DNA of 63,113 nucleotides, the filler included, from Asterionella formosa (Eukaryota): assembly GCA_002256025.1 (NCBI GenBank). It is 21 parts of 21 records of this genome, joined end to end, with 100 filler letters (N's around TTAATTAATTAA, not from the genome) between each part and the next. Parts side by side here need not be neighbours in the genome. Positions count along the whole stretch, not along the records: positions 6,038 to 8,953 come from NKIB01014657.1; positions 9,054 to 11,968 come from NKIB01014658.1; 19 more parts are not named here. The stretch is one strand, 5' to 3'. Made by a program: the position numbers and the translations under genes. Positions within the stretch are counted from its first letter, which is position 1. Every line of letters begins with the position of its first letter. Shown one piece after another: positions 1 through 63,113 of the stretch. Below the pieces are notes generated by a model. That model saw nothing but the letters and a program-made list of their open reading frames with translations. It had not been told where the DNA came from and made no database searches.

Positions 1-104
1 TTTAACTAGAACATCTCTGGCTACACCTCTTGTGTACCAGTTACTTGCTTTGTATAGTATATACATAATATGATAAATATTTATATAAATATTCACTAGT
101 AATT

Positions 105-1750
105 TCAAGGAGAATTGTGTCTCTGACAAACTCTTCTTCTTTGATCAAGTACCTTAGGTGCAAGCTGGCGCCGCCGCTGCCGTATATTGCTGTGGGGAGC
201 ATTGTGCCGATCTGGAGGTGGAAGATTGGCACGGTCATTATCATTCCCAAACTTCTCAATGTTACTCCGCTGAACATGTTTAGACCATGAGCTGATAGTA
301 AGAACTTCAGGTCTTGTTGAACGCTCCCAAACATATCCAGCTCTTGCCTTGAGATAATAAGTTCCCTGCAGAAATGATTGCTCAACAAATTCTGGTGTAA
401 CATTGTGTGACCCTGTTGGAATCTCCATGTCTGGTGCTTGTTCCATCATTTGGAAAATTGGTCTCCACTCTAATTTCAGTCTATCCCGGAGCTTCTTGTC
501 AGGGGATAGTGACGGTGGATCAAGAAGGCGAAATGGTCTGACAATGCCTGGTTGTCCATTTAGCCATAGACTCCACCCTGTCCGGCGGAGAATCTTTTCA
601 GGAAACTGCCAACCCCTTGGGACCTGTCAAAACTTTCCATCATAGCAGTACAAAGTATGACCTATCCCATCTTGTTGGTGTTCTTGTTCAGGGAGTGGTC
701 GATTTACCTGATCATTTGTTATTCCACCTTGTTGAAGCTGATCACAAAGCACCTGTTCAAGCTGTTTGTGATGCTCTTTCAACCGATTGTTTAGAAAATC
801 GATTGTAATGACACCACCACGGATGTCATGCTCTTCAATTGCTTGAACTACAGAAGCTTTGATTTCCTCTGTCTGATGCATCATCATTGATGTTATCTGA
901 GTGACTTTTAGAAGAATCTCACTCAATTTTTGTGAGTGATCAATATGTGGTGGGATCCCTGTGGCTTGGGGCACGTTGTCAGTTCTATCAAGTGTCACAA
1001 ATTTTTGCAAGCGCTGAAGGAGGCCAGGATATTGCAATAGTGGAATTGCTGAAAATGGGTGGTTTGGTTGTTTCTCAATTACAGGTTTAACAAAGGCATC
1101 CATGTGATAAACAACTGATGCAAGGAAGTAGAGTAAAACACCAATTATACCCCCACTTTGTCTCTCCTCATACAAGTCAATGATGCAACCAAAACATATC
1201 TGTAATGCCTGCTTGACATCATCATTTTCCATACCATAAATGAAATGTGGTGGGAGAACCGCGAAATCAACTGCATTAGGTGCTGGGAGGCCTGCAAGAC
1301 ATCGCCCAAGGTATTGATCACCAGGTTCTGCAAACAAAAAATATATGTCAAAGATAGTTCCTTGGCTCCATTCACCTCGTCTAGCCACTGATGGAAGTGG
1401 TGGAGGAACAGTGGTTCCACTTGTTGCATGGGTAGCAGACCCTTTCCTGAGACCATGGCTTTTCACTCGCTCAGCACGACAGTATTGTCGAACTTCGTCA
1501 TGATGACCTGCCAGAAGTTCAACAAGCTGTTGACAGTATCGATGAGCAGCACTTCCAAGAGTACCATTATCAAGGAATATGGAGTCACGATCCTTAGTAA
1601 AAGCTTCATTATGAAGTGACAACCAGATTCAAAGTGCAGTTGCAGGGCAAATGTGTGGCTTAAAGGGATTGGAATATAAATTCTTAGGGCTAACATGATC
1701 ACCAGCACTGTCAGCCTTTGAATCATCATATGTTATCTTGAGGGAATTGA
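105..1750 (-). pseudogene. Crypton (CryptonS-like) tyrosine recombinase, 5'-truncated, with two in-frame TGA stops
   Basis: ORFs 1629-1841, 627-1622 and 105-449 share one frame and are separated by TGA at 1629-1631 and 627-629. Motifs: DSKAD, NP..P..CP, SHGLRKG (HxxR), RGEW, IFDIY, GDQYLGR. The C-terminal segment F*QVPRGWQFP..GWSLWL..VRPFR resembles stramenopile Cryptons. Confidence 0.8.
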
Positions 1751-1918
1751 AAACGGCCGCTGGCTGGTGCTGTAGAATATCAATTACCGGTACCAGGTAC
1801 CTCCTACCTGGTGCTGCGCTACTGACATTGTACGTCCACAAAGCACACCCAGATAGTTGAAGTTGAAAGTATACACTTGAGTGTATACTTTTGTACGGCT
1901 ACCTGAGGAGCATCGTGG

Positions 1919-2113
1919 TGAGCAATCCTGCACATCGAACCAGATGTATTTAGGGTTAGGGTTATATCAAATATGTCGGAATTGTATAATGAGAGAACTC
2001 GACTAACACCCATTCTATACTTTGATGTCAGTTCAGGAAATGAGTTGTACATAAGGATTAATTAATAAACTCATATATTCAACAAATACTACTACTTCTA
2101 GTTAGATACTTCA
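1919..2113 (+). mobile_element. 5' LTR of a Ty3/gypsy retrotransposon
   Basis: 195 bp, TG...CA. Near-identical to the LTRs at 31832-32031 and 35666-35860, and lies directly upstream of gag. Confidence 0.93.
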
Positions 2114-2152
2114 CTTTGAATTCAAAAAGAGTCGAATTAGAAGACAACAAAC

Positions 2153-2922
2153 ATGGCAATGTATTCAAGGGTTCCTGTGATTCCTTTGATCAAAGACTAC
2201 AATGTATTGACCATCAAAACTAAAACGTTCAGAGTTGCTTTAACCGGTGGAAGGTTTGAATCGTTTGATCAAGATATGATCGATGGAAGCTCAGTGGAAG
2301 CATTGTTAATTGGAGTGAGTCAATTTCGTGACATGGCTAACACATGTGACTTTAGCCCTGCAGATACCTTTTCCTATTTTAAAAGGTGTTTGACAGACAT
2401 TGCCTTATCGGATTGGTTGAATGTGGAAGTACACCCAGAAGATCAATCTTACGATAGTTTCGAAGAAGCGATGGCTTTATGGTTAGACGATCGTTTACCA
2501 AATGAGAGTTTTCAACATCAACGACAATGGATGCTACGTTATTTATCTAAACCCTTTTCTATGTTGGTAATGGATTACGGAGCTCGTATTAAAACTTTAA
2601 ACAGGCTACTTCAACTAATGCCTCATCCAGAAGATCAAGTTGGATTGTCAAAAGAAGATATAAGGATTATCATTATCCGTTCTATGCCTGATGAGTGGCA
2701 ACAAGAGTTTGAATTAAATCATGCAAAGACTTCAGACCAATCGATTCGCTCGGTTCTCGCTTACTTCGAGAGTCAGCAATCGTTTAAGGATCGAAACAAG
2801 CATCTTCCCAAGAACAGTTTTCAAACAATCACACAGAACCGTCTTCGCATTGCTGAAGGCAATCGTGTGATGCGTCAAGAAAACGAGCGTGTCAGTCGTC
2901 AATTCTACAAGGATAATTTTAC
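2153..2922 (+). CDS. Ty3/gypsy gag protein (3' partial, runs into the spacer)
   Basis: ATG 39 bp after the LTR. Gag-like motifs KPFSM.V.DY.ARIK.LN.LL..MP and IIIRSMPDEWQQEF. Confidence 0.85.
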
Positions 2923-3022
2923 NNNNNNNNNNNNNNNNNNNNNNNNNNNNNNNNNNNNNNNNNNNNTTAATTAATTAANNNNNNNNNNNNNNNNNNNNNN
3001 NNNNNNNNNNNNNNNNNNNNNN
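2923..3022. other. Artificial contig-joining spacer (N44-TTAATTAATTAA-N44); 20 such spacers occur about every 3.0 kb
   Basis: An identical 100-nt spacer with stops in all frames recurs at 2923, 5938, 8954, 11969, 14984 and onward to 60112. Contig lengths fall from about 2916 to 2902 bp. Confidence 0.99.
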
Positions 3023-3023
3023 A

Positions 3024-5543
3024 TTTTGCCAAGAAGATCCAGGTACAGCCTACACACAAAAGGATGTTGTAAAAACGGAGCTACTTAGCATTTTACTTGG
3101 TAGTAGGTCACCATTATATCTTTATGATGCAATTCTTAAATGGCATGTCTCTTCTCAAATGGCAGGAATGACGATTTTAGAAGCTGTTCCTCAACGTCGA
3201 AACACATATCTGAAAGATCTGTTTACCCGGTTTGAGATGGAAGACCAAAAACCATGTGTTAAGGCAGTCACCCTCCACTGTGGTAGAAGTGTCGACGTTG
3301 TTTGCTTTGATTTTCTTGTTGCAATCAAGAGCTTACTTTCCAATCCCAGATTGATGCATCCCAATAATGTGTCATTTGATTTTTCTGATCCCTGCAAGGC
3401 TCCACAACCGTCTGATGTCCGTTCAGAATTACACACCGGGAGTTGGTGGATTGACGCTCACAACTGTCTGTGCATTCAACCTAATGATTTTCTCGTCCCT
3501 CTCATGTTTTTCATTGATAGAACACACACTGTGGAAAATTCTAAATTCACCATGGAGCCAGTTTTGTTTTCTCTTGGGATTTTCCGTACAACTGTAAGGA
3601 ACAAAGTCATTGCTTGGCGCCCCCTTGGTCTAATACCAAAACTTGATGGTCAGAGTCTTGCATTGAACAAAAATATGACTGCCGACGATAAGTGCAAGGA
3701 TTATCACACAATTTTGGCAATTATATTGTCGGGAGTTCAAGAGACTCAGAAATCTGGTGGCTTCAAGTATAATTTCAATTTCCATGGCAAACAGCATAGC
3801 CTGGTTGTAAAGGTACCGGTCGGGTTGGTGCTTGGCGATGCGGAAGGATTGGACAATCAGTGTGGGAGGATTAAATATTACCTGAAAACTTTTCGTCTCT
3901 GTCGGGAATGTGATTGTTCATACGACAAATTAGATAAACCATCAATCAAATGCTCTCCAGTAGGGCAAGTGGGTTATGCTGCCCTATTAGGAATGAACGA
4001 CAAAACACTAATGGATGCCGTGTCACAACGTTTTATTACACCTTGCTGGTATGCGCTGGATTTTGGTGGAGATCCATTGGGAATCAATGGCCATTGCCCT
4101 CCTGAAAAGTTGCACTCAATACATGAGGGAATGATGCGTTATCTCATTCTTCTGTTCTCGGTAAAGTTCGGCACTGTTACCTCTGCTCAGGGGTTGAAAA
4201 ATAGAACCGCTTTTGATACATTATTCATAAAAGTGTCAAAGATGATGCAACATCAAAGCGATCGGGATATGCCAAGGTGCAATTTTCATGGTGGATTCCA
4301 TGGATGTTTTCCAAAGATAACAGGAAATGAAACCGTTGGAGTAATGCTTGTTGCTTGTTTGGTAATGGCTACAGACGCCGGAATCAAGCTTTGCAAGGAT
4401 AAGGTTGGAATGTCAATGCAGGAAATAAAAGACATCCAAATAATTTTCGAGGGCATGGTTTGTTATAATTCCTGGTTCAGCCAAGAAAGTTATGACGTAC
4501 ATCGATTGATGGAAATTGATTGTCAATCCATTGTCAAGTACTACACAAAATTAGTCAAGATTTTCCCAAGAGAAACGACAGAGCAAGGCTGGAAAATGAC
4601 AAAGTTTCATCAGCAGATGCATACTGTCCGAAATATCGAACGGTTTGGCAGTCCGCAAGTTTTCAATGGTGGACCAATGGAAAAAAATTTAAAATTCCTT
4701 TGCAAGTTACCAGCTAAAACATCTCAAAAACGACATCACCTAATGGACCTTCAATCTGGACAACGAATTATCGAAAACATTGCCATAGGTGTTGCATGTC
4801 GGGAATTTTTGGGAAAAGATCCTTTTGAACATGACGATACAGATTCGCTCGCCGATGATGGTTCTACTAATGAAACACCAAGCACTGGGACTGACAGTAT
4901 AAGCACATCTACAGGTGGTGCACGCTTTATCTTAAAGTTACAGGAAAATAATGGTGGATTCGCTATTGCATCTGTCACTTCCAATTCGGCGACTATAAAG
5001 ACATCAGGAGTTGACCTTGATTTAATTCGATTTCTAGGAAAGGAAGTGCTTCCCTTCATAACCAAAAAGTCAATTGAGGTCCTGTGTGAACACAAACGAG
5101 ATGGAAATACTTTCCATGCCCATCCCAATTATTTGGGACAGGGGTCTTGGTATGATTGGGCCGACTTCAAATGGATAGACGAGGAAAGTGGTATACCTTA
5201 CATAGTGTTGGGGAAAATCTTTGGTTTTGTATTGCTTGGGCCTGAATTTGATTTTACTGATCCACGATTGTGTGCATCACTCCGCAACGAAACAACTGGA
5301 ATCTTTGCAATTGTGAACTCATGTAAGGATCCAAGTGAGAGTTTATTTAATAGCCGTCGTTCTAAAATGTTTGAGATAGCTCACCTGATGGGTTATGAAT
5401 CAGGAAAGAGAAAACAGCTCATGTTTGTTACAGTCGATTGTATTTCTGCTCCTGCTGTTGTTGTCCCTAATATTGGAGGAATACCTGGGTCGGTATTACA
5501 AGTTAAACCTCAGCATACTTGGCAATCTTTTTTCTCATTTTGA
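3024..5543 (+). CDS. Plavaka-type (CACTA/EnSpm-related) transposase, 5' partial
   Basis: Frame is open from the contig start (FCQEDPG...) for about 839 codons. Motifs: ELHTGSWW, PLMFFIDRTH, EPVLFSLG, AWRPLGLIP, VLGDAEG..NQCGR, CRECDC, LHSIHEG, KFHQQMH..NIERFGSP..FNGGPME, FHAHPNY..WYDWA. Confidence 0.8.
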   Translation, partial: FCQEDPGTAYTQKDVVKTELLSILLGSRSPLYLYDAILKWHVSSQMAGMTILEAVPQRRNTYLKDLFTRFEMEDQKPCVKAVTLHCGRSVDVVCFDFLVAIKSLLSNPRLMHPNNVSFDFSDPCKAPQPSDVRSELHTGSWWIDAHNCLCIQPNDFLVPLMFFIDRTHTVENSKFTMEPVLFSLGIFRTTVRNKVIAWRPLGLIPKLDGQSLALNKNMTADDKCKDYHTILAIILSGVQETQKSGGFKYNFNFHGKQHSLVVKVPVGLVLGDAEGLDNQCGRIKYYLKTFRLCRECDCSYDKLDKPSIKCSPVGQVGYAALLGMNDKTLMDAVSQRFITPCWYALDFGGDPLGINGHCPPEKLHSIHEGMMRYLILLFSVKFGTVTSAQGLKNRTAFDTLFIKVSKMMQHQSDRDMPRCNFHGGFHGCFPKITGNETVGVMLVACLVMATDAGIKLCKDKVGMSMQEIKDIQIIFEGMVCYNSWFSQESYDVHRLMEIDCQSIVKYYTKLVKIFPRETTEQGWKMTKFHQQMHTVRNIERFGSPQVFNGGPMEKNLKFLCKLPAKTSQKRHHLMDLQSGQRIIENIAIGVACREFLGKDPFEHDDTDSLADDGSTNETPSTGTDSISTSTGGARFILKLQENNGGFAIASVTSNSATIKTSGVDLDLIRFLGKEVLPFITKKSIEVLCEHKRDGNTFHAHPNYLGQGSWYDWADFKWIDEESGIPYIVLGKIFGFVLLGPEFDFTDPRLCASLRNETTGIFAIVNSCKDPSESLFNSRRSKMFEIAHLMGYESGKRKQLMFVTVDCISAPAVVVPNIGGIPGSVLQVKPQHTWQSFFSF

Positions 5544-6054
5544 GATTCTAGATATGCATGCACACAACACAGCAGTACTAGTTATTTCTATTAATATATA
5601 TATTAGCTACCGGTAGCTATATGTATGAACGTTGTATGCTACACGAAGGCCAAAGCGAGCGCTGGTCAATGTGTACGACAGGGTCTCCAATAAATCAGTT
5701 CTCGACCATGCCCGGAAGCCTTCCGAAATCAAGAAAATCGTTCCTTGCGTCTGCAAATAAAAAGTCGGTGTCCGTGTCATCCTCATCAATAGAGAGCCAA
5801 GTTCTTTCGTTGGAAAAATTGGTACCGTATCCTATCTCGGTTTAAAAAAATCAATGGTGATCTCGAACAGCCTACGTGCATCCCGACTTGGAAGAATTAT
5901 CCCCATTCTTCCAGTTCCACTTCCTGAGAACACATATNNNNNNNNNNNNNNNNNNNNNNNNNNNNNNNNNNNNNNNNNNNNTTAATTAATTAANNNNNNN
6001 NNNNNNNNNNNNNNNNNNNNNNNNNNNNNNNNNNNNNTAATTCGAGTCTTAACA

Positions 6055-6432
6055 TGGCAAGACAGCGGGAATTGGACTCTGTCATGCAACGCTCTGAACA
6101 CTAACTCGTTTGACGTCTTCTTTGTGGCTTCCATGGAAATTTCCAGGGATGCTAGGATGGTGGCTGTTGGTGCCAGTGCTCATTAAGTGTACAATTTACA
6201 TTGCAAAAGCCATGATGCCTGCTGAATGCAAGAAAGCGAAGAACCCAATTTTGAATCAAAGGAGACGTTTTCTCTACAATCATGTGATGCTAGTACTTTT
6301 AAGTAGCTTTCGATAGAGGCCGATTTCCACCCATTAAATTTTTAGAGCATCTGTACAAACTACAATACTGATAAGGCTAAAACCAATCTGTCAGTTGTCT
6401 AGCAATTCCCGCTCCAGCTATCGTCTTGCCAT
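6055..6432. repeat. Degenerate element with imperfect terminal inverted repeats
   Basis: ATGGCAAGAC..AGCGGGAATTG at about 6055 is inverted relative to CAATTCCCGCTCCAGCTATCGTCTTGCCAT at about 6403-6432. The same motif recurs at about 13790 and 45772. Confidence 0.45.
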
Positions 6433-6439
6433 TCAGGTA

Positions 6440-6855
6440 CTTCTAAGTAATTTTTAGGCTCTAAGTAAAGTAATTTTTATTAAAGGGCAATATGGGGCAC
6501 ATCGAATCTTTCGGCAATAATATTGCCGATATTAGCGTGACAGCCAGAATCACGGTAATATACATAGAAAAGAGTGATTGTAACATGCAACATCAATGAA
6601 AATTGAACATGATGTTTGGAGCAACCAAAGTATGAAATGCAATGCAATAAGTAGCGCGTTAAATGAGAAACAGGAAAAATTGTTTTGGGTTAGAAATGAA
6701 GTAAAAAATAGGAGTTTCAATGGAGACGTATGCATTGTGACTATTGCAGTACTTACACAGGCAATTGGCTGACTTACCATCATCACCACACAATCAAAGA
6801 CCGAAATAAGAAGAAAAAAGCTCAACCCAATTGAAATCTGCATCATTCTAGTTGC
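6440..6855. repeat. Interspersed repeat; inverted homolog at about 22170-22585
   Basis: Shared blocks, e.g. CAATGAAAATTGAACATGATGTTTGGAGCAAC, whose reverse complement lies at about 22383-22414. Confidence 0.8.
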
Positions 6856-7598
6856 ATATTTGAGGCTCGAAAACTCGTCCAACAACGTTTTTCAAGGTTG
6901 ATGTGTCATGAGCAACAAGAATTTCTTGCACTCAACTGGCTGTGCTTCTGTCCCTTCTTGTTTTGCATTCTTTAGACACTTTATCTGTTCCTCATTTGCT
7001 TTGCATCCAGCTTGGACAAGAATACTGCAGGGCTGAATTCGTAAAGTAGAATATTCTACCAAATGTGGTAACAAATTGTATGCAGAATTTTCACCCCCTC
7101 CTCAAAAATGTGGCAAGCAAGGAGTAGAGGAGGGATGAATTACTGTAAATACCTGCAGTTCTGAATAGGACAGTAAAATGTTGGCATACACAAAAGATGC
7201 TACATTTATTTCACAGAAGAATTTTACCTGAAGTGATGTAACCATTTGATCCAAGGTCATCGTCCGATTACATGTAGGGACGAAGTGGGAGTACGACAGT
7301 GGTGATAGCATTGCTCCATACGACTGTTAGCTGGTTGGAGAACGGTGTTGCCTTGCCAGAACAACCACACCACCAGACAATTCCGGATGAGTGAGATCAG
7401 TTTCAAAAGTCACGATGTCCCCCCCCTTTGTTCCTAGGTTTTGGATGTCCTGTTGTTACTTTTTATTGTATACTCTATAATGTAATTTCTATGTTGTATC
7501 TATATGTAACGTACCCCTGTTGCCGCAACTAATGTGTGGAGCAACAACTGTACTGGTGATGACAAAAGTGTTGTGTGAAAAAAGAATATGTACCCAAA

Positions 7599-8339
7599 TC
7601 AGTACTCGCCGTGAGAAAATTTACCCCCAATTTCAAAGCCAAATGCGCTCTCGAGACTGACATCTTCCTCGTCGTCGAGAACGGCGCCTTTCAGTTGGGC
7701 TCGCTCGTAGCTCTCAACATCATCGAGCATTGCCGAAGTGGTTGCAGGCTTGGAAGCGCTGGATACCTGCGAAGTCGCGTCCAAGACGGACTGAATCCAA
7801 GAAGCCAAGTAGGGCGAATCGTCAGAAGGACGAAATTGCATGAGGTCCAAGAACTTGAGCTCTTGGCAAGTCAGCTCCAGGGTTCTGGTGGTTGACCCCA
7901 CCTCATCAGGAATCTCAACAGAGTAGGGAATACCATCCGAAGGCACAGTGCGAATTTTCTTGGTACGTACGATATCCTCCCCAAGATTCACTCTCTTGTT
8001 CGAAGTGGGCTTGGGTGGGCCCATCATTGAGTGAGAATGACGTTTGAGAAAGTTGCGACTCGCAACGGGGAGGGCGCACATTGCGCAGTATCGAAACTTC
8101 CGGCCGCTGGAGGCACAGTGAGCGTTGGAGCAGGAGAGCTCGTTGCCGTGTTTCGCGTCAGCTGGAATATCAATATACGAGTTCCATGCATTGTGGTTGT
8201 CAGATATACCTCGGGCTTTACATGGGACACGCGAGATGCGGCGGGCGCCTGAAGAAGCATTGCTGTTGGTGGTGGGCTGACAGAGGAGGTCATTAACCAT
8301 GTCAGTTTCAGGCAAGGTCGTGATAGAGGATGCCATCAT
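7599..8339 (-). CDS. Hypothetical protein with a Cys/His-rich putative zinc-binding domain (diatom-type family)
   Basis: 246-aa ORF in GC-richer sequence. Motif VPCKARG..HN..YIDIP..KHG..CS...C...G.KFRYC..C..PVA.RNF.KRHSH. Confidence 0.8.
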   Translation of the reverse strand: MMASSITTLPETDMVNDLLCQPTTNSNASSGARRISRVPCKARGISDNHNAWNSYIDIPADAKHGNELSCSNAHCASSGRKFRYCAMCALPVASRNFLKRHSHSMMGPPKPTSNKRVNLGEDIVRTKKIRTVPSDGIPYSVEIPDEVGSTTRTLELTCQELKFLDLMQFRPSDDSPYLASWIQSVLDATSQVSSASKPATTSAMLDDVESYERAQLKGAVLDDEEDVSLESAFGFEIGGKFSHGEY

Positions 8340-9062
8340 CGCATTTGTGATGGAGAGAGATAACCTTCAAAGGACAGCGTATTTTTGTGAAACACATGGC
8401 GGGGGTGCTGAATCGAAACAGAGCAAGATACCGGTACCCGGTACTCTCGCCGGAAACGACGTCGATAATTAATTACCGGTACAAAGTAGTTATGTGAGTG
8501 TATTACCAGTATGTGTGCACCTTTAAATTGATTAGCCATCTATTTTCTGTCGTGGTTGCTAGGTACCAGGGTACCACTTGCTTTCACCCTTGCGACGACA
8601 GGCAGGCGCGTGTAAGCTACAGCTGTGCCGCCGGGCCGCTGCACCATTTCAATCGTTCCAACTTCTTCCTTTTATCAACAACTATATACCAGGGTGGTTA
8701 ACCCTGGTACTGGTATTCCATTGGTGACCTCCTTGATGTTCATAAAAGAGTACCAGTACCAGGGTACCCTGGTACCAGGTACAGGTATACACCAGTACTG
8801 GTACAAGCTGGTATCAATTCATATCTACTCGAGTACGTATAAGCTGTGGAGTACTGGTAATGGTTCAACCGGTCATTTTGATGTACTCCGCATGGGTCCT
8901 CAACGGCTTTCGGAGTAGAGCATGCCCTTGTTTATGGCCTCGTTTCATCAGACNNNNNNNNNNNNNNNNNNNNNNNNNNNNNNNNNNNNNNNNNNNNTTA
9001 ATTAATTAANNNNNNNNNNNNNNNNNNNNNNNNNNNNNNNNNNNNNNNNNNNNTCATATATT

Positions 9063-9677
9063 TTACAAGTATCGAAATTCCACTATAAACTGACGAAACT
9101 TCGTTGACCCAACATTTCGTACAGCATGAGATCCCAGACCCATTTCTCGTGTGATCAATTTGATGTCCCCTTTCTTCTGGACATTAACCACCTTATTTAA
9201 TGCGGGTTTTCCGTCTGCATCCAACTCTTGCGTCTCATTACTTGTCAGATTGTAAAACATGTATGGGTACCGATGAGTGTGATGGGTGCACCGATCGCCA
9301 GGCTCAAGAAGAAATTCATAAATTGTAATATTCTCGTCAGAATGTAAAATTCTGGTACCAACACTATTGTTGCTATCATGGCTAATGGGAGGAACAACTT
9401 CCGCTCCTGGGTATATCATGGATGATTCTCGTAGTATAATGCGGTAGATGTCTTGAGTTCCATCTCTTGCTTCGATCGGAAGCATAGAATCAGCCGTCAA
9501 ATCTCCAGTTGAGGAGCTATCAACTATAAAGTGGCAGTACTCAGCATTATTACCGTCGCTCACACAATAATCTTGAACCTCGTCATTTGAGCCTATGACG
9601 ATGACGCGTTCCAAGAGGAAGTTAGCGTTGTCCAAGAGAGTCTCGGCCACGCTGAAACGTTGAGTTATTGACACCAT
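9063..9677 (-). CDS. Cupin-domain protein, possibly a degenerate bicupin
   Basis: 204-aa ORF with cupin motifs LEPGDRCTHHTHRYPY and GSHAVRNVG...FIVEF. Confidence 0.75.
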   Translation of the reverse strand: MVSITQRFSVAETLLDNANFLLERVIVIGSNDEVQDYCVSDGNNAEYCHFIVDSSSTGDLTADSMLPIEARDGTQDIYRIILRESSMIYPGAEVVPPISHDSNNSVGTRILHSDENITIYEFLLEPGDRCTHHTHRYPYMFYNLTSNETQELDADGKPALNKVVNVQKKGDIKLITREMGLGSHAVRNVGSTKFRQFIVEFRYL

Positions 9678-10841
9678 TGTTTACTTTCCCCGCTGCCTGC
9701 TATACAAAAGTCCTGTTGCATTCGCTTCAGTTCCGCACCAGTGGTGAGATGTTCTAATTTTTTAAACATTGATTCTATCTATATAAATATATGGACTAAA
9801 ATACCGGTAGTACCGGTAGACTCTTTACGGTACCAGGTACCATAAAACCCGGTGTCTTGTATCCCCCCATGGACCTGTACCCCCCTTGTACATCTTGGGA
9901 CAACACTCCCAAATATTTTATGTCTAAAAATACACACATGATATCATAATTTGTAACATAAGAGTTCACCCAATAGCTCATTGATTGTTAATAGCTTTTC
10001 TCTGTTAATTCCCCCATGAGCATAAGCTAAACTCTAATTTAAGCCACATCCTTTGCATTCTTGTTGTTGCACATCACACATTGATAGCCTATTCTAAAAT
10101 GTTCTTTTTTGCTGACAAGAACAAGCTTGCTTCAACTGATGTGAAATGTCAGACTTGGTACTAGCTAGCTTCTTGACATGGCAAGCACAGCACCGCCATT
10201 TGACTGCTAATTGGACAAAAGTGGAGTCCACATCTAGAGTATTTTATTTATTTTACTCATGAAAAGTAATTTTTTGATTGCTATGAATCAATATTATTTT
10301 TCTTTTCCTAGTTTGAGCTAGGGATGGCTCAAATGCATAAACCTTGCTTAATCTAACCAATGACTGTATTTAAGCATATGCAAATTGCTGGAAGTGGTGA
10401 AACCTAAATATACCTTGAACAGCTTTAGGCAGTTGCACATACTTGACAAAATTTACACCTTGAACTGTGTAAGGATGGGCTGCAACCTTATAACATAATA
10501 GTAAAGATAGCGTCTAATATTATGACTTGACTAATATATGTGTTAATCATTTTTATAGCGCATTCTTACTAGTCTATTTTCAGACTTGTCGTCATTGTGC
10601 TCCATGGCCCACCATAAAAGGTAAGGCAGTGGAATTTTGGATAGGCAGTCACTTCCTTGTGCAGAAGTAGGGTGAAAAAAATTGTGATAGTGTTGTTCTT
10701 GGATTGTTTCTCATATAGTGCACTGTTTATTCAGCCGGAGAATTGGATAGCCAGTGGTGATTGGGTAAAGGAATTTCTTTATGTCACCAGTCCTTGGTGC
10801 TGTTTCTCTGTTGGTTTCTTTTGTTTTGATTGGTCTGTCAC

Positions 10842-11268
10842 CTTGAGTTTCTTGTCAATTCCTGTGGTTTTTTCATAGGCTTGTAGCGTGTTGTATACTA
10901 TGTAGGTACGGTGCGACGGAAACGGTCTGTTTGGATCTGATTTAGATGCGTGGACATCGTCAAAAGCCTTACTCAATTTAATAATGCTGTTGGTTGGATT
11001 TCGGTCATTTTGGTCTATCTCCATGAGTTTCTTGTCAATTCCTGTGGTTTTTTCATATGCTTGTAGCTTGTTGTATACTGTGCAGGTACGGTGCGACGGA
11101 AACGGTCTGTTTGGATCTGATTTAGATGCGTGGACATCGTCAAAAGCCTTAATCAATATAATGATGCTGTTGGTTGGATTTCGGTCTTTTTGGTTTGTCT
11201 CCATAAGTTTCTTGTCAATTCCTTTGGTCCTCTCATACTATGCTTGTAGTTTGTTGCATACGTTGTAG
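10842..11268. repeat. Tandem repeat, 180-bp unit, about 2.3 copies
   Basis: AGTTTCTTGTCAATTCCT recurs at about 10846, 11026 and 11206. Confidence 0.92.
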
Positions 11269-11399
11269 AGGCAGTGGCGCTGAAACGGACTCAGTTGATG
11301 GTGCAGCTGTAAATATACAATGTCCTCCATGGTGAGAGATGGTACTTACCAGTGCTAGTAGAATCGCTGTGATGGCTGGTACTAGCTTAATTTCTTCTA

Positions 11400-11492
11400 A
11401 TTACATGTGGGTCCTTTGAAAAAATTGTGTATGACTTGACTAATATTACATGTGGGTCCTTTGAAAAAATTGTGTATGACTTGACTAATATA
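11400..11492. repeat. Tandem duplication of about 46 bp
   Basis: ATTACATGTGGGTCCTTTGAAAAAATTGTGTATGACTTGACTAAT occurs twice. Confidence 0.9.
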
Positions 11493-11510
11493 TTATAATC
11501 ATTTTTATAA

Positions 11511-11877
11511 TGGAATGGCTTATCATAGTTGGTTAAGCACGTTGCCTTTGATCTGAGGTTGTGAGGTTCGACTCCCGCAATGTTTTTTGAGAAGGAATTG
11601 CTGGGTTCGACTCCCACACTCCTTACCGTCCTGCACAATCTTGCCTGGTGTGCAAGAAATAGTGGGTTTCCCCCCTACAAGCAGCTTGTGCCGCCTTCCT
11701 GGGCGGTCAGAGTTTCCCCAAATGCTGCGGCTAAGACGATCATCTTTCGTGAAGGGTGGTTGGAGACTCACCTATGCTAACAAAACTAGGGAAGCACAGG
11801 TTTTGTCGGCAGGCAGCACAATGAATACTTGCCTTGAAAAAGGGGAATAGGAATGGGCTATAAAACAGATTTTCATT
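11511..11877 (+). mobile_element. tRNA-derived SINE-like retroposon with an 18-bp target-site duplication
   Basis: A-box-like TAGTTGGTTAAG at about 11526. B boxes GGTTCGACTCC at 11565-11575 and 11604-11614. T-rich tail. Flanking direct repeat TTATAATCATTTTTATAA at 11493-11510 and 11878-11895. Confidence 0.72.
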
Positions 11878-12068
11878 TTATAATCATTTTTATAAAGCAT
11901 TCTTACTAGTTGATTTCTAGATTTGCATTCATTGCGCTCCATGGCCCATATAAGGGGCGGTGGAATTTNNNNNNNNNNNNNNNNNNNNNNNNNNNNNNNN
12001 NNNNNNNNNNNNTTAATTAATTAANNNNNNNNNNNNNNNNNNNNNNNNNNNNNNNNNNNNNNNNNNNN

Positions 12069-12697
12069 GTCGGGCGGTTGATGGTGGCTAGGAAGCCGTC
12101 AATAGCACCAACACATCCTCTCATCATGCCCTCTGAGCTTTTGCATTCAAAGCTGGAAGCCAATTTGATAAATTCTTCTTGTTCTTTTGGAAAAACAATT
12201 TCGAGTTCTCCACAGTTTAGTACAGCATCAATGAATAGATCACGACATCGATAAAGTGAAGCAATGCTACAACCGTAGGCATGACGAATGTCGATGTAAC
12301 TGCCACCAGCCAGCCATCGCAAACCAATGGCTACCACAATTTCGGGAATTATGGGCTCAGAAGTGCCACATTTGGAATAATTCCCTGCAATCTGAATTTC
12401 CAGCATGGAGGTGAGTTTTTTGAATGCTCTGTGTGACATTCTGTATGTCTTCTCGAAAGCAATCTCGTGATTGAGTTTCTCGACATGTGATTGCCAGGAG
12501 ATTCTTTCGTGGTGCCACTTGTGCCTTCGTTGTCGTCGTCGTTCAGATGACTGAAGCTGCCGTTTACAGCGTCGCCTTTGTCGTTTGGATGAGTGTTCTT
12601 TTTCCTCTGCTTCCTTAGCTAAATGACAGAGGAAGAAGAAATCAAGATCACTATTGTCATCGTCATTATCATCAAGTAAATCAAATGGTGACGACAT
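12069..12697 (-). CDS. PIF/Harbinger (DDE_Tnp_4-type) transposase, N-terminal part
   Basis: Motifs F..YRMS...FKKL, VAIGLRWLAGGSYIDI and GCVGAIDG (first catalytic Asp). Runs into the spacer. Confidence 0.88.
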
Positions 12698-12991
12698 GAT
12701 TCATGCAAATGTGTGTTTTTAATATAATATTTAGTTTCCCGGTAATTATATTTTGTTGTTGCTTGATATCAAGACCATCATTATATTCCGGAGGGATATA
12801 CACATGATCTTCGCCAGCATGTTGCCGTTGAAGATCCATGTTACTCCATGATACAATGTGATCACAAATTAGTGATACAGTGACACTTTTGGAAAGAATG
12901 AAATTCAGTTCAAATCGAGTTACCGTTGCTAATACATTTTCAAAAAAATTCAAATTCCGTGATACACGAAAAAAAATGATAAGAACGGCCC
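12069..12991 (-). mobile_element. PIF/Harbinger element, 5' end
   Basis: The minus strand reads TAA|GGGCCGTTCTTATC at 12994-12978, matching the Harbinger G-rich terminus and TAA/TTA target. Confidence 0.6.
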
Positions 12992-13133
12992 TTAGGCTGG
13001 GAGGTACGGGTAACTCCGTACTTCCTCGATAGCTACGTGGAAAATTCCTTATCTATATCTTGCACAGACCTCGCTTTTTTTTCAAACATATTGCAAAATT
13101 ATAGTTGCGCGTTCTTCTGCGAAGTTCGCGAGC

Positions 13134-13250
13134 CCGTATACATCATTGTCCTGGACCCCCCTGTACATTTTTTTTCGAGGTGGCACCAAACACCCATTAA
13201 TTTTCTAGACATCATAGACAAAGTAATGTGCTATAATTCTGATTTTTGTG
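13134..13250 (-). mobile_element. Right end of the CCGTATAC Tc1/pogo-like TIR family
   Basis: CCGTATACATCATTGTCCTGGACCCCCC plus subterminal sequence matches the reverse complement of about 39700-39828. Confidence 0.85.
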
Positions 13251-13321
13251 GCGGAAATTGAATGACGCTACTTTTATAAACTACCGGTAATATCGTTACT
13301 ACCAATGCATACTACATATTA

Positions 13322-13630
13322 ATGATGTCAACAACAAGATCAGCACCAATCAACAGCCGCCAAGATGGGGAGTTGCTTGGACTGAATGCTCCAGCAATGG
13401 GCGCTCATGTGAGCAACATGAATGCTGTGGGAAAGCGGTTAAGGCTGATGATGTGATCAGGTTCAAGCTGGCTGTTGTGGAGGATGTATTGGGCAAGCCA
13501 TTGGAGACGATCAAGGCTGTCTTCATCAAGGACGGCTTGGAACTTTGCACTGTTAGGTTTCTGGGCAGAGAAGTTGCAGCATTGCCTTCACAACGGAGCA
13601 AGTACATCGACAAGTTTGCGCAGGTGCTGA
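13322..13630 (+). pseudogene. Small Cys/His protein remnant (HIRAN-like), frameshifted and truncated
   Basis: Reads MMSTTRSAPINSRQDGELLGLNA[fs]SSNGRSCEQHECCGKAV..DDVIRFKL..IKAVFIKDG.ELCTV.FLGRE. Homologous to 23270-23540 and 57211-57620. Confidence 0.65.
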
Positions 13631-13633
13631 AGG

Positions 13634-13783
13634 CAATACCCTTCTCGGCGGCTACTTGCCTTCTCGTATACATGTGTACTCGACTGGGATGGCGGGCGCC
13701 ACTCGTACGGTCAACCTACTCGTGCCATCCCAGTCGAGTACACATGTATACGAGAAGGCAAGTAGCCGCCGAGAAGGGTATTG
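13634..13783. repeat. Perfect 60-bp inverted repeat with a 30-bp loop (fold-back mini-element)
   Basis: 13634-13693 is the exact reverse complement of 13724-13783. A decayed copy lies at about 45634-45765. Confidence 0.95.
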
Positions 13784-14560
13784 TTGAGGCAATTCCCGCT
13801 CTAGCTATCGTCGCGTCATTCGCTTACCTACTGCCCATAAATTTAGCATAAATGTCAATTTTAGCCTACTATTGCCCATCATATAAAATATATTTTGCAT
13901 ATTTCCTATCTTCACCTCGAAAATTGCCAAAGGTCCGATATTGCCCATCATTAAAATATATTTTGTATATTTCATATGTTCGCATTTTGGCAAGACAACA
14001 GACACCAATTGCCCCTCGGTTTTCTAGCCCTGGGATTGCCGAAATCGGCAAGGGGTCTACTTAAGGAAACCATTTTATATACTATTCAGATTCTAATAAT
14101 TTATATCTAGAATTCACCTCGTTTTTGTTCGTCTCCTGAAAAGTGGACTCCGGCAATTCACCTTTCACCATGCCAATCGTCGTCCATCATGACCGGTTTG
14201 AAGCGAAATCAGGTCCGTGATGACGCCAGTAGCGATTCTTTGCCTAACGGATGCGGTTGATTGTTGGATTGCTTGTCTTCTCGAGGTATTCATGTAGTCG
14301 CATCGTCCATATTTCGTCGGACGCACGATGATATCGATACATCTGATGTTGGTGGCAAGTTTTTGCTCCGGTCATGTATGTAATGATGCTTAACGGATAT
14401 TCTACCGGTACCGGCAGTCATCTAGTCTACATACGTACGTGGTACTAAAAACAACCATGCATGCTTTAACGCTTACTTTGAACACGTTATAATATTATCT
14501 CTGTAGACTCGGTATTATTTTTACGAGACCTGAAATGTTGAATTATATCGTTCACATATG
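13784..14560 (+). repeat. Interspersed composite repeat containing the hairpin TTGCCGAAATCGGCAA
   Basis: 13784-14064 matches 45766-46046, and 13930-14560 matches about 21355-21985. Confidence 0.88.
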
Positions 14561-15085
14561 TTAAAGTATTACCTTTTGTATAGATCTATATCGTTAGACA
14601 AAGAAGACTATAGATAGAGACGTTCGTTTCTCTTTCCGTTTCTATATTCTTATTGTGAGTTTACTAATCTAGTTTAGGTTGTTCTGTTTGAACAAAACAA
14701 ACGAACTATTCTCCAAATGCTGTTTGCATTTCTAGGAACATACAATCATAGATAGACCCATGTCTATCTCACACTTACTGATCATAGGTATTTAACCATG
14801 ATCATTCATTTCAAACTATCGGTCTTCCGAAATAGCTTATGTTGTCCGGTTCATTATAGTCGGAGTAGCAAAGTATAATGTGTGGTTGATGAGAGCTTGG
14901 TACATCAAAGTGGACTCATTCGAATCGTTTGACTCGTTTGACTCCGAGTCCTAACTACGTAGATGAGCTCACTTTAACACTCTNNNNNNNNNNNNNNNNN
15001 NNNNNNNNNNNNNNNNNNNNNNNNNNNTTAATTAATTAANNNNNNNNNNNNNNNNNNNNNNNNNNNNNNNNNNNNNNNNNNNNGT

Positions 15086-16918
15086 GGCGCTGCCGCAAAG
15101 CCAGTCCCTGTCAAGTCTTGCTTCGGAGGTCTAACCATGTATAGAGCAAGCAAGTGGCTTGACCAACGCTGCTCATACAAGAACCAAAAACCTGGTATCA
15201 ACGCAAAGTATGCCAACCGTTTCGACAATGCCCCTTGCGAGCACGTTGTTTTCCACAACTGCCTCCAAGAGGTCGATCCTAAGGTCGTTGTTGCGGTTCA
15301 ACCAGATATGCATACTTTATGGCGAACTTCAGCCGGTCCTCAGTATGCACTATCCAATTATTCCGATATTGCCGCTGATTTCCTCCGCAAGCGCCTCAAG
15401 CTCGTACCATCAAGTGCTCACGATTTCCGTCACTTGCAAGTTACAATTGAAAGCGCATCATTGAACGAAACAACTAGCAATAACTCTACCAACTCAACTA
15501 GATTTATGGTCGCTTCCATGCTTGAAGTGGTCCAAGAAATATTCAACGTACATTGTCCCGACTGCACTGAAATCCCACCGGAGAGGCGTTTGGCTGGAAC
15601 GAACGAGTTGATCCGCTTCCTCTACGAAGGACCTGCTGATTGCGTAAATACTACGGCAAACTGCACTACCGGTACCCGATCCATCGCGGAAATCATTAAA
15701 TTTGAATTTGTTGTTGCAAACAATAGTAGCATTGGGAACGGAACAAACACGACAACTGGATCTGCTCGAGACCTTGAGCGCGGTAAAACATCAGAGTTAG
15801 ATTTTCAAATGCTCACTGTCAGAAGCAACGCGGCAGAAACGAACATGAATCAGCTTGGTAAAACATCTGAGTCAGATCTTGATATTCTCACTGTCAGCAG
15901 TGACGCGGCTGAGATGAACAGGAATCTTAAGCTTGATTTCTTCATTGCCGGATTTCCAAAGTGCGGAACCACTTCCTTGCTTTTCGCTTTCAATAGCAAC
16001 CCAGAAACAGCCGTAGGGGAGAACGAGCATTGCTCGATTGCAAGCGATGGCCTTTCTGATGAAGCGGCATTGGAACAGTTAGACCACGAGCTTTCTCAGC
16101 TAACCCAAGACTCGTCTGTCAAGCGTGGACTGAAATGCCCTCTCGGAATCTCCAATTATAATGCCCTTCACCGCCTTGCACAACATTCTCCGGAGACAAA
16201 GCTACTTATTGGATTACGTCACCCTGTCGAGTATTTCCAATCGTACTACAACTACCGAATTACTGAGATGTACGACAAAAATCTTCCTCTTGACGAAATA
16301 CCTGCAATTGAATCTCTTGTTGGGCGAAATGAATGGAAAGGAGTATCCACTGATACCGCACGCTTCGAGCTATACTTGATGCAACTTAGCAAAACCGACG
16401 TATCTGCTGCAGAAATCATTGAAATATCAGAACGGTCAAACTTGGCTTTCAAGACAAACAAGTTCAAGGTATTTCTGTACACGCTTGCCCAAATGGAAGA
16501 CGAGACCGAAGAACGAAAATCTAAGTTCAAGTATCAGATGAGCAGCTTTCTCAGTCTTGAAAAACCATTGGAAATGGAACAGCGCAACAAAAATAATTTT
16601 GTTGGAGACCATGCTCACAAGGAAACGGTGGATATCTGTGAATCCAAGTATGACGGTCTAAGAGCATTGCTCATCGAGCAAGGAAAGTACACGCAAAAGT
16701 GGATTCGGGAGGAGTTTATCCGAAGTCCCGATGTATTCATTGCCAATGAGGACCATTTCTTAGCTATGATTGATACATGGAACAATGATCCTTGCCACAA
16801 CGACATAGTTGGCGACAACAACAGCATTGGTGCTGGAAATTGGACCGGACGATTATGGCTGTATATCACAGAACTCATCATGTATCTCATAACCATGATT
16901 GATACCATTTTCCGTTAG
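15086..16918 (+). CDS. Sulfotransferase-domain protein with an N-terminal glycosyltransferase-like segment (5' partial)
   Basis: Frame is open from the contig start. N-terminal PVPVKSCFGGLTMYR...CEHVVFHNCL. PAPS-binding loop LDFFIAGFPKCGTTSL and 3'-PB-like LRHPV.YFQSYYNYR. Hydrophobic C-terminus. Confidence 0.85.
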   Translation, partial: GAAAKPVPVKSCFGGLTMYRASKWLDQRCSYKNQKPGINAKYANRFDNAPCEHVVFHNCLQEVDPKVVVAVQPDMHTLWRTSAGPQYALSNYSDIAADFLRKRLKLVPSSAHDFRHLQVTIESASLNETTSNNSTNSTRFMVASMLEVVQEIFNVHCPDCTEIPPERRLAGTNELIRFLYEGPADCVNTTANCTTGTRSIAEIIKFEFVVANNSSIGNGTNTTTGSARDLERGKTSELDFQMLTVRSNAAETNMNQLGKTSESDLDILTVSSDAAEMNRNLKLDFFIAGFPKCGTTSLLFAFNSNPETAVGENEHCSIASDGLSDEAALEQLDHELSQLTQDSSVKRGLKCPLGISNYNALHRLAQHSPETKLLIGLRHPVEYFQSYYNYRITEMYDKNLPLDEIPAIESLVGRNEWKGVSTDTARFELYLMQLSKTDVSAAEIIEISERSNLAFKTNKFKVFLYTLAQMEDETEERKSKFKYQMSSFLSLEKPLEMEQRNKNNFVGDHAHKETVDICESKYDGLRALLIEQGKYTQKWIREEFIRSPDVFIANEDHFLAMIDTWNNDPCHNDIVGDNNSIGAGNWTGRLWLYITELIMYLITMIDTIFR

Positions 16919-18097
16919 GAGAAAATACCATTTGGATAAATAGCAGCAAGCAGCAGACACAATTTACTCATTCTGGAGCGAAGTGTATAAATTGAAATTG
17001 GTCCTTGCAGAAAAGAAAGGATTTAGATAAAGGAAAAAGGTAAAGGAACGTTCATTTACACTTGATGGAATGGACTGCACAAGGGCTGTCAGGTAACAAC
17101 AACAACAACGAGTTGCTACTTCTGGAGTCAGGTAGGGAGGAGAAAAATCGAGTCTGGTCATTTGAGAGGGTTTTTTTTAATTCAGAGAATGTTCGTATAC
17201 GTGCACTTGACGGAATATACTTTAGTGCACAACGAATGTCAAGGGGTGCCAAGTGATTTCGAGATGCAATTATTATTTGTTTCGGATTGTGAAGTATGCG
17301 CAGAAAAGAGGATACCGATGACTCATTTGAGCAATGAATTCAATAATTTTATGTTGTGTGAAAAAATATGTGTAACTTTATGCAATAAATAAAATAAAAT
17401 AGGACCATTTAATTTAATCATCAATCAGTTAAGCTAGTCTATGCTCCATCATCTTGCTGCTGTTCATCAAGCATATCAGCTGCTGTTCATAGAACGGATT
17501 GAAGGTGTAGATGTAATCGGGATTGTAGATATGGACACTCAATGCCGTCGAGCAGCAAAGTGCTGTGGATATGCATGTTTTGCCCAAGAACCGGGTTCCA
17601 CAGTTGAAATAAATCTGGGGTGGAACATCAAATCGACGTGACAACAGGACATGAGTAAGATTGGATTGGAGGCGATGGATATTTGTGAAATTATCTCGCT
17701 TGTGATTAACTTTTACGTACGGAGAGCCAGAAGTTTGAGATTATTGTGGGGAGATTGGGCAGGTTTTACCAAGGCGTGGCTCCCCATTATTTGGCATCTA
17801 CGGGTCGTCTTGGTCACTTGTTCATAGCGTCCCTTGCTCAGTATCAATACCAACTAACTGAAGACCCTGCATTTCTTTCTTGTGCTCTGCATCTGTAGCG
17901 AGCCGATCGAGGAATGCATTGTGACCCCTTCCGCAAAACCAGAGTCCCAGGTTAAATATCGCAACCAATCCCGTAACATATCCAGCACCTTCATAGANNN
18001 NNNNNNNNNNNNNNNNNNNNNNNNNNNNNNNNNNNNNNNNNTTAATTAATTAANNNNNNNNNNNNNNNNNNNNNNNNNNNNNNNNNNNNNNNNNNNN

Positions 18098-18263
18098 CCG
18101 ATTCTGAATGGGCATACTTGCCATCGAGTCCCAGAGCCTTTTGGGCGGCCAGCTTTTCTTCTTCTTCTTCTTGCGAGTGATCGTTGACGAGAGAGGCAGT
18201 TTTCTTGTCCCATTCGGAGTAGTTGGTTCTCCCAGCAACGCCGCTTGAGATTGATGTTGTCAT
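18098..18263 (-). CDS. N-terminus of a hypothetical protein (3' partial)
   Basis: ATG after an AT-rich upstream region. TNYSEWDKK followed by an acidic helix, open into the spacer. Confidence 0.55.
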
Positions 18264-21200
18264 GGTAACTTGTTGTGGATTGTTTATTGATTAAATTGTA
18301 ATTGAATGATATGAGATAGGAAAATAAAATGACTTTCGTTTCTTCTGGAATCAAAAGTTATATGTAAACCGTATATTTATACAGGTACCCGTATAAATTA
18401 TACATGCATCAATCACACCAATGCCTGTTATAAATTGCATCCTGCTTGAGAAATATGCTTGAGCACGAATGCGTGTGTGTTATTAACAGCGAACGAAATA
18501 AGACTGGATGAACAGTACGTACGTCAATACGTCAGCGCAGCTCACGTCAACTGAGTCGCAGAAGTGTTCCATATTCCCTCTCTGTGATGTCGTTGCTTCA
18601 TCCATCATACTAGCACCTGGTAGTCACAACATGATCAGCAACTATCCTGGGTTCACCTTCTAACTTTTGCGAACCCTTCTGTATGCAGAACAAATATGAA
18701 TTGTCTAGTTCCATGAGACAACAATGCATGTGAAAGGTGGTGTGTTGGTTCGATTACTCCTAGTATTACCTGGCCGGTACTCAGAGTAGTATGTTTAGGC
18801 AAGTAAAATGCTGAATAGTGAACATGTGGATTGCTTAGCTAGGTATTCTTTGGTCAGCATCATTGGTGTGTCATATTGGCTACTATCACCAAAGAGAACC
18901 AGCTAAAAATAGATGCCTTTTGAAAAATAAAAGCTCAAGTTTGAGGCATAGCTACCCTGATTTATTTCGAGCTGTCAACCCCCCTATAGGATACAAATAG
19001 GCATACTTATAGGAGCAAAACATGGTGTATCTTATAGAGAGGTTCTAGACTACTGCAGACAGCATCTAGTATATTGCAGAATAATAAGCAAAGGAGAGAG
19101 TAAGATCATTCCAGGGCACTAGTAGCTACTTGAGCAAGCAAGGAAGATACGCCCCTAATTTAACATACTACTTTAGTTCTATGAGTTTGATGAGAATAAT
19201 ACTCATGTTAATTCATCTATTATTGTTTCTATACTACTACTATATCTACACTTATTTTACAACAGTCAGGAAGTTCAATCCAAACACCTTTTCCCAATGG
19301 TCTACAGAAAACTCGGATTAAAAACTAGAAGATTGTGGGCTCGTGATGCGGCCATAATGCCTTGATCCTTTAATCTGGTGAGAATGGAGTCAACTTCCAA
19401 GAACTTTTCCACCAACTATTCGACTTCATCCCATCGGCACTGACATTCAGGGCAATCATAATTGCAGTAGATGCAATCCTCACATCTCAAGCAGCTCAGG
19501 TTAGACAATGCACGACATGCGGAAGGATTCCCAGGATTGTTGGATACACTGAAATGAGGAATTATATGGTAAAACGGAGGAGGAACAATTTGCTAAAATG
19601 ATGAAAGAAGTCGATGATAAGATCAGAGTACAATATGAAAAGCAAAGATCAAGGGAAAGTATGTTCGGAGGATAAAAATCCTTTTTTCTTCTCCCCGTAG
19701 ATGTACAAATCAGGCGTCATACACTCCAACACAAACATCAATGGGTACTATCAGTAGATATGGCGGGCAACACATGGCACAGGACAAGAAAGCAAGGAGT
19801 CATTGACAGAGATCGGCTTCGCCTCGCCCTGTTATCATGGCATAAGACCACGAATGCATAAGAAATCCACATACAAGTGATTGAGTGACGTTGGTTGGCA
19901 CTAGTGCAATTTTTAGTTAGTTTAAATGTACCTTTAAATATTAGTTGTGAAACATAGATGTAATCCTCACATCCCTCCACACCTTGCTTACTCTACAATC
20001 AACCAGTCTTGGCATCGCTCATGTAGGACAACTATCATGACTGTAGTTGAATTTGTAATTTTGCCGTTGTCATCATGGTGATGTGTGATTGGGCTCATGG
20101 TTGGTTGCTGCGTTTTTTGTTTCATACTCATCAACAATATTTGCCATGCCGCCAGCTTTTATGACATATTTATGTTGATTGTATTCTTATAGGGTATATA
20201 AATAGCGATGAAGAATGTCTACATACAAAATAGTGAATTCGAAAAGGATTCTATGTACGAACCAACGCGCAAATTTCTACTGCTTTATATATTCCAAATG
20301 GAATCATGTCATTCAAAATTGGCACATAAAAAAATTCTTAGTTCCAGGGGATTTCGGCAACCCTAAGCAATATTTTAATATTTGCCTTAGGGTTGAAATA
20401 CAGGAAATACTGTGTATTGATACATGAGCGACGATACATGTACATAATGGACATCACATACAGCTGCTATAATGAACGAAGAATAATAATTTGTCCGAGT
20501 CTTTTTGTTCCTACGACTTGTTCTGCCAGCGTTTTGAACGGTTTTGACAAACGACGGACATCACCTATAGATCTTGGGGAGGAGCTGTTGCCTATACACG
20601 ATTTTGCCTCAGTAAGTTGAGGTTACGCATCAGGCCTACACCACATGTATAACAAATACCCGGTATAGTATATATACCGGTAAACAGGTAATATGGAATT
20701 ATAACAAAGATCTTATTTTCAAATGGCCTTTTCGGTGATGAGTACAAGGGAGCAGTTCTAAAATAGGTAAACCGCATGTCAAAGAATACCGAATCGTCCT
20801 TATCATTGAAAAGTTGCTTTGTTCGATCAAGAAGTCTTGCTGAGCCCGCCCGAGAAAGAAGGACAGGCAAACTTCTTGTTTACGGCTTTGACGAGATTGC
20901 TTCATAATAGCTGCGATGTTCCATGACTCTCTTCCTGAGTAGCCCTGAATAAACGATATTGCTCTTTTTGTCACGGTTTCCCTGGCTCTTAGAAAGTTGA
21001 TGTTTGAGCCNNNNNNNNNNNNNNNNNNNNNNNNNNNNNNNNNNNNNNNNNNNNTTAATTAATTAANNNNNNNNNNNNNNNNNNNNNNNNNNNNNNNNNN
21101 NNNNNNNNNNAGCAAAATTACATTACTTGAACTGGTACATTATCCTACCAAGAAATTCGAATACAGGAATCAAATAGAAACAATACATATAATAATTAAA

Positions 21201-22589
21201 TATATGTAGTCAAAAGGGTTACTATTTAAATTACAAAGGCATTTATCAAAATTATTAGATGATATAACGAAAAATTATGATCAGATGATCACAATCCTAT
21301 GATGCATCATGGAAATATGATAGTTTTTATTTACAGACGATGGAATGTTGCAATGGGTCTGATATTTCCCACCATCATTAAAAACTGTTTTACATATTTC
21401 ACAAGTTCTTATATTGGCAAAACAATTTTACGCCCATTGCCCCTCGGTTTTCCAGCCCCGGCCGGGATTGCCGAAATCGGCAAGGGGTCTACTTACGGAA
21501 AGCATTTTATATACTCTACAGATTTGATTTAAATATGTCTAGTATTCACCTCGTTTTTGTTTGTTGCCTGAAAAGTGACTCCGGCAATTCACCTTTCACC
21601 ATGCCGATCATTGTCCATCATGACCAGTCTGAAGCGAAATAAGTTCAGTGATGATGTCAGTAGCGGTTCGTTGTCGAACGGATGCGGTTGGTTGTTGGAT
21701 TTTTTGACTTCTCGTGGGATTCATGTAGTTGCATCATCCATATTCCTTTGGACAAACAATGATATCGATGTATCTGATGTTGGCGGCAAGTGTTTGCTCT
21801 GGTCATGTATGTGAAGCTTAACTGATACTCTAGTCATCTAGTCTGCATATGTACGTGGTACTCAAAACAACCCTACATGGTTTAAGCTAGACTTTAACGC
21901 TTACTTTGAACACGTTTCAACATTTATGCTGCAGACTCGGTAATATTTTTACGAGACCAGAATGTTAAATTAAATCGTTCACATATCAATTGATTCTACG
22001 TATTTCCGATTTCGTCCTCACAATTACAATTATCACTCTATCCTGACTGCCGTTGCTCAATTTTGGGCTTGCAACAGGCAGCTTTCTTCGTCTTTCTTTG
22101 ATCTCATCTTCTGCTGCTTGTTGTGCGATGTTCATGGTTGCAGCAACCAGATCATCTACACTACATGACGATGCAGATTTCAATTGGGTTCAGCTTTTTT
22201 CTTCTTTTTCTGTTTCATTTCGCTCTTCGATGGTGCGATGGAAAGTCATTGTTGCCTGTGTAAGCGTTACAATGCATATGTCTCCAATGAAATTCCTGTT
22301 TTTTACTGTATATCACCAAACCCAAACCAATATTGGCTATTTCTCATTTGACGCTACTTATTTCATTGCATAACATACTTTAGTTGCTCCAAACATCATG
22401 TTCAATTTTCATTGATATTGCATGTTACAATCATTCTCATGTGTCTAATGCTTGTTTTGCCATTTCTATGTATATTTCCGTTATTCTGGCCGTCATGCTG
22501 AAATCGGCATCTTTATTGCCGAAAAATTCGATGTGCTGAATATTTCCCCTAAATAAAAATTACTTAAAGCCTAGAAATCACTTAAGATA

Positions 22590-22820
22590 CCGTATACTTC
22601 ATTGTCCTGGACCCCCCAATGTACACTGCTGTGACTGAATTTGACTGATCTTACTTTAGGGGGGGGTCCAGGACAATGCAGAGATTTCCCTTATAATAGT
22701 CCTAAGTTCATTTTATTATTTATACAGGATGGCGCGCATTTTTCTAATATTTATTAATATGATCACTGTTTCCGAATAGTGAAAAATGAGAAAGTTCTTC
22801 AACTTGCAAGAAAAGCGCGA
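22590..22820 (+). mobile_element. Left end of the CCGTATAC Tc1/pogo-like TIR family
   Basis: TA|CCGTATACTTCATTGTCCTGGACCCCC. Matches 39181 to about 39410. Confidence 0.88.
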
Positions 22821-23269
22821 CATAGTGGATGAATGCGGTTGGTTACATTGCAAGCGATTGATGACTCTATTTTATTCAAAAAGTGTAGCATGTGACTAGA
22901 AATATAACTTTATAGTCTGTTTAAGCATGCTCTATTGTTATATTATTGATTTGTAGAAGCGATTCCATAGCATTAATGTTAAATAGCTCAAGTCGTAATT
23001 TACGATTCGATTTTTCGTGTTGAAGCTAGTAGAACTACAGTTGACGTGAATCACTATAAATACTAAAGGAAATGACTCTAGAGTCTATTAACTGTTCTAT
23101 AATATTATAATATATAGTATAGAATGCATTTCTATATAGTTATTGAGGACTGCTACAATCAAATCTACTCCTGGCCTTGAATATCCTCCATCAAGCGGAA
23201 TGAAGCCATTCCGGCATTCCTCTTGCCCTTCTTTCTCATCATAGAATTTTCATTGACATCATACAGTTC

Positions 23270-23540
23270 TAGCACCTGCGCAAACTTGCCTATGTGCAAA
23301 CTTGCCTATGTACTTGCTCCATTGTGAAGGCAATGCTGCAACTTCTCTGCCCAGAAACCCAATAGTGCAAAGTTCCGTGCCGTCCTTGATGAGGACAGCC
23401 TTGATCATCTCCAATGGCTTGCCCAATACATCTTCCGCAACAGCCAACTTGAACCTGATCACATCATCAGCATTAACCGCTTTCCCGCAGCATTTGTGTT
23501 GCTCACATGAGCGCCCATTGCTGGAAGCATCGTCTACAAA
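23270..23540 (-). pseudogene. Second copy of the small Cys/His (HIRAN-like) ORF
   Basis: ASSNGRSCEQHKCCGKAVNADDVIRFKL...IKAVLIKDGTELCTIGFLGREVAALPSQ. Confidence 0.7.
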
Positions 23541-25674
23541 TAGAAAACATCTAATTCGTGTGATGCATCTTATAATGGTGATCATATGATCATTTAAATT
23601 CGATTTATCATCTAATATGAATAATATTTATTGTCATGTAGAATATTGTATGTATATATATATCGATACATGGATTTTAATATGTATACCATCACTGGCT
23701 GCAAACATCAACAACCGCTCAATCTGAATGCGTGTTGCATGAGTAGGATAATCGTACATGGGTATGTGTACATAGCTGCTGTAGCATTCTATAGCTTTGA
23801 AGACATGATAGATATTCATGTTCATGTTCGAGTCTACTTGTGTGTGAGAACTGGTACCAGGTCTACTGTATCATCTATTGTACTACCTGGTACCCTGGTA
23901 TTACTTGTAAAAATCAACCCAAGTTGTATTTTTCTGTAGGCCTCAAGTATAGTTCTACTGAGAATGGAAAAATACCTTGACGGTATTTTTCCGCACTTGA
24001 TCAGGGTAAAAGTACAGTACTGTNNNNNNNNNNNNNNNNNNNNNNNNNNNNNNNNNNNNNNNNNNNNTTAATTAATTAANNNNNNNNNNNNNNNNNNNNN
24101 NNNNNNNNNNNNNNNNNNNNNNNGGTTTGTATTGATGGAAGCGATGCTATTTTGAAGGATGCCAATGAAGATTTCAAGATTGTCGACTTTATTCATTTGG
24201 CAAAGATTGTCGGAGATACATAGAAGCTATGAAGTGTGCTAAATCCGTTTCATTTGTATGATTGACAGAGTTGAACTGAGGTGAATGTACCTACTCGTAA
24301 TTTTGGATGACGGAAGTCTACAGATATAGCAGTGACTAATAATTGAAGTCTTGAGATTTAAAAAAGCTCTACATCGTAGCAAGATTCTAAACTGTTACTG
24401 TCTTCATAAAACGCTGCAAATTTTCTACAGTGCCAGTGGACCAGCTAATCTACCTATGGACCATACTTTATTCTACATAGTACCTGCCACTTTACTAAAG
24501 TGGAAGTCAAGAACAAAAAAAATACAGTAGATGACTGGTTTTTCTATCATTTTGAAATTCGACAGTGGTTTTGGTCTAACATGATAAAATCTAGTGAGGT
24601 CACTAAAGACATTTAAGAAGTGGTGTATTATTAGTAAGTAACCTCATTTATTGAGTAATTTACACTTTTGCTAGTAGGGTAGCTTGAGTAGCACTTCATG
24701 GCGTTACCAGCCTTGGCGTTCTAAGTTACTAATCAACCCAGTATCAACCCAGCAAATGTGGTGACTTTGGTCCCTGAAACGTGGGGAAAGGGCATCCCTC
24801 AAGTGGGAGTCGAATAATTTTGGGGTGCTGTGGTTGTGCTGTGGTCATGCTGTGGTCATTCTGTGGAGGTGCTGTGGGGGTGCTTTGGAAAACCTCAGTC
24901 TTGTGCAGAGATTAACTTCCTGAGAAGAAAGTGGATAGCTTGGTTTGGACTTGTTGAATCTGAGAAGATGGTGGCATCATTATTCTGTTTATCATCTTTT
25001 TGCTCTTCTGTTGGACCCCGAAGTCCATCAGGCAAATCTCTGTTGAACCTTTGTCTTTGATGATAATAGCTGGTGTTTTATTTGCCCGATTTCCTTCCTT
25101 TGGAAGAAATTCGAATTCTTGATTTGTTTTTGTACTACTAGAATGCTGCTTTTCTTTTTGAGGTCATATTCCATTGCTGTTCTTTTTGCCCATGCCAGTT
25201 TGGTGGCAAATTCTTCTTACTTATTGGCCTTCAATGGTGTGACAATATGAATTTTTTCCATTCTACCTCATCACAGTAGTATTGGAATTGTTAAACCTTT
25301 ACATAGTAGAAAGGTCCTGCTGCTGATTCATATCATGATGCTATATGCTAAAGTAACTTTCCATTGCGTTGCATTCAGAATACCGATCACTAGTGATGAG
25401 CTGTACCAAATCTGCAGAGAATTATACTCACATATTTATTGCTCGCCATCATCAGTTCATAGGAACTGCTACACTATATAAAATGCGAGATGGCCAAAAA
25501 ATTGTGAAATTAGGAAAATATACACGTAAAACTTTCTGTTAAATTGGATTGGCAGGGCTAATATATATATATATATAAATATACACAAATGTACTGGGTA
25601 TGCGAATTGTTCCTGCCATGCATGAACCAGCATTATTATTGATGCGACATAAGCATCCATGAGTACTATTTCCT

Positions 25675-26202
25675 TTACGTGGGTGGAGCCTTTCCTGGTG
25701 GTGCGGATGGCTGGTCATCATGGTACACGGTTGTTGTCGTCGTTACAGTAGTTTGAGTTGTTGGATGTTGTTGGTACTCCTTTTTGTTGTTGTGAAACAT
25801 ACGACCGATTCCCCAAAATCCAGTAAAGGACTTAAGGTCAAACCAATCCCCTGCGCCTCGCTGTTGTGGATGATTAGGAATCGCTGCATATTTCAAAACA
25901 AGAACACGGCCTTCTACATGCGAATTTTCCATCAATCGCTTCGTCACATTCAGATCAGTAAATCCTCCCGACGCTAACGTGAATGGCGGAGAGCCTGGAA
26001 TGATCAATTGATCTATCGTCATTCCAATTAAGACTTCTCCGGCGAGGGGAGAATCAGGAGTGACAGCAGTCACGACAGGGGGGAAGCCCTTGAGAGTTAT
26101 TCCCAGCTTGCCTGATGGTAACGTTAAGTGAGATAATGTGGTTCCAGCAGCAACTGGCACATCTTGCTGTGTGGTTGCGGTGCTGCTGCTCATGATGCTC
26201 AT
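25675..26202 (-). CDS. PDZ-like domain protein
   Basis: LTLPSGKLGITLKG.PPVVTAVTPDSPLAG resembles the PDZ GLG loop and the following strands. ATG at 26202. Confidence 0.65.
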   Translation of the reverse strand: MSIMSSSTATTQQDVPVAAGTTLSHLTLPSGKLGITLKGFPPVVTAVTPDSPLAGEVLIGMTIDQLIIPGSPPFTLASGGFTDLNVTKRLMENSHVEGRVLVLKYAAIPNHPQQRGAGDWFDLKSFTGFWGIGRMFHNNKKEYQQHPTTQTTVTTTTTVYHDDQPSAPPGKAPPT

Positions 26203-26910
26203 GACCGATTGTTTGCTTTTGTACACCGAATTCTCGTGACAGCACGCCTTTAAAATATACTGGTACCGGTATGCCTGTCTTTATACGGTAGTAGCCTATC
26301 ACCAGTTGCAGTACCTGGTACCCAGTCTACTGTTCTGTTAAAACGCTTCGTACTCCTTCCCACACACTGAGGTCCTTTACGTAGATTCTTACGTGCTAGT
26401 AGTATTCCCTAGTACCACTAACTTTTCTCTCCTCTGCTTCTACCCTATTTTAGCCTTCTCCTGCTAGGCAGATAAACTAATTGACCTTCCTGTCAATTAA
26501 CACACTCTTTCCTTAACTGATAATCTAAAATTATAAGCCAAACTCAATTTTCCTTTCCATGCATCTTTGCTTCCCACCAAGTCGTTCCAGACTCCCTTCG
26601 AATTTCCACTTAAATTTTCCATAGAAATCTTCAAATCTTTGATCTCATTAGGCAGCTGATTGGAATGGCATGGCATTGCAAAATTTGACTCGTTGGATTA
26701 CAATTGAGTCCACAATCCTCATGACTCGAACTAATATTCTTGACAGTATACTGGTCTCAGAGGTAGCATGATGTGTATTATATATCAATTAATAGCTATA
26801 TTTATCATACCTATTATGTACTTTACCACATAGCCTACTGAGGAGCCTTTCCAGCAGTGCCTATGATATGTGATATTTACATGCATAGGAATTATACCAG
26901 AATTTACGTA

Positions 26911-27036
26911 CATCTAAGCCGCGTATTACGTGAAGTGACCATCACGTAAATAAGCCTAGTTGATTTTGAATGCATCACATGAATTAGTTGAATACATCAA
27001 AATACGTAGTTGAACATGTCTATATATTATCTGAAT
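26911..27036 (+). mobile_element. End of the CATCTAAGCCGCG TIR element family
   Basis: TA|CATCTAAGCCGCG. The same 13-mer terminus is at 47975, and inverted copies end at 31385, 33402 and 35189. Confidence 0.65.
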
Positions 27037-27136
27037 NNNNNNNNNNNNNNNNNNNNNNNNNNNNNNNNNNNNNNNNNNNNTTAATTAATTAANNNNNNNN
27101 NNNNNNNNNNNNNNNNNNNNNNNNNNNNNNNNNNNN

Positions 27137-30048
27137 ACACAGCTTGTTGATTCCGCCCTTCTCCATAACATTCACTCCTTCTTAGCCGCATGGTGTATTG
27201 TCACTGCAGTTTTTCGCATCATGTGTTGCTTGAGATCCTTCTTTTGAGGAAGTGGATGCAGCATGACAAGGAACATGAAAGGCATTCGCTCTTGACTTAC
27301 CATCAATTGATTCCGCCCTTCTCTTCTAAGCCGCAAGTATCGCTAATTGTGCTGTATTATCACTTTCGTTTTCCGCATCATCATCTGTGTTAATCCTTCA
27401 ATTCAGGAGCAAAGTGTATGCATGACAAGGAACCACATGAAAACATGATTTCAAATGTTTCAGCCATGAATACATATATATAAAGATTTGTAAGAAGTTT
27501 AAATGTATATATAGTTGAACATTTGCATAGTTTTAAACACCCTCATGATACGGCACATCCTGTGTAAACTAATGTCAATTTTGATTCTTATACATAATTC
27601 AAATATATACAATGCATGATGAGTTTATAGTTTTCCACGACCTGTTGAGTTTTTTCAATTTTTGTTGTGTCAATTCTTGTACCTACAAGTCAGTGGCTGA
27701 TTTAATTAAGCCCCTTAATAAACGGGAGTCATCACCAATTTTTCAAATGCCTGGTCGAAATCATACATTTACGTATATAGACATATTGACCAAAATTCAT
27801 ATGGCCTACCGGTAGTCCTGTATAATTGCTGGTAATTACTTCCATCATGGAAATACCACAATAGTGCAGCGGAAAACTGAATATGCTCATGTGTTTAGGA
27901 TCATTTGATCATATTTCTAAGATTGATTGATCCGGATTCTTGAAAATGAATGTTGATCGTTCATTTTCTCATCAACGAGACCGTTTATCATATGATCAAT
28001 AGGTTATGATCAAAGTTATAGGATAAATGAATCAAGAATCATCGATTAAATATCATAGTTTATACCGGAGTAGTTGCTCATGCATGCAACCCCTTCCTCT
28101 CCCTGTATACAGTCCGGAAGTGATAACTCCCAAGCTACCAAATTTTTATGTCTTGTAAGAATTATCGCAGCATGCATGCATACATGGTGACTCCTACTGG
28201 TATATACAATGCGGAAATGATGACCACCAGACTACCAATCCTATAGGTCCTGTAGAATTATCGCAACATGGCTGCATATCTAATGAAAGGGCGGGAGGAG
28301 TCATCCATGCACCTGTATAGTATGAAATATGGAAATGATCAAATATAGCTAGACTACCACACAAGGAGCAGTGCATCATATATGCCTTTTTATTTTAATT
28401 CCTATGAAATCTCGCTCTTGATCTGTTCTGCGCTTTTTCGCCACAATTGTTTTCATTGGCTGTTTCACTGGAAAGCATTCGAATTGATTGTGCTTTAAAC
28501 GAAGCAATGATCAAAGTCCACCCCATTGGAGAATGGTGAGTCTTACAACTAATTATCAGCCAGTCATGGACTGTCTTTTGTGCACCCTCGCTCGTTGTGT
28601 TTGTACTTGACTTGGCAGCTGTCAGCCAAGAGCAGCCATGGCATGCCACCATCTATTGTCTATACAAGTTTCGAATGCGTTCAGCTATTATATCTTTTGC
28701 TTACCCCTCCTAAATACTATCTCACCACCCTTGTCGTAGATTTTTCTTTATCCTTCGGCTTCACAGGCCCAGGTTACTCAATGCCTTCATCTGCAAGGAG
28801 TTCAGCCAAGCAGACCCACGTTGGCGTCAAGAAAACCTCAACCCCGATTTTCCTCACATGCTCCACCCATTGACTTCTTAATTGATGAAGTTGAGGTGGC
28901 TATACTGGCTGACGACATCAGGTGGCGCAGGCTTGTGTATAGATTGATGATGCTGAAAGCATTGCTTCCTTTCCCATAGTAGGTACCTATTTGTCAACAT
29001 TGTTTGGGTCAATCTATTCTTGTTCCCGCAAGACCAGAAGCAATTATCCCTTTACTTCTCCTCCCAAGAACCTTCATTTCTCTTTCACAATTGTCCTGAT
29101 GATGTTTGCAGAGCACCATTTTTAGTTCCCTTGTTTTGATTTTTCCACTGGTTTCGATCCATTTTGCATTCAAGTCAAGAAACAAGCAACTCATTGAGAT
29201 TTCTGGAGGTCTCGGTCAGTGGCACCATAAAGCAACAGTCAATAGATCATGGCGGCTGTTCTCCATTTTCTGTAGCAAGTGACATTCAAGAAGGGACTGG
29301 GACCATTGGGGAGAAAAATTAGTAGGCTTCTCTGTGTTTGCCCCCGCCCGTTTGGCAGCCATTCTACCATTGCTTCCTCTCAATCAATACTATTATAGCT
29401 AATGAAAACCGTAATTAAATGAAATGTGACTTCCGGTTGTTTCTAATATTTTACATTGTTGCACTACTGAAACTTGAATCCATAAATGGGCATTCAACTT
29501 GTGCTACTTGCATTTTTGCAGTATAGACTGGCTGGTGGGCGATAGGCCAAGCAAAGTGTCTCGCTTTTCATGAACATCTACAAGGTACTAGTGCTTTTGT
29601 CGAGGTTTGTGTCTAAATCCAACTGCTGCCATCCATTGAAATATTCCAGATACATCAAAGAATAGCTACGCTCCTGTCTTCAAAGGTAAGGAACTAGTAC
29701 GATGACAAAGAAAATCTAATGAGACATGAAAATTACGAAACCAGAATCACTCTGTTACTATAAATAGACGGCACAGTCTCATGCTTCTTTGTGCATATCG
29801 CCTGCTATGCTGCGTTTCAATTCTAGATGTATTATGTTCTTGTTAGAGAGACGATGTTACAGAGAAGTGCGGAATCAATTGATGGTAAGTCAAGAGCGAA
29901 TGCCTTTCATGTTCCTTGTCGTGCTGCATCCACTTCCTCAAAAGAAGGATCTCAAGCAACACATGATGCGAAAAACTGCAGTGACAATACACCATGCGGC
30001 TAAGAAGGAGTGAATGTTATGGAGAAGGGCGGAATCAACAAGCTGTGT
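27137..30048. repeat. Contig bounded by near-perfect inverted repeats of at least 180 bp
   Basis: 27137-27316 is the reverse complement of 29869-30048, with 1 mismatch seen. Confidence 0.93.
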
Positions 30049-30148
30049 NNNNNNNNNNNNNNNNNNNNNNNNNNNNNNNNNNNNNNNNNNNNTTAATTAA
30101 TTAANNNNNNNNNNNNNNNNNNNNNNNNNNNNNNNNNNNNNNNNNNNN

Positions 30149-31805
30149 TTATCCTGACCATAATCTTCCTTTTCATATCTTTACTGATGCCTCTGATTAT
30201 CAATTAGGGTCGGTCATTATGCAAAATGATCTCCCAGTTGCTTATTATTCTCGCAAATTATCTGCCTCTCAAAAGAATTATACTACTATTGAAAAAGAAT
30301 TACTTTCGGTGGTAGAAACTTTTAAAGAATTTCGCTCTATGTTATTGGGCGCAGTTCTACATGTTCACACTGATCATCGAAATCTTATTTATAATACTTT
30401 ACATACTCAACGTGTTCTACGATGGAGACTTTACATTGAAGAATACCATCCTACTTTATACTACGTGAAAGGGACTGACAATGCTATTGCAGATTCCATC
30501 TGTCGCCTCCCGAGGCTTAAGTATTTGGTGGAGGATGATATTGATATTGGACCGAAATCTCCAAAATCAACTTCCACTTCTACTTTTTCAATTGAATTAG
30601 ATGATGAACCTTTGCTTACATGTTTCCTTAATCATCCTATCTTGACAGACAATATTCAATATCCTCTGGATTATCATTTAATACATCATAGACAATTGCT
30701 GGATATACAATTGATTCTCAATCAACAAACACATCCATTAAAATTTCCTTCTATCAATTTTCATGATATATTTTTAATATGTTTTGTGAAGAATCCAGGA
30801 GATACTTGGCGTATTGCTATTCCTACATCATTATTGGATCCTATTACTAATTGGTATCATCAGATGTTAGCTCATGTGGGTATGACAAGATTAAATGCTA
30901 CAATTTCTACAAATTTTTATCACCCTACCTCTAAAACAATTTTATCTTGAACTTTTAAGATATGTAGTTGTAACATCAACTAGTTTTGTCTTGGAAATCA
31001 CTGTATGATTCTGAACCATCGCATGAAAACCTCGAAGAGAAGTTTTGTTCACTATAATAGTTCATATTATTTACGTGAAGTGCACAAATATAAACTGTAG
31101 ATTGTCCATGCATGAAATAAGACACAACAAATATCCTTACTATTTCACAAATAATTTGCGTGTAGTAAATGAATTAGCCACGAGAGCAGGATATTAGTTG
31201 GACTTTGAAATGAATTATTTGAAACATCAACTAATTCAGTCTTGAGTTCAAAGTTCATTGTGAGAAATTCACATGAAACCGTTAAACCTTCACATGAAAC
31301 CGTTAAAAGTAACCTTTTTTAAGGGAAGAGTGGCATTAATTCATGAATGATATTTCGAAAAGTGGCGTATTTCGCGGCTTAGATGACTAGTCTACGAGTG
31401 ATGTTAAAGGCTCATCCTCCAATCAATGAATTTCAAGCCCAAAATATTGTGGATACATGTTTTGCAGCTGCATCATATGCAGCTCGAGCTACTATTCATA
31501 GTATATTACGTATTTCACCAGGAGCATGGGTTTTTCAACGTGATGATTTACAATTTATACATCAATGTCGACAAGTGATGATTGACGAACGTTTATGCCG
31601 TGTTAAATTCAGTCGTCGATCTTATGATTACAAAGTGGGTGACAAGATTTTAATATTATTAGATAATCCTACTTCTTTGGATAATCGTGGACGAGGTCCT
31701 TATACTATTATTCAAGTACATGCCAATGGTACAGTTACTTTTCAACGCACTATGCACATAACAGAACGAATTATTATTCGTCGTATCAAACCTTTTCATA
31801 GGTAA
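30149..31805 (+). pseudogene. Ty3/gypsy pol (RNase H, integrase N- and C-termini) with the integrase core replaced by an insertion
   Basis: Motifs FTDASDYQLG, PVAYYSRKL..QKNYTTIEKELL, HTDHRNL, WYHQMLAH.G. Interrupted at about 30929-31385. Resumes at LRVML...GRGPY (GPY/F module). Confidence 0.92.
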
Positions 31806-31831
31806 AAGGTTTTCCCTCAAGTGTGGGAGAG

Positions 31832-32031
31832 TGAGCAATCCTGCACATCGAACAGATGTATATAGAGTTAGGGTTATATCAAATATATCGGAATTCAATA
31901 ATGAGAGAACTCGACTAACACCCATTGTATACTTTGATTTCAGTTCAGGAAATGAGTTGTACATAAGGATTAATTAATAAGCTCATACACCGGTATTCAA
32001 CAAATACTACTACTTCTAGATAGATACTTCA
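31832..32031 (+). mobile_element. 3' LTR of the gypsy element
   Basis: TG...CA, preceded by purine-rich AAGTGTGGGAGAG (PPT). Matches 1919-2113. Confidence 0.93.
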
Positions 32032-32261
32032 CCAGGTTCCGGTACCGTAGTCTACCGGTAGTTTCCTCGGAGCAGTGTACCGGTACATCCTTTCTCTACG
32101 GCAGTTTCTCCCGTCATTTGTTCATGTGTTTATTATAGTCATAAACCGGTAGGTATATCAATATATATTCTACATGTAGAAAACACAGAGAGTGAAAAAC
32201 GCGCACTCACCTGGTCAAGTACTCCAGGTAGCGGTAGTACAGGTGTGTATGTAGTATCAGC

Positions 32262-32315
<54 letters not shown>
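32262..32315. repeat. (ATC)n microsatellite
   Basis: About 18 perfect units. Confidence 0.97.
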
Positions 32316-32464
32316 AGCTAATCATCATCTTGATGCTTTAATTGTATGCCTCACCTCACCTCACCTTGCCTCCCTTCGCCTTTGTTGTTGTCTAAAGCAA
32401 ATGAGAGGATCAACAGCAACTCTGTTGTAGCGCCTCCCATGGAATAAATCAAGTTTGTTTTTGC

Positions 32465-32808
32465 TCATTCATTCATTCATTCATTTATTGATTTATTCAT
32501 TTATTCATTTATTGATTCATTGATTCATTGATTTATTGATTTATTCATCTATTTATTCATTTATTTATTTATTCATTTATTTATTCATTTATTTATTTAT
32601 TTATTCATTTATTTATTTATTTATTTATTTATTCATTTATTTATTTATTCATTCATTCATTTATTCATTCATTTATTCATTTATTTATTCATTCATTTAT
32701 TCATTCATTTATTCATTTATTTATTCATTTATTTATTCATTTATTTATTCATTTATTTATTCATTTATTTATTCACTTATTCATTCATTCATTCATTCAT
32801 TCATTCAT
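32465..32808. repeat. (ATTC/ATTT)n compound microsatellite
   Basis: About 340 bp of mixed ATTT/ATTC tetramers. Confidence 0.97.
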
Positions 32809-32820
32809 GCACGTCTCAGA

Positions 32821-33059
32821 ATGATATTGCAGCAGCTGATTGTTGTCGGCTATTGTTGTGGTTTGGCATTCTCCACTATTACTACTACCACAACTACTAC
32901 TGAGACTTGTCGAAGTGGCATCAGTTGGCGCGATCGCAACTACTCAAATAATCCAGTCACCATTCGAGAATCCAATTACATTTCGCTTCGAGATGATTCA
33001 GGTATTTCTGCAGCTGTCTGTCATCGCACCTTGTTTGGTAACATTTCACTCGATCCTAT
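32821..33059 (+). CDS. N-terminus of a probable secreted or membrane protein (3' partial)
   Basis: MILQQLIVVGYCCGLAFS hydrophobic start followed by a Thr run; open into the spacer. Confidence 0.4.
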
Positions 33060-33159
33060 NNNNNNNNNNNNNNNNNNNNNNNNNNNNNNNNNNNNNNNNN
33101 NNNTTAATTAATTAANNNNNNNNNNNNNNNNNNNNNNNNNNNNNNNNNNNNNNNNNNNN

Positions 33160-33402
33160 TAACACTCGTACGTAGACGAAATTTCGAAAAGTCAAATGAA
33201 TTATTTGAAACATCAACTAATTCAGTCTCGCGTTCAAAATTCATTGTGAAAACTTCACATGAAACAGTTAAAACTTCACATGAAACCGTTAAAAGTAATC
33301 TTTTTTACGTGAAGAGTGGCATTAATGCATGTGAAGTACCACATAATTAACACTCATACGTAGACGAAATTTCGAAAAGTGGCGTATTTCGCGGCTTAGA
33401 TG
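33160..33402 (-). mobile_element. End of the CATCTAAGCCGCG TIR element abutting gypsy RT
   Basis: Ends GTGGCGTATTTCGCGGCTTAGATG. Its terminal ~125 bp are the reverse complement of 47975-48099. Confidence 0.8.
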
Positions 33403-35639
33403 CATGGTGCAATACTATACTTTTGCATTGGATGTGGAGAGTCAAAACTTCGTGCTTTATTTCAACTCCATTTGGTTTAAATTAATATTTGATTTAGATG
33501 ATGTGGAAATTTATATTGATGATGTGGTTGTTTTTCAATGAATTTTTCGGATCACCTTCATTTATTGGACACTATTTTACATCGTTTACAGACAAATGGT
33601 TTTACAATTAATCCATCTAAGTGTGAATGGGCAGTCCAAGAAACAGGTTGGTAAGGCTATTGGTTAAATCCTAATCGACTGAAACCTTTGTCTAAAAAGG
33701 TCCGAGCATTGATTAATATCATGTCTTCACCTGCCAATCTTAAACAAGTCAGATCATTTCTCGGTGCTGTTACTTACTATCGAGACATGTTTCCTAGAAG
33801 ATCTCATGTTCTTGGACCACTTACAGATTTAATTGGAACTAGTCCCTTTGTCTGGTTACCTATCCATCAACAAGCTTTTGAAGAAATGGAAGCATTGTTA
33901 GTGGCAGATACACTCATGCGTTATCCTGACCATAATCTTCCTTTTCATATCTTTACTGATGCCTCTGATTATCAATTAGGGTCGGTCATTATGCAAAATG
34001 ATCACCCAGTTGCTTATTATTCTCGCAAATTATCTGCTGCTCAAAAGAATTATACTACTATTGAAAAAGAATTACTTTCGGTGGTAGAAACTTTCAAAGA
34101 ATTTCGCTCTATGTTATTGGGCGCAGTTCTACATGTTCACACTGATCATCGAAATCTTATTTATAATACTTTACATACTCAACGTGTTCTACGATGGAGA
34201 CTTTACATTGAAGAATATCATCCTACTTTTCACTATGTGAAAGGAACTGACAAAGCTATTGCAGATTCCACATCTCGCCTCCCGAGGCTTGAGTCTTTGG
34301 TGGGGGATGATATTGAAATTGGACCGAAATCTCCAACATCAACTTCCACTTCTACTTTTTCAATTGAATTAGATGATGAACCTTTGCTTACATGTTTCCT
34401 TAATCATCCCATCTTGACAGACAATATTCAATATCCTCTGGATTATTATTTAATACATGACAGACAATTGCTGGATATACAATTGATTCTCAATCAACAA
34501 ACACATCCACTACAATTTCCTTCTATCAGTTTTCATGATATATTTTTAATATGTTTTGTGAAGAATCCAGGAGATACTTGGCGTATTGCTATTCCTACAT
34601 CATCATTGGATCCTATTATTAATTGGTATCATCAGATGTTAGCTCATGTGGGTATGACAAGATTAAATGCTACAATTTCTACACATTTTTATCACCCTAC
34701 CTCTAAAACAATTTTATCTTGAACTTTTAAAATATGTAGTTGTAACATCAACTAGTTTTGTCTTGGAAATCACTGTATGATTCTGAACCATCGCATGAAA
34801 ACCTCGAAGAGAAGTTTTGTTCACTATAATGGTTCATATTATTTACGTGAAGTGCACAAATATAAACTGTAGATTGTCCATGCATGAAATAAGACACTAC
34901 AAATATCCTTACTATTTCACAAATAAAGATGCGTGTAGTAAATGAATTAGCAACGAGAGCAGGATATTAGTTGGACTTTGAAATGAAATATTTGAAACAT
35001 CAACTAATTCAGTCTTGAGTTCAAAGTTCATTGTGAGAACTTCACATGAAACCGTTAAACCTTCACATGAAACCGTTAAAAGTAACCTTTTTTAAGGGAA
35101 GAGTGGCATTAAATTATGTCAAGTACCCCATCATTAACACTCCTACATAAATGATATTTCGAAAAGTGGCGTATTTCGCGGCTTAGATGACTAGTCTACG
35201 AGTGATGTTAAAGGCTCATCCTTTAATCAATGAATTTCAAGCCCAAAATATTGTGGATACATGTTTTGCAGCTGCATCATATGCAGCTCGAGCTACTATT
35301 CATAGTATATTACGTATTTCACCAGGAGCATGGGTTTTTCAACGTGATATGATATTAAATATTCTTTTGATTACAGATTTACAATTTATACATCAATGTC
35401 GACAAGTGATAATTGACGAACGTTCATGCCATGTTAAATTCCGTCGTCGATCTTATGATTACAAAGTGGGTGACAAGATTTTAATATTATTGGATAATCC
35501 TACTACTACTTTGGATAAGCGTGGACGAGGTCCTTATACTATTGTTCAAGTACATGCCAATGGTACAGTTACTTTTCAACGCACTATGCACATGACAGAA
35601 CGAATTAAAATTCGTCGTATCAAACCTTTTCATAGGTAA
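33403..35639 (+). pseudogene. Ty3/gypsy pol (degenerate RT, RNase H, interrupted integrase)
   Basis: TPFG, IYIDDV, GFTINPSKCEW, VRSFLG..YYR and RNase H motifs. Carries the same insertion (about 34701-35189) as the copy at 30149. Confidence 0.92.
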
Positions 35640-35665
35640 AAGGTTTTCCCTCAAGTGTGGGAGAG

Positions 35666-35860
35666 TGAGCAATCCTGCACATCGATACAGATGTATATAG
35701 GGTTAGGGTTATATCAAATATATCGAAATTCAATAATGAGAGAACTCGACTAACACCCATTCTATACTTTGATGTCAGTTCAGGAAATGAGTTGTACATA
35801 AGGATTAATTAATAAGCTCATATTTTCAACAAATACTACTACTTCTAGTTAGATACTTCA
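35666..35860 (+). mobile_element. 3' LTR of the gypsy element
   Basis: TG...CA preceded by the PPT. Matches the other two LTRs. Confidence 0.93.
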
Positions 35861-36169
35861 CCTGGTACGGTACCTGGCACAGTCATATGTCGCCATATTC
35901 ATATGCATACAACCAGGTTTCAGTTGGTGGTTTGGTTTGGAGGTACCACCTAAAAACTGAGAGTCATACAAACTTTCAGTTTTGTACTGATAGTCATAAC
36001 AAAACGGGGTAATCACACGGTTTGAGACGAATATTTGTAATATTATAAATCTGTATTAGACAAAGTCCTNNNNNNNNNNNNNNNNNNNNNNNNNNNNNNN
36101 NNNNNNNNNNNNNTTAATTAATTAANNNNNNNNNNNNNNNNNNNNNNNNNNNNNNNNNNNNNNNNNNNN

Positions 36170-37303
36170 TTTACTAGGCCAAATAAACGAGTTAGCCCGG
36201 TAAAATCCACTATTTTCAGCATAGTTAAAAAACCGAAGTTCCTTTCTGCAGTTTCTCGCCAGATCCTATATCCTGACGATATATAGCGTTGACCTATACC
36301 CCTACTTTGATAAATGACTGTATTTAAGCATGTGGAAAGGGTGTGTATTGGTGAAAGCTCCGTTTAGCGATATACATTTACGTTTTACTCGTAAGAAGTC
36401 TATGTTTGACTACTCTGACTTAATATTATTTTTTTAACCCTACCTCGAGCTAGCTAGGGGTTCAAATGCAGGAACCTTAAAGGATACACGGCTAACTATT
36501 TCATTCTTCATGAAACCTTGTAGATGTAGTAGAGCAATCTTCATCCAAAAAGTCGACCCGATCGGCTTTTTCAACAGTCGCCAAAATATTGGAATCGGAA
36601 TTTGTGCATGCAACAAAGATTCTCGTAGACTTAGAATCTTGCGTAGGTATTTTTGCTGAACAATTCTCTGTCCGAAAAGACTTCAGGGTAAGTTCAAGCA
36701 TCACTGCACATAATCTGATCGGTTGAATTGAATTTACTCACCTGCTCCAGATTCGCTGAAGTATCCTGGCCTTGTAAAATCACGCCAGCCACACTTGATC
36801 CACATGTATTAGATATACTGCATACCGATATGTATAATCAGTTCTACCGGTAGTTTTATCCTGTCTTCCATCAGCATGAACCATGATTATGTACCTCGGC
36901 ACTGAGTTATATACCGGTACTATATGCCTTTGGGCGCATAGTAGTATTGAAACTACATTCAGCAACGTAGATTAAATACACATGTATAAATGAAATCATT
37001 TCTTTTGTTTGAACAAGAACCATACGCATACATATTGGCATACTCCTGATTTATTTGTGTGCTTTGGCATGGAGCAAAATTATGTCTACATAAAGCAATG
37101 CGGATATAATTAAGATGATTAAATATCATTTTTGTTTGTTTAAAATGAAACTCTATCAATCTGGCGCCGATTCTTATTTAATTCAAATATTCCAATGGGC
37201 ACTCGAATCATGGGAATTCATGGAAGCAAACTCCTTGTTCCTTCTCGTTTTTACAACCCTAGCGACATTTTCTCCAAACTAGGGTTAAGCTGGGGCCACA
37301 ACC
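36170..37303. mobile_element. Adjacent fragments of two TTAA-targeting (Kolobok-like) non-autonomous families
   Basis: 36170-36476 is inverted relative to 46047-46091 plus 47232 to about 47500, and ends AACC|TTAA. About 36520-37303 matches about 46478-47231. Confidence 0.8.
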
Positions 37304-39180
37304 TAAAGTTCCAGTAATTCTGCTATTAGTCCTGGTAGGGCTATTCATGCCTTGTTAGGAAGACTGATAGCGTTGATCATGTCCTCACTCAATATCCATC
37401 ACATTATGAAAGTTTGAAACTTACAATGGTAGGCACCCACCAGTAAAAATTAGTATATCTAGACAAAATTTGATATTTTCAGGTAAAATTTTATTACAAA
37501 TTTTGAGGGGCTGTTATTTTAAGTAAGAGTAGTTGAAGACTATTTTAGTTTAAGCGATTTGAATCTGCTTTAACCAAAATGACTCAAAACAAATCTACTA
37601 TTAGCAATTTCTTATTTTAACGAATCCATTAGCTTACTCTGGTAATAAAATACGTCTGTACCTACCAGCAACTGCTCTGAGTACATAACTACTGGTTGAC
37701 CTATCTCTTTAAATCTTATTATAAAATCAAAGTAATACTAGAATACTACCAGTAATATTCTAGTACTATGTCAACTTCCAATATGCTTCCATGCATGGCC
37801 ACCTCCTGTATCTTTCAATGCCACTTGTGTCACTCAAATAAGGAAGAGAAAAGCGTTTTAGGAAGCTGGTGGCACCATGTGTTTGTCATCAGATCCATCA
37901 TACTGGCACTTGAGTCCCATGCAGCAAGTGTCTTTCAATGATTGAACGCAAAAAGGTTTTGAGGTTGAATGGAAATGCTCAGGTTGTCAGAGGCTTGCTA
38001 TATGCATGAGTCGATGATGTGGTGTTAATGTTGTTGATACATACTAATGCCTGGTACATGCAAGCCAGTATATAAATATATTTTATTCTTCATCATGTCT
38101 TGTGCAATATGTTTACTTCTTCAGCTTCAGTCTCCTTGTTTGTACCATAAATAATATATTAGGTGGGTGTGATGATGGCAGTTGGTTCAAAATGGTGATG
38201 CTGTACAAAAAGGAAAATTGCTGCTATAAGCAAAGGTAGTTAAAGCAAGGCTAGTTTAACCAAGGCTAAATGGGCATTTGGGAGAACATTTTGAATAACA
38301 ATGATTCCACTTGAATAATTTGAAAATTTTGAGATTGGCATATAGGAATATACAGACAGAAGATTCTACAATTAAGAATTAAATTCTGATCAGGACATTT
38401 TGTTGCATAGTGATTCTGATTCCAATATTTTGGGGACCATTGGAAAGGCCAATTTTGTCGACTTTTTGGATGATGATTGCTTCTATCTGTGGGGTTTGAA
38501 GGCAAATAAATACCAAAACAGCATCATTATATGACTTCTGGCAAGAAAATGCAGAAAGAAACATTAGGTTTTACTATGCCTAAAATATTTGCCCTACATT
38601 TTCTAGCCTTTCAAGCATGATAAGGGCATCTACAGCATGGGACAAGGATTAGCAATGTATTTATCTTCAGTCACATACCATATACCAAATAATCCACATC
38701 CTAATAGTTGCTAAATACTATTCCAAGTCCAAGTACCAAGTTGAATGCCGTTGATGCTCCAATTTTTTGTTCATTAACCCCCCTCCCCTCCACGCCAAAT
38801 AGTTTGTACTTTTCCGGCTCTAAACAATGATGCAAATTAAATTATAAGATTTGGGTAAGAACGGATGTTACATAGATTTTTTATTACTTTCGTTTTGACC
38901 ATATATGAGGAGTTTCTGATAGTAACCCAAATATCAAATCAGATCGCTCCTTGCAATGTTCCAAGATCAGAGGCAATAATGATGCACCCTCCTCAAATTG
39001 AGCCATCGATCTTCCCCACTGGTTCAACTCGCACCAATAATCTATTCGTCGCTGCAGCGGCTGCGATTTGGAATGGGANNNNNNNNNNNNNNNNNNNNNN
39101 NNNNNNNNNNNNNNNNNNNNNNTTAATTAATTAANNNNNNNNNNNNNNNNNNNNNNNNNNNNNNNNNNNNNNNNNNNNTA

Positions 39181-39828
39181 CCGTATACTTCATTGTCCTG
39201 GACCCCCCAATGTACACTGCCGTGACTGAATTTGACTGATTTTACTTAAGGGGGGCCCAGGACAATGAAGAGATTTCCCTTATAATGGACCTAAGTAAAT
39301 TTCTTTAGTTCTACAGGATAGCGCACATTTTTCTAAGATGTATTAATATGACAATTATTTCCGTCTTGTGAAAAATGAGAGAGTTCTTCACCTCGCAAGA
39401 AAAACGCGACTTCATGTTGTTATCGGCGATCTCAATTTTCGTTGTCATTATTAGTGTTATTACTTTACTTCTTTTACGATTGTATTTTCCATGTCATTCT
39501 TAATACAGGTAGCAAGTAGCATAGCGTCGTTCTCTATTTTCGTGGAGATAATTGGTATTTTCGTCATGGTCAAGGTTGCGACAACATCATGAAGGATTCT
39601 CCAGCTGCTCACAGCCACTACCTGTCGTCTCTTGTGTTTTGTATGTACAAAAGAATCGCAAAATGGTAGCTAAATTATTACATACTAGTGCCTACGAGGA
39701 CAAAAAGAATTATGGCACGTTACTTTGTCTATGACAAGAAAATTATTGGGTGTTTGGTTCCACCTCGAGAAAAATGTACAGGGGGGTCCAGCAACCATAG
39801 GGGGGGTCCAGGACAATGAAGTATACGG
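39181..39828. mobile_element. Complete 648-bp MITE (Tc1/mariner-pogo type) with 28-bp TIRs and TA TSD
   Basis: TA|CCGTATACTTCATTGTCCTGGACCCCCC ... GGGGGGTCCAGGACAATGAAGTATACGG|TA, with internal subterminal copies of the GGGGGGTCCAG motif. Confidence 0.95.
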
Positions 39829-42186
39829 TATATACCTGTAGGCTGAATTCAGTCAAATACACAGTCTGGGATTTCAATTCCTTGTCCCTACCGGTAGCTC
39901 AATTCATTTGATATTTCAATTCTGAAAAGTTCATCTACCGGTATATCTAAAGAAAATGATTTCTTCTGGAAGGTCTGGTAATCAGCGAATTGGGCGCACT
40001 ATATACTAAAAATTCCAAGTAGCAGTTTCAACCTACTGGTACTTCATTGGAAGTCTGTCCGGCTCACCAATTCCGAAATGTTGAAAATCTCAAATTATTT
40101 CAAATTATTTCAATTTATTTAGATTACCTCACACCGTTACAAACTTTCAAACAGAAAAGCGCTGCCACTTTTCACCGCATAATCGCTGTCTACCAACTTC
40201 AACTTGCTTGCTGACCGTGGTGGACTTCTTGTTGCTAACTGCTCACTTGATTTTCTGAAAATTTGAAATGTTCGCTGACTGCTGACTTCGTTTGCTGAGG
40301 TAAAACAAGCCACTTTGTACATAGGAAGAGACCGACTACCATTACCGGTGTACGAATCGTGTCTACTTTTCAAATTAGATTAATCATGATGGAAACGCAT
40401 CATCTTTTTGTTGTTGGGATACTAGAAGCAATGCCTTCTAGGTTCATACTATACTATCGGAAGTAACATAGACGTACCTGGTACCTGGTACTCCGTACAT
40501 GATAATAAACTGTGAAATCGACATTGATGCCTAAAAAATTCATTGCTATCTACTACTTCGTGATATTGCTACCACCATGTACCGGTACTATCGCAAAAAT
40601 ATTGACTTCAACTTGCTAACTACTGACTGCTGACTTGATTTGCTGAAAATTTGAAAAAATCGCTGACTGCTGACTTCTTTTGCTGACTGCTGACATGAAA
40701 TCGCTGACTGCTGACTTCAAGTTCATTTTGACAATAAAACGAGAAACGGCCGGCTTAACATCTATGTAAACGACTATTTAAAGAATATCGGAGTGGCGCA
40801 AAATTTAGGGGTTCGACAATTTTTGGGGTATACCCCTTCCTTTTTCTTTTACGTGAATCGATGAACAGAAAACGAGCAACCTGCATGCTATGTGCGTCGA
40901 TTACCGGACCTTCCTGGAGTTGGACTTTCCTGGAGGTTTTTTTCTTGGTCCAAAAATAAATTCAGTTACATGAGAAGCATGTCTGACAAAATTACCTCAA
41001 AATCATCCATGTGGCTGGTATCTGTGTGGGATTGCGTGAAAATGCAAAATTGACAATTGGTCAAGATGCCATCATTTCATGCCTTTCCAAGTAAATTGAT
41101 CCATCCCTGTGGGTCAGAAATCATCAAGAAATCATTGTAGTATGATTATCAAAAGGTTCACTGACTCCTTAAACGAATGACAGCTGCTGTCATGAGGCTT
41201 ACAACCCAGAGATTGAGAGCTGACGACCATTGTGGTCAGTGCTCCCAGGAATGTTGATGATGCAGATACCATTGAGCCATATGCTCTTGAAAAGCAATTC
41301 AATGTCCATTCTGAAGGTGATTCAGATTTTTTTACTATAGTGAAGGTAATTATATCCTTGAAGAGGAGGCAGGAGAAGGTGAGGTGACGCCCAGAGGAGC
41401 CCCTTGAACTTGTCCAGTGTGGTACTGCTGATGATGCTGCCATTGCAGCTGGATTTGTTGATATTGATGTTGAAAATGCGCAAACACCTGAAAAGTTGAT
41501 TGTCATGAGTGGGAGTATTCAGGAATTCTTTGCTAGGCCTACTGGAGACAGTTGAATACATCAAGTAGCAATCCAATACTTTCACCATTTCCAATTTGTT
41601 TCAATTTGACTGTCATCCAGTTCTTCTTTTGAGTTCTTGCTTGCTTTAAAGATAATAATCTGCTCATCATTGATCAAAGAATGATAGAGGGCAAGACAGC
41701 AGCCTGTGATGAGTCACTAAGCAGGGAACAAAATGGAATGATTTCTGGTCAGTTGCTCCTGACAAAGTTTTCGCCAATGCCTCATTTCCTTCTTAGTTTA
41801 GATTTTTTTCTTTTTCATTTAATAGTTGAGAGTAAAGAATGTTGACATGCACACTAAATTGATGCAATATATGCTACATACTACTACATATGTTTCCCAC
41901 CGCTAATTTCCCCATAAAAGTTATGTAAAATCTATATGTTCTTGTCGTTTGTGATCATTGACTTTGTAGTTGCTTGCTTCTTTGTTGCTTTGTTGTATTG
42001 TTGTTCACTAGTCTATGTCAGGTCATAGACATATATTGCCTTGCAGTAAGTTGTATCGAAATTAAGGGTACCACAGCAGTGTGTTTNNNNNNNNNNNNNN
42101 NNNNNNNNNNNNNNNNNNNNNNNNNNNNNNTTAATTAATTAANNNNNNNNNNNNNNNNNNNNNNNNNNNNNNNNNNNNNNNNNNNN

Positions 42187-45093
42187 ATCTTGTCAGCATG
42201 ATCCTCCATGAAAAGACCAAGGGCATAGCAGCTGAGATTGTTGCTACTGACAAAAAGGCGAAGAAAAGTCTTCGTCATGCCTTGGCCAAGATTGGAGAAC
42301 GCATGGCGCTACTTGGCACATTAACTCAGACGGGTGATGATGGTCAAAATAGCACTCCAAATCGGCAAATCAAGAAACTAAAGTCAAAAATCAAAGCATT
42401 GAAAAGAAAGGATTCCGAGAAAGGAAGAGGGATAGGCGATAAGAAACAACAGAGCGAGAACAATTATATTCCAGATAATGTAATTGAGGCAGTGAAGAAA
42501 GCTGGAGGGAAATTCGGGAGCAAATATGTGAGCTATCTGCTCAGGGGTCGAAATAAAGAGGAAGGTCGTGTTGTTAAATCGGTATTGAGTGAAGGACATG
42601 ACAATGAGCGAGCCGATTCTGAAGATGATGCGACTGAAGGTCCCAGCCACATGCCAAGTGACGCTGCTTCCGCATCATTCGGCCGCGACTCTCGGAATAG
42701 GCATTCTGAGAACCCAACCAAAAAGCAAAAGGTCAGCTCAACAAGCAGCACCCGTAGGGAGCTCGCTGGTGTGGTGACTCACTGTAAAGTGGGCTACAAG
42801 GTTGGAAAGGCACTAGTCATACAGCATCCTAATGACTTTAAGGTCACAGCTCGTCTGGAAGTGGATTCCAGAGCCGACACATGTTGTTTTGGGAAAACAT
42901 TCCGCCTACTAGAGCAAAGCGATCGAGTGGCAGATGTTCAGGGCTTCTCTGGGGAGCTAGGATCCTTTTCAGATGTTCCAATTGGCACATGTGCAACAGC
43001 AATTGACCTAACAGGGCTACAGGAAACCATCATTGGTGTCTGGAACGAAGGCCTTTACTTTGGCAAGCGTTTAGACGATTCACTCCTCAACCCTAATCAG
43101 TGTCGAGCATATGGTATTGTAGTCGACACCTGCCCCAAGCAATATTCCCAAGGAAAATCTTTGCATGGAATTTATGTTCCAGAACAAGACCTTTTCTTCC
43201 CATTTAAGATGCATGGATGCATCAGCTATCTCACTACTCGCCTCCCTACCGATGATGAATTAGTCAACTGTCGGCACGTCACATTTACTTCCGATGCAGC
43301 ATGGGACCCTTATTCGCAGTCCTTTGCCAACCTCGAGAAGGTTTATGAAAATGTTGCTCGTGGAGATACAACTGGGGAGTTCTTTAGCACACATGGCGAC
43401 ATTGTGCACTGTGTTGGACCCACTTCCAGCACAGATCGCCGCTCAACTGTGGATGCAGCCACACTGGCCAGACGATGGGGGACAAGTTTGGCAACTGCAG
43501 CGAGTACCCTGCAGGCATCTACAACAAGAGCAGTTCGGTTTTACCCACAAATGGAAGAGCTCTCCCGCCGGTTTCGTACGCGTCAAGGACAGCTACGATA
43601 CCCTCACCTTCGTACTAGGTGGTACACTGATACCATGTTTCCCAAGGACAAGGTGAAGTCGGTGAGGGGACACACATGTGCACAACTTTTCTGTAATGAT
43701 CAGTGTTGGGCCAAGGTGTATCCAATGCGCTCTGAGGCAGATTGTGGGGATAGATTCAATGCGGCCATCCGGCAATATGGGATTCCAGAACTAGGTATCC
43801 ACTCAGACAATGCAGCTGCGGAAACGGGGGACTTCACAGAGTTCGAGAGAGTCCGGAAGATCCACTTAGTTCCTCGCACAACAACAGAGCCTCACAGCCC
43901 CTGGATGAACAGAGCTGAGAGCGAGATTGGACAATTCAAGACGCATTGGCGTCGTATCATGAATAGGTACAGATGTCCAGACATGCTGTGGTGTTTTGCA
44001 GCGGAATATACCTCCAACATCCGTGAGCTCATGTCTAGACCTGCACTTGAGGGTCGATCTCCATATGAAGTGATGACAGGTGAGACTCCTGACATTTCGG
44101 AGTGTACAGATTTCGATTTCTATCAGTTTGTGATTTACTATGATCCCAATGATATGGACGAGAGTGGCCTGGCCCGACGGAAACTCGGGAGATGGCTCGG
44201 CCCCTCCAAGAGCGTTGGGCAAGCTTTATGTTACTATGTACTTAAGGCGAATGGGCGGTACATCGCTCGGTCGACTGTGAGGCCGATTGTTGATGACGAT
44301 TATTTATGATGACGATTATTTAAAGTATCCAATGCTGAGAGATGAAATGAAAGAATTTGAGACTAGGATAAAGGAGCATGTTGGGGTCCATGATAATGAC
44401 GCTATCCTCCAGTCTGAGGTAGATGAGCCTGAAGAAGAGATCTTCGAGGCTACCCCTGATGGCATTCTCCCTACAGATGAAGATCTGGAAGAAGATCCTA
44501 ATGGTCCAAGTTTCGATCCACTGATTAAGGCTCAGGTCGTACTTCCACACAAGGAGGGCGATATGATTGCTGTGGTCATTAAACAAAAGCGGGATGCAAA
44601 CGGGAACCTGGTTGGGCGAAAGCACAGGTTTCCAAGGTTAGATTCCAGGGTTTATGAGGTCGAATTCTTAGATGGTGAGCGACAGCAAATCGCATACAAT
44701 ATATTGGCAGAGCATCTCCTCAGTCAGGTAGACGAGGAGGGTAGACAGTACAAACTCTTCAAAGAAATTGTGGACCATCGCCGTGATTCAAGGAAGGCTG
44801 TGGAGAAGAGTGATCAATACTTCCAGAGAAACGGTAAACATTATAAGAAGAAGACAACAACTGGTTGGGATCTAGAAGTCGAATGGAGGGACGGATCTAC
44901 ATCCTGGCTCCCATTAAAGACTTTGAAGCAAACAAATCCAATTGAAGTTGCTGAATATGCCAAAGCGAACCAAATCGAAACCGAGCCTGCTTTTGATTGG
45001 TGGGTTCCAATGGTTTTAAGACGCAAGAAACGAATCATCAGGGCAACACAGAGTAGACACCACCGAGCTGGTTTTAAATTTGGGGTTCAAATG
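42187..45093 (+). pseudogene. Ty1/copia (CoDi-like) gag-pol fragment: protease and integrase, frameshifted
   Basis: Protease EVDSRADTCC. Integrase YTDTMF..SVRGHTCAQLF, HSDNA, TEPHSPWMNRAESEI, GRWLGPS. Downstream VEWRDGSTSWLPL..NPIEVAEYA..EPAFDWW. Frameshift from a 16-bp duplication at 44291-44322. Confidence 0.9.
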
Positions 45094-46091
45094 NNNNNNN
45101 NNNNNNNNNNNNNNNNNNNNNNNNNNNNNNNNNNNNNTTAATTAATTAANNNNNNNNNNNNNNNNNNNNNNNNNNNNNNNNNNNNNNNNNNNNAAATTTC
45201 CATGCAATTATCAACGAGCCTTTCAGTGGCTCGTCCCAACTCTGTTGACTCGCCCCAAACACGGAGTTTGTTTATCCTCGATTCCCCGACATTCAACGCA
45301 AGACATTTGCCGACGATACAAAGAAACAGGGTGATTGATGACCACATCCTGTTGTCCCTGTCGTTGAGTATCTGATCCTGGAACGAAATGGAAAAGCAGC
45401 AACAAGCAGGAGGCGATCAGCAATGATGGGCCGGACAAGAAACTGCGGTCGATCATCAAGACAGGTTATTATTTTTCGAATTGCGCTGGTAGGGAGAGAT
45501 AATGTGAACATGCAGACCGCCCGGTATGCTGAAACCGAATGATATGACACATCGGTATCGGAATCCTTGTCCTTCGTCCCTTTTCCCTAGGTTGATGAGT
45601 GCGGTTTTGTATGAAGGTATTTATTACTGAAGGCAATACACGCCCGAGGTGGTCTCTTGCCTGCGAGATACATGTGTACTCGGCTGGGATGGCACTCGTA
45701 GCTAGGGTGACCTTCTCGCAGCGCCGGCCATACGAAAAGGCAAGTAGCCGGCGAGAAGGGTATTGTTGAGGCAATTCCCGCTCTAGCTATCGTCGCGTCA
45801 TTCGCTTACCTAGTGCCCACAAATTTAGGATAAATGTCAATTTTGGCCTACAATTGCCCATCATATAAAATAAATTTTCTATATTTCCTATCTTCACCTC
45901 GAAAATCGCCAAAGGTCCGATATTGCCCATCATTAAAATACATTTTGAATATTTCATATGTTCGCATTTTGGCAAGAAAACAGACGCCAGTTGCCCCTCA
46001 GTTTTCCAGCCCTGGGATTGCCGAAATCGGCAAGGGGTCTACTTAAGGTTCATTTGAACCCCTAGCTCGAGGTAGGGTTTAAAAAAATTAA

Positions 46092-47231
46092 GGTTGCGGC
46101 CCCGCAGTTAAACATTGCGAGGTCCTGTTTTCCCAAAATAATTATATGATGTACCTTAATCCACACATTACGTACAATTACATAAAGTAGTTAAAGGTAA
46201 AATTAGCTTTCACCAATACGACCACTTTGCACATGCTTAGATACAGTCATGGGTCAACTTAGGGGTATGTTCTATCTTCGGATATGGTAAGGACCTCATT
46301 TCTGGAAAGAAACTGCAGTTATGTATTGAAGAATCGTAACTATCGCAAAAAAAATTAAAAAAAGGGAACGAAGCTTTTCTAAAAATCTAAGATACATAAC
46401 TGCAGTTTCTCTCCAGAAGTTAACTGCTGACGTTATAGGGTACACAGGTATCTACTTTTATCTAGATGAAACCCCGCAGATGTAGAGCAATCCTCCTCCT
46501 AAAAGTCGACCCGATCGGCTTTTTCAACAGTCGCCAAAATATTGGAATCGGAATTTGTAAGCGCAAAACGTTCTAGTACATTAAGAGTCTTGCGTAGGTA
46601 TGTTTTGCTGCTTAACTCTCTCAGTCCGAAAAGACTCCAGGGTACTTTGCCGCATCACTACACATATTCTTATTGGTTGAATTGAATTTACTCACCTGCT
46701 CCAGATTGGCTAAAGTATTCCGGTCTTGTAAAATCACGCCAGCCACACTTGAACCACACGTATTACATGTACCATACCAGCAGGTAAAATCAGCACCGGT
46801 GCACTGGTACTAGTTTCATCCTGTCTTCCATCGTCATGAACCGAGAATATGTACTACCGGTACTCTGGTACTTCGGTCCCTGGTTACGCGCTGATCTTCA
46901 TTAAACCAACATACAACAGCGTAGATTCAATAAAACGCATAAACACGAACCATGAGCATACATGTTGGCATACTCCTGATTTATATATGTGTTTTGGCAT
47001 TGAGAAAAATCATGTCTACATACAGCAATGTAGATATAGTATGAACGTTTAAAAATCATTTCTGTTTGTTTGAAATGGAACTCTGTCAATCTGGCGCTGA
47101 TTCCCATTTAATTCAAATATTCAAATGGACTCGAATCATGGGAATTCATAGTAGTAAACTCCCTGTTCCACGCAGTTTTTACAATCCTTGTGATATTTTC
47201 TTCAAACTAGGGTTAAGCCGGGGCCGTAACC
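46092..47231. mobile_element. Complete non-autonomous Kolobok-like element with TTAA TSD
   Basis: TTAA|GGTTGCGGCCCCG ... CGGGGCCGTAACC|TTAA. An empty site with a single TTAA is seen in the host-element copy at about 36420. Confidence 0.85.
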
Positions 47232-47974
47232 TTAAGTCAGAGTAGTCAAACAAAGACTTCTTACGAGTAAAACGTAAATGTAACATCACTAAACGCAGCT
47301 TTCACCAATACACACTCTTTCCATATGCTTAAATACAGTCATTTATCAAAAAAGGGGTATAGTTCAACGCTATATATCGTCAGGATATAGGATCTGGCGA
47401 GAAACTGCAGAAAGGAAATTCGGTTATTTTACTAGGCCAAAAAACTATGCTGAAACTCGTTTATTTGGCCTAGTAAAAAACCCGAAGTTCCTTTCTGCAG
47501 TTTCTCAAGGAAAGTTAACTTCTGGGGCTATATGAAGATTACTTATGTACTTAACTCTTCTTCAAACCCTGCAAACGTTGAGCTATCGTTGTCCGAAAAT
47601 TCGACAATATCGGCCTTTTCAACGGTCACCAAAATGTCGGAATCAGAATCTCTAATCGCCGAAACGTCATCATCGGAATGACAGTCTTGTGCTAAAATTT
47701 TTAGTCGTAAAATCTCGTGTACAAAAAGTTCCATTGTATTTGCCCACTGCATTATTCATATTCTGATTGGTTGTCCTTATATCCGTTCGATTGGCACGGT
47801 TTGCGAGGTCTTGCAATCCCACGCCGGCCACACTGGATGCACATGAAGCATTTTCTTGGGTGTTGACCGATCCTACCCGTATACCGGTACTATCCGTATG
47901 GAGTAGGAATACCAAGTACAGGGTAGACCTACCAGTACAAGGTAGCTGATCATCATTGGTCATAATACAAGGTA

Positions 47975-48099
47975 CATCTAAGCCGCGAAATACGCCACTT
48001 TTCGAAATTTCGTCTACGTATGAGTGTTAATTATGTGGTACTTCACATGCATTAATGCCACTCTTCACGTAAAAAAGATTACTTTTAACGGTTTCATGT
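47975..48099 (+). mobile_element. End of the CATCTAAGCCGCG TIR element
   Basis: TA|CATCTAAGCCGCGAAATACGCCAC; reverse complement of 33278-33402. Confidence 0.8.
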
Positions 48100-48199
48100 N
48101 NNNNNNNNNNNNNNNNNNNNNNNNNNNNNNNNNNNNNNNNNNNTTAATTAATTAANNNNNNNNNNNNNNNNNNNNNNNNNNNNNNNNNNNNNNNNNNNN

Positions 48200-48899
48200 T
48201 TGTTGTTGTTGTTCCCAACGCCGTTCCTACTCCATGAAAAGTGCGAAATTCTTCCACATAATCTTTTTCTCGATGATCCAATAATCCGACAATCACATCG
48301 TCTTCTTGATGATTACTATTTGTATTTGACAAAAATTCTCTTGGTGTTTTTCCTTGTGCCAAGGCTCGTAAAAATTCTGAATTTGCATCATCATCTAATC
48401 GACGAAATGGTCCATCATCCACAATAAATCCATTTCGATACATGGTGATGACACGACGTTGTTGGTTTTGTTCGTTGTTGTCATTATTACTCTTGGTAGC
48501 TCGACCAAACACAGCATCACGATCGTTTGGTTGCACCGCCAATCCACTTTGTGAGTGTGTGTGTGTGTGTGTGTGTTGCGTGATGGTAAAAAATCAAAAA
48601 GTAGTTAGTGGTAAGTCAGTGTCATGGTTGGTTAGTTCCAAGTCATGGTTGGTTCGAAAAGGGTAGTTTCTCAAGTCCCATTACCGTCCACTAGTAGTAG
48701 GATATAATAATAGTAGCAGCAGCAGTAGTAGACGCTATGTACTCAAAGTTGCTTCAAACTGAAAAAATGACAATTCCACGTACCTTCCACCACCTCGTGC
48801 ATCTATTCCACCGACATAACGATTGTTAGTTCCATCATCGTCGTCGTCATCAGAAGAGTCTTGTTCTTTCTTTGTGTACAGGCCATGAATGTTACTCAT
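48200..48899 (-). CDS. SEP-domain p97/Cdc48 cofactor (p47/Shp1-like UBX protein), 2 exons, 3' partial
   Basis: Exon 1 is 48899-48784 (MSNIHGL...YVGGIDARGGG). GT-AG intron 48783-48547. Exon 2 is 48546-48200 (SGLAVQP...ITMYRNGFIVDDGPFRRLDD..NSEFLRAL..GKTPREF). Confidence 0.9.
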
Positions 48900-50093
48900 C
48901 CTTCCTTTGATATATATATATATATGTTGATTGTAATGGAAGAGTTGGAACAGGAATCGATTTTTGTTGTGAATCCTTGTGTCATGCAAACGATAGAGAT
49001 GATGAAGGCTACAGCGGCTGTTCGTGACATCATTTTACTCAGTACTACCGGTATACTGGTACCTGTATTTTCATTCAGTGCGTTCAATTTATACCACAGG
49101 AAGAAGTGCATACAATTATTGTAACATATATAATGTACGTACATGGTGCCATCCATGTGTGTACATGATGTCCATGACAGAATTATAAGGGCACCCTGGC
49201 ACGAAAAGTGTAAAATCCCTCTGTTCCAGTATAAATGCAACACATTCAGCAACTACTATAACCCAACTCAATCCACATCCTTTAATAAAGCCCTCTGTAG
49301 AAGCAAAAAGCAATATGCATTTTCTATGCAAGACCGTGCAGGCAACAGGTACATCAGTTAGATTAGTATATTTAGGAAAGTATTATGCTAAATAGCAATA
49401 TTGATTTTACTTGTATTTTGCTAGCCAGCATAATTGTTTTGCTCTACATGCGAGTATCTCTACCTCCACATTTCCACATTTAGCCTTCATGAATGCCATT
49501 GCAGATTTTTCCTCGCTCTCCATTTATTCTAATTGAATACATAACAACTCCTGTCTCTGCAATTCATTTTCCCCATATGTGGAATCTTGGAATTGTTTCT
49601 GCTGTGGCATGATGAAATTTCTTCCAATTAATTCTAAAATGTGAGAAGCTCCGAATTCAACTTCCTTGTACAAAACATTTGATATGATACAGCAACAGCC
49701 TCAATCAACAACAAGTCTACATTGTCCCTGGTCTCCTCAATCAAATACCACTCCTGACAAGCCTGCAAAACACGGAAAAAGATAAATCATTCCTATGGGC
49801 TTTTCTAGAATGAGCTAGCATTGCAATCAGACTGCAGAAAAATTTAGCATAGGAGTACTATGTAGAATACACGCAATGTCAGACAAAGAATAAAGCTCAA
49901 AAAACATGTTCTCACTGAACCAAAGAAGGTTAATGCATGTTACCATAAATTATAAGAAGATTTAACATTATAAATAATAAAATCCAAGCAGTGTTGGAAG
50001 CACATTTTCAAGTAAAATGAAGCATTCATATGAATTGTGAGATCTGCATGGATAAGCAGCCTTTACATACTTGCCATTGTTAGATTTGGGATT

Positions 50094-51104
50094 TTACAAA
50101 CCTTTTCTTCTCTCGCTATTCCTATATTTCGAGCTCAACAATTTTTTTCTTCCCTTGCTCATTCCCGATTTTCTTTTAAGAGATTTTGCAGCTTTAATAT
50201 GAGTTGATCCCATGTTAGACTTTGATCCTGAGGACATGTCATCGTATAATCCAATGGCTGACTTGGAACCAAGTGAGTTATCATCATCATAAATACCCTC
50301 AACAGGTTTTGATTGAGGAGAATAGCCATCAACGGGGTAAGGGTAACTTGTTCCTTTCAGAGATGGGGAGGTCGTAGGATATCCTATAGTTGAAAATGAA
50401 ACCACTCTTGATGTTGGAGTTTCTGGAACAACTGGGCTTAATGGAGAGTCATCATCACCATAAAACCCACTGCCAGATTTGGATTGGGGAGAATTGTGAT
50501 CGTGAGGGTAGGGATAATTTGTCCCTTTCAGAGATGGGGAGGTTGTAGGATATCCTATAATTGGAAATGACAGCACACTTGGTGTTGGAGTTTCTGGGAC
50601 AACTGGCGTCACTGGAGATGCACTTAAAGGAGCTGGAACCGTCGTACCAGGAGTATGAGTTGCTGGGGATGGAGTAGTTGCACTGACAGGAAATGGAGTG
50701 GCAGGAAGTGGAGACCATGAAATTTTTATGGGTGCTGGAGTTGCAGGGACAGGAGCTTCAGTCTGCACAATTGGAGCTACAGTTGTGGGTATGAGTGTTG
50801 GAGTCATTCTGGTGGGAATTTGAGTTGCCTTGACATAAGAAGAAGGAGATGGCGTGGATGAAGCTTGAGTGCTCGGATCCATGGTGGCGACAGGGGCTAA
50901 TGTAGTTGGACTGTTAGTAGCAAGAATCACTGGAGCAGCAGTTGTGGGTGCCACTGTATTTAGCACTGGAGGATTCACAGGAGTCGCAGAGCTTCCTTGT
51001 TCAATCGGAGCATTTGTAGCTGGAGTGCTGGTGCCAACAGGAGCAGCAGTTGTGGAAACAGGAGCATCAGAAACCGCAACAGGAGTAATAGTTCCAGATC
51101 CTGA
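50094..51104 (-). CDS. Pro/Thr-rich low-complexity protein with a Ser/Lys-rich basic tail (5' partial); probably extracellular or cell wall
   Basis: TAAPV/TxAP repeats, a duplicated ~51-aa block PVVPETPT..IGYPTTSPSLKGT.YPYP, and an SKS/KxxK-rich C-terminus. Confidence 0.7.
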   Translation of the reverse strand, partial: SGSGTITPVAVSDAPVSTTAAPVGTSTPATNAPIEQGSSATPVNPPVLNTVAPTTAAPVILATNSPTTLAPVATMDPSTQASSTPSPSSYVKATQIPTRMTPTLIPTTVAPIVQTEAPVPATPAPIKISWSPLPATPFPVSATTPSPATHTPGTTVPAPLSASPVTPVVPETPTPSVLSFPIIGYPTTSPSLKGTNYPYPHDHNSPQSKSGSGFYGDDDSPLSPVVPETPTSRVVSFSTIGYPTTSPSLKGTSYPYPVDGYSPQSKPVEGIYDDDNSLGSKSAIGLYDDMSSGSKSNMGSTHIKAAKSLKRKSGMSKGRKKLLSSKYRNSERRKGL

Positions 51105-51330
51105 NNNNNNNNNNNNNNNNNNNNNNNNNNNNNNNNNNNNNNNNNNNNTTAATTAATTAANNNNNNNNNNNNNNNNNNNNNNNNNNNNNNNNNNNNNNNN
51201 NNNNCCGTCACCCCGCCATTGTGTTGCCCCTGTCCCGTTTCTCGATGAGTCGGTTCTCTGCAATAATATTCTATTTCGAGACAACAACAAAAGCAACAGC
51301 GAAGCCGCCAACGGGAAATACCAAATAATC

Positions 51331-53308
51331 ATGTCAGATTCAGACGACGATGGGTTTTTCGAAGCCATGGCCAAAGTAGGCACTCGTACTTCGAAACGCA
51401 AGGAAAACAAGACAACAGAAGAGCGCTTGGCTATGCTCGAATCAGCCATTGCGATGGAAGACAAAAATCGCCAACTGCAAGGTCGCCTTTTGAAAATGAA
51501 GCAAGAAGAACCCAGTGATGATCGAGTCAAGCAAGCAGAAGAGCAGCTCATCCTCGCCGCTACTACTACCGCCCAACGCCGTCAAGAAACATACAATACC
51601 ATCCACGGAATTCATGACTTGGACGATGGGTTAACAGATTGCAAACGAATGGCCCTGAGCAATGCAGTCGACACTGATAAATCATCATTGCTTGGAACTA
51701 GGAAAACATTACAGTGTTGTGTTGAACCCAAGGAGCTCTACAGAACGAATCAGGAAGCCGTCAAGGCGTTAGTCGCTATACTCAAGAGCAAGGAACTAAA
51801 GAACCATGTCATCGGCAAAAAAATGTTGGCCCTGTCTTCAAATGTTCACAATTTATCTATATTTTTAAGCAAGCCACATGCACTGATGGTCGCAATGAAT
51901 CAGCATCGCACACCACATCTTCCTCATCATCTTTGCCAATGGCTTTTCTTCATGGCCTGCAGCCGTAATTGCAACGTGATGCAGCTGTCCCGTGCTGCCT
52001 TCAAATGTTTGGAACACATTTGGAAGAATACAATGGAGCCCGCCGAAGACCCTTTTCTTGTCCTGAACGATCTTGAGAGTCAACTGAGGAGTTGGTTCGG
52101 GTTAAAAATAACTGTATGGGATGTTCATAACAAATACCAAGGTGAAACTGATGGCGACGAAATCATCAAGAGTACCACATGGAGTCTCCGCCGCTGGTTG
52201 ACTCTGTGGGGTATTCTATTTCAAAATGGACTTGTAACAGGAACGGAAACTTTGAAAGAGACAGCAACGAGGTGTGTTGTCGCCTTGGTTCAAGCAGGTT
52301 TGGATCCTGTTGTCGTTCATAATCCTGGCCAAGGGTGAGATTTTTATGCTATGAACCCCATATACTTTGTTCGTGCTTGTTTCCCTTCTAATGTGCTATT
52401 GCTGCCAACTGCACAGGCTACTGAGGGAGCTTCAGTGTACTCTCCAGGAGCTCGTCAACTTGGTAGCCCTATCGATTGAAAAAAACGAATGGAAGGAGTG
52501 GATTCAGACTGCCTCTTCCGAGATTCTGGCACCTCTTTTATTGCTCGGCCCCGGTAGCCCTGATTCAGAGGATAGCGATGATGAGGGTTCATTTCTTTGC
52601 ATATCGCTTGCTGTTCGTCTCTTTCCAATTCACGACTCCAGTGGTAGAATACCAATACCTATCACTGAATTCAAGGAAGCATTATCAGCCCATGCTTTGC
52701 GGCTTTGCACGGGTATCGATCGATGGAACGACGCGACACTGCCACAGATCATTTCGAAAGAAACCCTTAACTTTGTAAGTATTGAACAACTATCCATGGA
52801 TCGATGGAGGGCGTTGATGACATCTTGTGCTGCATTTTTCCTCATAGAACAAGCGGGAGAATCGATTTCGATGGATGGACCAAGAATCTTGGCAACAGTA
52901 GAAGTTGTTATGCAAGAGCTGCTTGTTGGTTTGCGACTCTTTGGCTTACTGAAATCTATGGAAGGTAGCGGAATATATGGAAGTAAGGAGGAAGCTGGAC
53001 AAGTGGGTCAGCTTCTTCATATCATTGATGAGCAGTGTACCAGTCTCTCCAAACAAATGGGACGACTTTCGTCGCAGGCTCATTTTCGACGCGCAGAATG
53101 CTACCTCATTAATCTGCGTGGGTATTGTCGTCAAGTGAAGGACGAAGCGATCCGAATAGCTGGTACTGCTGTTTCCAAAAAAGTGCAAGGAAGCCTCACT
53201 AAGTTTTGGAGGAGTTCAAGGGGCGACAGTGACAATGAGGAATCACAAGAATATCAATCTTTACGTCAAGGGGAGCTTTCTTTCCCTGTCAAAGCAGATA
53301 TTGAGTAG
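51331..53308 (+). CDS. Hypothetical protein, 2 exons (about 631 aa)
   Basis: Exon 1 is 51331-52334. Intron GTGAG...CACAG at 52335-52416. Exon 2 is 52417-53308. The join keeps the frame. Confidence 0.85.
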
Positions 53309-53801
53309 AAATGTAAATTTGTACCTAAAACTGTGAATACTAGATTAACCGTGAGCATGCGGTAATACATGCTCTTGAGAGTATATTGGTATTAGTCTAG
53401 TATATTTCTGTGGATTTCTCCTTTGGTGCTAATTCCTGCTTTGTAGTATGTGTCTGAGGACATTAGACTACACTTCTTGCCGTGCTTGTTGTCCACATAC
53501 CTACTGGATCGTCACCATTGTGGATAGAGCTAATGATGATGCATTTGCATGTCAAATGTATCATGTTAGACCTACTAGATATACTGCTGGAGTATACAAG
53601 TGAAGGTCAGGGTATATTTAATCCTCACTAGACGCTGGACTCTAGCTAGGAAGCAGCTGGATGCTACTAGCAAGATGCCAAATTGATTGACTAGACAAAC
53701 ACATATTTATATTCAAGAAGTTAAGTAGACATGATTTAGTGTTGATTACCAGGATTATTCTGTGAGCAGTCTTCCATCAAGAGCACCTAGGCATAACTAT
53801 A

Positions 53802-53875
53802 AATCAGGCCAAGATAAGATTTAAGTGTGATCAGGAAGAATCAGGCCAAGATAAGATTTAAGTGTGATCAGGAAG
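53802..53875. repeat. 37-bp tandem duplication
   Basis: AATCAGGCCAAGATAAGATTTAAGTGTGATCAGGAAG occurs twice. Confidence 0.93.
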
Positions 53876-54208
53876 ATGATGTAGTTTAGTAACTGTTCAA
53901 GTTGGGAACAGAAATGAACTTCGCCTCCAAAGAACACTACTTACTCGAAACCTGCATGCTGAGCTTGGCTGTTTCATATCTATACATTCAAACTTGCTTT
54001 TACATTTAAGCTCACTCTAGCAATAGCAAACACAGTGAATACTGATAGACAAGTAGGAGAAATTCTTCTTAACAATTTTACAGGGAATGTACAACTTACC
54101 AGGTTGGCNNNNNNNNNNNNNNNNNNNNNNNNNNNNNNNNNNNNNNNNNNNNTTAATTAATTAANNNNNNNNNNNNNNNNNNNNNNNNNNNNNNNNNNNN
54201 NNNNNNNN

Positions 54209-54502
54209 CAATCGCAACCCCTCATTCCCAACTGGAGTACCTGCACAAGAGGATCCAGCACTTGCGCTAATAATTGGGTTTGCTGCGTCGCACCTGCTGA
54301 TGTTTCCAGTGGCAAAGCCACTTGTCGACCAAACCTAAGTGCTGCATATTGCGCTTCGTCTTCGACTGTGCCCAACTGGAGTACCTGTAGAAGAAATGTC
54401 GACACCTGTGGTGATGGGTATACCTGCTGTGTGGCACCCGCTGACGTGAGCAGTGGTAAAACAACTTGCCGCCCTACGAGTGGTGGATGGTGTGCTTCAT
54501 AA
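54209..54502 (+). CDS. C-terminus of a protein with two tandem 6-Cys domains (5' partial; absent from the ORF track)
   Basis: Translated by hand: IPNWSTCTRGSSTCANNWVCCVAPADVSSGKATCRPNLSAAYCAS / VPNWSTCRRNVDTCGDGYTCCVAPADVSSGKTTCRPTSGGWCAS*. The two copies differ at many synonymous sites. Confidence 0.82.
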   Translation, partial: QSQPLIPNWSTCTRGSSTCANNWVCCVAPADVSSGKATCRPNLSAAYCASSSTVPNWSTCRRNVDTCGDGYTCCVAPADVSSGKTTCRPTSGGWCAS

Positions 54503-57210
54503 AGTTGGACATAGTCCCAGATACTCATTCAGAAGGTTGATGTAGGAACTTTATGTACAAGAAAAGAGCAAAAATGTTCATTTGAAATTGAACGCTAACT
54601 AGACTGAGACGCGTTCGGCAATACCTAGAAAGGGAGTTAAATTAAAAAGTTCTTCTTTACGGCAAAAATGCCAATTGCCCAATTAACTTGGAGCATGGAT
54701 CCACACACGTCGCTATTTGCATGTTTCGCTAGCAATCCATCAATTTCATTCCTGAAACAAGGAAATCCAAACCCAACCTAGGAATCGTAACTATCCCAAA
54801 AAAGGGGCTACGAAGCTTTAAAAAAAAATCTACGGGGGATAAGTACCACTTCTCTTCAGGTATGGACTCAATATAGATCATACCCCTAATTCGAGCAATG
54901 ACTGTATATGTATAAGCATATGCAAAGTGGTCGTATTGTTGAAAACTAATTTTGATAAAATGGAGTACTTCAATATGTATTATAGTGCTCGCAGATGTCG
55001 CGAAATCAGGTATTTTCTTGGTTTACCGAAAACCCGGAATCTGTTTGAATTTCATTACAGTAAGATAAATCTCGTGTTATCCAAATGACAATGTCGATCG
55101 CCGTTCTCTTCCTAGATAATAGTAATTCATTTTCCCCTTTTTCGGATATGCTCAATCATATCATTGCTTAGAGCGTGAGCTATTGCAATGGCTGGTAGAC
55201 GAGGACTTGTGTGTAGCGAAATCCATAATTTTATATTTTTAGCATAATGACTCGATTCAGTTGAATCAAAGGACCAGAAAACTACTACAAGGGAAATGTA
55301 TTGGCAATATATAGATTAAAAACAGTATATATGAAATAAATATGGCTTTGCTGTACTTGTACCGGTATAAGTCTAGTCACCGGCAATGCAATTGTTTCAT
55401 GAGTTTCATGATGGCTCATTTGTTTTTGCTGGTACCTGGTACCAGGTTACATAGCTAAAGTCGATTCACTCTTCATCAGCATGCTCTCAAGGCATCCCGG
55501 TATACCGGTGTATAAATAAATACCTGGTATGGTCCGGGGTACGGGTACCTGATATGGAGTATGAACAAACCATCATGGTTTATACTAACATTTTGCTATA
55601 TTGTTTATTGCCTGTTGCATAAAGTCGCTCACTAGGAGAATTGAATTGGTTCTTGATTAACATGGTGTAATTGATAGCAATACTGCCAGCATCCTCAGCA
55701 CAATAACAACATAAGAGATGTATGCATAGCTTATAATCCCAGGCAGGTGCAACGAAGATTGGAATTAGGAACTCATTTGGAATGAAGGATCAAACAAGAA
55801 AGGCAGACAGGGGCATCATTCAAAAATTGATCAAATGCAAACTCGAAAATAGGAGATGAAACTTTTGACAACACTTCTCTGGTCTCTAGTGTCTGCATTA
55901 TCATTGTTGAACTCATCGCCAGCAGTCGTGCTGCTTGTTGCCTGTAAGCCCTTGTTTTACTCTTTGTTGCATTCTGTGTCTTTGTCGATAGTCATTGAAG
56001 TACTATTCTCAATGCTGCCATTGAATTCATTGTTCCTGATTGTGTCTTTTCTTGATTACCACGGCTAAATGCATCATATTTCAGTTCTATGCTGAAATTT
56101 ATGCTTTTGCCACTGCCCCTAATACTCAACAATACGACCACTTCAACAGTTTTAACTCCATGACAAGGACACAAACACGCATGAACACAATATGAGCTCA
56201 TTTTGAAAATTCCAAAATAGAAGACTGCAAAACAGGCAAGGGAAATTACGATGATGGTTGTTGGTACTATGCTTTGATCTTGTTGGATGGCTGGGATCAG
56301 AAGTAATAATAAGTGTCCTGTGGGTGCTGACACACTTTTACAGCATGAGTGAAATGGCTGGACATCAAGATGGAAACACAGTTCTGATTTGCTGATGTAT
56401 CAGAATGACATTATTTATTTTTTACTATATTGTAGTGCATACTGCTGTGGTGGTACAGACTACTACTAGCTAACAATGGCTGACTGGAAGGCTGCCAATT
56501 TGTCTAATCATCACCACCAACACGTGTCTTCATCATTCTTAACTTTCTCAAAGAATGTAGTATGACTGGGGGTGGATGATCAAACAAGAACATCAAAATA
56601 AAATCTCTTATGCTCCTCCTGATAGAATCACTATTTTTAAATCCAAGTTGTTAGGGTTAGCGTTTGTCACAGAATGCCTTCCAAACAGGCCGTGTGAAGT
56701 CCAAAAAGGTCCAAAACGACCATAATAGTGCATATTTTGTATAATAATTTTAATTTATTAATTCCGAAAAATGCCTTCAAAACTAATGCGCACCTCTCCC
56801 TCCGTCCATCATCATATAGACTACCTGGTACCTGGTACCTGGTACTGGGTAATGGACTTTGTACCCCCTTGCCAGAATTACTAATGGTATTCAAAATATC
56901 AGCCATATAGTCAATGACGTGCGAGCGAGGTTTGATAAAAACCACATCACGTCACAAATTACCACACTTCCTGAACAATCATAAAAAAACACTAAAATGG
57001 TCGCTGCGCATGATAGGACGACTCTTCTGTTCTTCCTCTTGGTGATGGCATCAAGTCATTACACCATTACGGAAAGCTTTAGGATGATGGCTCCTTATCA
57101 TTATGGAGTGNNNNNNNNNNNNNNNNNNNNNNNNNNNNNNNNNNNNNNNNNNNNTTAATTAATTAANNNNNNNNNNNNNNNNNNNNNNNNNNNNNNNNNN
57201 NNNNNNNNNN

Positions 57211-57620
57211 TGGATGTTGACTTTGCCGATGCGCCCATTCCTGATGGTCAGATCCTTGGCTTGATGGCCAGAAACAATGGTCGCAGTTGCGCCCATCATC
57301 ACTGTTGCGGATCAACAGTAAAGGTTGGCTCTGTGGCTTTCTTCTCTTTCTGCATTGTGTTGGACAAGCTCCTCCAAGAACTCGAGGATGCTATCGAGGT
57401 GACCATGGACTGTGATCTCCATCCAAAAGGTCAATGGTGCAGAGTTGGGTATCTTGCAAGGAGGATAGCGCATAACTAAGTCGAGGCAGCGCAGCTTGTT
57501 AATTGTACTGCTGTAGTTATTGAACTACTACAAGATTCTAAGGAGCAAACAAAATGGAGAATGAATATGCGAGGTTATGGAAATGCTCTTTTTACATTTC
57601 AAAATCCTACTGCTGTGTAG
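57211..57620 (+). pseudogene. Divergent small Cys/His (HIRAN-like) ORF with one in-frame stop
   Basis: DGQILGLMARNNGRSCAHHHCCGSTV...EDAIEV...WCRVGYLARR..*..AVVIELLQDS...RGYG. Confidence 0.62.
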
Positions 57621-57799
57621 TTAAATAAAATCCAACTATAGTTATACAGCTCGTCAAAGAAACTATAAGTTCAATACATATAGAACCATTAACAACCAGT
57701 GTTAGTATATATATATATATAAGGGGGAACATCTTTTGATCCAAAGCAGCCATGCAAAATGGCGCCGGAGACGAAAACCCCCTGATCATTACACCCTAC

Positions 57800-59028
57800 T
57801 GTTAAAAAAGATCATCCAGAAATGTGCTAGCCAACTCAATTGCTCCTTCCCGAGCTGCTAGCCTATCAGGTAAATTCCCTGCCCGTTCCAGAGCCGCCTT
57901 CCCAATGTGAGGTTTATTATAATTGTTGTCGCCATTAACCAAAATAATCTCTTCCAAGCAACCCTGTAATGTTAAAAAAGAACAATTTTGTTTTGTTGGT
58001 TAAAAAAAACGAATGCTGCCTGCACTGCCTCTATCAAACCGTCGATGTCGTTGTGGGCTTCTTCCACAGAGTCCCATTGACCTGACTGTAATGCCCTAAA
58101 AAAGATAGAACGTTGATATTCAAATCCGGACTGTTTGCTGGTTGCTTAGTCAATCGAATATCCCATTCTTTATCTGTTGCAGCTGCTACAAAGGGAGCAA
58201 AATCGGAACCAAAATGTGTTGAAGCTTTGTCGCGCTGTAGATATATTCGTTTGTTTCCATCAGGCCACTTCGCTTTTATCATAGGTAAAACATAATCAGC
58301 AAATCATGTCAACATATGACTGTTTTGTCACTGGGAGTGACTTTGTTTCCATTGTCCCTGCCGGTCGATAAATTGAACTTCTTTGCGCTGCTACTTGGTG
58401 CACAAAAGCCCAAATTCCAATTTTACCATCAAACATACACACTTTTTCGTCGTCAAAACGCGGACGTGTCACAGCAGGAGAAAGGAGCATGACCTTTTCG
58501 ATATGCTTCTTATGTTTTGTCCGCCCTGTGGGAGCCTCTTCTCCATGGGCCAGATATTTTTTCAACTTTCCTTCTGAAACAAAGAACCACTTTGACTGCA
58601 CTTGTGTGTGGTTGTATTACATTCTCTCTGTTATCCTTTGCAATCCCAAAAACTGTTGACTTGGGAACAAGGGCAAGAGCAGCTGCTAATTTAAGATACG
58701 TAGTACGCTTGCGATATGGAATACCTCTAATCGCTGCAATTATTTCTTCACGTGGGTATTTGCGAGTATACCCAGTCAATAATTTGCGGGAAAGCGATGC
58801 AAACACGTAAGTATCATCATTATAATAGGATTCAAGAGCGCGGTTCCAAATACGTTGTATAGTTGTTTTATCAACTTTGAACCGGCCTGCCAAGAATTTA
58901 ACGGTTCCACGCACTAAAATGAGCCGACCATCTATTTCGTCCCCCCCTCCATCAGGTCCTTTTTGGAGGTTCCGTAAACCATAATCCAACACGAGTTGAC
59001 GCTCTTCTGGTGTTAGATCCTTTCTCAT
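57800..59028 (-). pseudogene. Tc1/mariner transposase of the plant-mariner (DD39D-like) type, inactivated
   Basis: HTH region, then KWFF, KHIEKVML, RPRFD, FDGKIGIWAF, AQRSS..RPAGTMETK, IKAKWP, LQRDKA..H, QPANSPDLN, FLTLQG. Several frameshifts, and a deletion before KWF. Confidence 0.9.
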
Positions 59029-59285
59029 GTGCTTGTTGAGAAGAGGTGGTGGCAAGAAAAAAGGGGGGTCTGGCATCTGCATTTCGCTCGAGATGAGCAA
59101 AAGTGGAAGTCGAAAAAGCCGAAAACTTTTTTTCAGATGTAGTTGCCAATTTTAATCTTTCTATATAGAATGTATACATGGATCGGTAGCTTAGAACAAG
59201 CTGCACCAAAGGGCTGTTGAGCCGGAGAAAATCGTAGGAGTCAAAATGGCCCCGGATATATTTGAATTATCGATGCAACTGTTAC

Positions 59286-59300
59286 TAGACAGAGGGAGTA
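59286..59300 (-). mobile_element. Mariner/Stowaway-type terminal inverted repeat with TA
   Basis: The minus strand reads TA|CTCCCTCTGTCTA, matching the plant-mariner CTCCCTCCGT terminus, about 270 bp upstream of the transposase ATG. Confidence 0.75.
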
Positions 59301-60489
59301 CCTACAATGCCTACCAGCACGCATGATGATTGTGTTTATCTTGGGTTCACCTGGATCTGATGCAAGTCGAGAGCTGTAGATGTAATGTACCTCCATGGAT
59401 TCAGTAGGCTTAGAATTCTGTCAAGTTTCTCAAACTCAATTTCGTCAATTGCAGTCTGCCTTGAACATGGTCATATCATCGGTAGTTGTTGTTCCTCCTT
59501 GCCATACTGTCCATTTTACATGACAGAGCTCTGTTGGTGAATAGATTTTCCATTAGATCTAACGTATTACTCAGCATACGTTAAAAAGTGATTGATTATT
59601 CAAATATTTTGACATGTTTATGATAATTTTGATATATCAATGGCAGTGTCTGTATGAAGATCAATCAAATTTGTACATTAGGCTAGTAGCATACACATGT
59701 TAGGTTATAATCGGTTAAATAAAATTGATGATATAGACTATTGATCAAATGTTGTGTTATGTTGGTGTGGTCAATCAAATTTGTTTGTCAGATTACTTTC
59801 TTACACACATCAGGTTACGCATAGATAGAAGTCATATATATTAGTGGCTTATCAAAAATAATCTGCTAACAAAATGCTTCGATATATTGATACATTGTTT
59901 GATTGATCAATAGCTGTTGTTCTTTGATCAATTATTGTTTTAGCGAAGGTTATGACTTTACTTAGATCACATGCTTACATGTATGTTAACCTTGTACCCG
60001 ACGATTCTATCAGAATGAATTCTGTGCAACAACAGTGCGTTCCTTGTTGCCATTCCGATTTGAATGCTCTACCTGTACATGCTTTGATCCAATTCTTGTA
60101 CAAGCCATGTGNNNNNNNNNNNNNNNNNNNNNNNNNNNNNNNNNNNNNNNNNNNNTTAATTAATTAANNNNNNNNNNNNNNNNNNNNNNNNNNNNNNNNN
60201 NNNNNNNNNNNTTTTTCGACGGAAGGTCGACGTTTGATGTACCCTGGTACTAAATCAAAAATAATCGCAAATAAGAAAATGCAAAACTCAAGACTGGTGA
60301 TTAATTGTCGCTACGTGGTACCGGTACCGGTACATGGTAAACTAAGTACAATACTTATATGTGCTGCCTGATGGATTCAGGGTACCTGGTACCAGGTAAC
60401 AGGTACCAGTACTGGTACCTGGTATCAAATACCCTGGTATGTACCAGGTTGGTCGTACCCCTTGGCGCAGTTATGCTGTATAACTTTAT

Positions 60490-61560
60490 TTAGTGGCTGA
60501 AATTATGCGAATCATTTTTATGCTGGTAGCGTGATTCACTTAATGACTCGAAAAATTTGGTTTGCAGCGGAGCACAAGAGAGGATGGTGATCTTGGTCCT
60601 CTGCGTGAGTGGAGCAGCGCAGGCATAAGGGAGGACTAGAGGATTTGCCACGGCAATGTAACATTTTGTTGTTGGGCCATTGGCCATTGATAAGCTATCT
60701 AAAACATTGCTAATTTGTGTCAATATGAAAGATGTTGATAGCATTTGGAGATTACCAGTCAATAGCATATGATTCTGAGAACAAAGTCCATCCATGTCAA
60801 GTGTGAAAGAACGTATAGTGTTGTTTGGGCCAATAATAAGCTTTCATAGTAGGGGACCATCCAGTGGAGTTGTGGGTACAACGGAGGTATGCTAAATTGG
60901 TGAGGCATTTTTTCGCTTGAATATTCAATTGCTCAGGTTGTTTGGCTAAGTGTTGTGTAGGAGGATTAACTGTTGTCCTGATGGCTGAATGAACTACTTG
61001 GTGAAGATTAACTGGAATAGAAAAAGCCAAAGACTTTCTTAGCAGAGTGAATAGTAAGGCCCCAATTTGTTCTGAGAGTAGTATGGCAAATTGAGTCATG
61101 GTCTTAAAAAGATAGATATTTGACTAGGGCATGATTGTGGATGTGATCTTTTGTAGGGACAAGAGAGAGACTAGAAGGTCTTGCTGGCACGTGATTAGCG
61201 CTCCTGAGGCAAGGAGCAGGACAGCGCCGAGATAGCCACAACACGCTGTCAAGAAGGAGGATATCATGGATGCTGTTTGAGTGGTGGTGATGAATCCGTT
61301 AAGCACATAGAGCGGAATTTTTCCTCCGGTATGTTGGGTTCGGAAACGTGTAGTAGGAGTGAATACTTAAAGGAGATTGTTGTCCACCTTTTCCTAGAGT
61401 AAACTGATCAATAATTTCATTAGTTGCCATCTGTTGCGCCCCTCTCGCAGGTGACAGATAGGGCAATCATGCATCATGCAAAGCCGATCACCATCTAACA
61501 ACTTGCTGGTAAGCGTTTCCTATGTATCATTTTTGACATTGGACTAAAGCACCCTGAAAG
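60490..61560 (-). pseudogene. Degenerate non-LTR retrotransposon ORF2 3' region (RNase H-like plus zinc finger)
   Basis: Fragments across frames: GATDG, SFRT, SHQD..LNIQA, and KMLHCRGKSSSPPLCLRCSTHAEDQDH..LC. Confidence 0.55.
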
Positions 61561-63113
61561 TGCTTGCCAGCAAGTCGTTGGTTTGACATAGAAAAAGCAT
61601 TTAGAAGTAGTTTCATCACGATGAAGCAATACAAAATTATTCATAAATACAAAGGATTGTCACAATGATGAGATTTTTTGAAATTCAAGGGACAAATACT
61701 CTACTGCCAACAGGGACGTTTTGCTCCACTTTTCCCCAATGCTTTTGACCTCAATATATGCTAATGTCGTGCCATGAGCGCTACCATTTTCACAAATAAA
61801 TTGAAGAGTTTCTTGTATTTGAATGCAGCTGGTGGAAACGACTATCAAAGGTTTAAAAGCACCCTCTTCATCCAACAACCATCAGGTACACACAGCGATG
61901 GAAATGTCACCCACCAAAGCTTCAAATGCTATCACAAGCACCACAACAGTAACGAACGAAATCTATACAATAAAAAACAATAGGGCTGTTTTCAGTACAC
62001 AAAAACGACAACAAGCGCCCAGCACAAGAAGCAAAAAGCATGCAAGCACCAATGTAACAATTATACTGGAAGATCTCACTGCCACGAACCAACAGTAGCA
62101 AGGCATAATGAGCGCCGCAACAGCAATGAAATCTACGAAATCAAGAACGGATTGTTTTCACAACACACAAACGCCCACAACAACCAACGAGCACAATGGT
62201 ACCAGAAGATCTCACTGGTGCCAAGGACCAGCAACAAAAGGCATAATGATAATCACATTTACGATTTCATTAAAAATACATTGTTAGCATTATACTTCTC
62301 CTTCTCATTATCGATTCAATGGCGATTTGATTGTTTGATTGATTTTCGTCTAGAAATAGTACAGCTTTACTGGCGAATATGACATACTGTCACACCATGT
62401 AACATCAAAAATATGTGACGAAGCTAGTAAATTCTGGTCCCAGCCAGTATACTGTCCCTATTTTTGTATAGACAAACTCACCCATTTACTTTAACAGTTG
62501 TACAAAATGAATCCAAATAGACAGGCCTGTTGCCTTTAAAGGTTGTTTTTAGATCCGTAGTGGTCTTAAAAGTTACCGCCATGGTTGTTTGAAAGTAACA
62601 AGCGTTGTCGTGTGGATTGATTTTTAGGGGTACAAAATCAATTTTGACCGATGGTTACTATGAACTTTTCTCAAAAAGTACTATAGGCTTTTTTTGACAA
62701 GCCTCATCAAAAAACTCGGGGAAACTAGCAAAACAAGTTTTAGCTTTAACAACAACACCTGAAATTTCTTTTTTGAAATTTTTGAATAGGGGCATTGTTG
62801 CATTTGAGTTACGGAAATTGTCCTCAGACTAAAACTTTAGCTCTTTTTATCCAATATTCAATTGTTTATTTAAGCAAATTCACCGTAGCTTGCAGGTGTT
62901 ACCTTGTTCTTGACCCACAAGTAATCTTTTTTGTACGACAAAGACCATTAGTTGAAATCTGAAGTATCGCTATTTTACAAAAGCCCGCACATACTATTTT
63001 GCGATCATTGATCGCCGGCCAGGCAATGGAAGATTTAATTTGGATTTTGGATACCGGTATGTTTCAAAACCGACATGTAGAGAATATCCTGCCCACAATG
63101 CTGGGGCTCTATG

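What the first reader, a model, noticed from the sequence alone, without database searches (positions are those of the whole stretch)
8425..8875. Clusters of TA-CCGG-TA / TA-CCWGG-TA / TA-CTAG-TA words look like accumulated transposon excision footprints near promoters
Seen: dense runs of TACCGGTA, TACCWGGTA, GGTACC and TACTAGTA-like words lie upstream of genes (8425-8875, 9800-9845, 26255-26325, 49040-49065) and at 32035-32085, 55430-55550, 56820-56850 and 60315-60450. Repeat copies show that they arise as insertions at TA. One LTR has CTCATA-CACCGG-TATTC (31982) against CTCATA-TATTC (2070). 14402 has CTA-CCGGTACCGGCA-GTCAT against CTA-GTCAT at 21830. About 46850 has an extra TACCGGTACTCTGG relative to about 36890. 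Resident TA-flanked elements start with CC (39181), CT (59298) and CA (47975), so keeping 2 nt from each end gives TACCGGTA, TACTAGTA and TACATGTA. Known: Tc1/mariner excision leaves TA + terminal bases + TA. Inference: repeated insertion and excision in open chromatin is rewriting promoters and adding CCGG/CCWGG sites.
Basis: partly seen in the sequence, partly recalled or inferred. Interest (0 to 1): 0.72.

Follow-up and report, generated by a model that had tools for sequence, protein, structure and literature searches.

The report
Transposon excision scars in diatom promoters
The short palindromes piled up in front of this diatom's genes are most likely scars left each time a cut-and-paste jumping gene left a TA site, tens of thousands of them, and one scar type rebuilds its own target and is also the landing site of an unrelated retrotransposon.

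Summary
The words are real and genome-wide: TACCGGTA 28,528 sites against 1,718 for the control, GTACCWGGTAC 17,533 against 117. Between repeat copies they appear as clean insertions at a single TA, and all 11 polarisable CCGG/CCWGG cases are gains. Adjacent CCWGG units differ in 45% of 5,576 pairs, which rules out plain slippage. Two donor classes match two scars. CCG-ended pogo elements have no flank bias, like TACCGGTA. CCA/CCT-ended mariner-fold elements prefer GTAC, like TACCWGGTA. TACATGTA is not enriched, TACTAGTA is absent from the window, and the 47975 element is not TA-specific. Scars are about 8 times denser between divergent than convergent ORFs. A gypsy-type LTR family inserts into TA-CCWGG-TA (45 of 70 flanks). 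No excision was seen directly, no TSS data were used, and no effect on expression is shown. The window is 21 unlinked contigs. The scan noted the scar reading and the gypsy targeting before, on other pieces of this genome and (scars) in another diatom.

The parts
8429..8859 (.). Scar cluster: 13 TA-core-TA words (CCGG x2, CCCGG, CCAG/CTGG x5, CCAGGG/CCCTGG x3, CCAGG, CAGG), partly chained through shared TAs; 90-520 bp upstream of the first ATG (8339) of a minus-strand frame
7602..8339 (-). Open frame of unknown family whose 5' region carries the cluster
   Evidence: no Pfam match; one 38% relative in metagenome contigs
9802..9839 (.). Scar chain (CCGG, G, CCGG; then CGG, CCAGG) 125-160 bp upstream of the ATG at 9677 (minus strand)
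9840..9900 (+). Decayed end of the 2.46-kb CCG-ended pogo-type element, sitting on the last TA of the scar chain
   Evidence: 2 mismatches to the TIR of L168/L173; DDE_1 transposase E 1e-21
39181..39828 (+). 648-bp CCG-ended MITE, TA on both sides; candidate donor of TACCGGTA
   Evidence: 40 scored copies at 97-100%; 262 end matches; 92 of first 100 TA-flanked; same TIR at DDE_1 loci L161, L171, L172
35946..35959 (+). Decayed end of the CCA-ended element family at a GTA|C site; candidate donor of TACCWGGTA and TACCAGTA
   Evidence: family; fold
31832..32031 (+). 3' LTR of a Ty3/gypsy-type element, with the extra six bases at about 31984-31989; followed directly by CCAGG (target duplication) and the 32035-32085 cluster
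35666..35860 (+). 3' LTR of the same family, followed directly by CCTGG-TAC
   Evidence: RT_RNaseH then a weak Integrase_H2C2 match at 33655-34719
14403..14416 (+). Double CCGG insert in repeat family A, absent from the 21830 subfamily; one ancestral event
46855..46870 (+). Extra TA-CCGG-TA-CTCTGG-TA in a hypervariable part of repeat family B (TTAA-flanked element)
26258..26320 (.). Scar cluster 55-120 bp upstream of the first ATG (26202) of a minus-strand frame
49036..49067 (.). Scar cluster upstream of minus-strand frames, one with a SEP domain
55431..55550 (.). Scar cluster, no gene assignable
56822..56850 (.). Tandem (TA-CCTGG) x3 array, no gene assignable
60312..60450 (.). Mixed CCGG/CCWGG/CCAG cluster near a contig start
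59280..59298 (-). End of a CTCCCTC-type (Stowaway/plant-mariner-like; label recalled, also in PMC4423477 Table 1) element; not shown to be a donor of the abundant words

Best explanation
The words are accumulated excision footprints of TA-targeting Tc1/mariner-superfamily transposons in a freshwater diatom. SHOWN: they arise as short insertions at one TA; their cores start and end with the terminal bases of resident TA-flanked elements; each scar type carries the flank preference of its candidate donor; they are densest 5' of ORFs; arrays are built of mixed units. INFERRED: excision leaves the first 3 nt of the element as a 3' overhang on each flank, and end joining pairs the overhangs in the best register and fills in. 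CCG x CCG pairs by its terminal CG and gives TA-CCGG-TA. CCT x CCA pairs by one T:A and gives TA-CCWGG-TA. CCA x CCA gives CCWGG or CCAG/CTGG. CCA/CCT elements prefer GTAC, and a scar at GTAC yields two GTAC sites, so the target doubles with every cycle and arrays grow. The product, GTAC-N3-GTAC, is also the target of a gypsy-type integrase, which duplicates the central CCWGG. The 5' bias most likely reflects insertion preference for accessible promoter DNA (inferred).
For: Genome counts. Indels: among 876 indel contexts between repeat copies, 16 of 24 non-tandem TA-anchored 6-nt indels have core CCGG and 3 of 6 7-nt ones CCWGG. All 34 polarisable cases of the C/G, GC, CCGG and CCWGG classes are insertions (9 CCGG, 2 CCWGG), against 100 insertions and 42 deletions for non-TA indels. 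TA is the junction dinucleotide in 105 non-tandem indels at a genome share of 0.06, against 53 for AA/TT at 0.18. Donors: 93 DDE_1 matches; CCG, CCA, CCT/CCA and CAG ends; the CCA-family protein folds best like Mos1, SETMAR and Sleeping Beauty. Flank match, G before the TA: TACCGGTA 26%, background 25%, TACCWGGTA 78%; CCG MITE ends 25 of 92, CCA ends 78 of 92, CCT/CCA ends 49 of 68 (hand counts of the TA-flanked rows among the first 100 listed). All 13 short paired elements have CCT at one end and CCA at the other. Feedback: 5,576 adjacent CCWGG pairs against 593 adjacent CCGG pairs. Position: 4.7 words/kb in divergent, 2.2 tandem, 0.6 convergent intergenic DNA, 0.11 in ORFs. PMC9976928 (passages) reports that the pogo member Passer inserts near TSSs and leaves 0-4 bp footprints.
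Against: No site was seen both occupied by an element and as a scar in one lineage (one search tested one candidate and failed). Only 3 indel contexts show de novo CCWGG, two of them at one site and one close to a tandem copy. Canonical 3-nt footprints are hardly enriched (TACCGTA 38 vs 24; TACCATA 63 vs 65), so the repair rule must differ from Sleeping Beauty's. The two commonest small TA-anchored classes, TA-[C/G]-TA (34) and TA-GC-TA (21), have no identified donor; GC does not follow from any C-starting end. Scars outnumber the counted element ends (262, 174, 657) by tens of times, which needs long retention or many lost donors. Genes were defined as ORFs of 200 aa or more, not from transcripts. 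The six sample contigs were long ones that had already appeared in hit lists, not a random draw.
Confidence: 0.85

Rival explanations
1. The arrays are microsatellites: a few seed words expanded by replication slippage or unequal exchange.
For: Period-6 and period-7 runs exist; identical neighbours are 3,074 of 5,576 (55%), slightly above the 50% expected from independent events; tandem duplications of 2-4 nt are common here (173 of 876 indels).
Against: 45% of neighbours differ (1,500 CCTGG-CCAGG; 1,002 the reverse, by subtraction); mixed CCGG/CCWGG neighbours are common; single words appear at TAs with no local template; only 6 of the 110 six- and seven-nt indels are tandem copies.
Confidence: 0.04
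2. The words are selected cis-regulatory sites (binding sites of a host factor) that sit in promoters because they act there; the likeness to transposon ends is incidental, or the host factor tethers the transposons and the gypsy integrase to them.
For: Palindromic, fixed, strongly 5'-biased; several unrelated elements land in them. An earlier scan note mentions a published promoter motif in a relative; I could not find that paper.
Against: They also arise de novo inside decayed repeats and inside a MITE; they come as whole-block insertions; the flank signatures match two different donor classes. Selection could still retain some scars after they form.
Confidence: 0.07
3. The inserts come from a transposon-related process other than insertion followed by excision, for example abortive integration, or capture of short end fragments at breaks; this might also explain TA-GC-TA and TA-[C/G]-TA.
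For: Scars greatly outnumber resident elements; canonical 3-nt cores are rare and two classes have no donor.
Against: Duplication of the TA plus terminal bases is the ordinary product of insertion then excision; young near-identical donors exist; no fragment longer than 6 nt is enriched.
Confidence: 0.04

Closest known systems
Sleeping Beauty canonical footprint (cag or ctg between duplicated TA; PMC5224488, passages read)
   Same: TA duplicated, core taken from the element termini, product of end joining
   Different: Here the dominant cores are 4 and 5 nt (CCGG, CCWGG) while 3-nt cores are barely enriched; seen as a standing genome-wide load, not in an assay
Passer, pogo superfamily (PMC9976928, passages read)
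   Same: pogo-type DDE_1 transposase, footprints of 0-4 bp, insertion bias to the 5' end of genes and TSSs
   Different: Measured in human cells; no report there of scar accumulation, GTAC feedback or arrays
Mariner and other TIR excisions in rice (PMC4423477, passages read)
   Same: Genome comparison finds natural excision footprints; 3' overhangs derived from the TIRs
   Different: In rice only 8 of 94 excisions were clean and most had deletions or filler; here a few stereotyped words dominate
Tc1 germline footprint TA-CATG-TA of C. elegans (recalled, not read)
   Same: 4-nt palindromic core between two TAs
   Different: Explained by a 2-nt stagger; a 2-nt model cannot give CCWGG, and TACATGTA is not enriched here
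Sequence-preferring gypsy-group LTR elements of Drosophila (PMC3276498, passages read)
   Same: Palindromic target-site motif that extends beyond the TSD
   Different: There 4-bp TATA/ATAT cores and AT-rich motifs; here a 5-bp CCWGG TSD in an 11-bp GC-balanced motif that another transposon's scar supplies

Membership tests
Tc1/mariner-superfamily excision footprint | One ancestral TA becomes TA + core + TA | tested here: met
   all 11 polarisable CCGG/CCWGG cases are insertions
Tc1/mariner-superfamily excision footprint | Core consists of terminal bases of resident TA-flanked TIR elements | tested here: met
   CCG, CCA and CCT/CCA ends account for CCGG, CCWGG, CCAG; not met for the GC core, which is not claimed
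Tc1/mariner-superfamily excision footprint | Flank preference of the scar equals the target preference of the donor | tested here: met
   G before TA: 26% vs 25 of 92 (CCG class); 78% vs 78 of 92 and 49 of 68 (CCA, CCT/CCA classes)
Canonical (Sleeping Beauty-type) 3-nt footprint | Core is 3 terminal bases | tested here: not met
   TACCGTA 38 vs 24 and TACCATA 63 vs 65 expected, against TACCGGTA 137 vs 2.6; 2 CCG, 1 CCA and 3 CAG indels only
Tc1/mariner-superfamily excision footprint | Same site seen occupied and then excised | tested here: inconclusive
   L006 insertion and the TAG gain in L040/L050/L052 are at one TA but in different sublineages; strain contigs did not resolve indels
pogo-type transposon (CCG-ended donors) | TIRs, TA duplication, DDE_1 transposase | tested here: met
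   L168/L173: 2.46 kb, TA on both sides, DDE_1 E 1e-21; MITE TIR at three DDE_1 loci
Tc1/mariner superfamily (CCA-ended donors) | TIRs, TA duplication, mariner-like catalytic fold with conserved aspartates | tested here: met
   TA on both sides; invariant D241 and D390, near-invariant D428 in 49 homologues; top fold matches Mos1 (E 8e-4), SETMAR, Sleeping Beauty
pogo family in the narrow sense (CCA-ended donors) | DDE_1 profile match or sequence kinship to pogo transposases | tested here: not met
   0 of 49 homologues match DDE_1 at E 0.1; no tblastn hit to 30 DDE_1 loci; only an Atlas lead, DDE_1 on 35% of one cluster
Tc1/mariner superfamily (CCT/CCA MITE) | A matching autonomous transposase | not tested
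   Only about 96-bp, 735-bp and 1.4-kb non-coding copies were seen
Ty3/gypsy LTR retrotransposon with a sequence-specific target | LTRs, RNase H before integrase, 5-bp TSD, recurring target word | tested here: met
   TSD CCAGG in 2 of 3 full-length copies; the Integrase_H2C2 match is below cut-off (E 0.025)
Functional promoter element | Position relative to mapped TSS and effect on expression | not testable with these tools
   Only ORF-relative position was measured

The most novel reading that the evidence does not exclude
In this diatom lineage the upstream DNA of genes is being built to a measurable degree from transposon scars. A GTAC-seeking, Pfam-less mariner-fold family runs a self-amplifying ratchet (each scar doubles its target). 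The scar has become the sequence-specific landing pad of an unrelated gypsy integrase, which makes one element's footprint another element's niche. Host factors may now read these words as regulatory or methylation sites.
Probability: 0.45. Interest if true: 0.8.

Novelty: new variant of a known kind. Interest (0 to 1): 0.66.

Why it matters
Excision footprints are usually studied one at a time in assays and are thought too variable to leave a genome-wide signal. Here at least 46,000 exact words in 68 Mb record past cut-and-paste cycles, so excision rate, target preference and end-joining rules can be read from one assembly. Motif scans of diatom promoters could mistake these words for transcription-factor sites. 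A sequence-specific gypsy integrase with an 11-bp target, and a mariner-fold family with a GTAC preference, are both testable enzymes of possible use as tools.

Tried and rejected
Laying contigs of four runs on a word-rich 10-kb stretch was dominated by repeats and listed no word-sized indel; gap totals of 6, 7 and 34 letters over clusters are hints only. No allele of the finding's contig exists in the assembly, and metagenome contigs gave one distant homologue, so polymorphism at 8425-8875 itself is untested. A DDE_3 search of the genome found nothing. A direct insertion-to-scar lineage at the L006 site failed. A search for G-starting TA-flanked elements that could leave TA-GC-TA found no family in the roughly 0.8 Mb in hand. 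CpG decay alone for TACCAGTA/TACTGGTA is unlikely, since 45 of 84 have G on the 5' side, between the two donor classes; a mix is likelier. Loss of the LTR element as the source of CCWGG was rejected: doubled CCWGGCCWGG occurs 2 times in 380 kb. TTAATTAA enrichment is the contig linker. The first homologue search gave no named relative. A PDB sequence search with the CCA-family profile found nothing. Element ends relative to ORFs were 14 on the 5' side and 5 on the 3' side, with 37 unassignable: too few to settle insertion preference against selection. Literature: searches listed no paper on these words, on diatom footprints or on sequence-specific diatom LTR elements (listings only; the library lacks most subscription papers; supplements were not opened and the Passer footprint sequences are in a figure I could not see).

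Full report
Setting. The window is not one locus. It is 21 contigs of about 2.9 kb joined by an N44-TTAATTAATTAA-N44 linker. The assembly has 68.4 Mb in 15,436 contigs. The nearest named homologues of a housekeeping gene from this genome are diatom proteins, and the runs that hold its DNA are labelled algal, lake or freshwater where labelled.

Observation. In the window TACCGGTA occurs 26 times (0.54 expected) and TACCWGGTA 15 times (0.57). TACTAGTA occurs 0 times and TACATGTA 5 times (2.2). In 380 kb from six long contigs the counts against order-2 expectation are: CCGG 137/2.6, CCWGG 129/2.9, CCAG or CTGG 84/12.8, CCAGGG 12/0.5, CCCGG 10/0.9, GC 150/54.8, CTAG 18/3.7, CATG 15/11.2, CCG 38/24, CAG 66/53.7. 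These contigs were chosen for length from earlier hit lists. Genome-wide, TACCGGTA has 28,528 sites against 1,718 for the reversed control and GTACCWGGTAC 17,533 against 117. The finding's own cluster parses into 13 such words chained through shared TAs, 90-520 bp upstream of an ATG.

How the words arise. I fetched 30 copies each of three repeat families, aligned all fetched DNA against itself, and kept 876 distinct indel contexts of 2-14 nt with clean flanks. Among non-tandem, TA-anchored indels the cores are far from random: C/G 34 against A/T 2 (3-nt indels), GC 21 of 28 (4-nt), CCGG 16 of 24 (6-nt), CCWGG 3 of 6 (7-nt). A few contexts are the same event seen twice. Where three or more copies allowed polarity, all 34 cases of these four classes were gains; other indels split 100 gains to 42 losses. 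Clean examples have no local template: family B copy L081, family A copies L051, L054, L055, and one MITE copy.

Slippage test. Of 5,576 adjacent CCWGG pairs in the genome, 3,074 are identical, 1,500 are CCTGG then CCAGG and 1,002 the reverse. Independent events predict 50% identical and slippage nearly 100%; the observed value is 55%.

Donors. The genome has 93 DDE_1 matches and none to DDE_3. TA-flanked TIR elements fall into classes. CCG ends: the 648-bp MITE at 39181, with 40 scored copies at 97-100% and its TIR at three DDE_1 loci, and a 2.46-kb pogo-type element whose decayed end sits at 9840 inside the second cluster. CCA ends: a family up to 3.7 kb, with a relic at 35946; its protein has 127 homologues, some from a named diatom, matches no Pfam transposase, and folds closest to Mos1, SETMAR and Sleeping Beauty. 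CCT at one end and CCA at the other: a MITE of about 96 bp (13 of 13 short pairs). The 47975 element is TA-flanked in 3 of 8 copies and is dropped.

Linking scar to donor. TACCGGTA has G before it in 26% of cases, like any TA (25%); TACCWGGTA has it in 78%. CCG MITE ends have G in 25 of 92 TA-flanked rows, CCA ends in 78 of 92, CCT/CCA ends in 49 of 68 (hand counts of the first 100 listed rows; 8, 8 and 32 rows were not TA-flanked). This agreement is independent of the core sequence.

Mechanism (inferred). Tc1/mariner excision leaves short 3' overhangs made of element ends (PMC4423477, passages); a 3-nt stagger for Mos1 and Sleeping Beauty is recalled, and the cag/ctg footprint is in PMC5224488 (passages). 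With 3 nt, CCG against CCG pairs perfectly by CG and fills to CCGG. CCT against CCA pairs only by T:A and fills to CCWGG. CCA against CCA has no good register and gives CCWGG or CCAG/CTGG. CAG against CAG gives the canonical CAG/CTG, seen 3 times, and CATG was seen 0 times. No core longer than 6 nt is enriched in this family. A scar at GTAC gives two GTAC sites, so GTAC-seeking elements return; this fits 5,576 adjacent CCWGG pairs against 593 adjacent CCGG pairs and elements sitting at the ends of arrays.

Position. With ORFs of 200 aa or more as genes, the three main words total 109 in 23.2 kb of divergent spacers, 91 in 41.9 kb tandem, 7 in 11.6 kb convergent, 17 in 150.9 kb of ORF and 126 in 152.8 kb unassigned. 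Density is 3-5 per kb in the 800 bp upstream and 0.16-0.41 per kb in the first 400 bp downstream. 192 of 333 non-ORF words have a neighbour within 50 bp, against 54 for random TAs. Passer, a pogo member, prefers TSS regions (PMC9976928, passages), so insertion preference is the likelier cause; selection is not excluded.

A second element uses the scar. A gypsy-type family with 195-bp LTRs (403 end matches) is flanked by the word. Of the first 100 listed LTR starts, 76 followed the polypurine tract; of the other 24, 16 follow TA-CCWGG and 23 have TA at the same place. Of the first 100 LTR ends, 54 ran into the element body; of the other 46, 29 are followed by CCWGG-TA and 36 by five bases and TA. 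Some rows may be one insertion assembled twice. The duplication is CCAGG in 2 of 3 full-length copies. CCWGG makes up only 129 of 1,728 TA-N5-TA words but 17,533 of 22,291 GTAC-N3-GTAC words. The integrase may therefore read two GTAC half-sites, most of which the scars supply. Both 3' LTRs in the window end on CCWGG. Palindromic LTR target motifs are known in Drosophila but are AT-rich (PMC3276498, passages).

Against and open. No occupied-then-excised site was shown. De novo CCWGG rests on few indels. TA-GC-TA and TA-[C/G]-TA have no donor. Nothing shows an effect on transcription or methylation.

Prior knowledge. Eight paper searches (listings only) gave no report of these words or of genome-wide footprints in diatoms. 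Earlier AI notes of this scan, read after my own tests, reached the scar reading on other pieces of this genome and in another diatom, and noted the gypsy targeting and a ratchet idea; they are not independent support.

Verdict. Real feature; known kind of event at unusual scale with non-canonical cores. Confidence in the footprint origin 0.85; new variant of a known kind; interest 0.66.

Noticed in passing
window 1919-2113, 31832-32031, 35666-35860; G000 C1882:3800-8600 (L198): Ty3/gypsy-type LTR family inserts at TA-CCWGG-TA (45 of 70 listed genomic flanks) and duplicates CCWGG.
   Followed up: yes
indel catalogue over all fetched loci: TA to TA-GC-TA (21 contexts) and TA to TA-[C/G]-TA (34) are the commonest TA-anchored insertions; no donor element found, and no clear 5' bias for the C/G class.
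   Followed up: partly
G000 C5148:37676-41360 (L181/L182); window 35946: CCA-ended TIR family with a widespread transposase that has no Pfam match, a mariner-like fold, 37 residues between its second and third conserved aspartates, and a strong GTAC target preference.
   Followed up: partly
L215-L219; L027; C12763:34127-34861: MITE family of about 96 bp with fixed asymmetric ends (CCT and CCA), 657 end matches; autonomous partner not found.
   Followed up: partly
whole window: Twenty N44-TTAATTAATTAA-N44 linkers join size-sorted contigs; frames and repeats that cross them are artefacts.
   Followed up: yes
indel catalogue: Many 3-4 nt tandem duplications between repeat copies (92 of 3 nt, 31 of 4 nt); could be target-duplication footprints of other superfamilies such as the Plavaka-type element at 3024-5540.
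   Followed up: no
window 36480-37310 and 46430-47290; L058-L087: Abundant 1.2-kb non-coding element flanked by TTAA with GGTTGC ends, 74-86% between copies, with a hypervariable scar-rich middle.
   Followed up: partly
window 27137-30048: Whole contig bounded by inverted repeats of about 190 bp.
   Followed up: no
L168, L173; window 13291-13848, 23262-23627: The 2.46-kb pogo-type element carries a second frame of about 145 aa on the opposite strand; similar frames occur in repeat family A regions of the window.
   Followed up: no
window 32384-32900: Long compound 4-nt repeat tract (ATTT/ATTC).
   Followed up: no
rows: 6 of 100 MITE ends read TA-CCCG instead of TA-CCG, which could account for the minor TA-CCCGG-TA word.
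   Followed up: no
window 12071-12700 and 58299-59298: Fragments that look like a PIF/Harbinger transposase and a plant-mariner-type transposase (recognised from recalled motifs; no Pfam match above cut-off).
   Followed up: no
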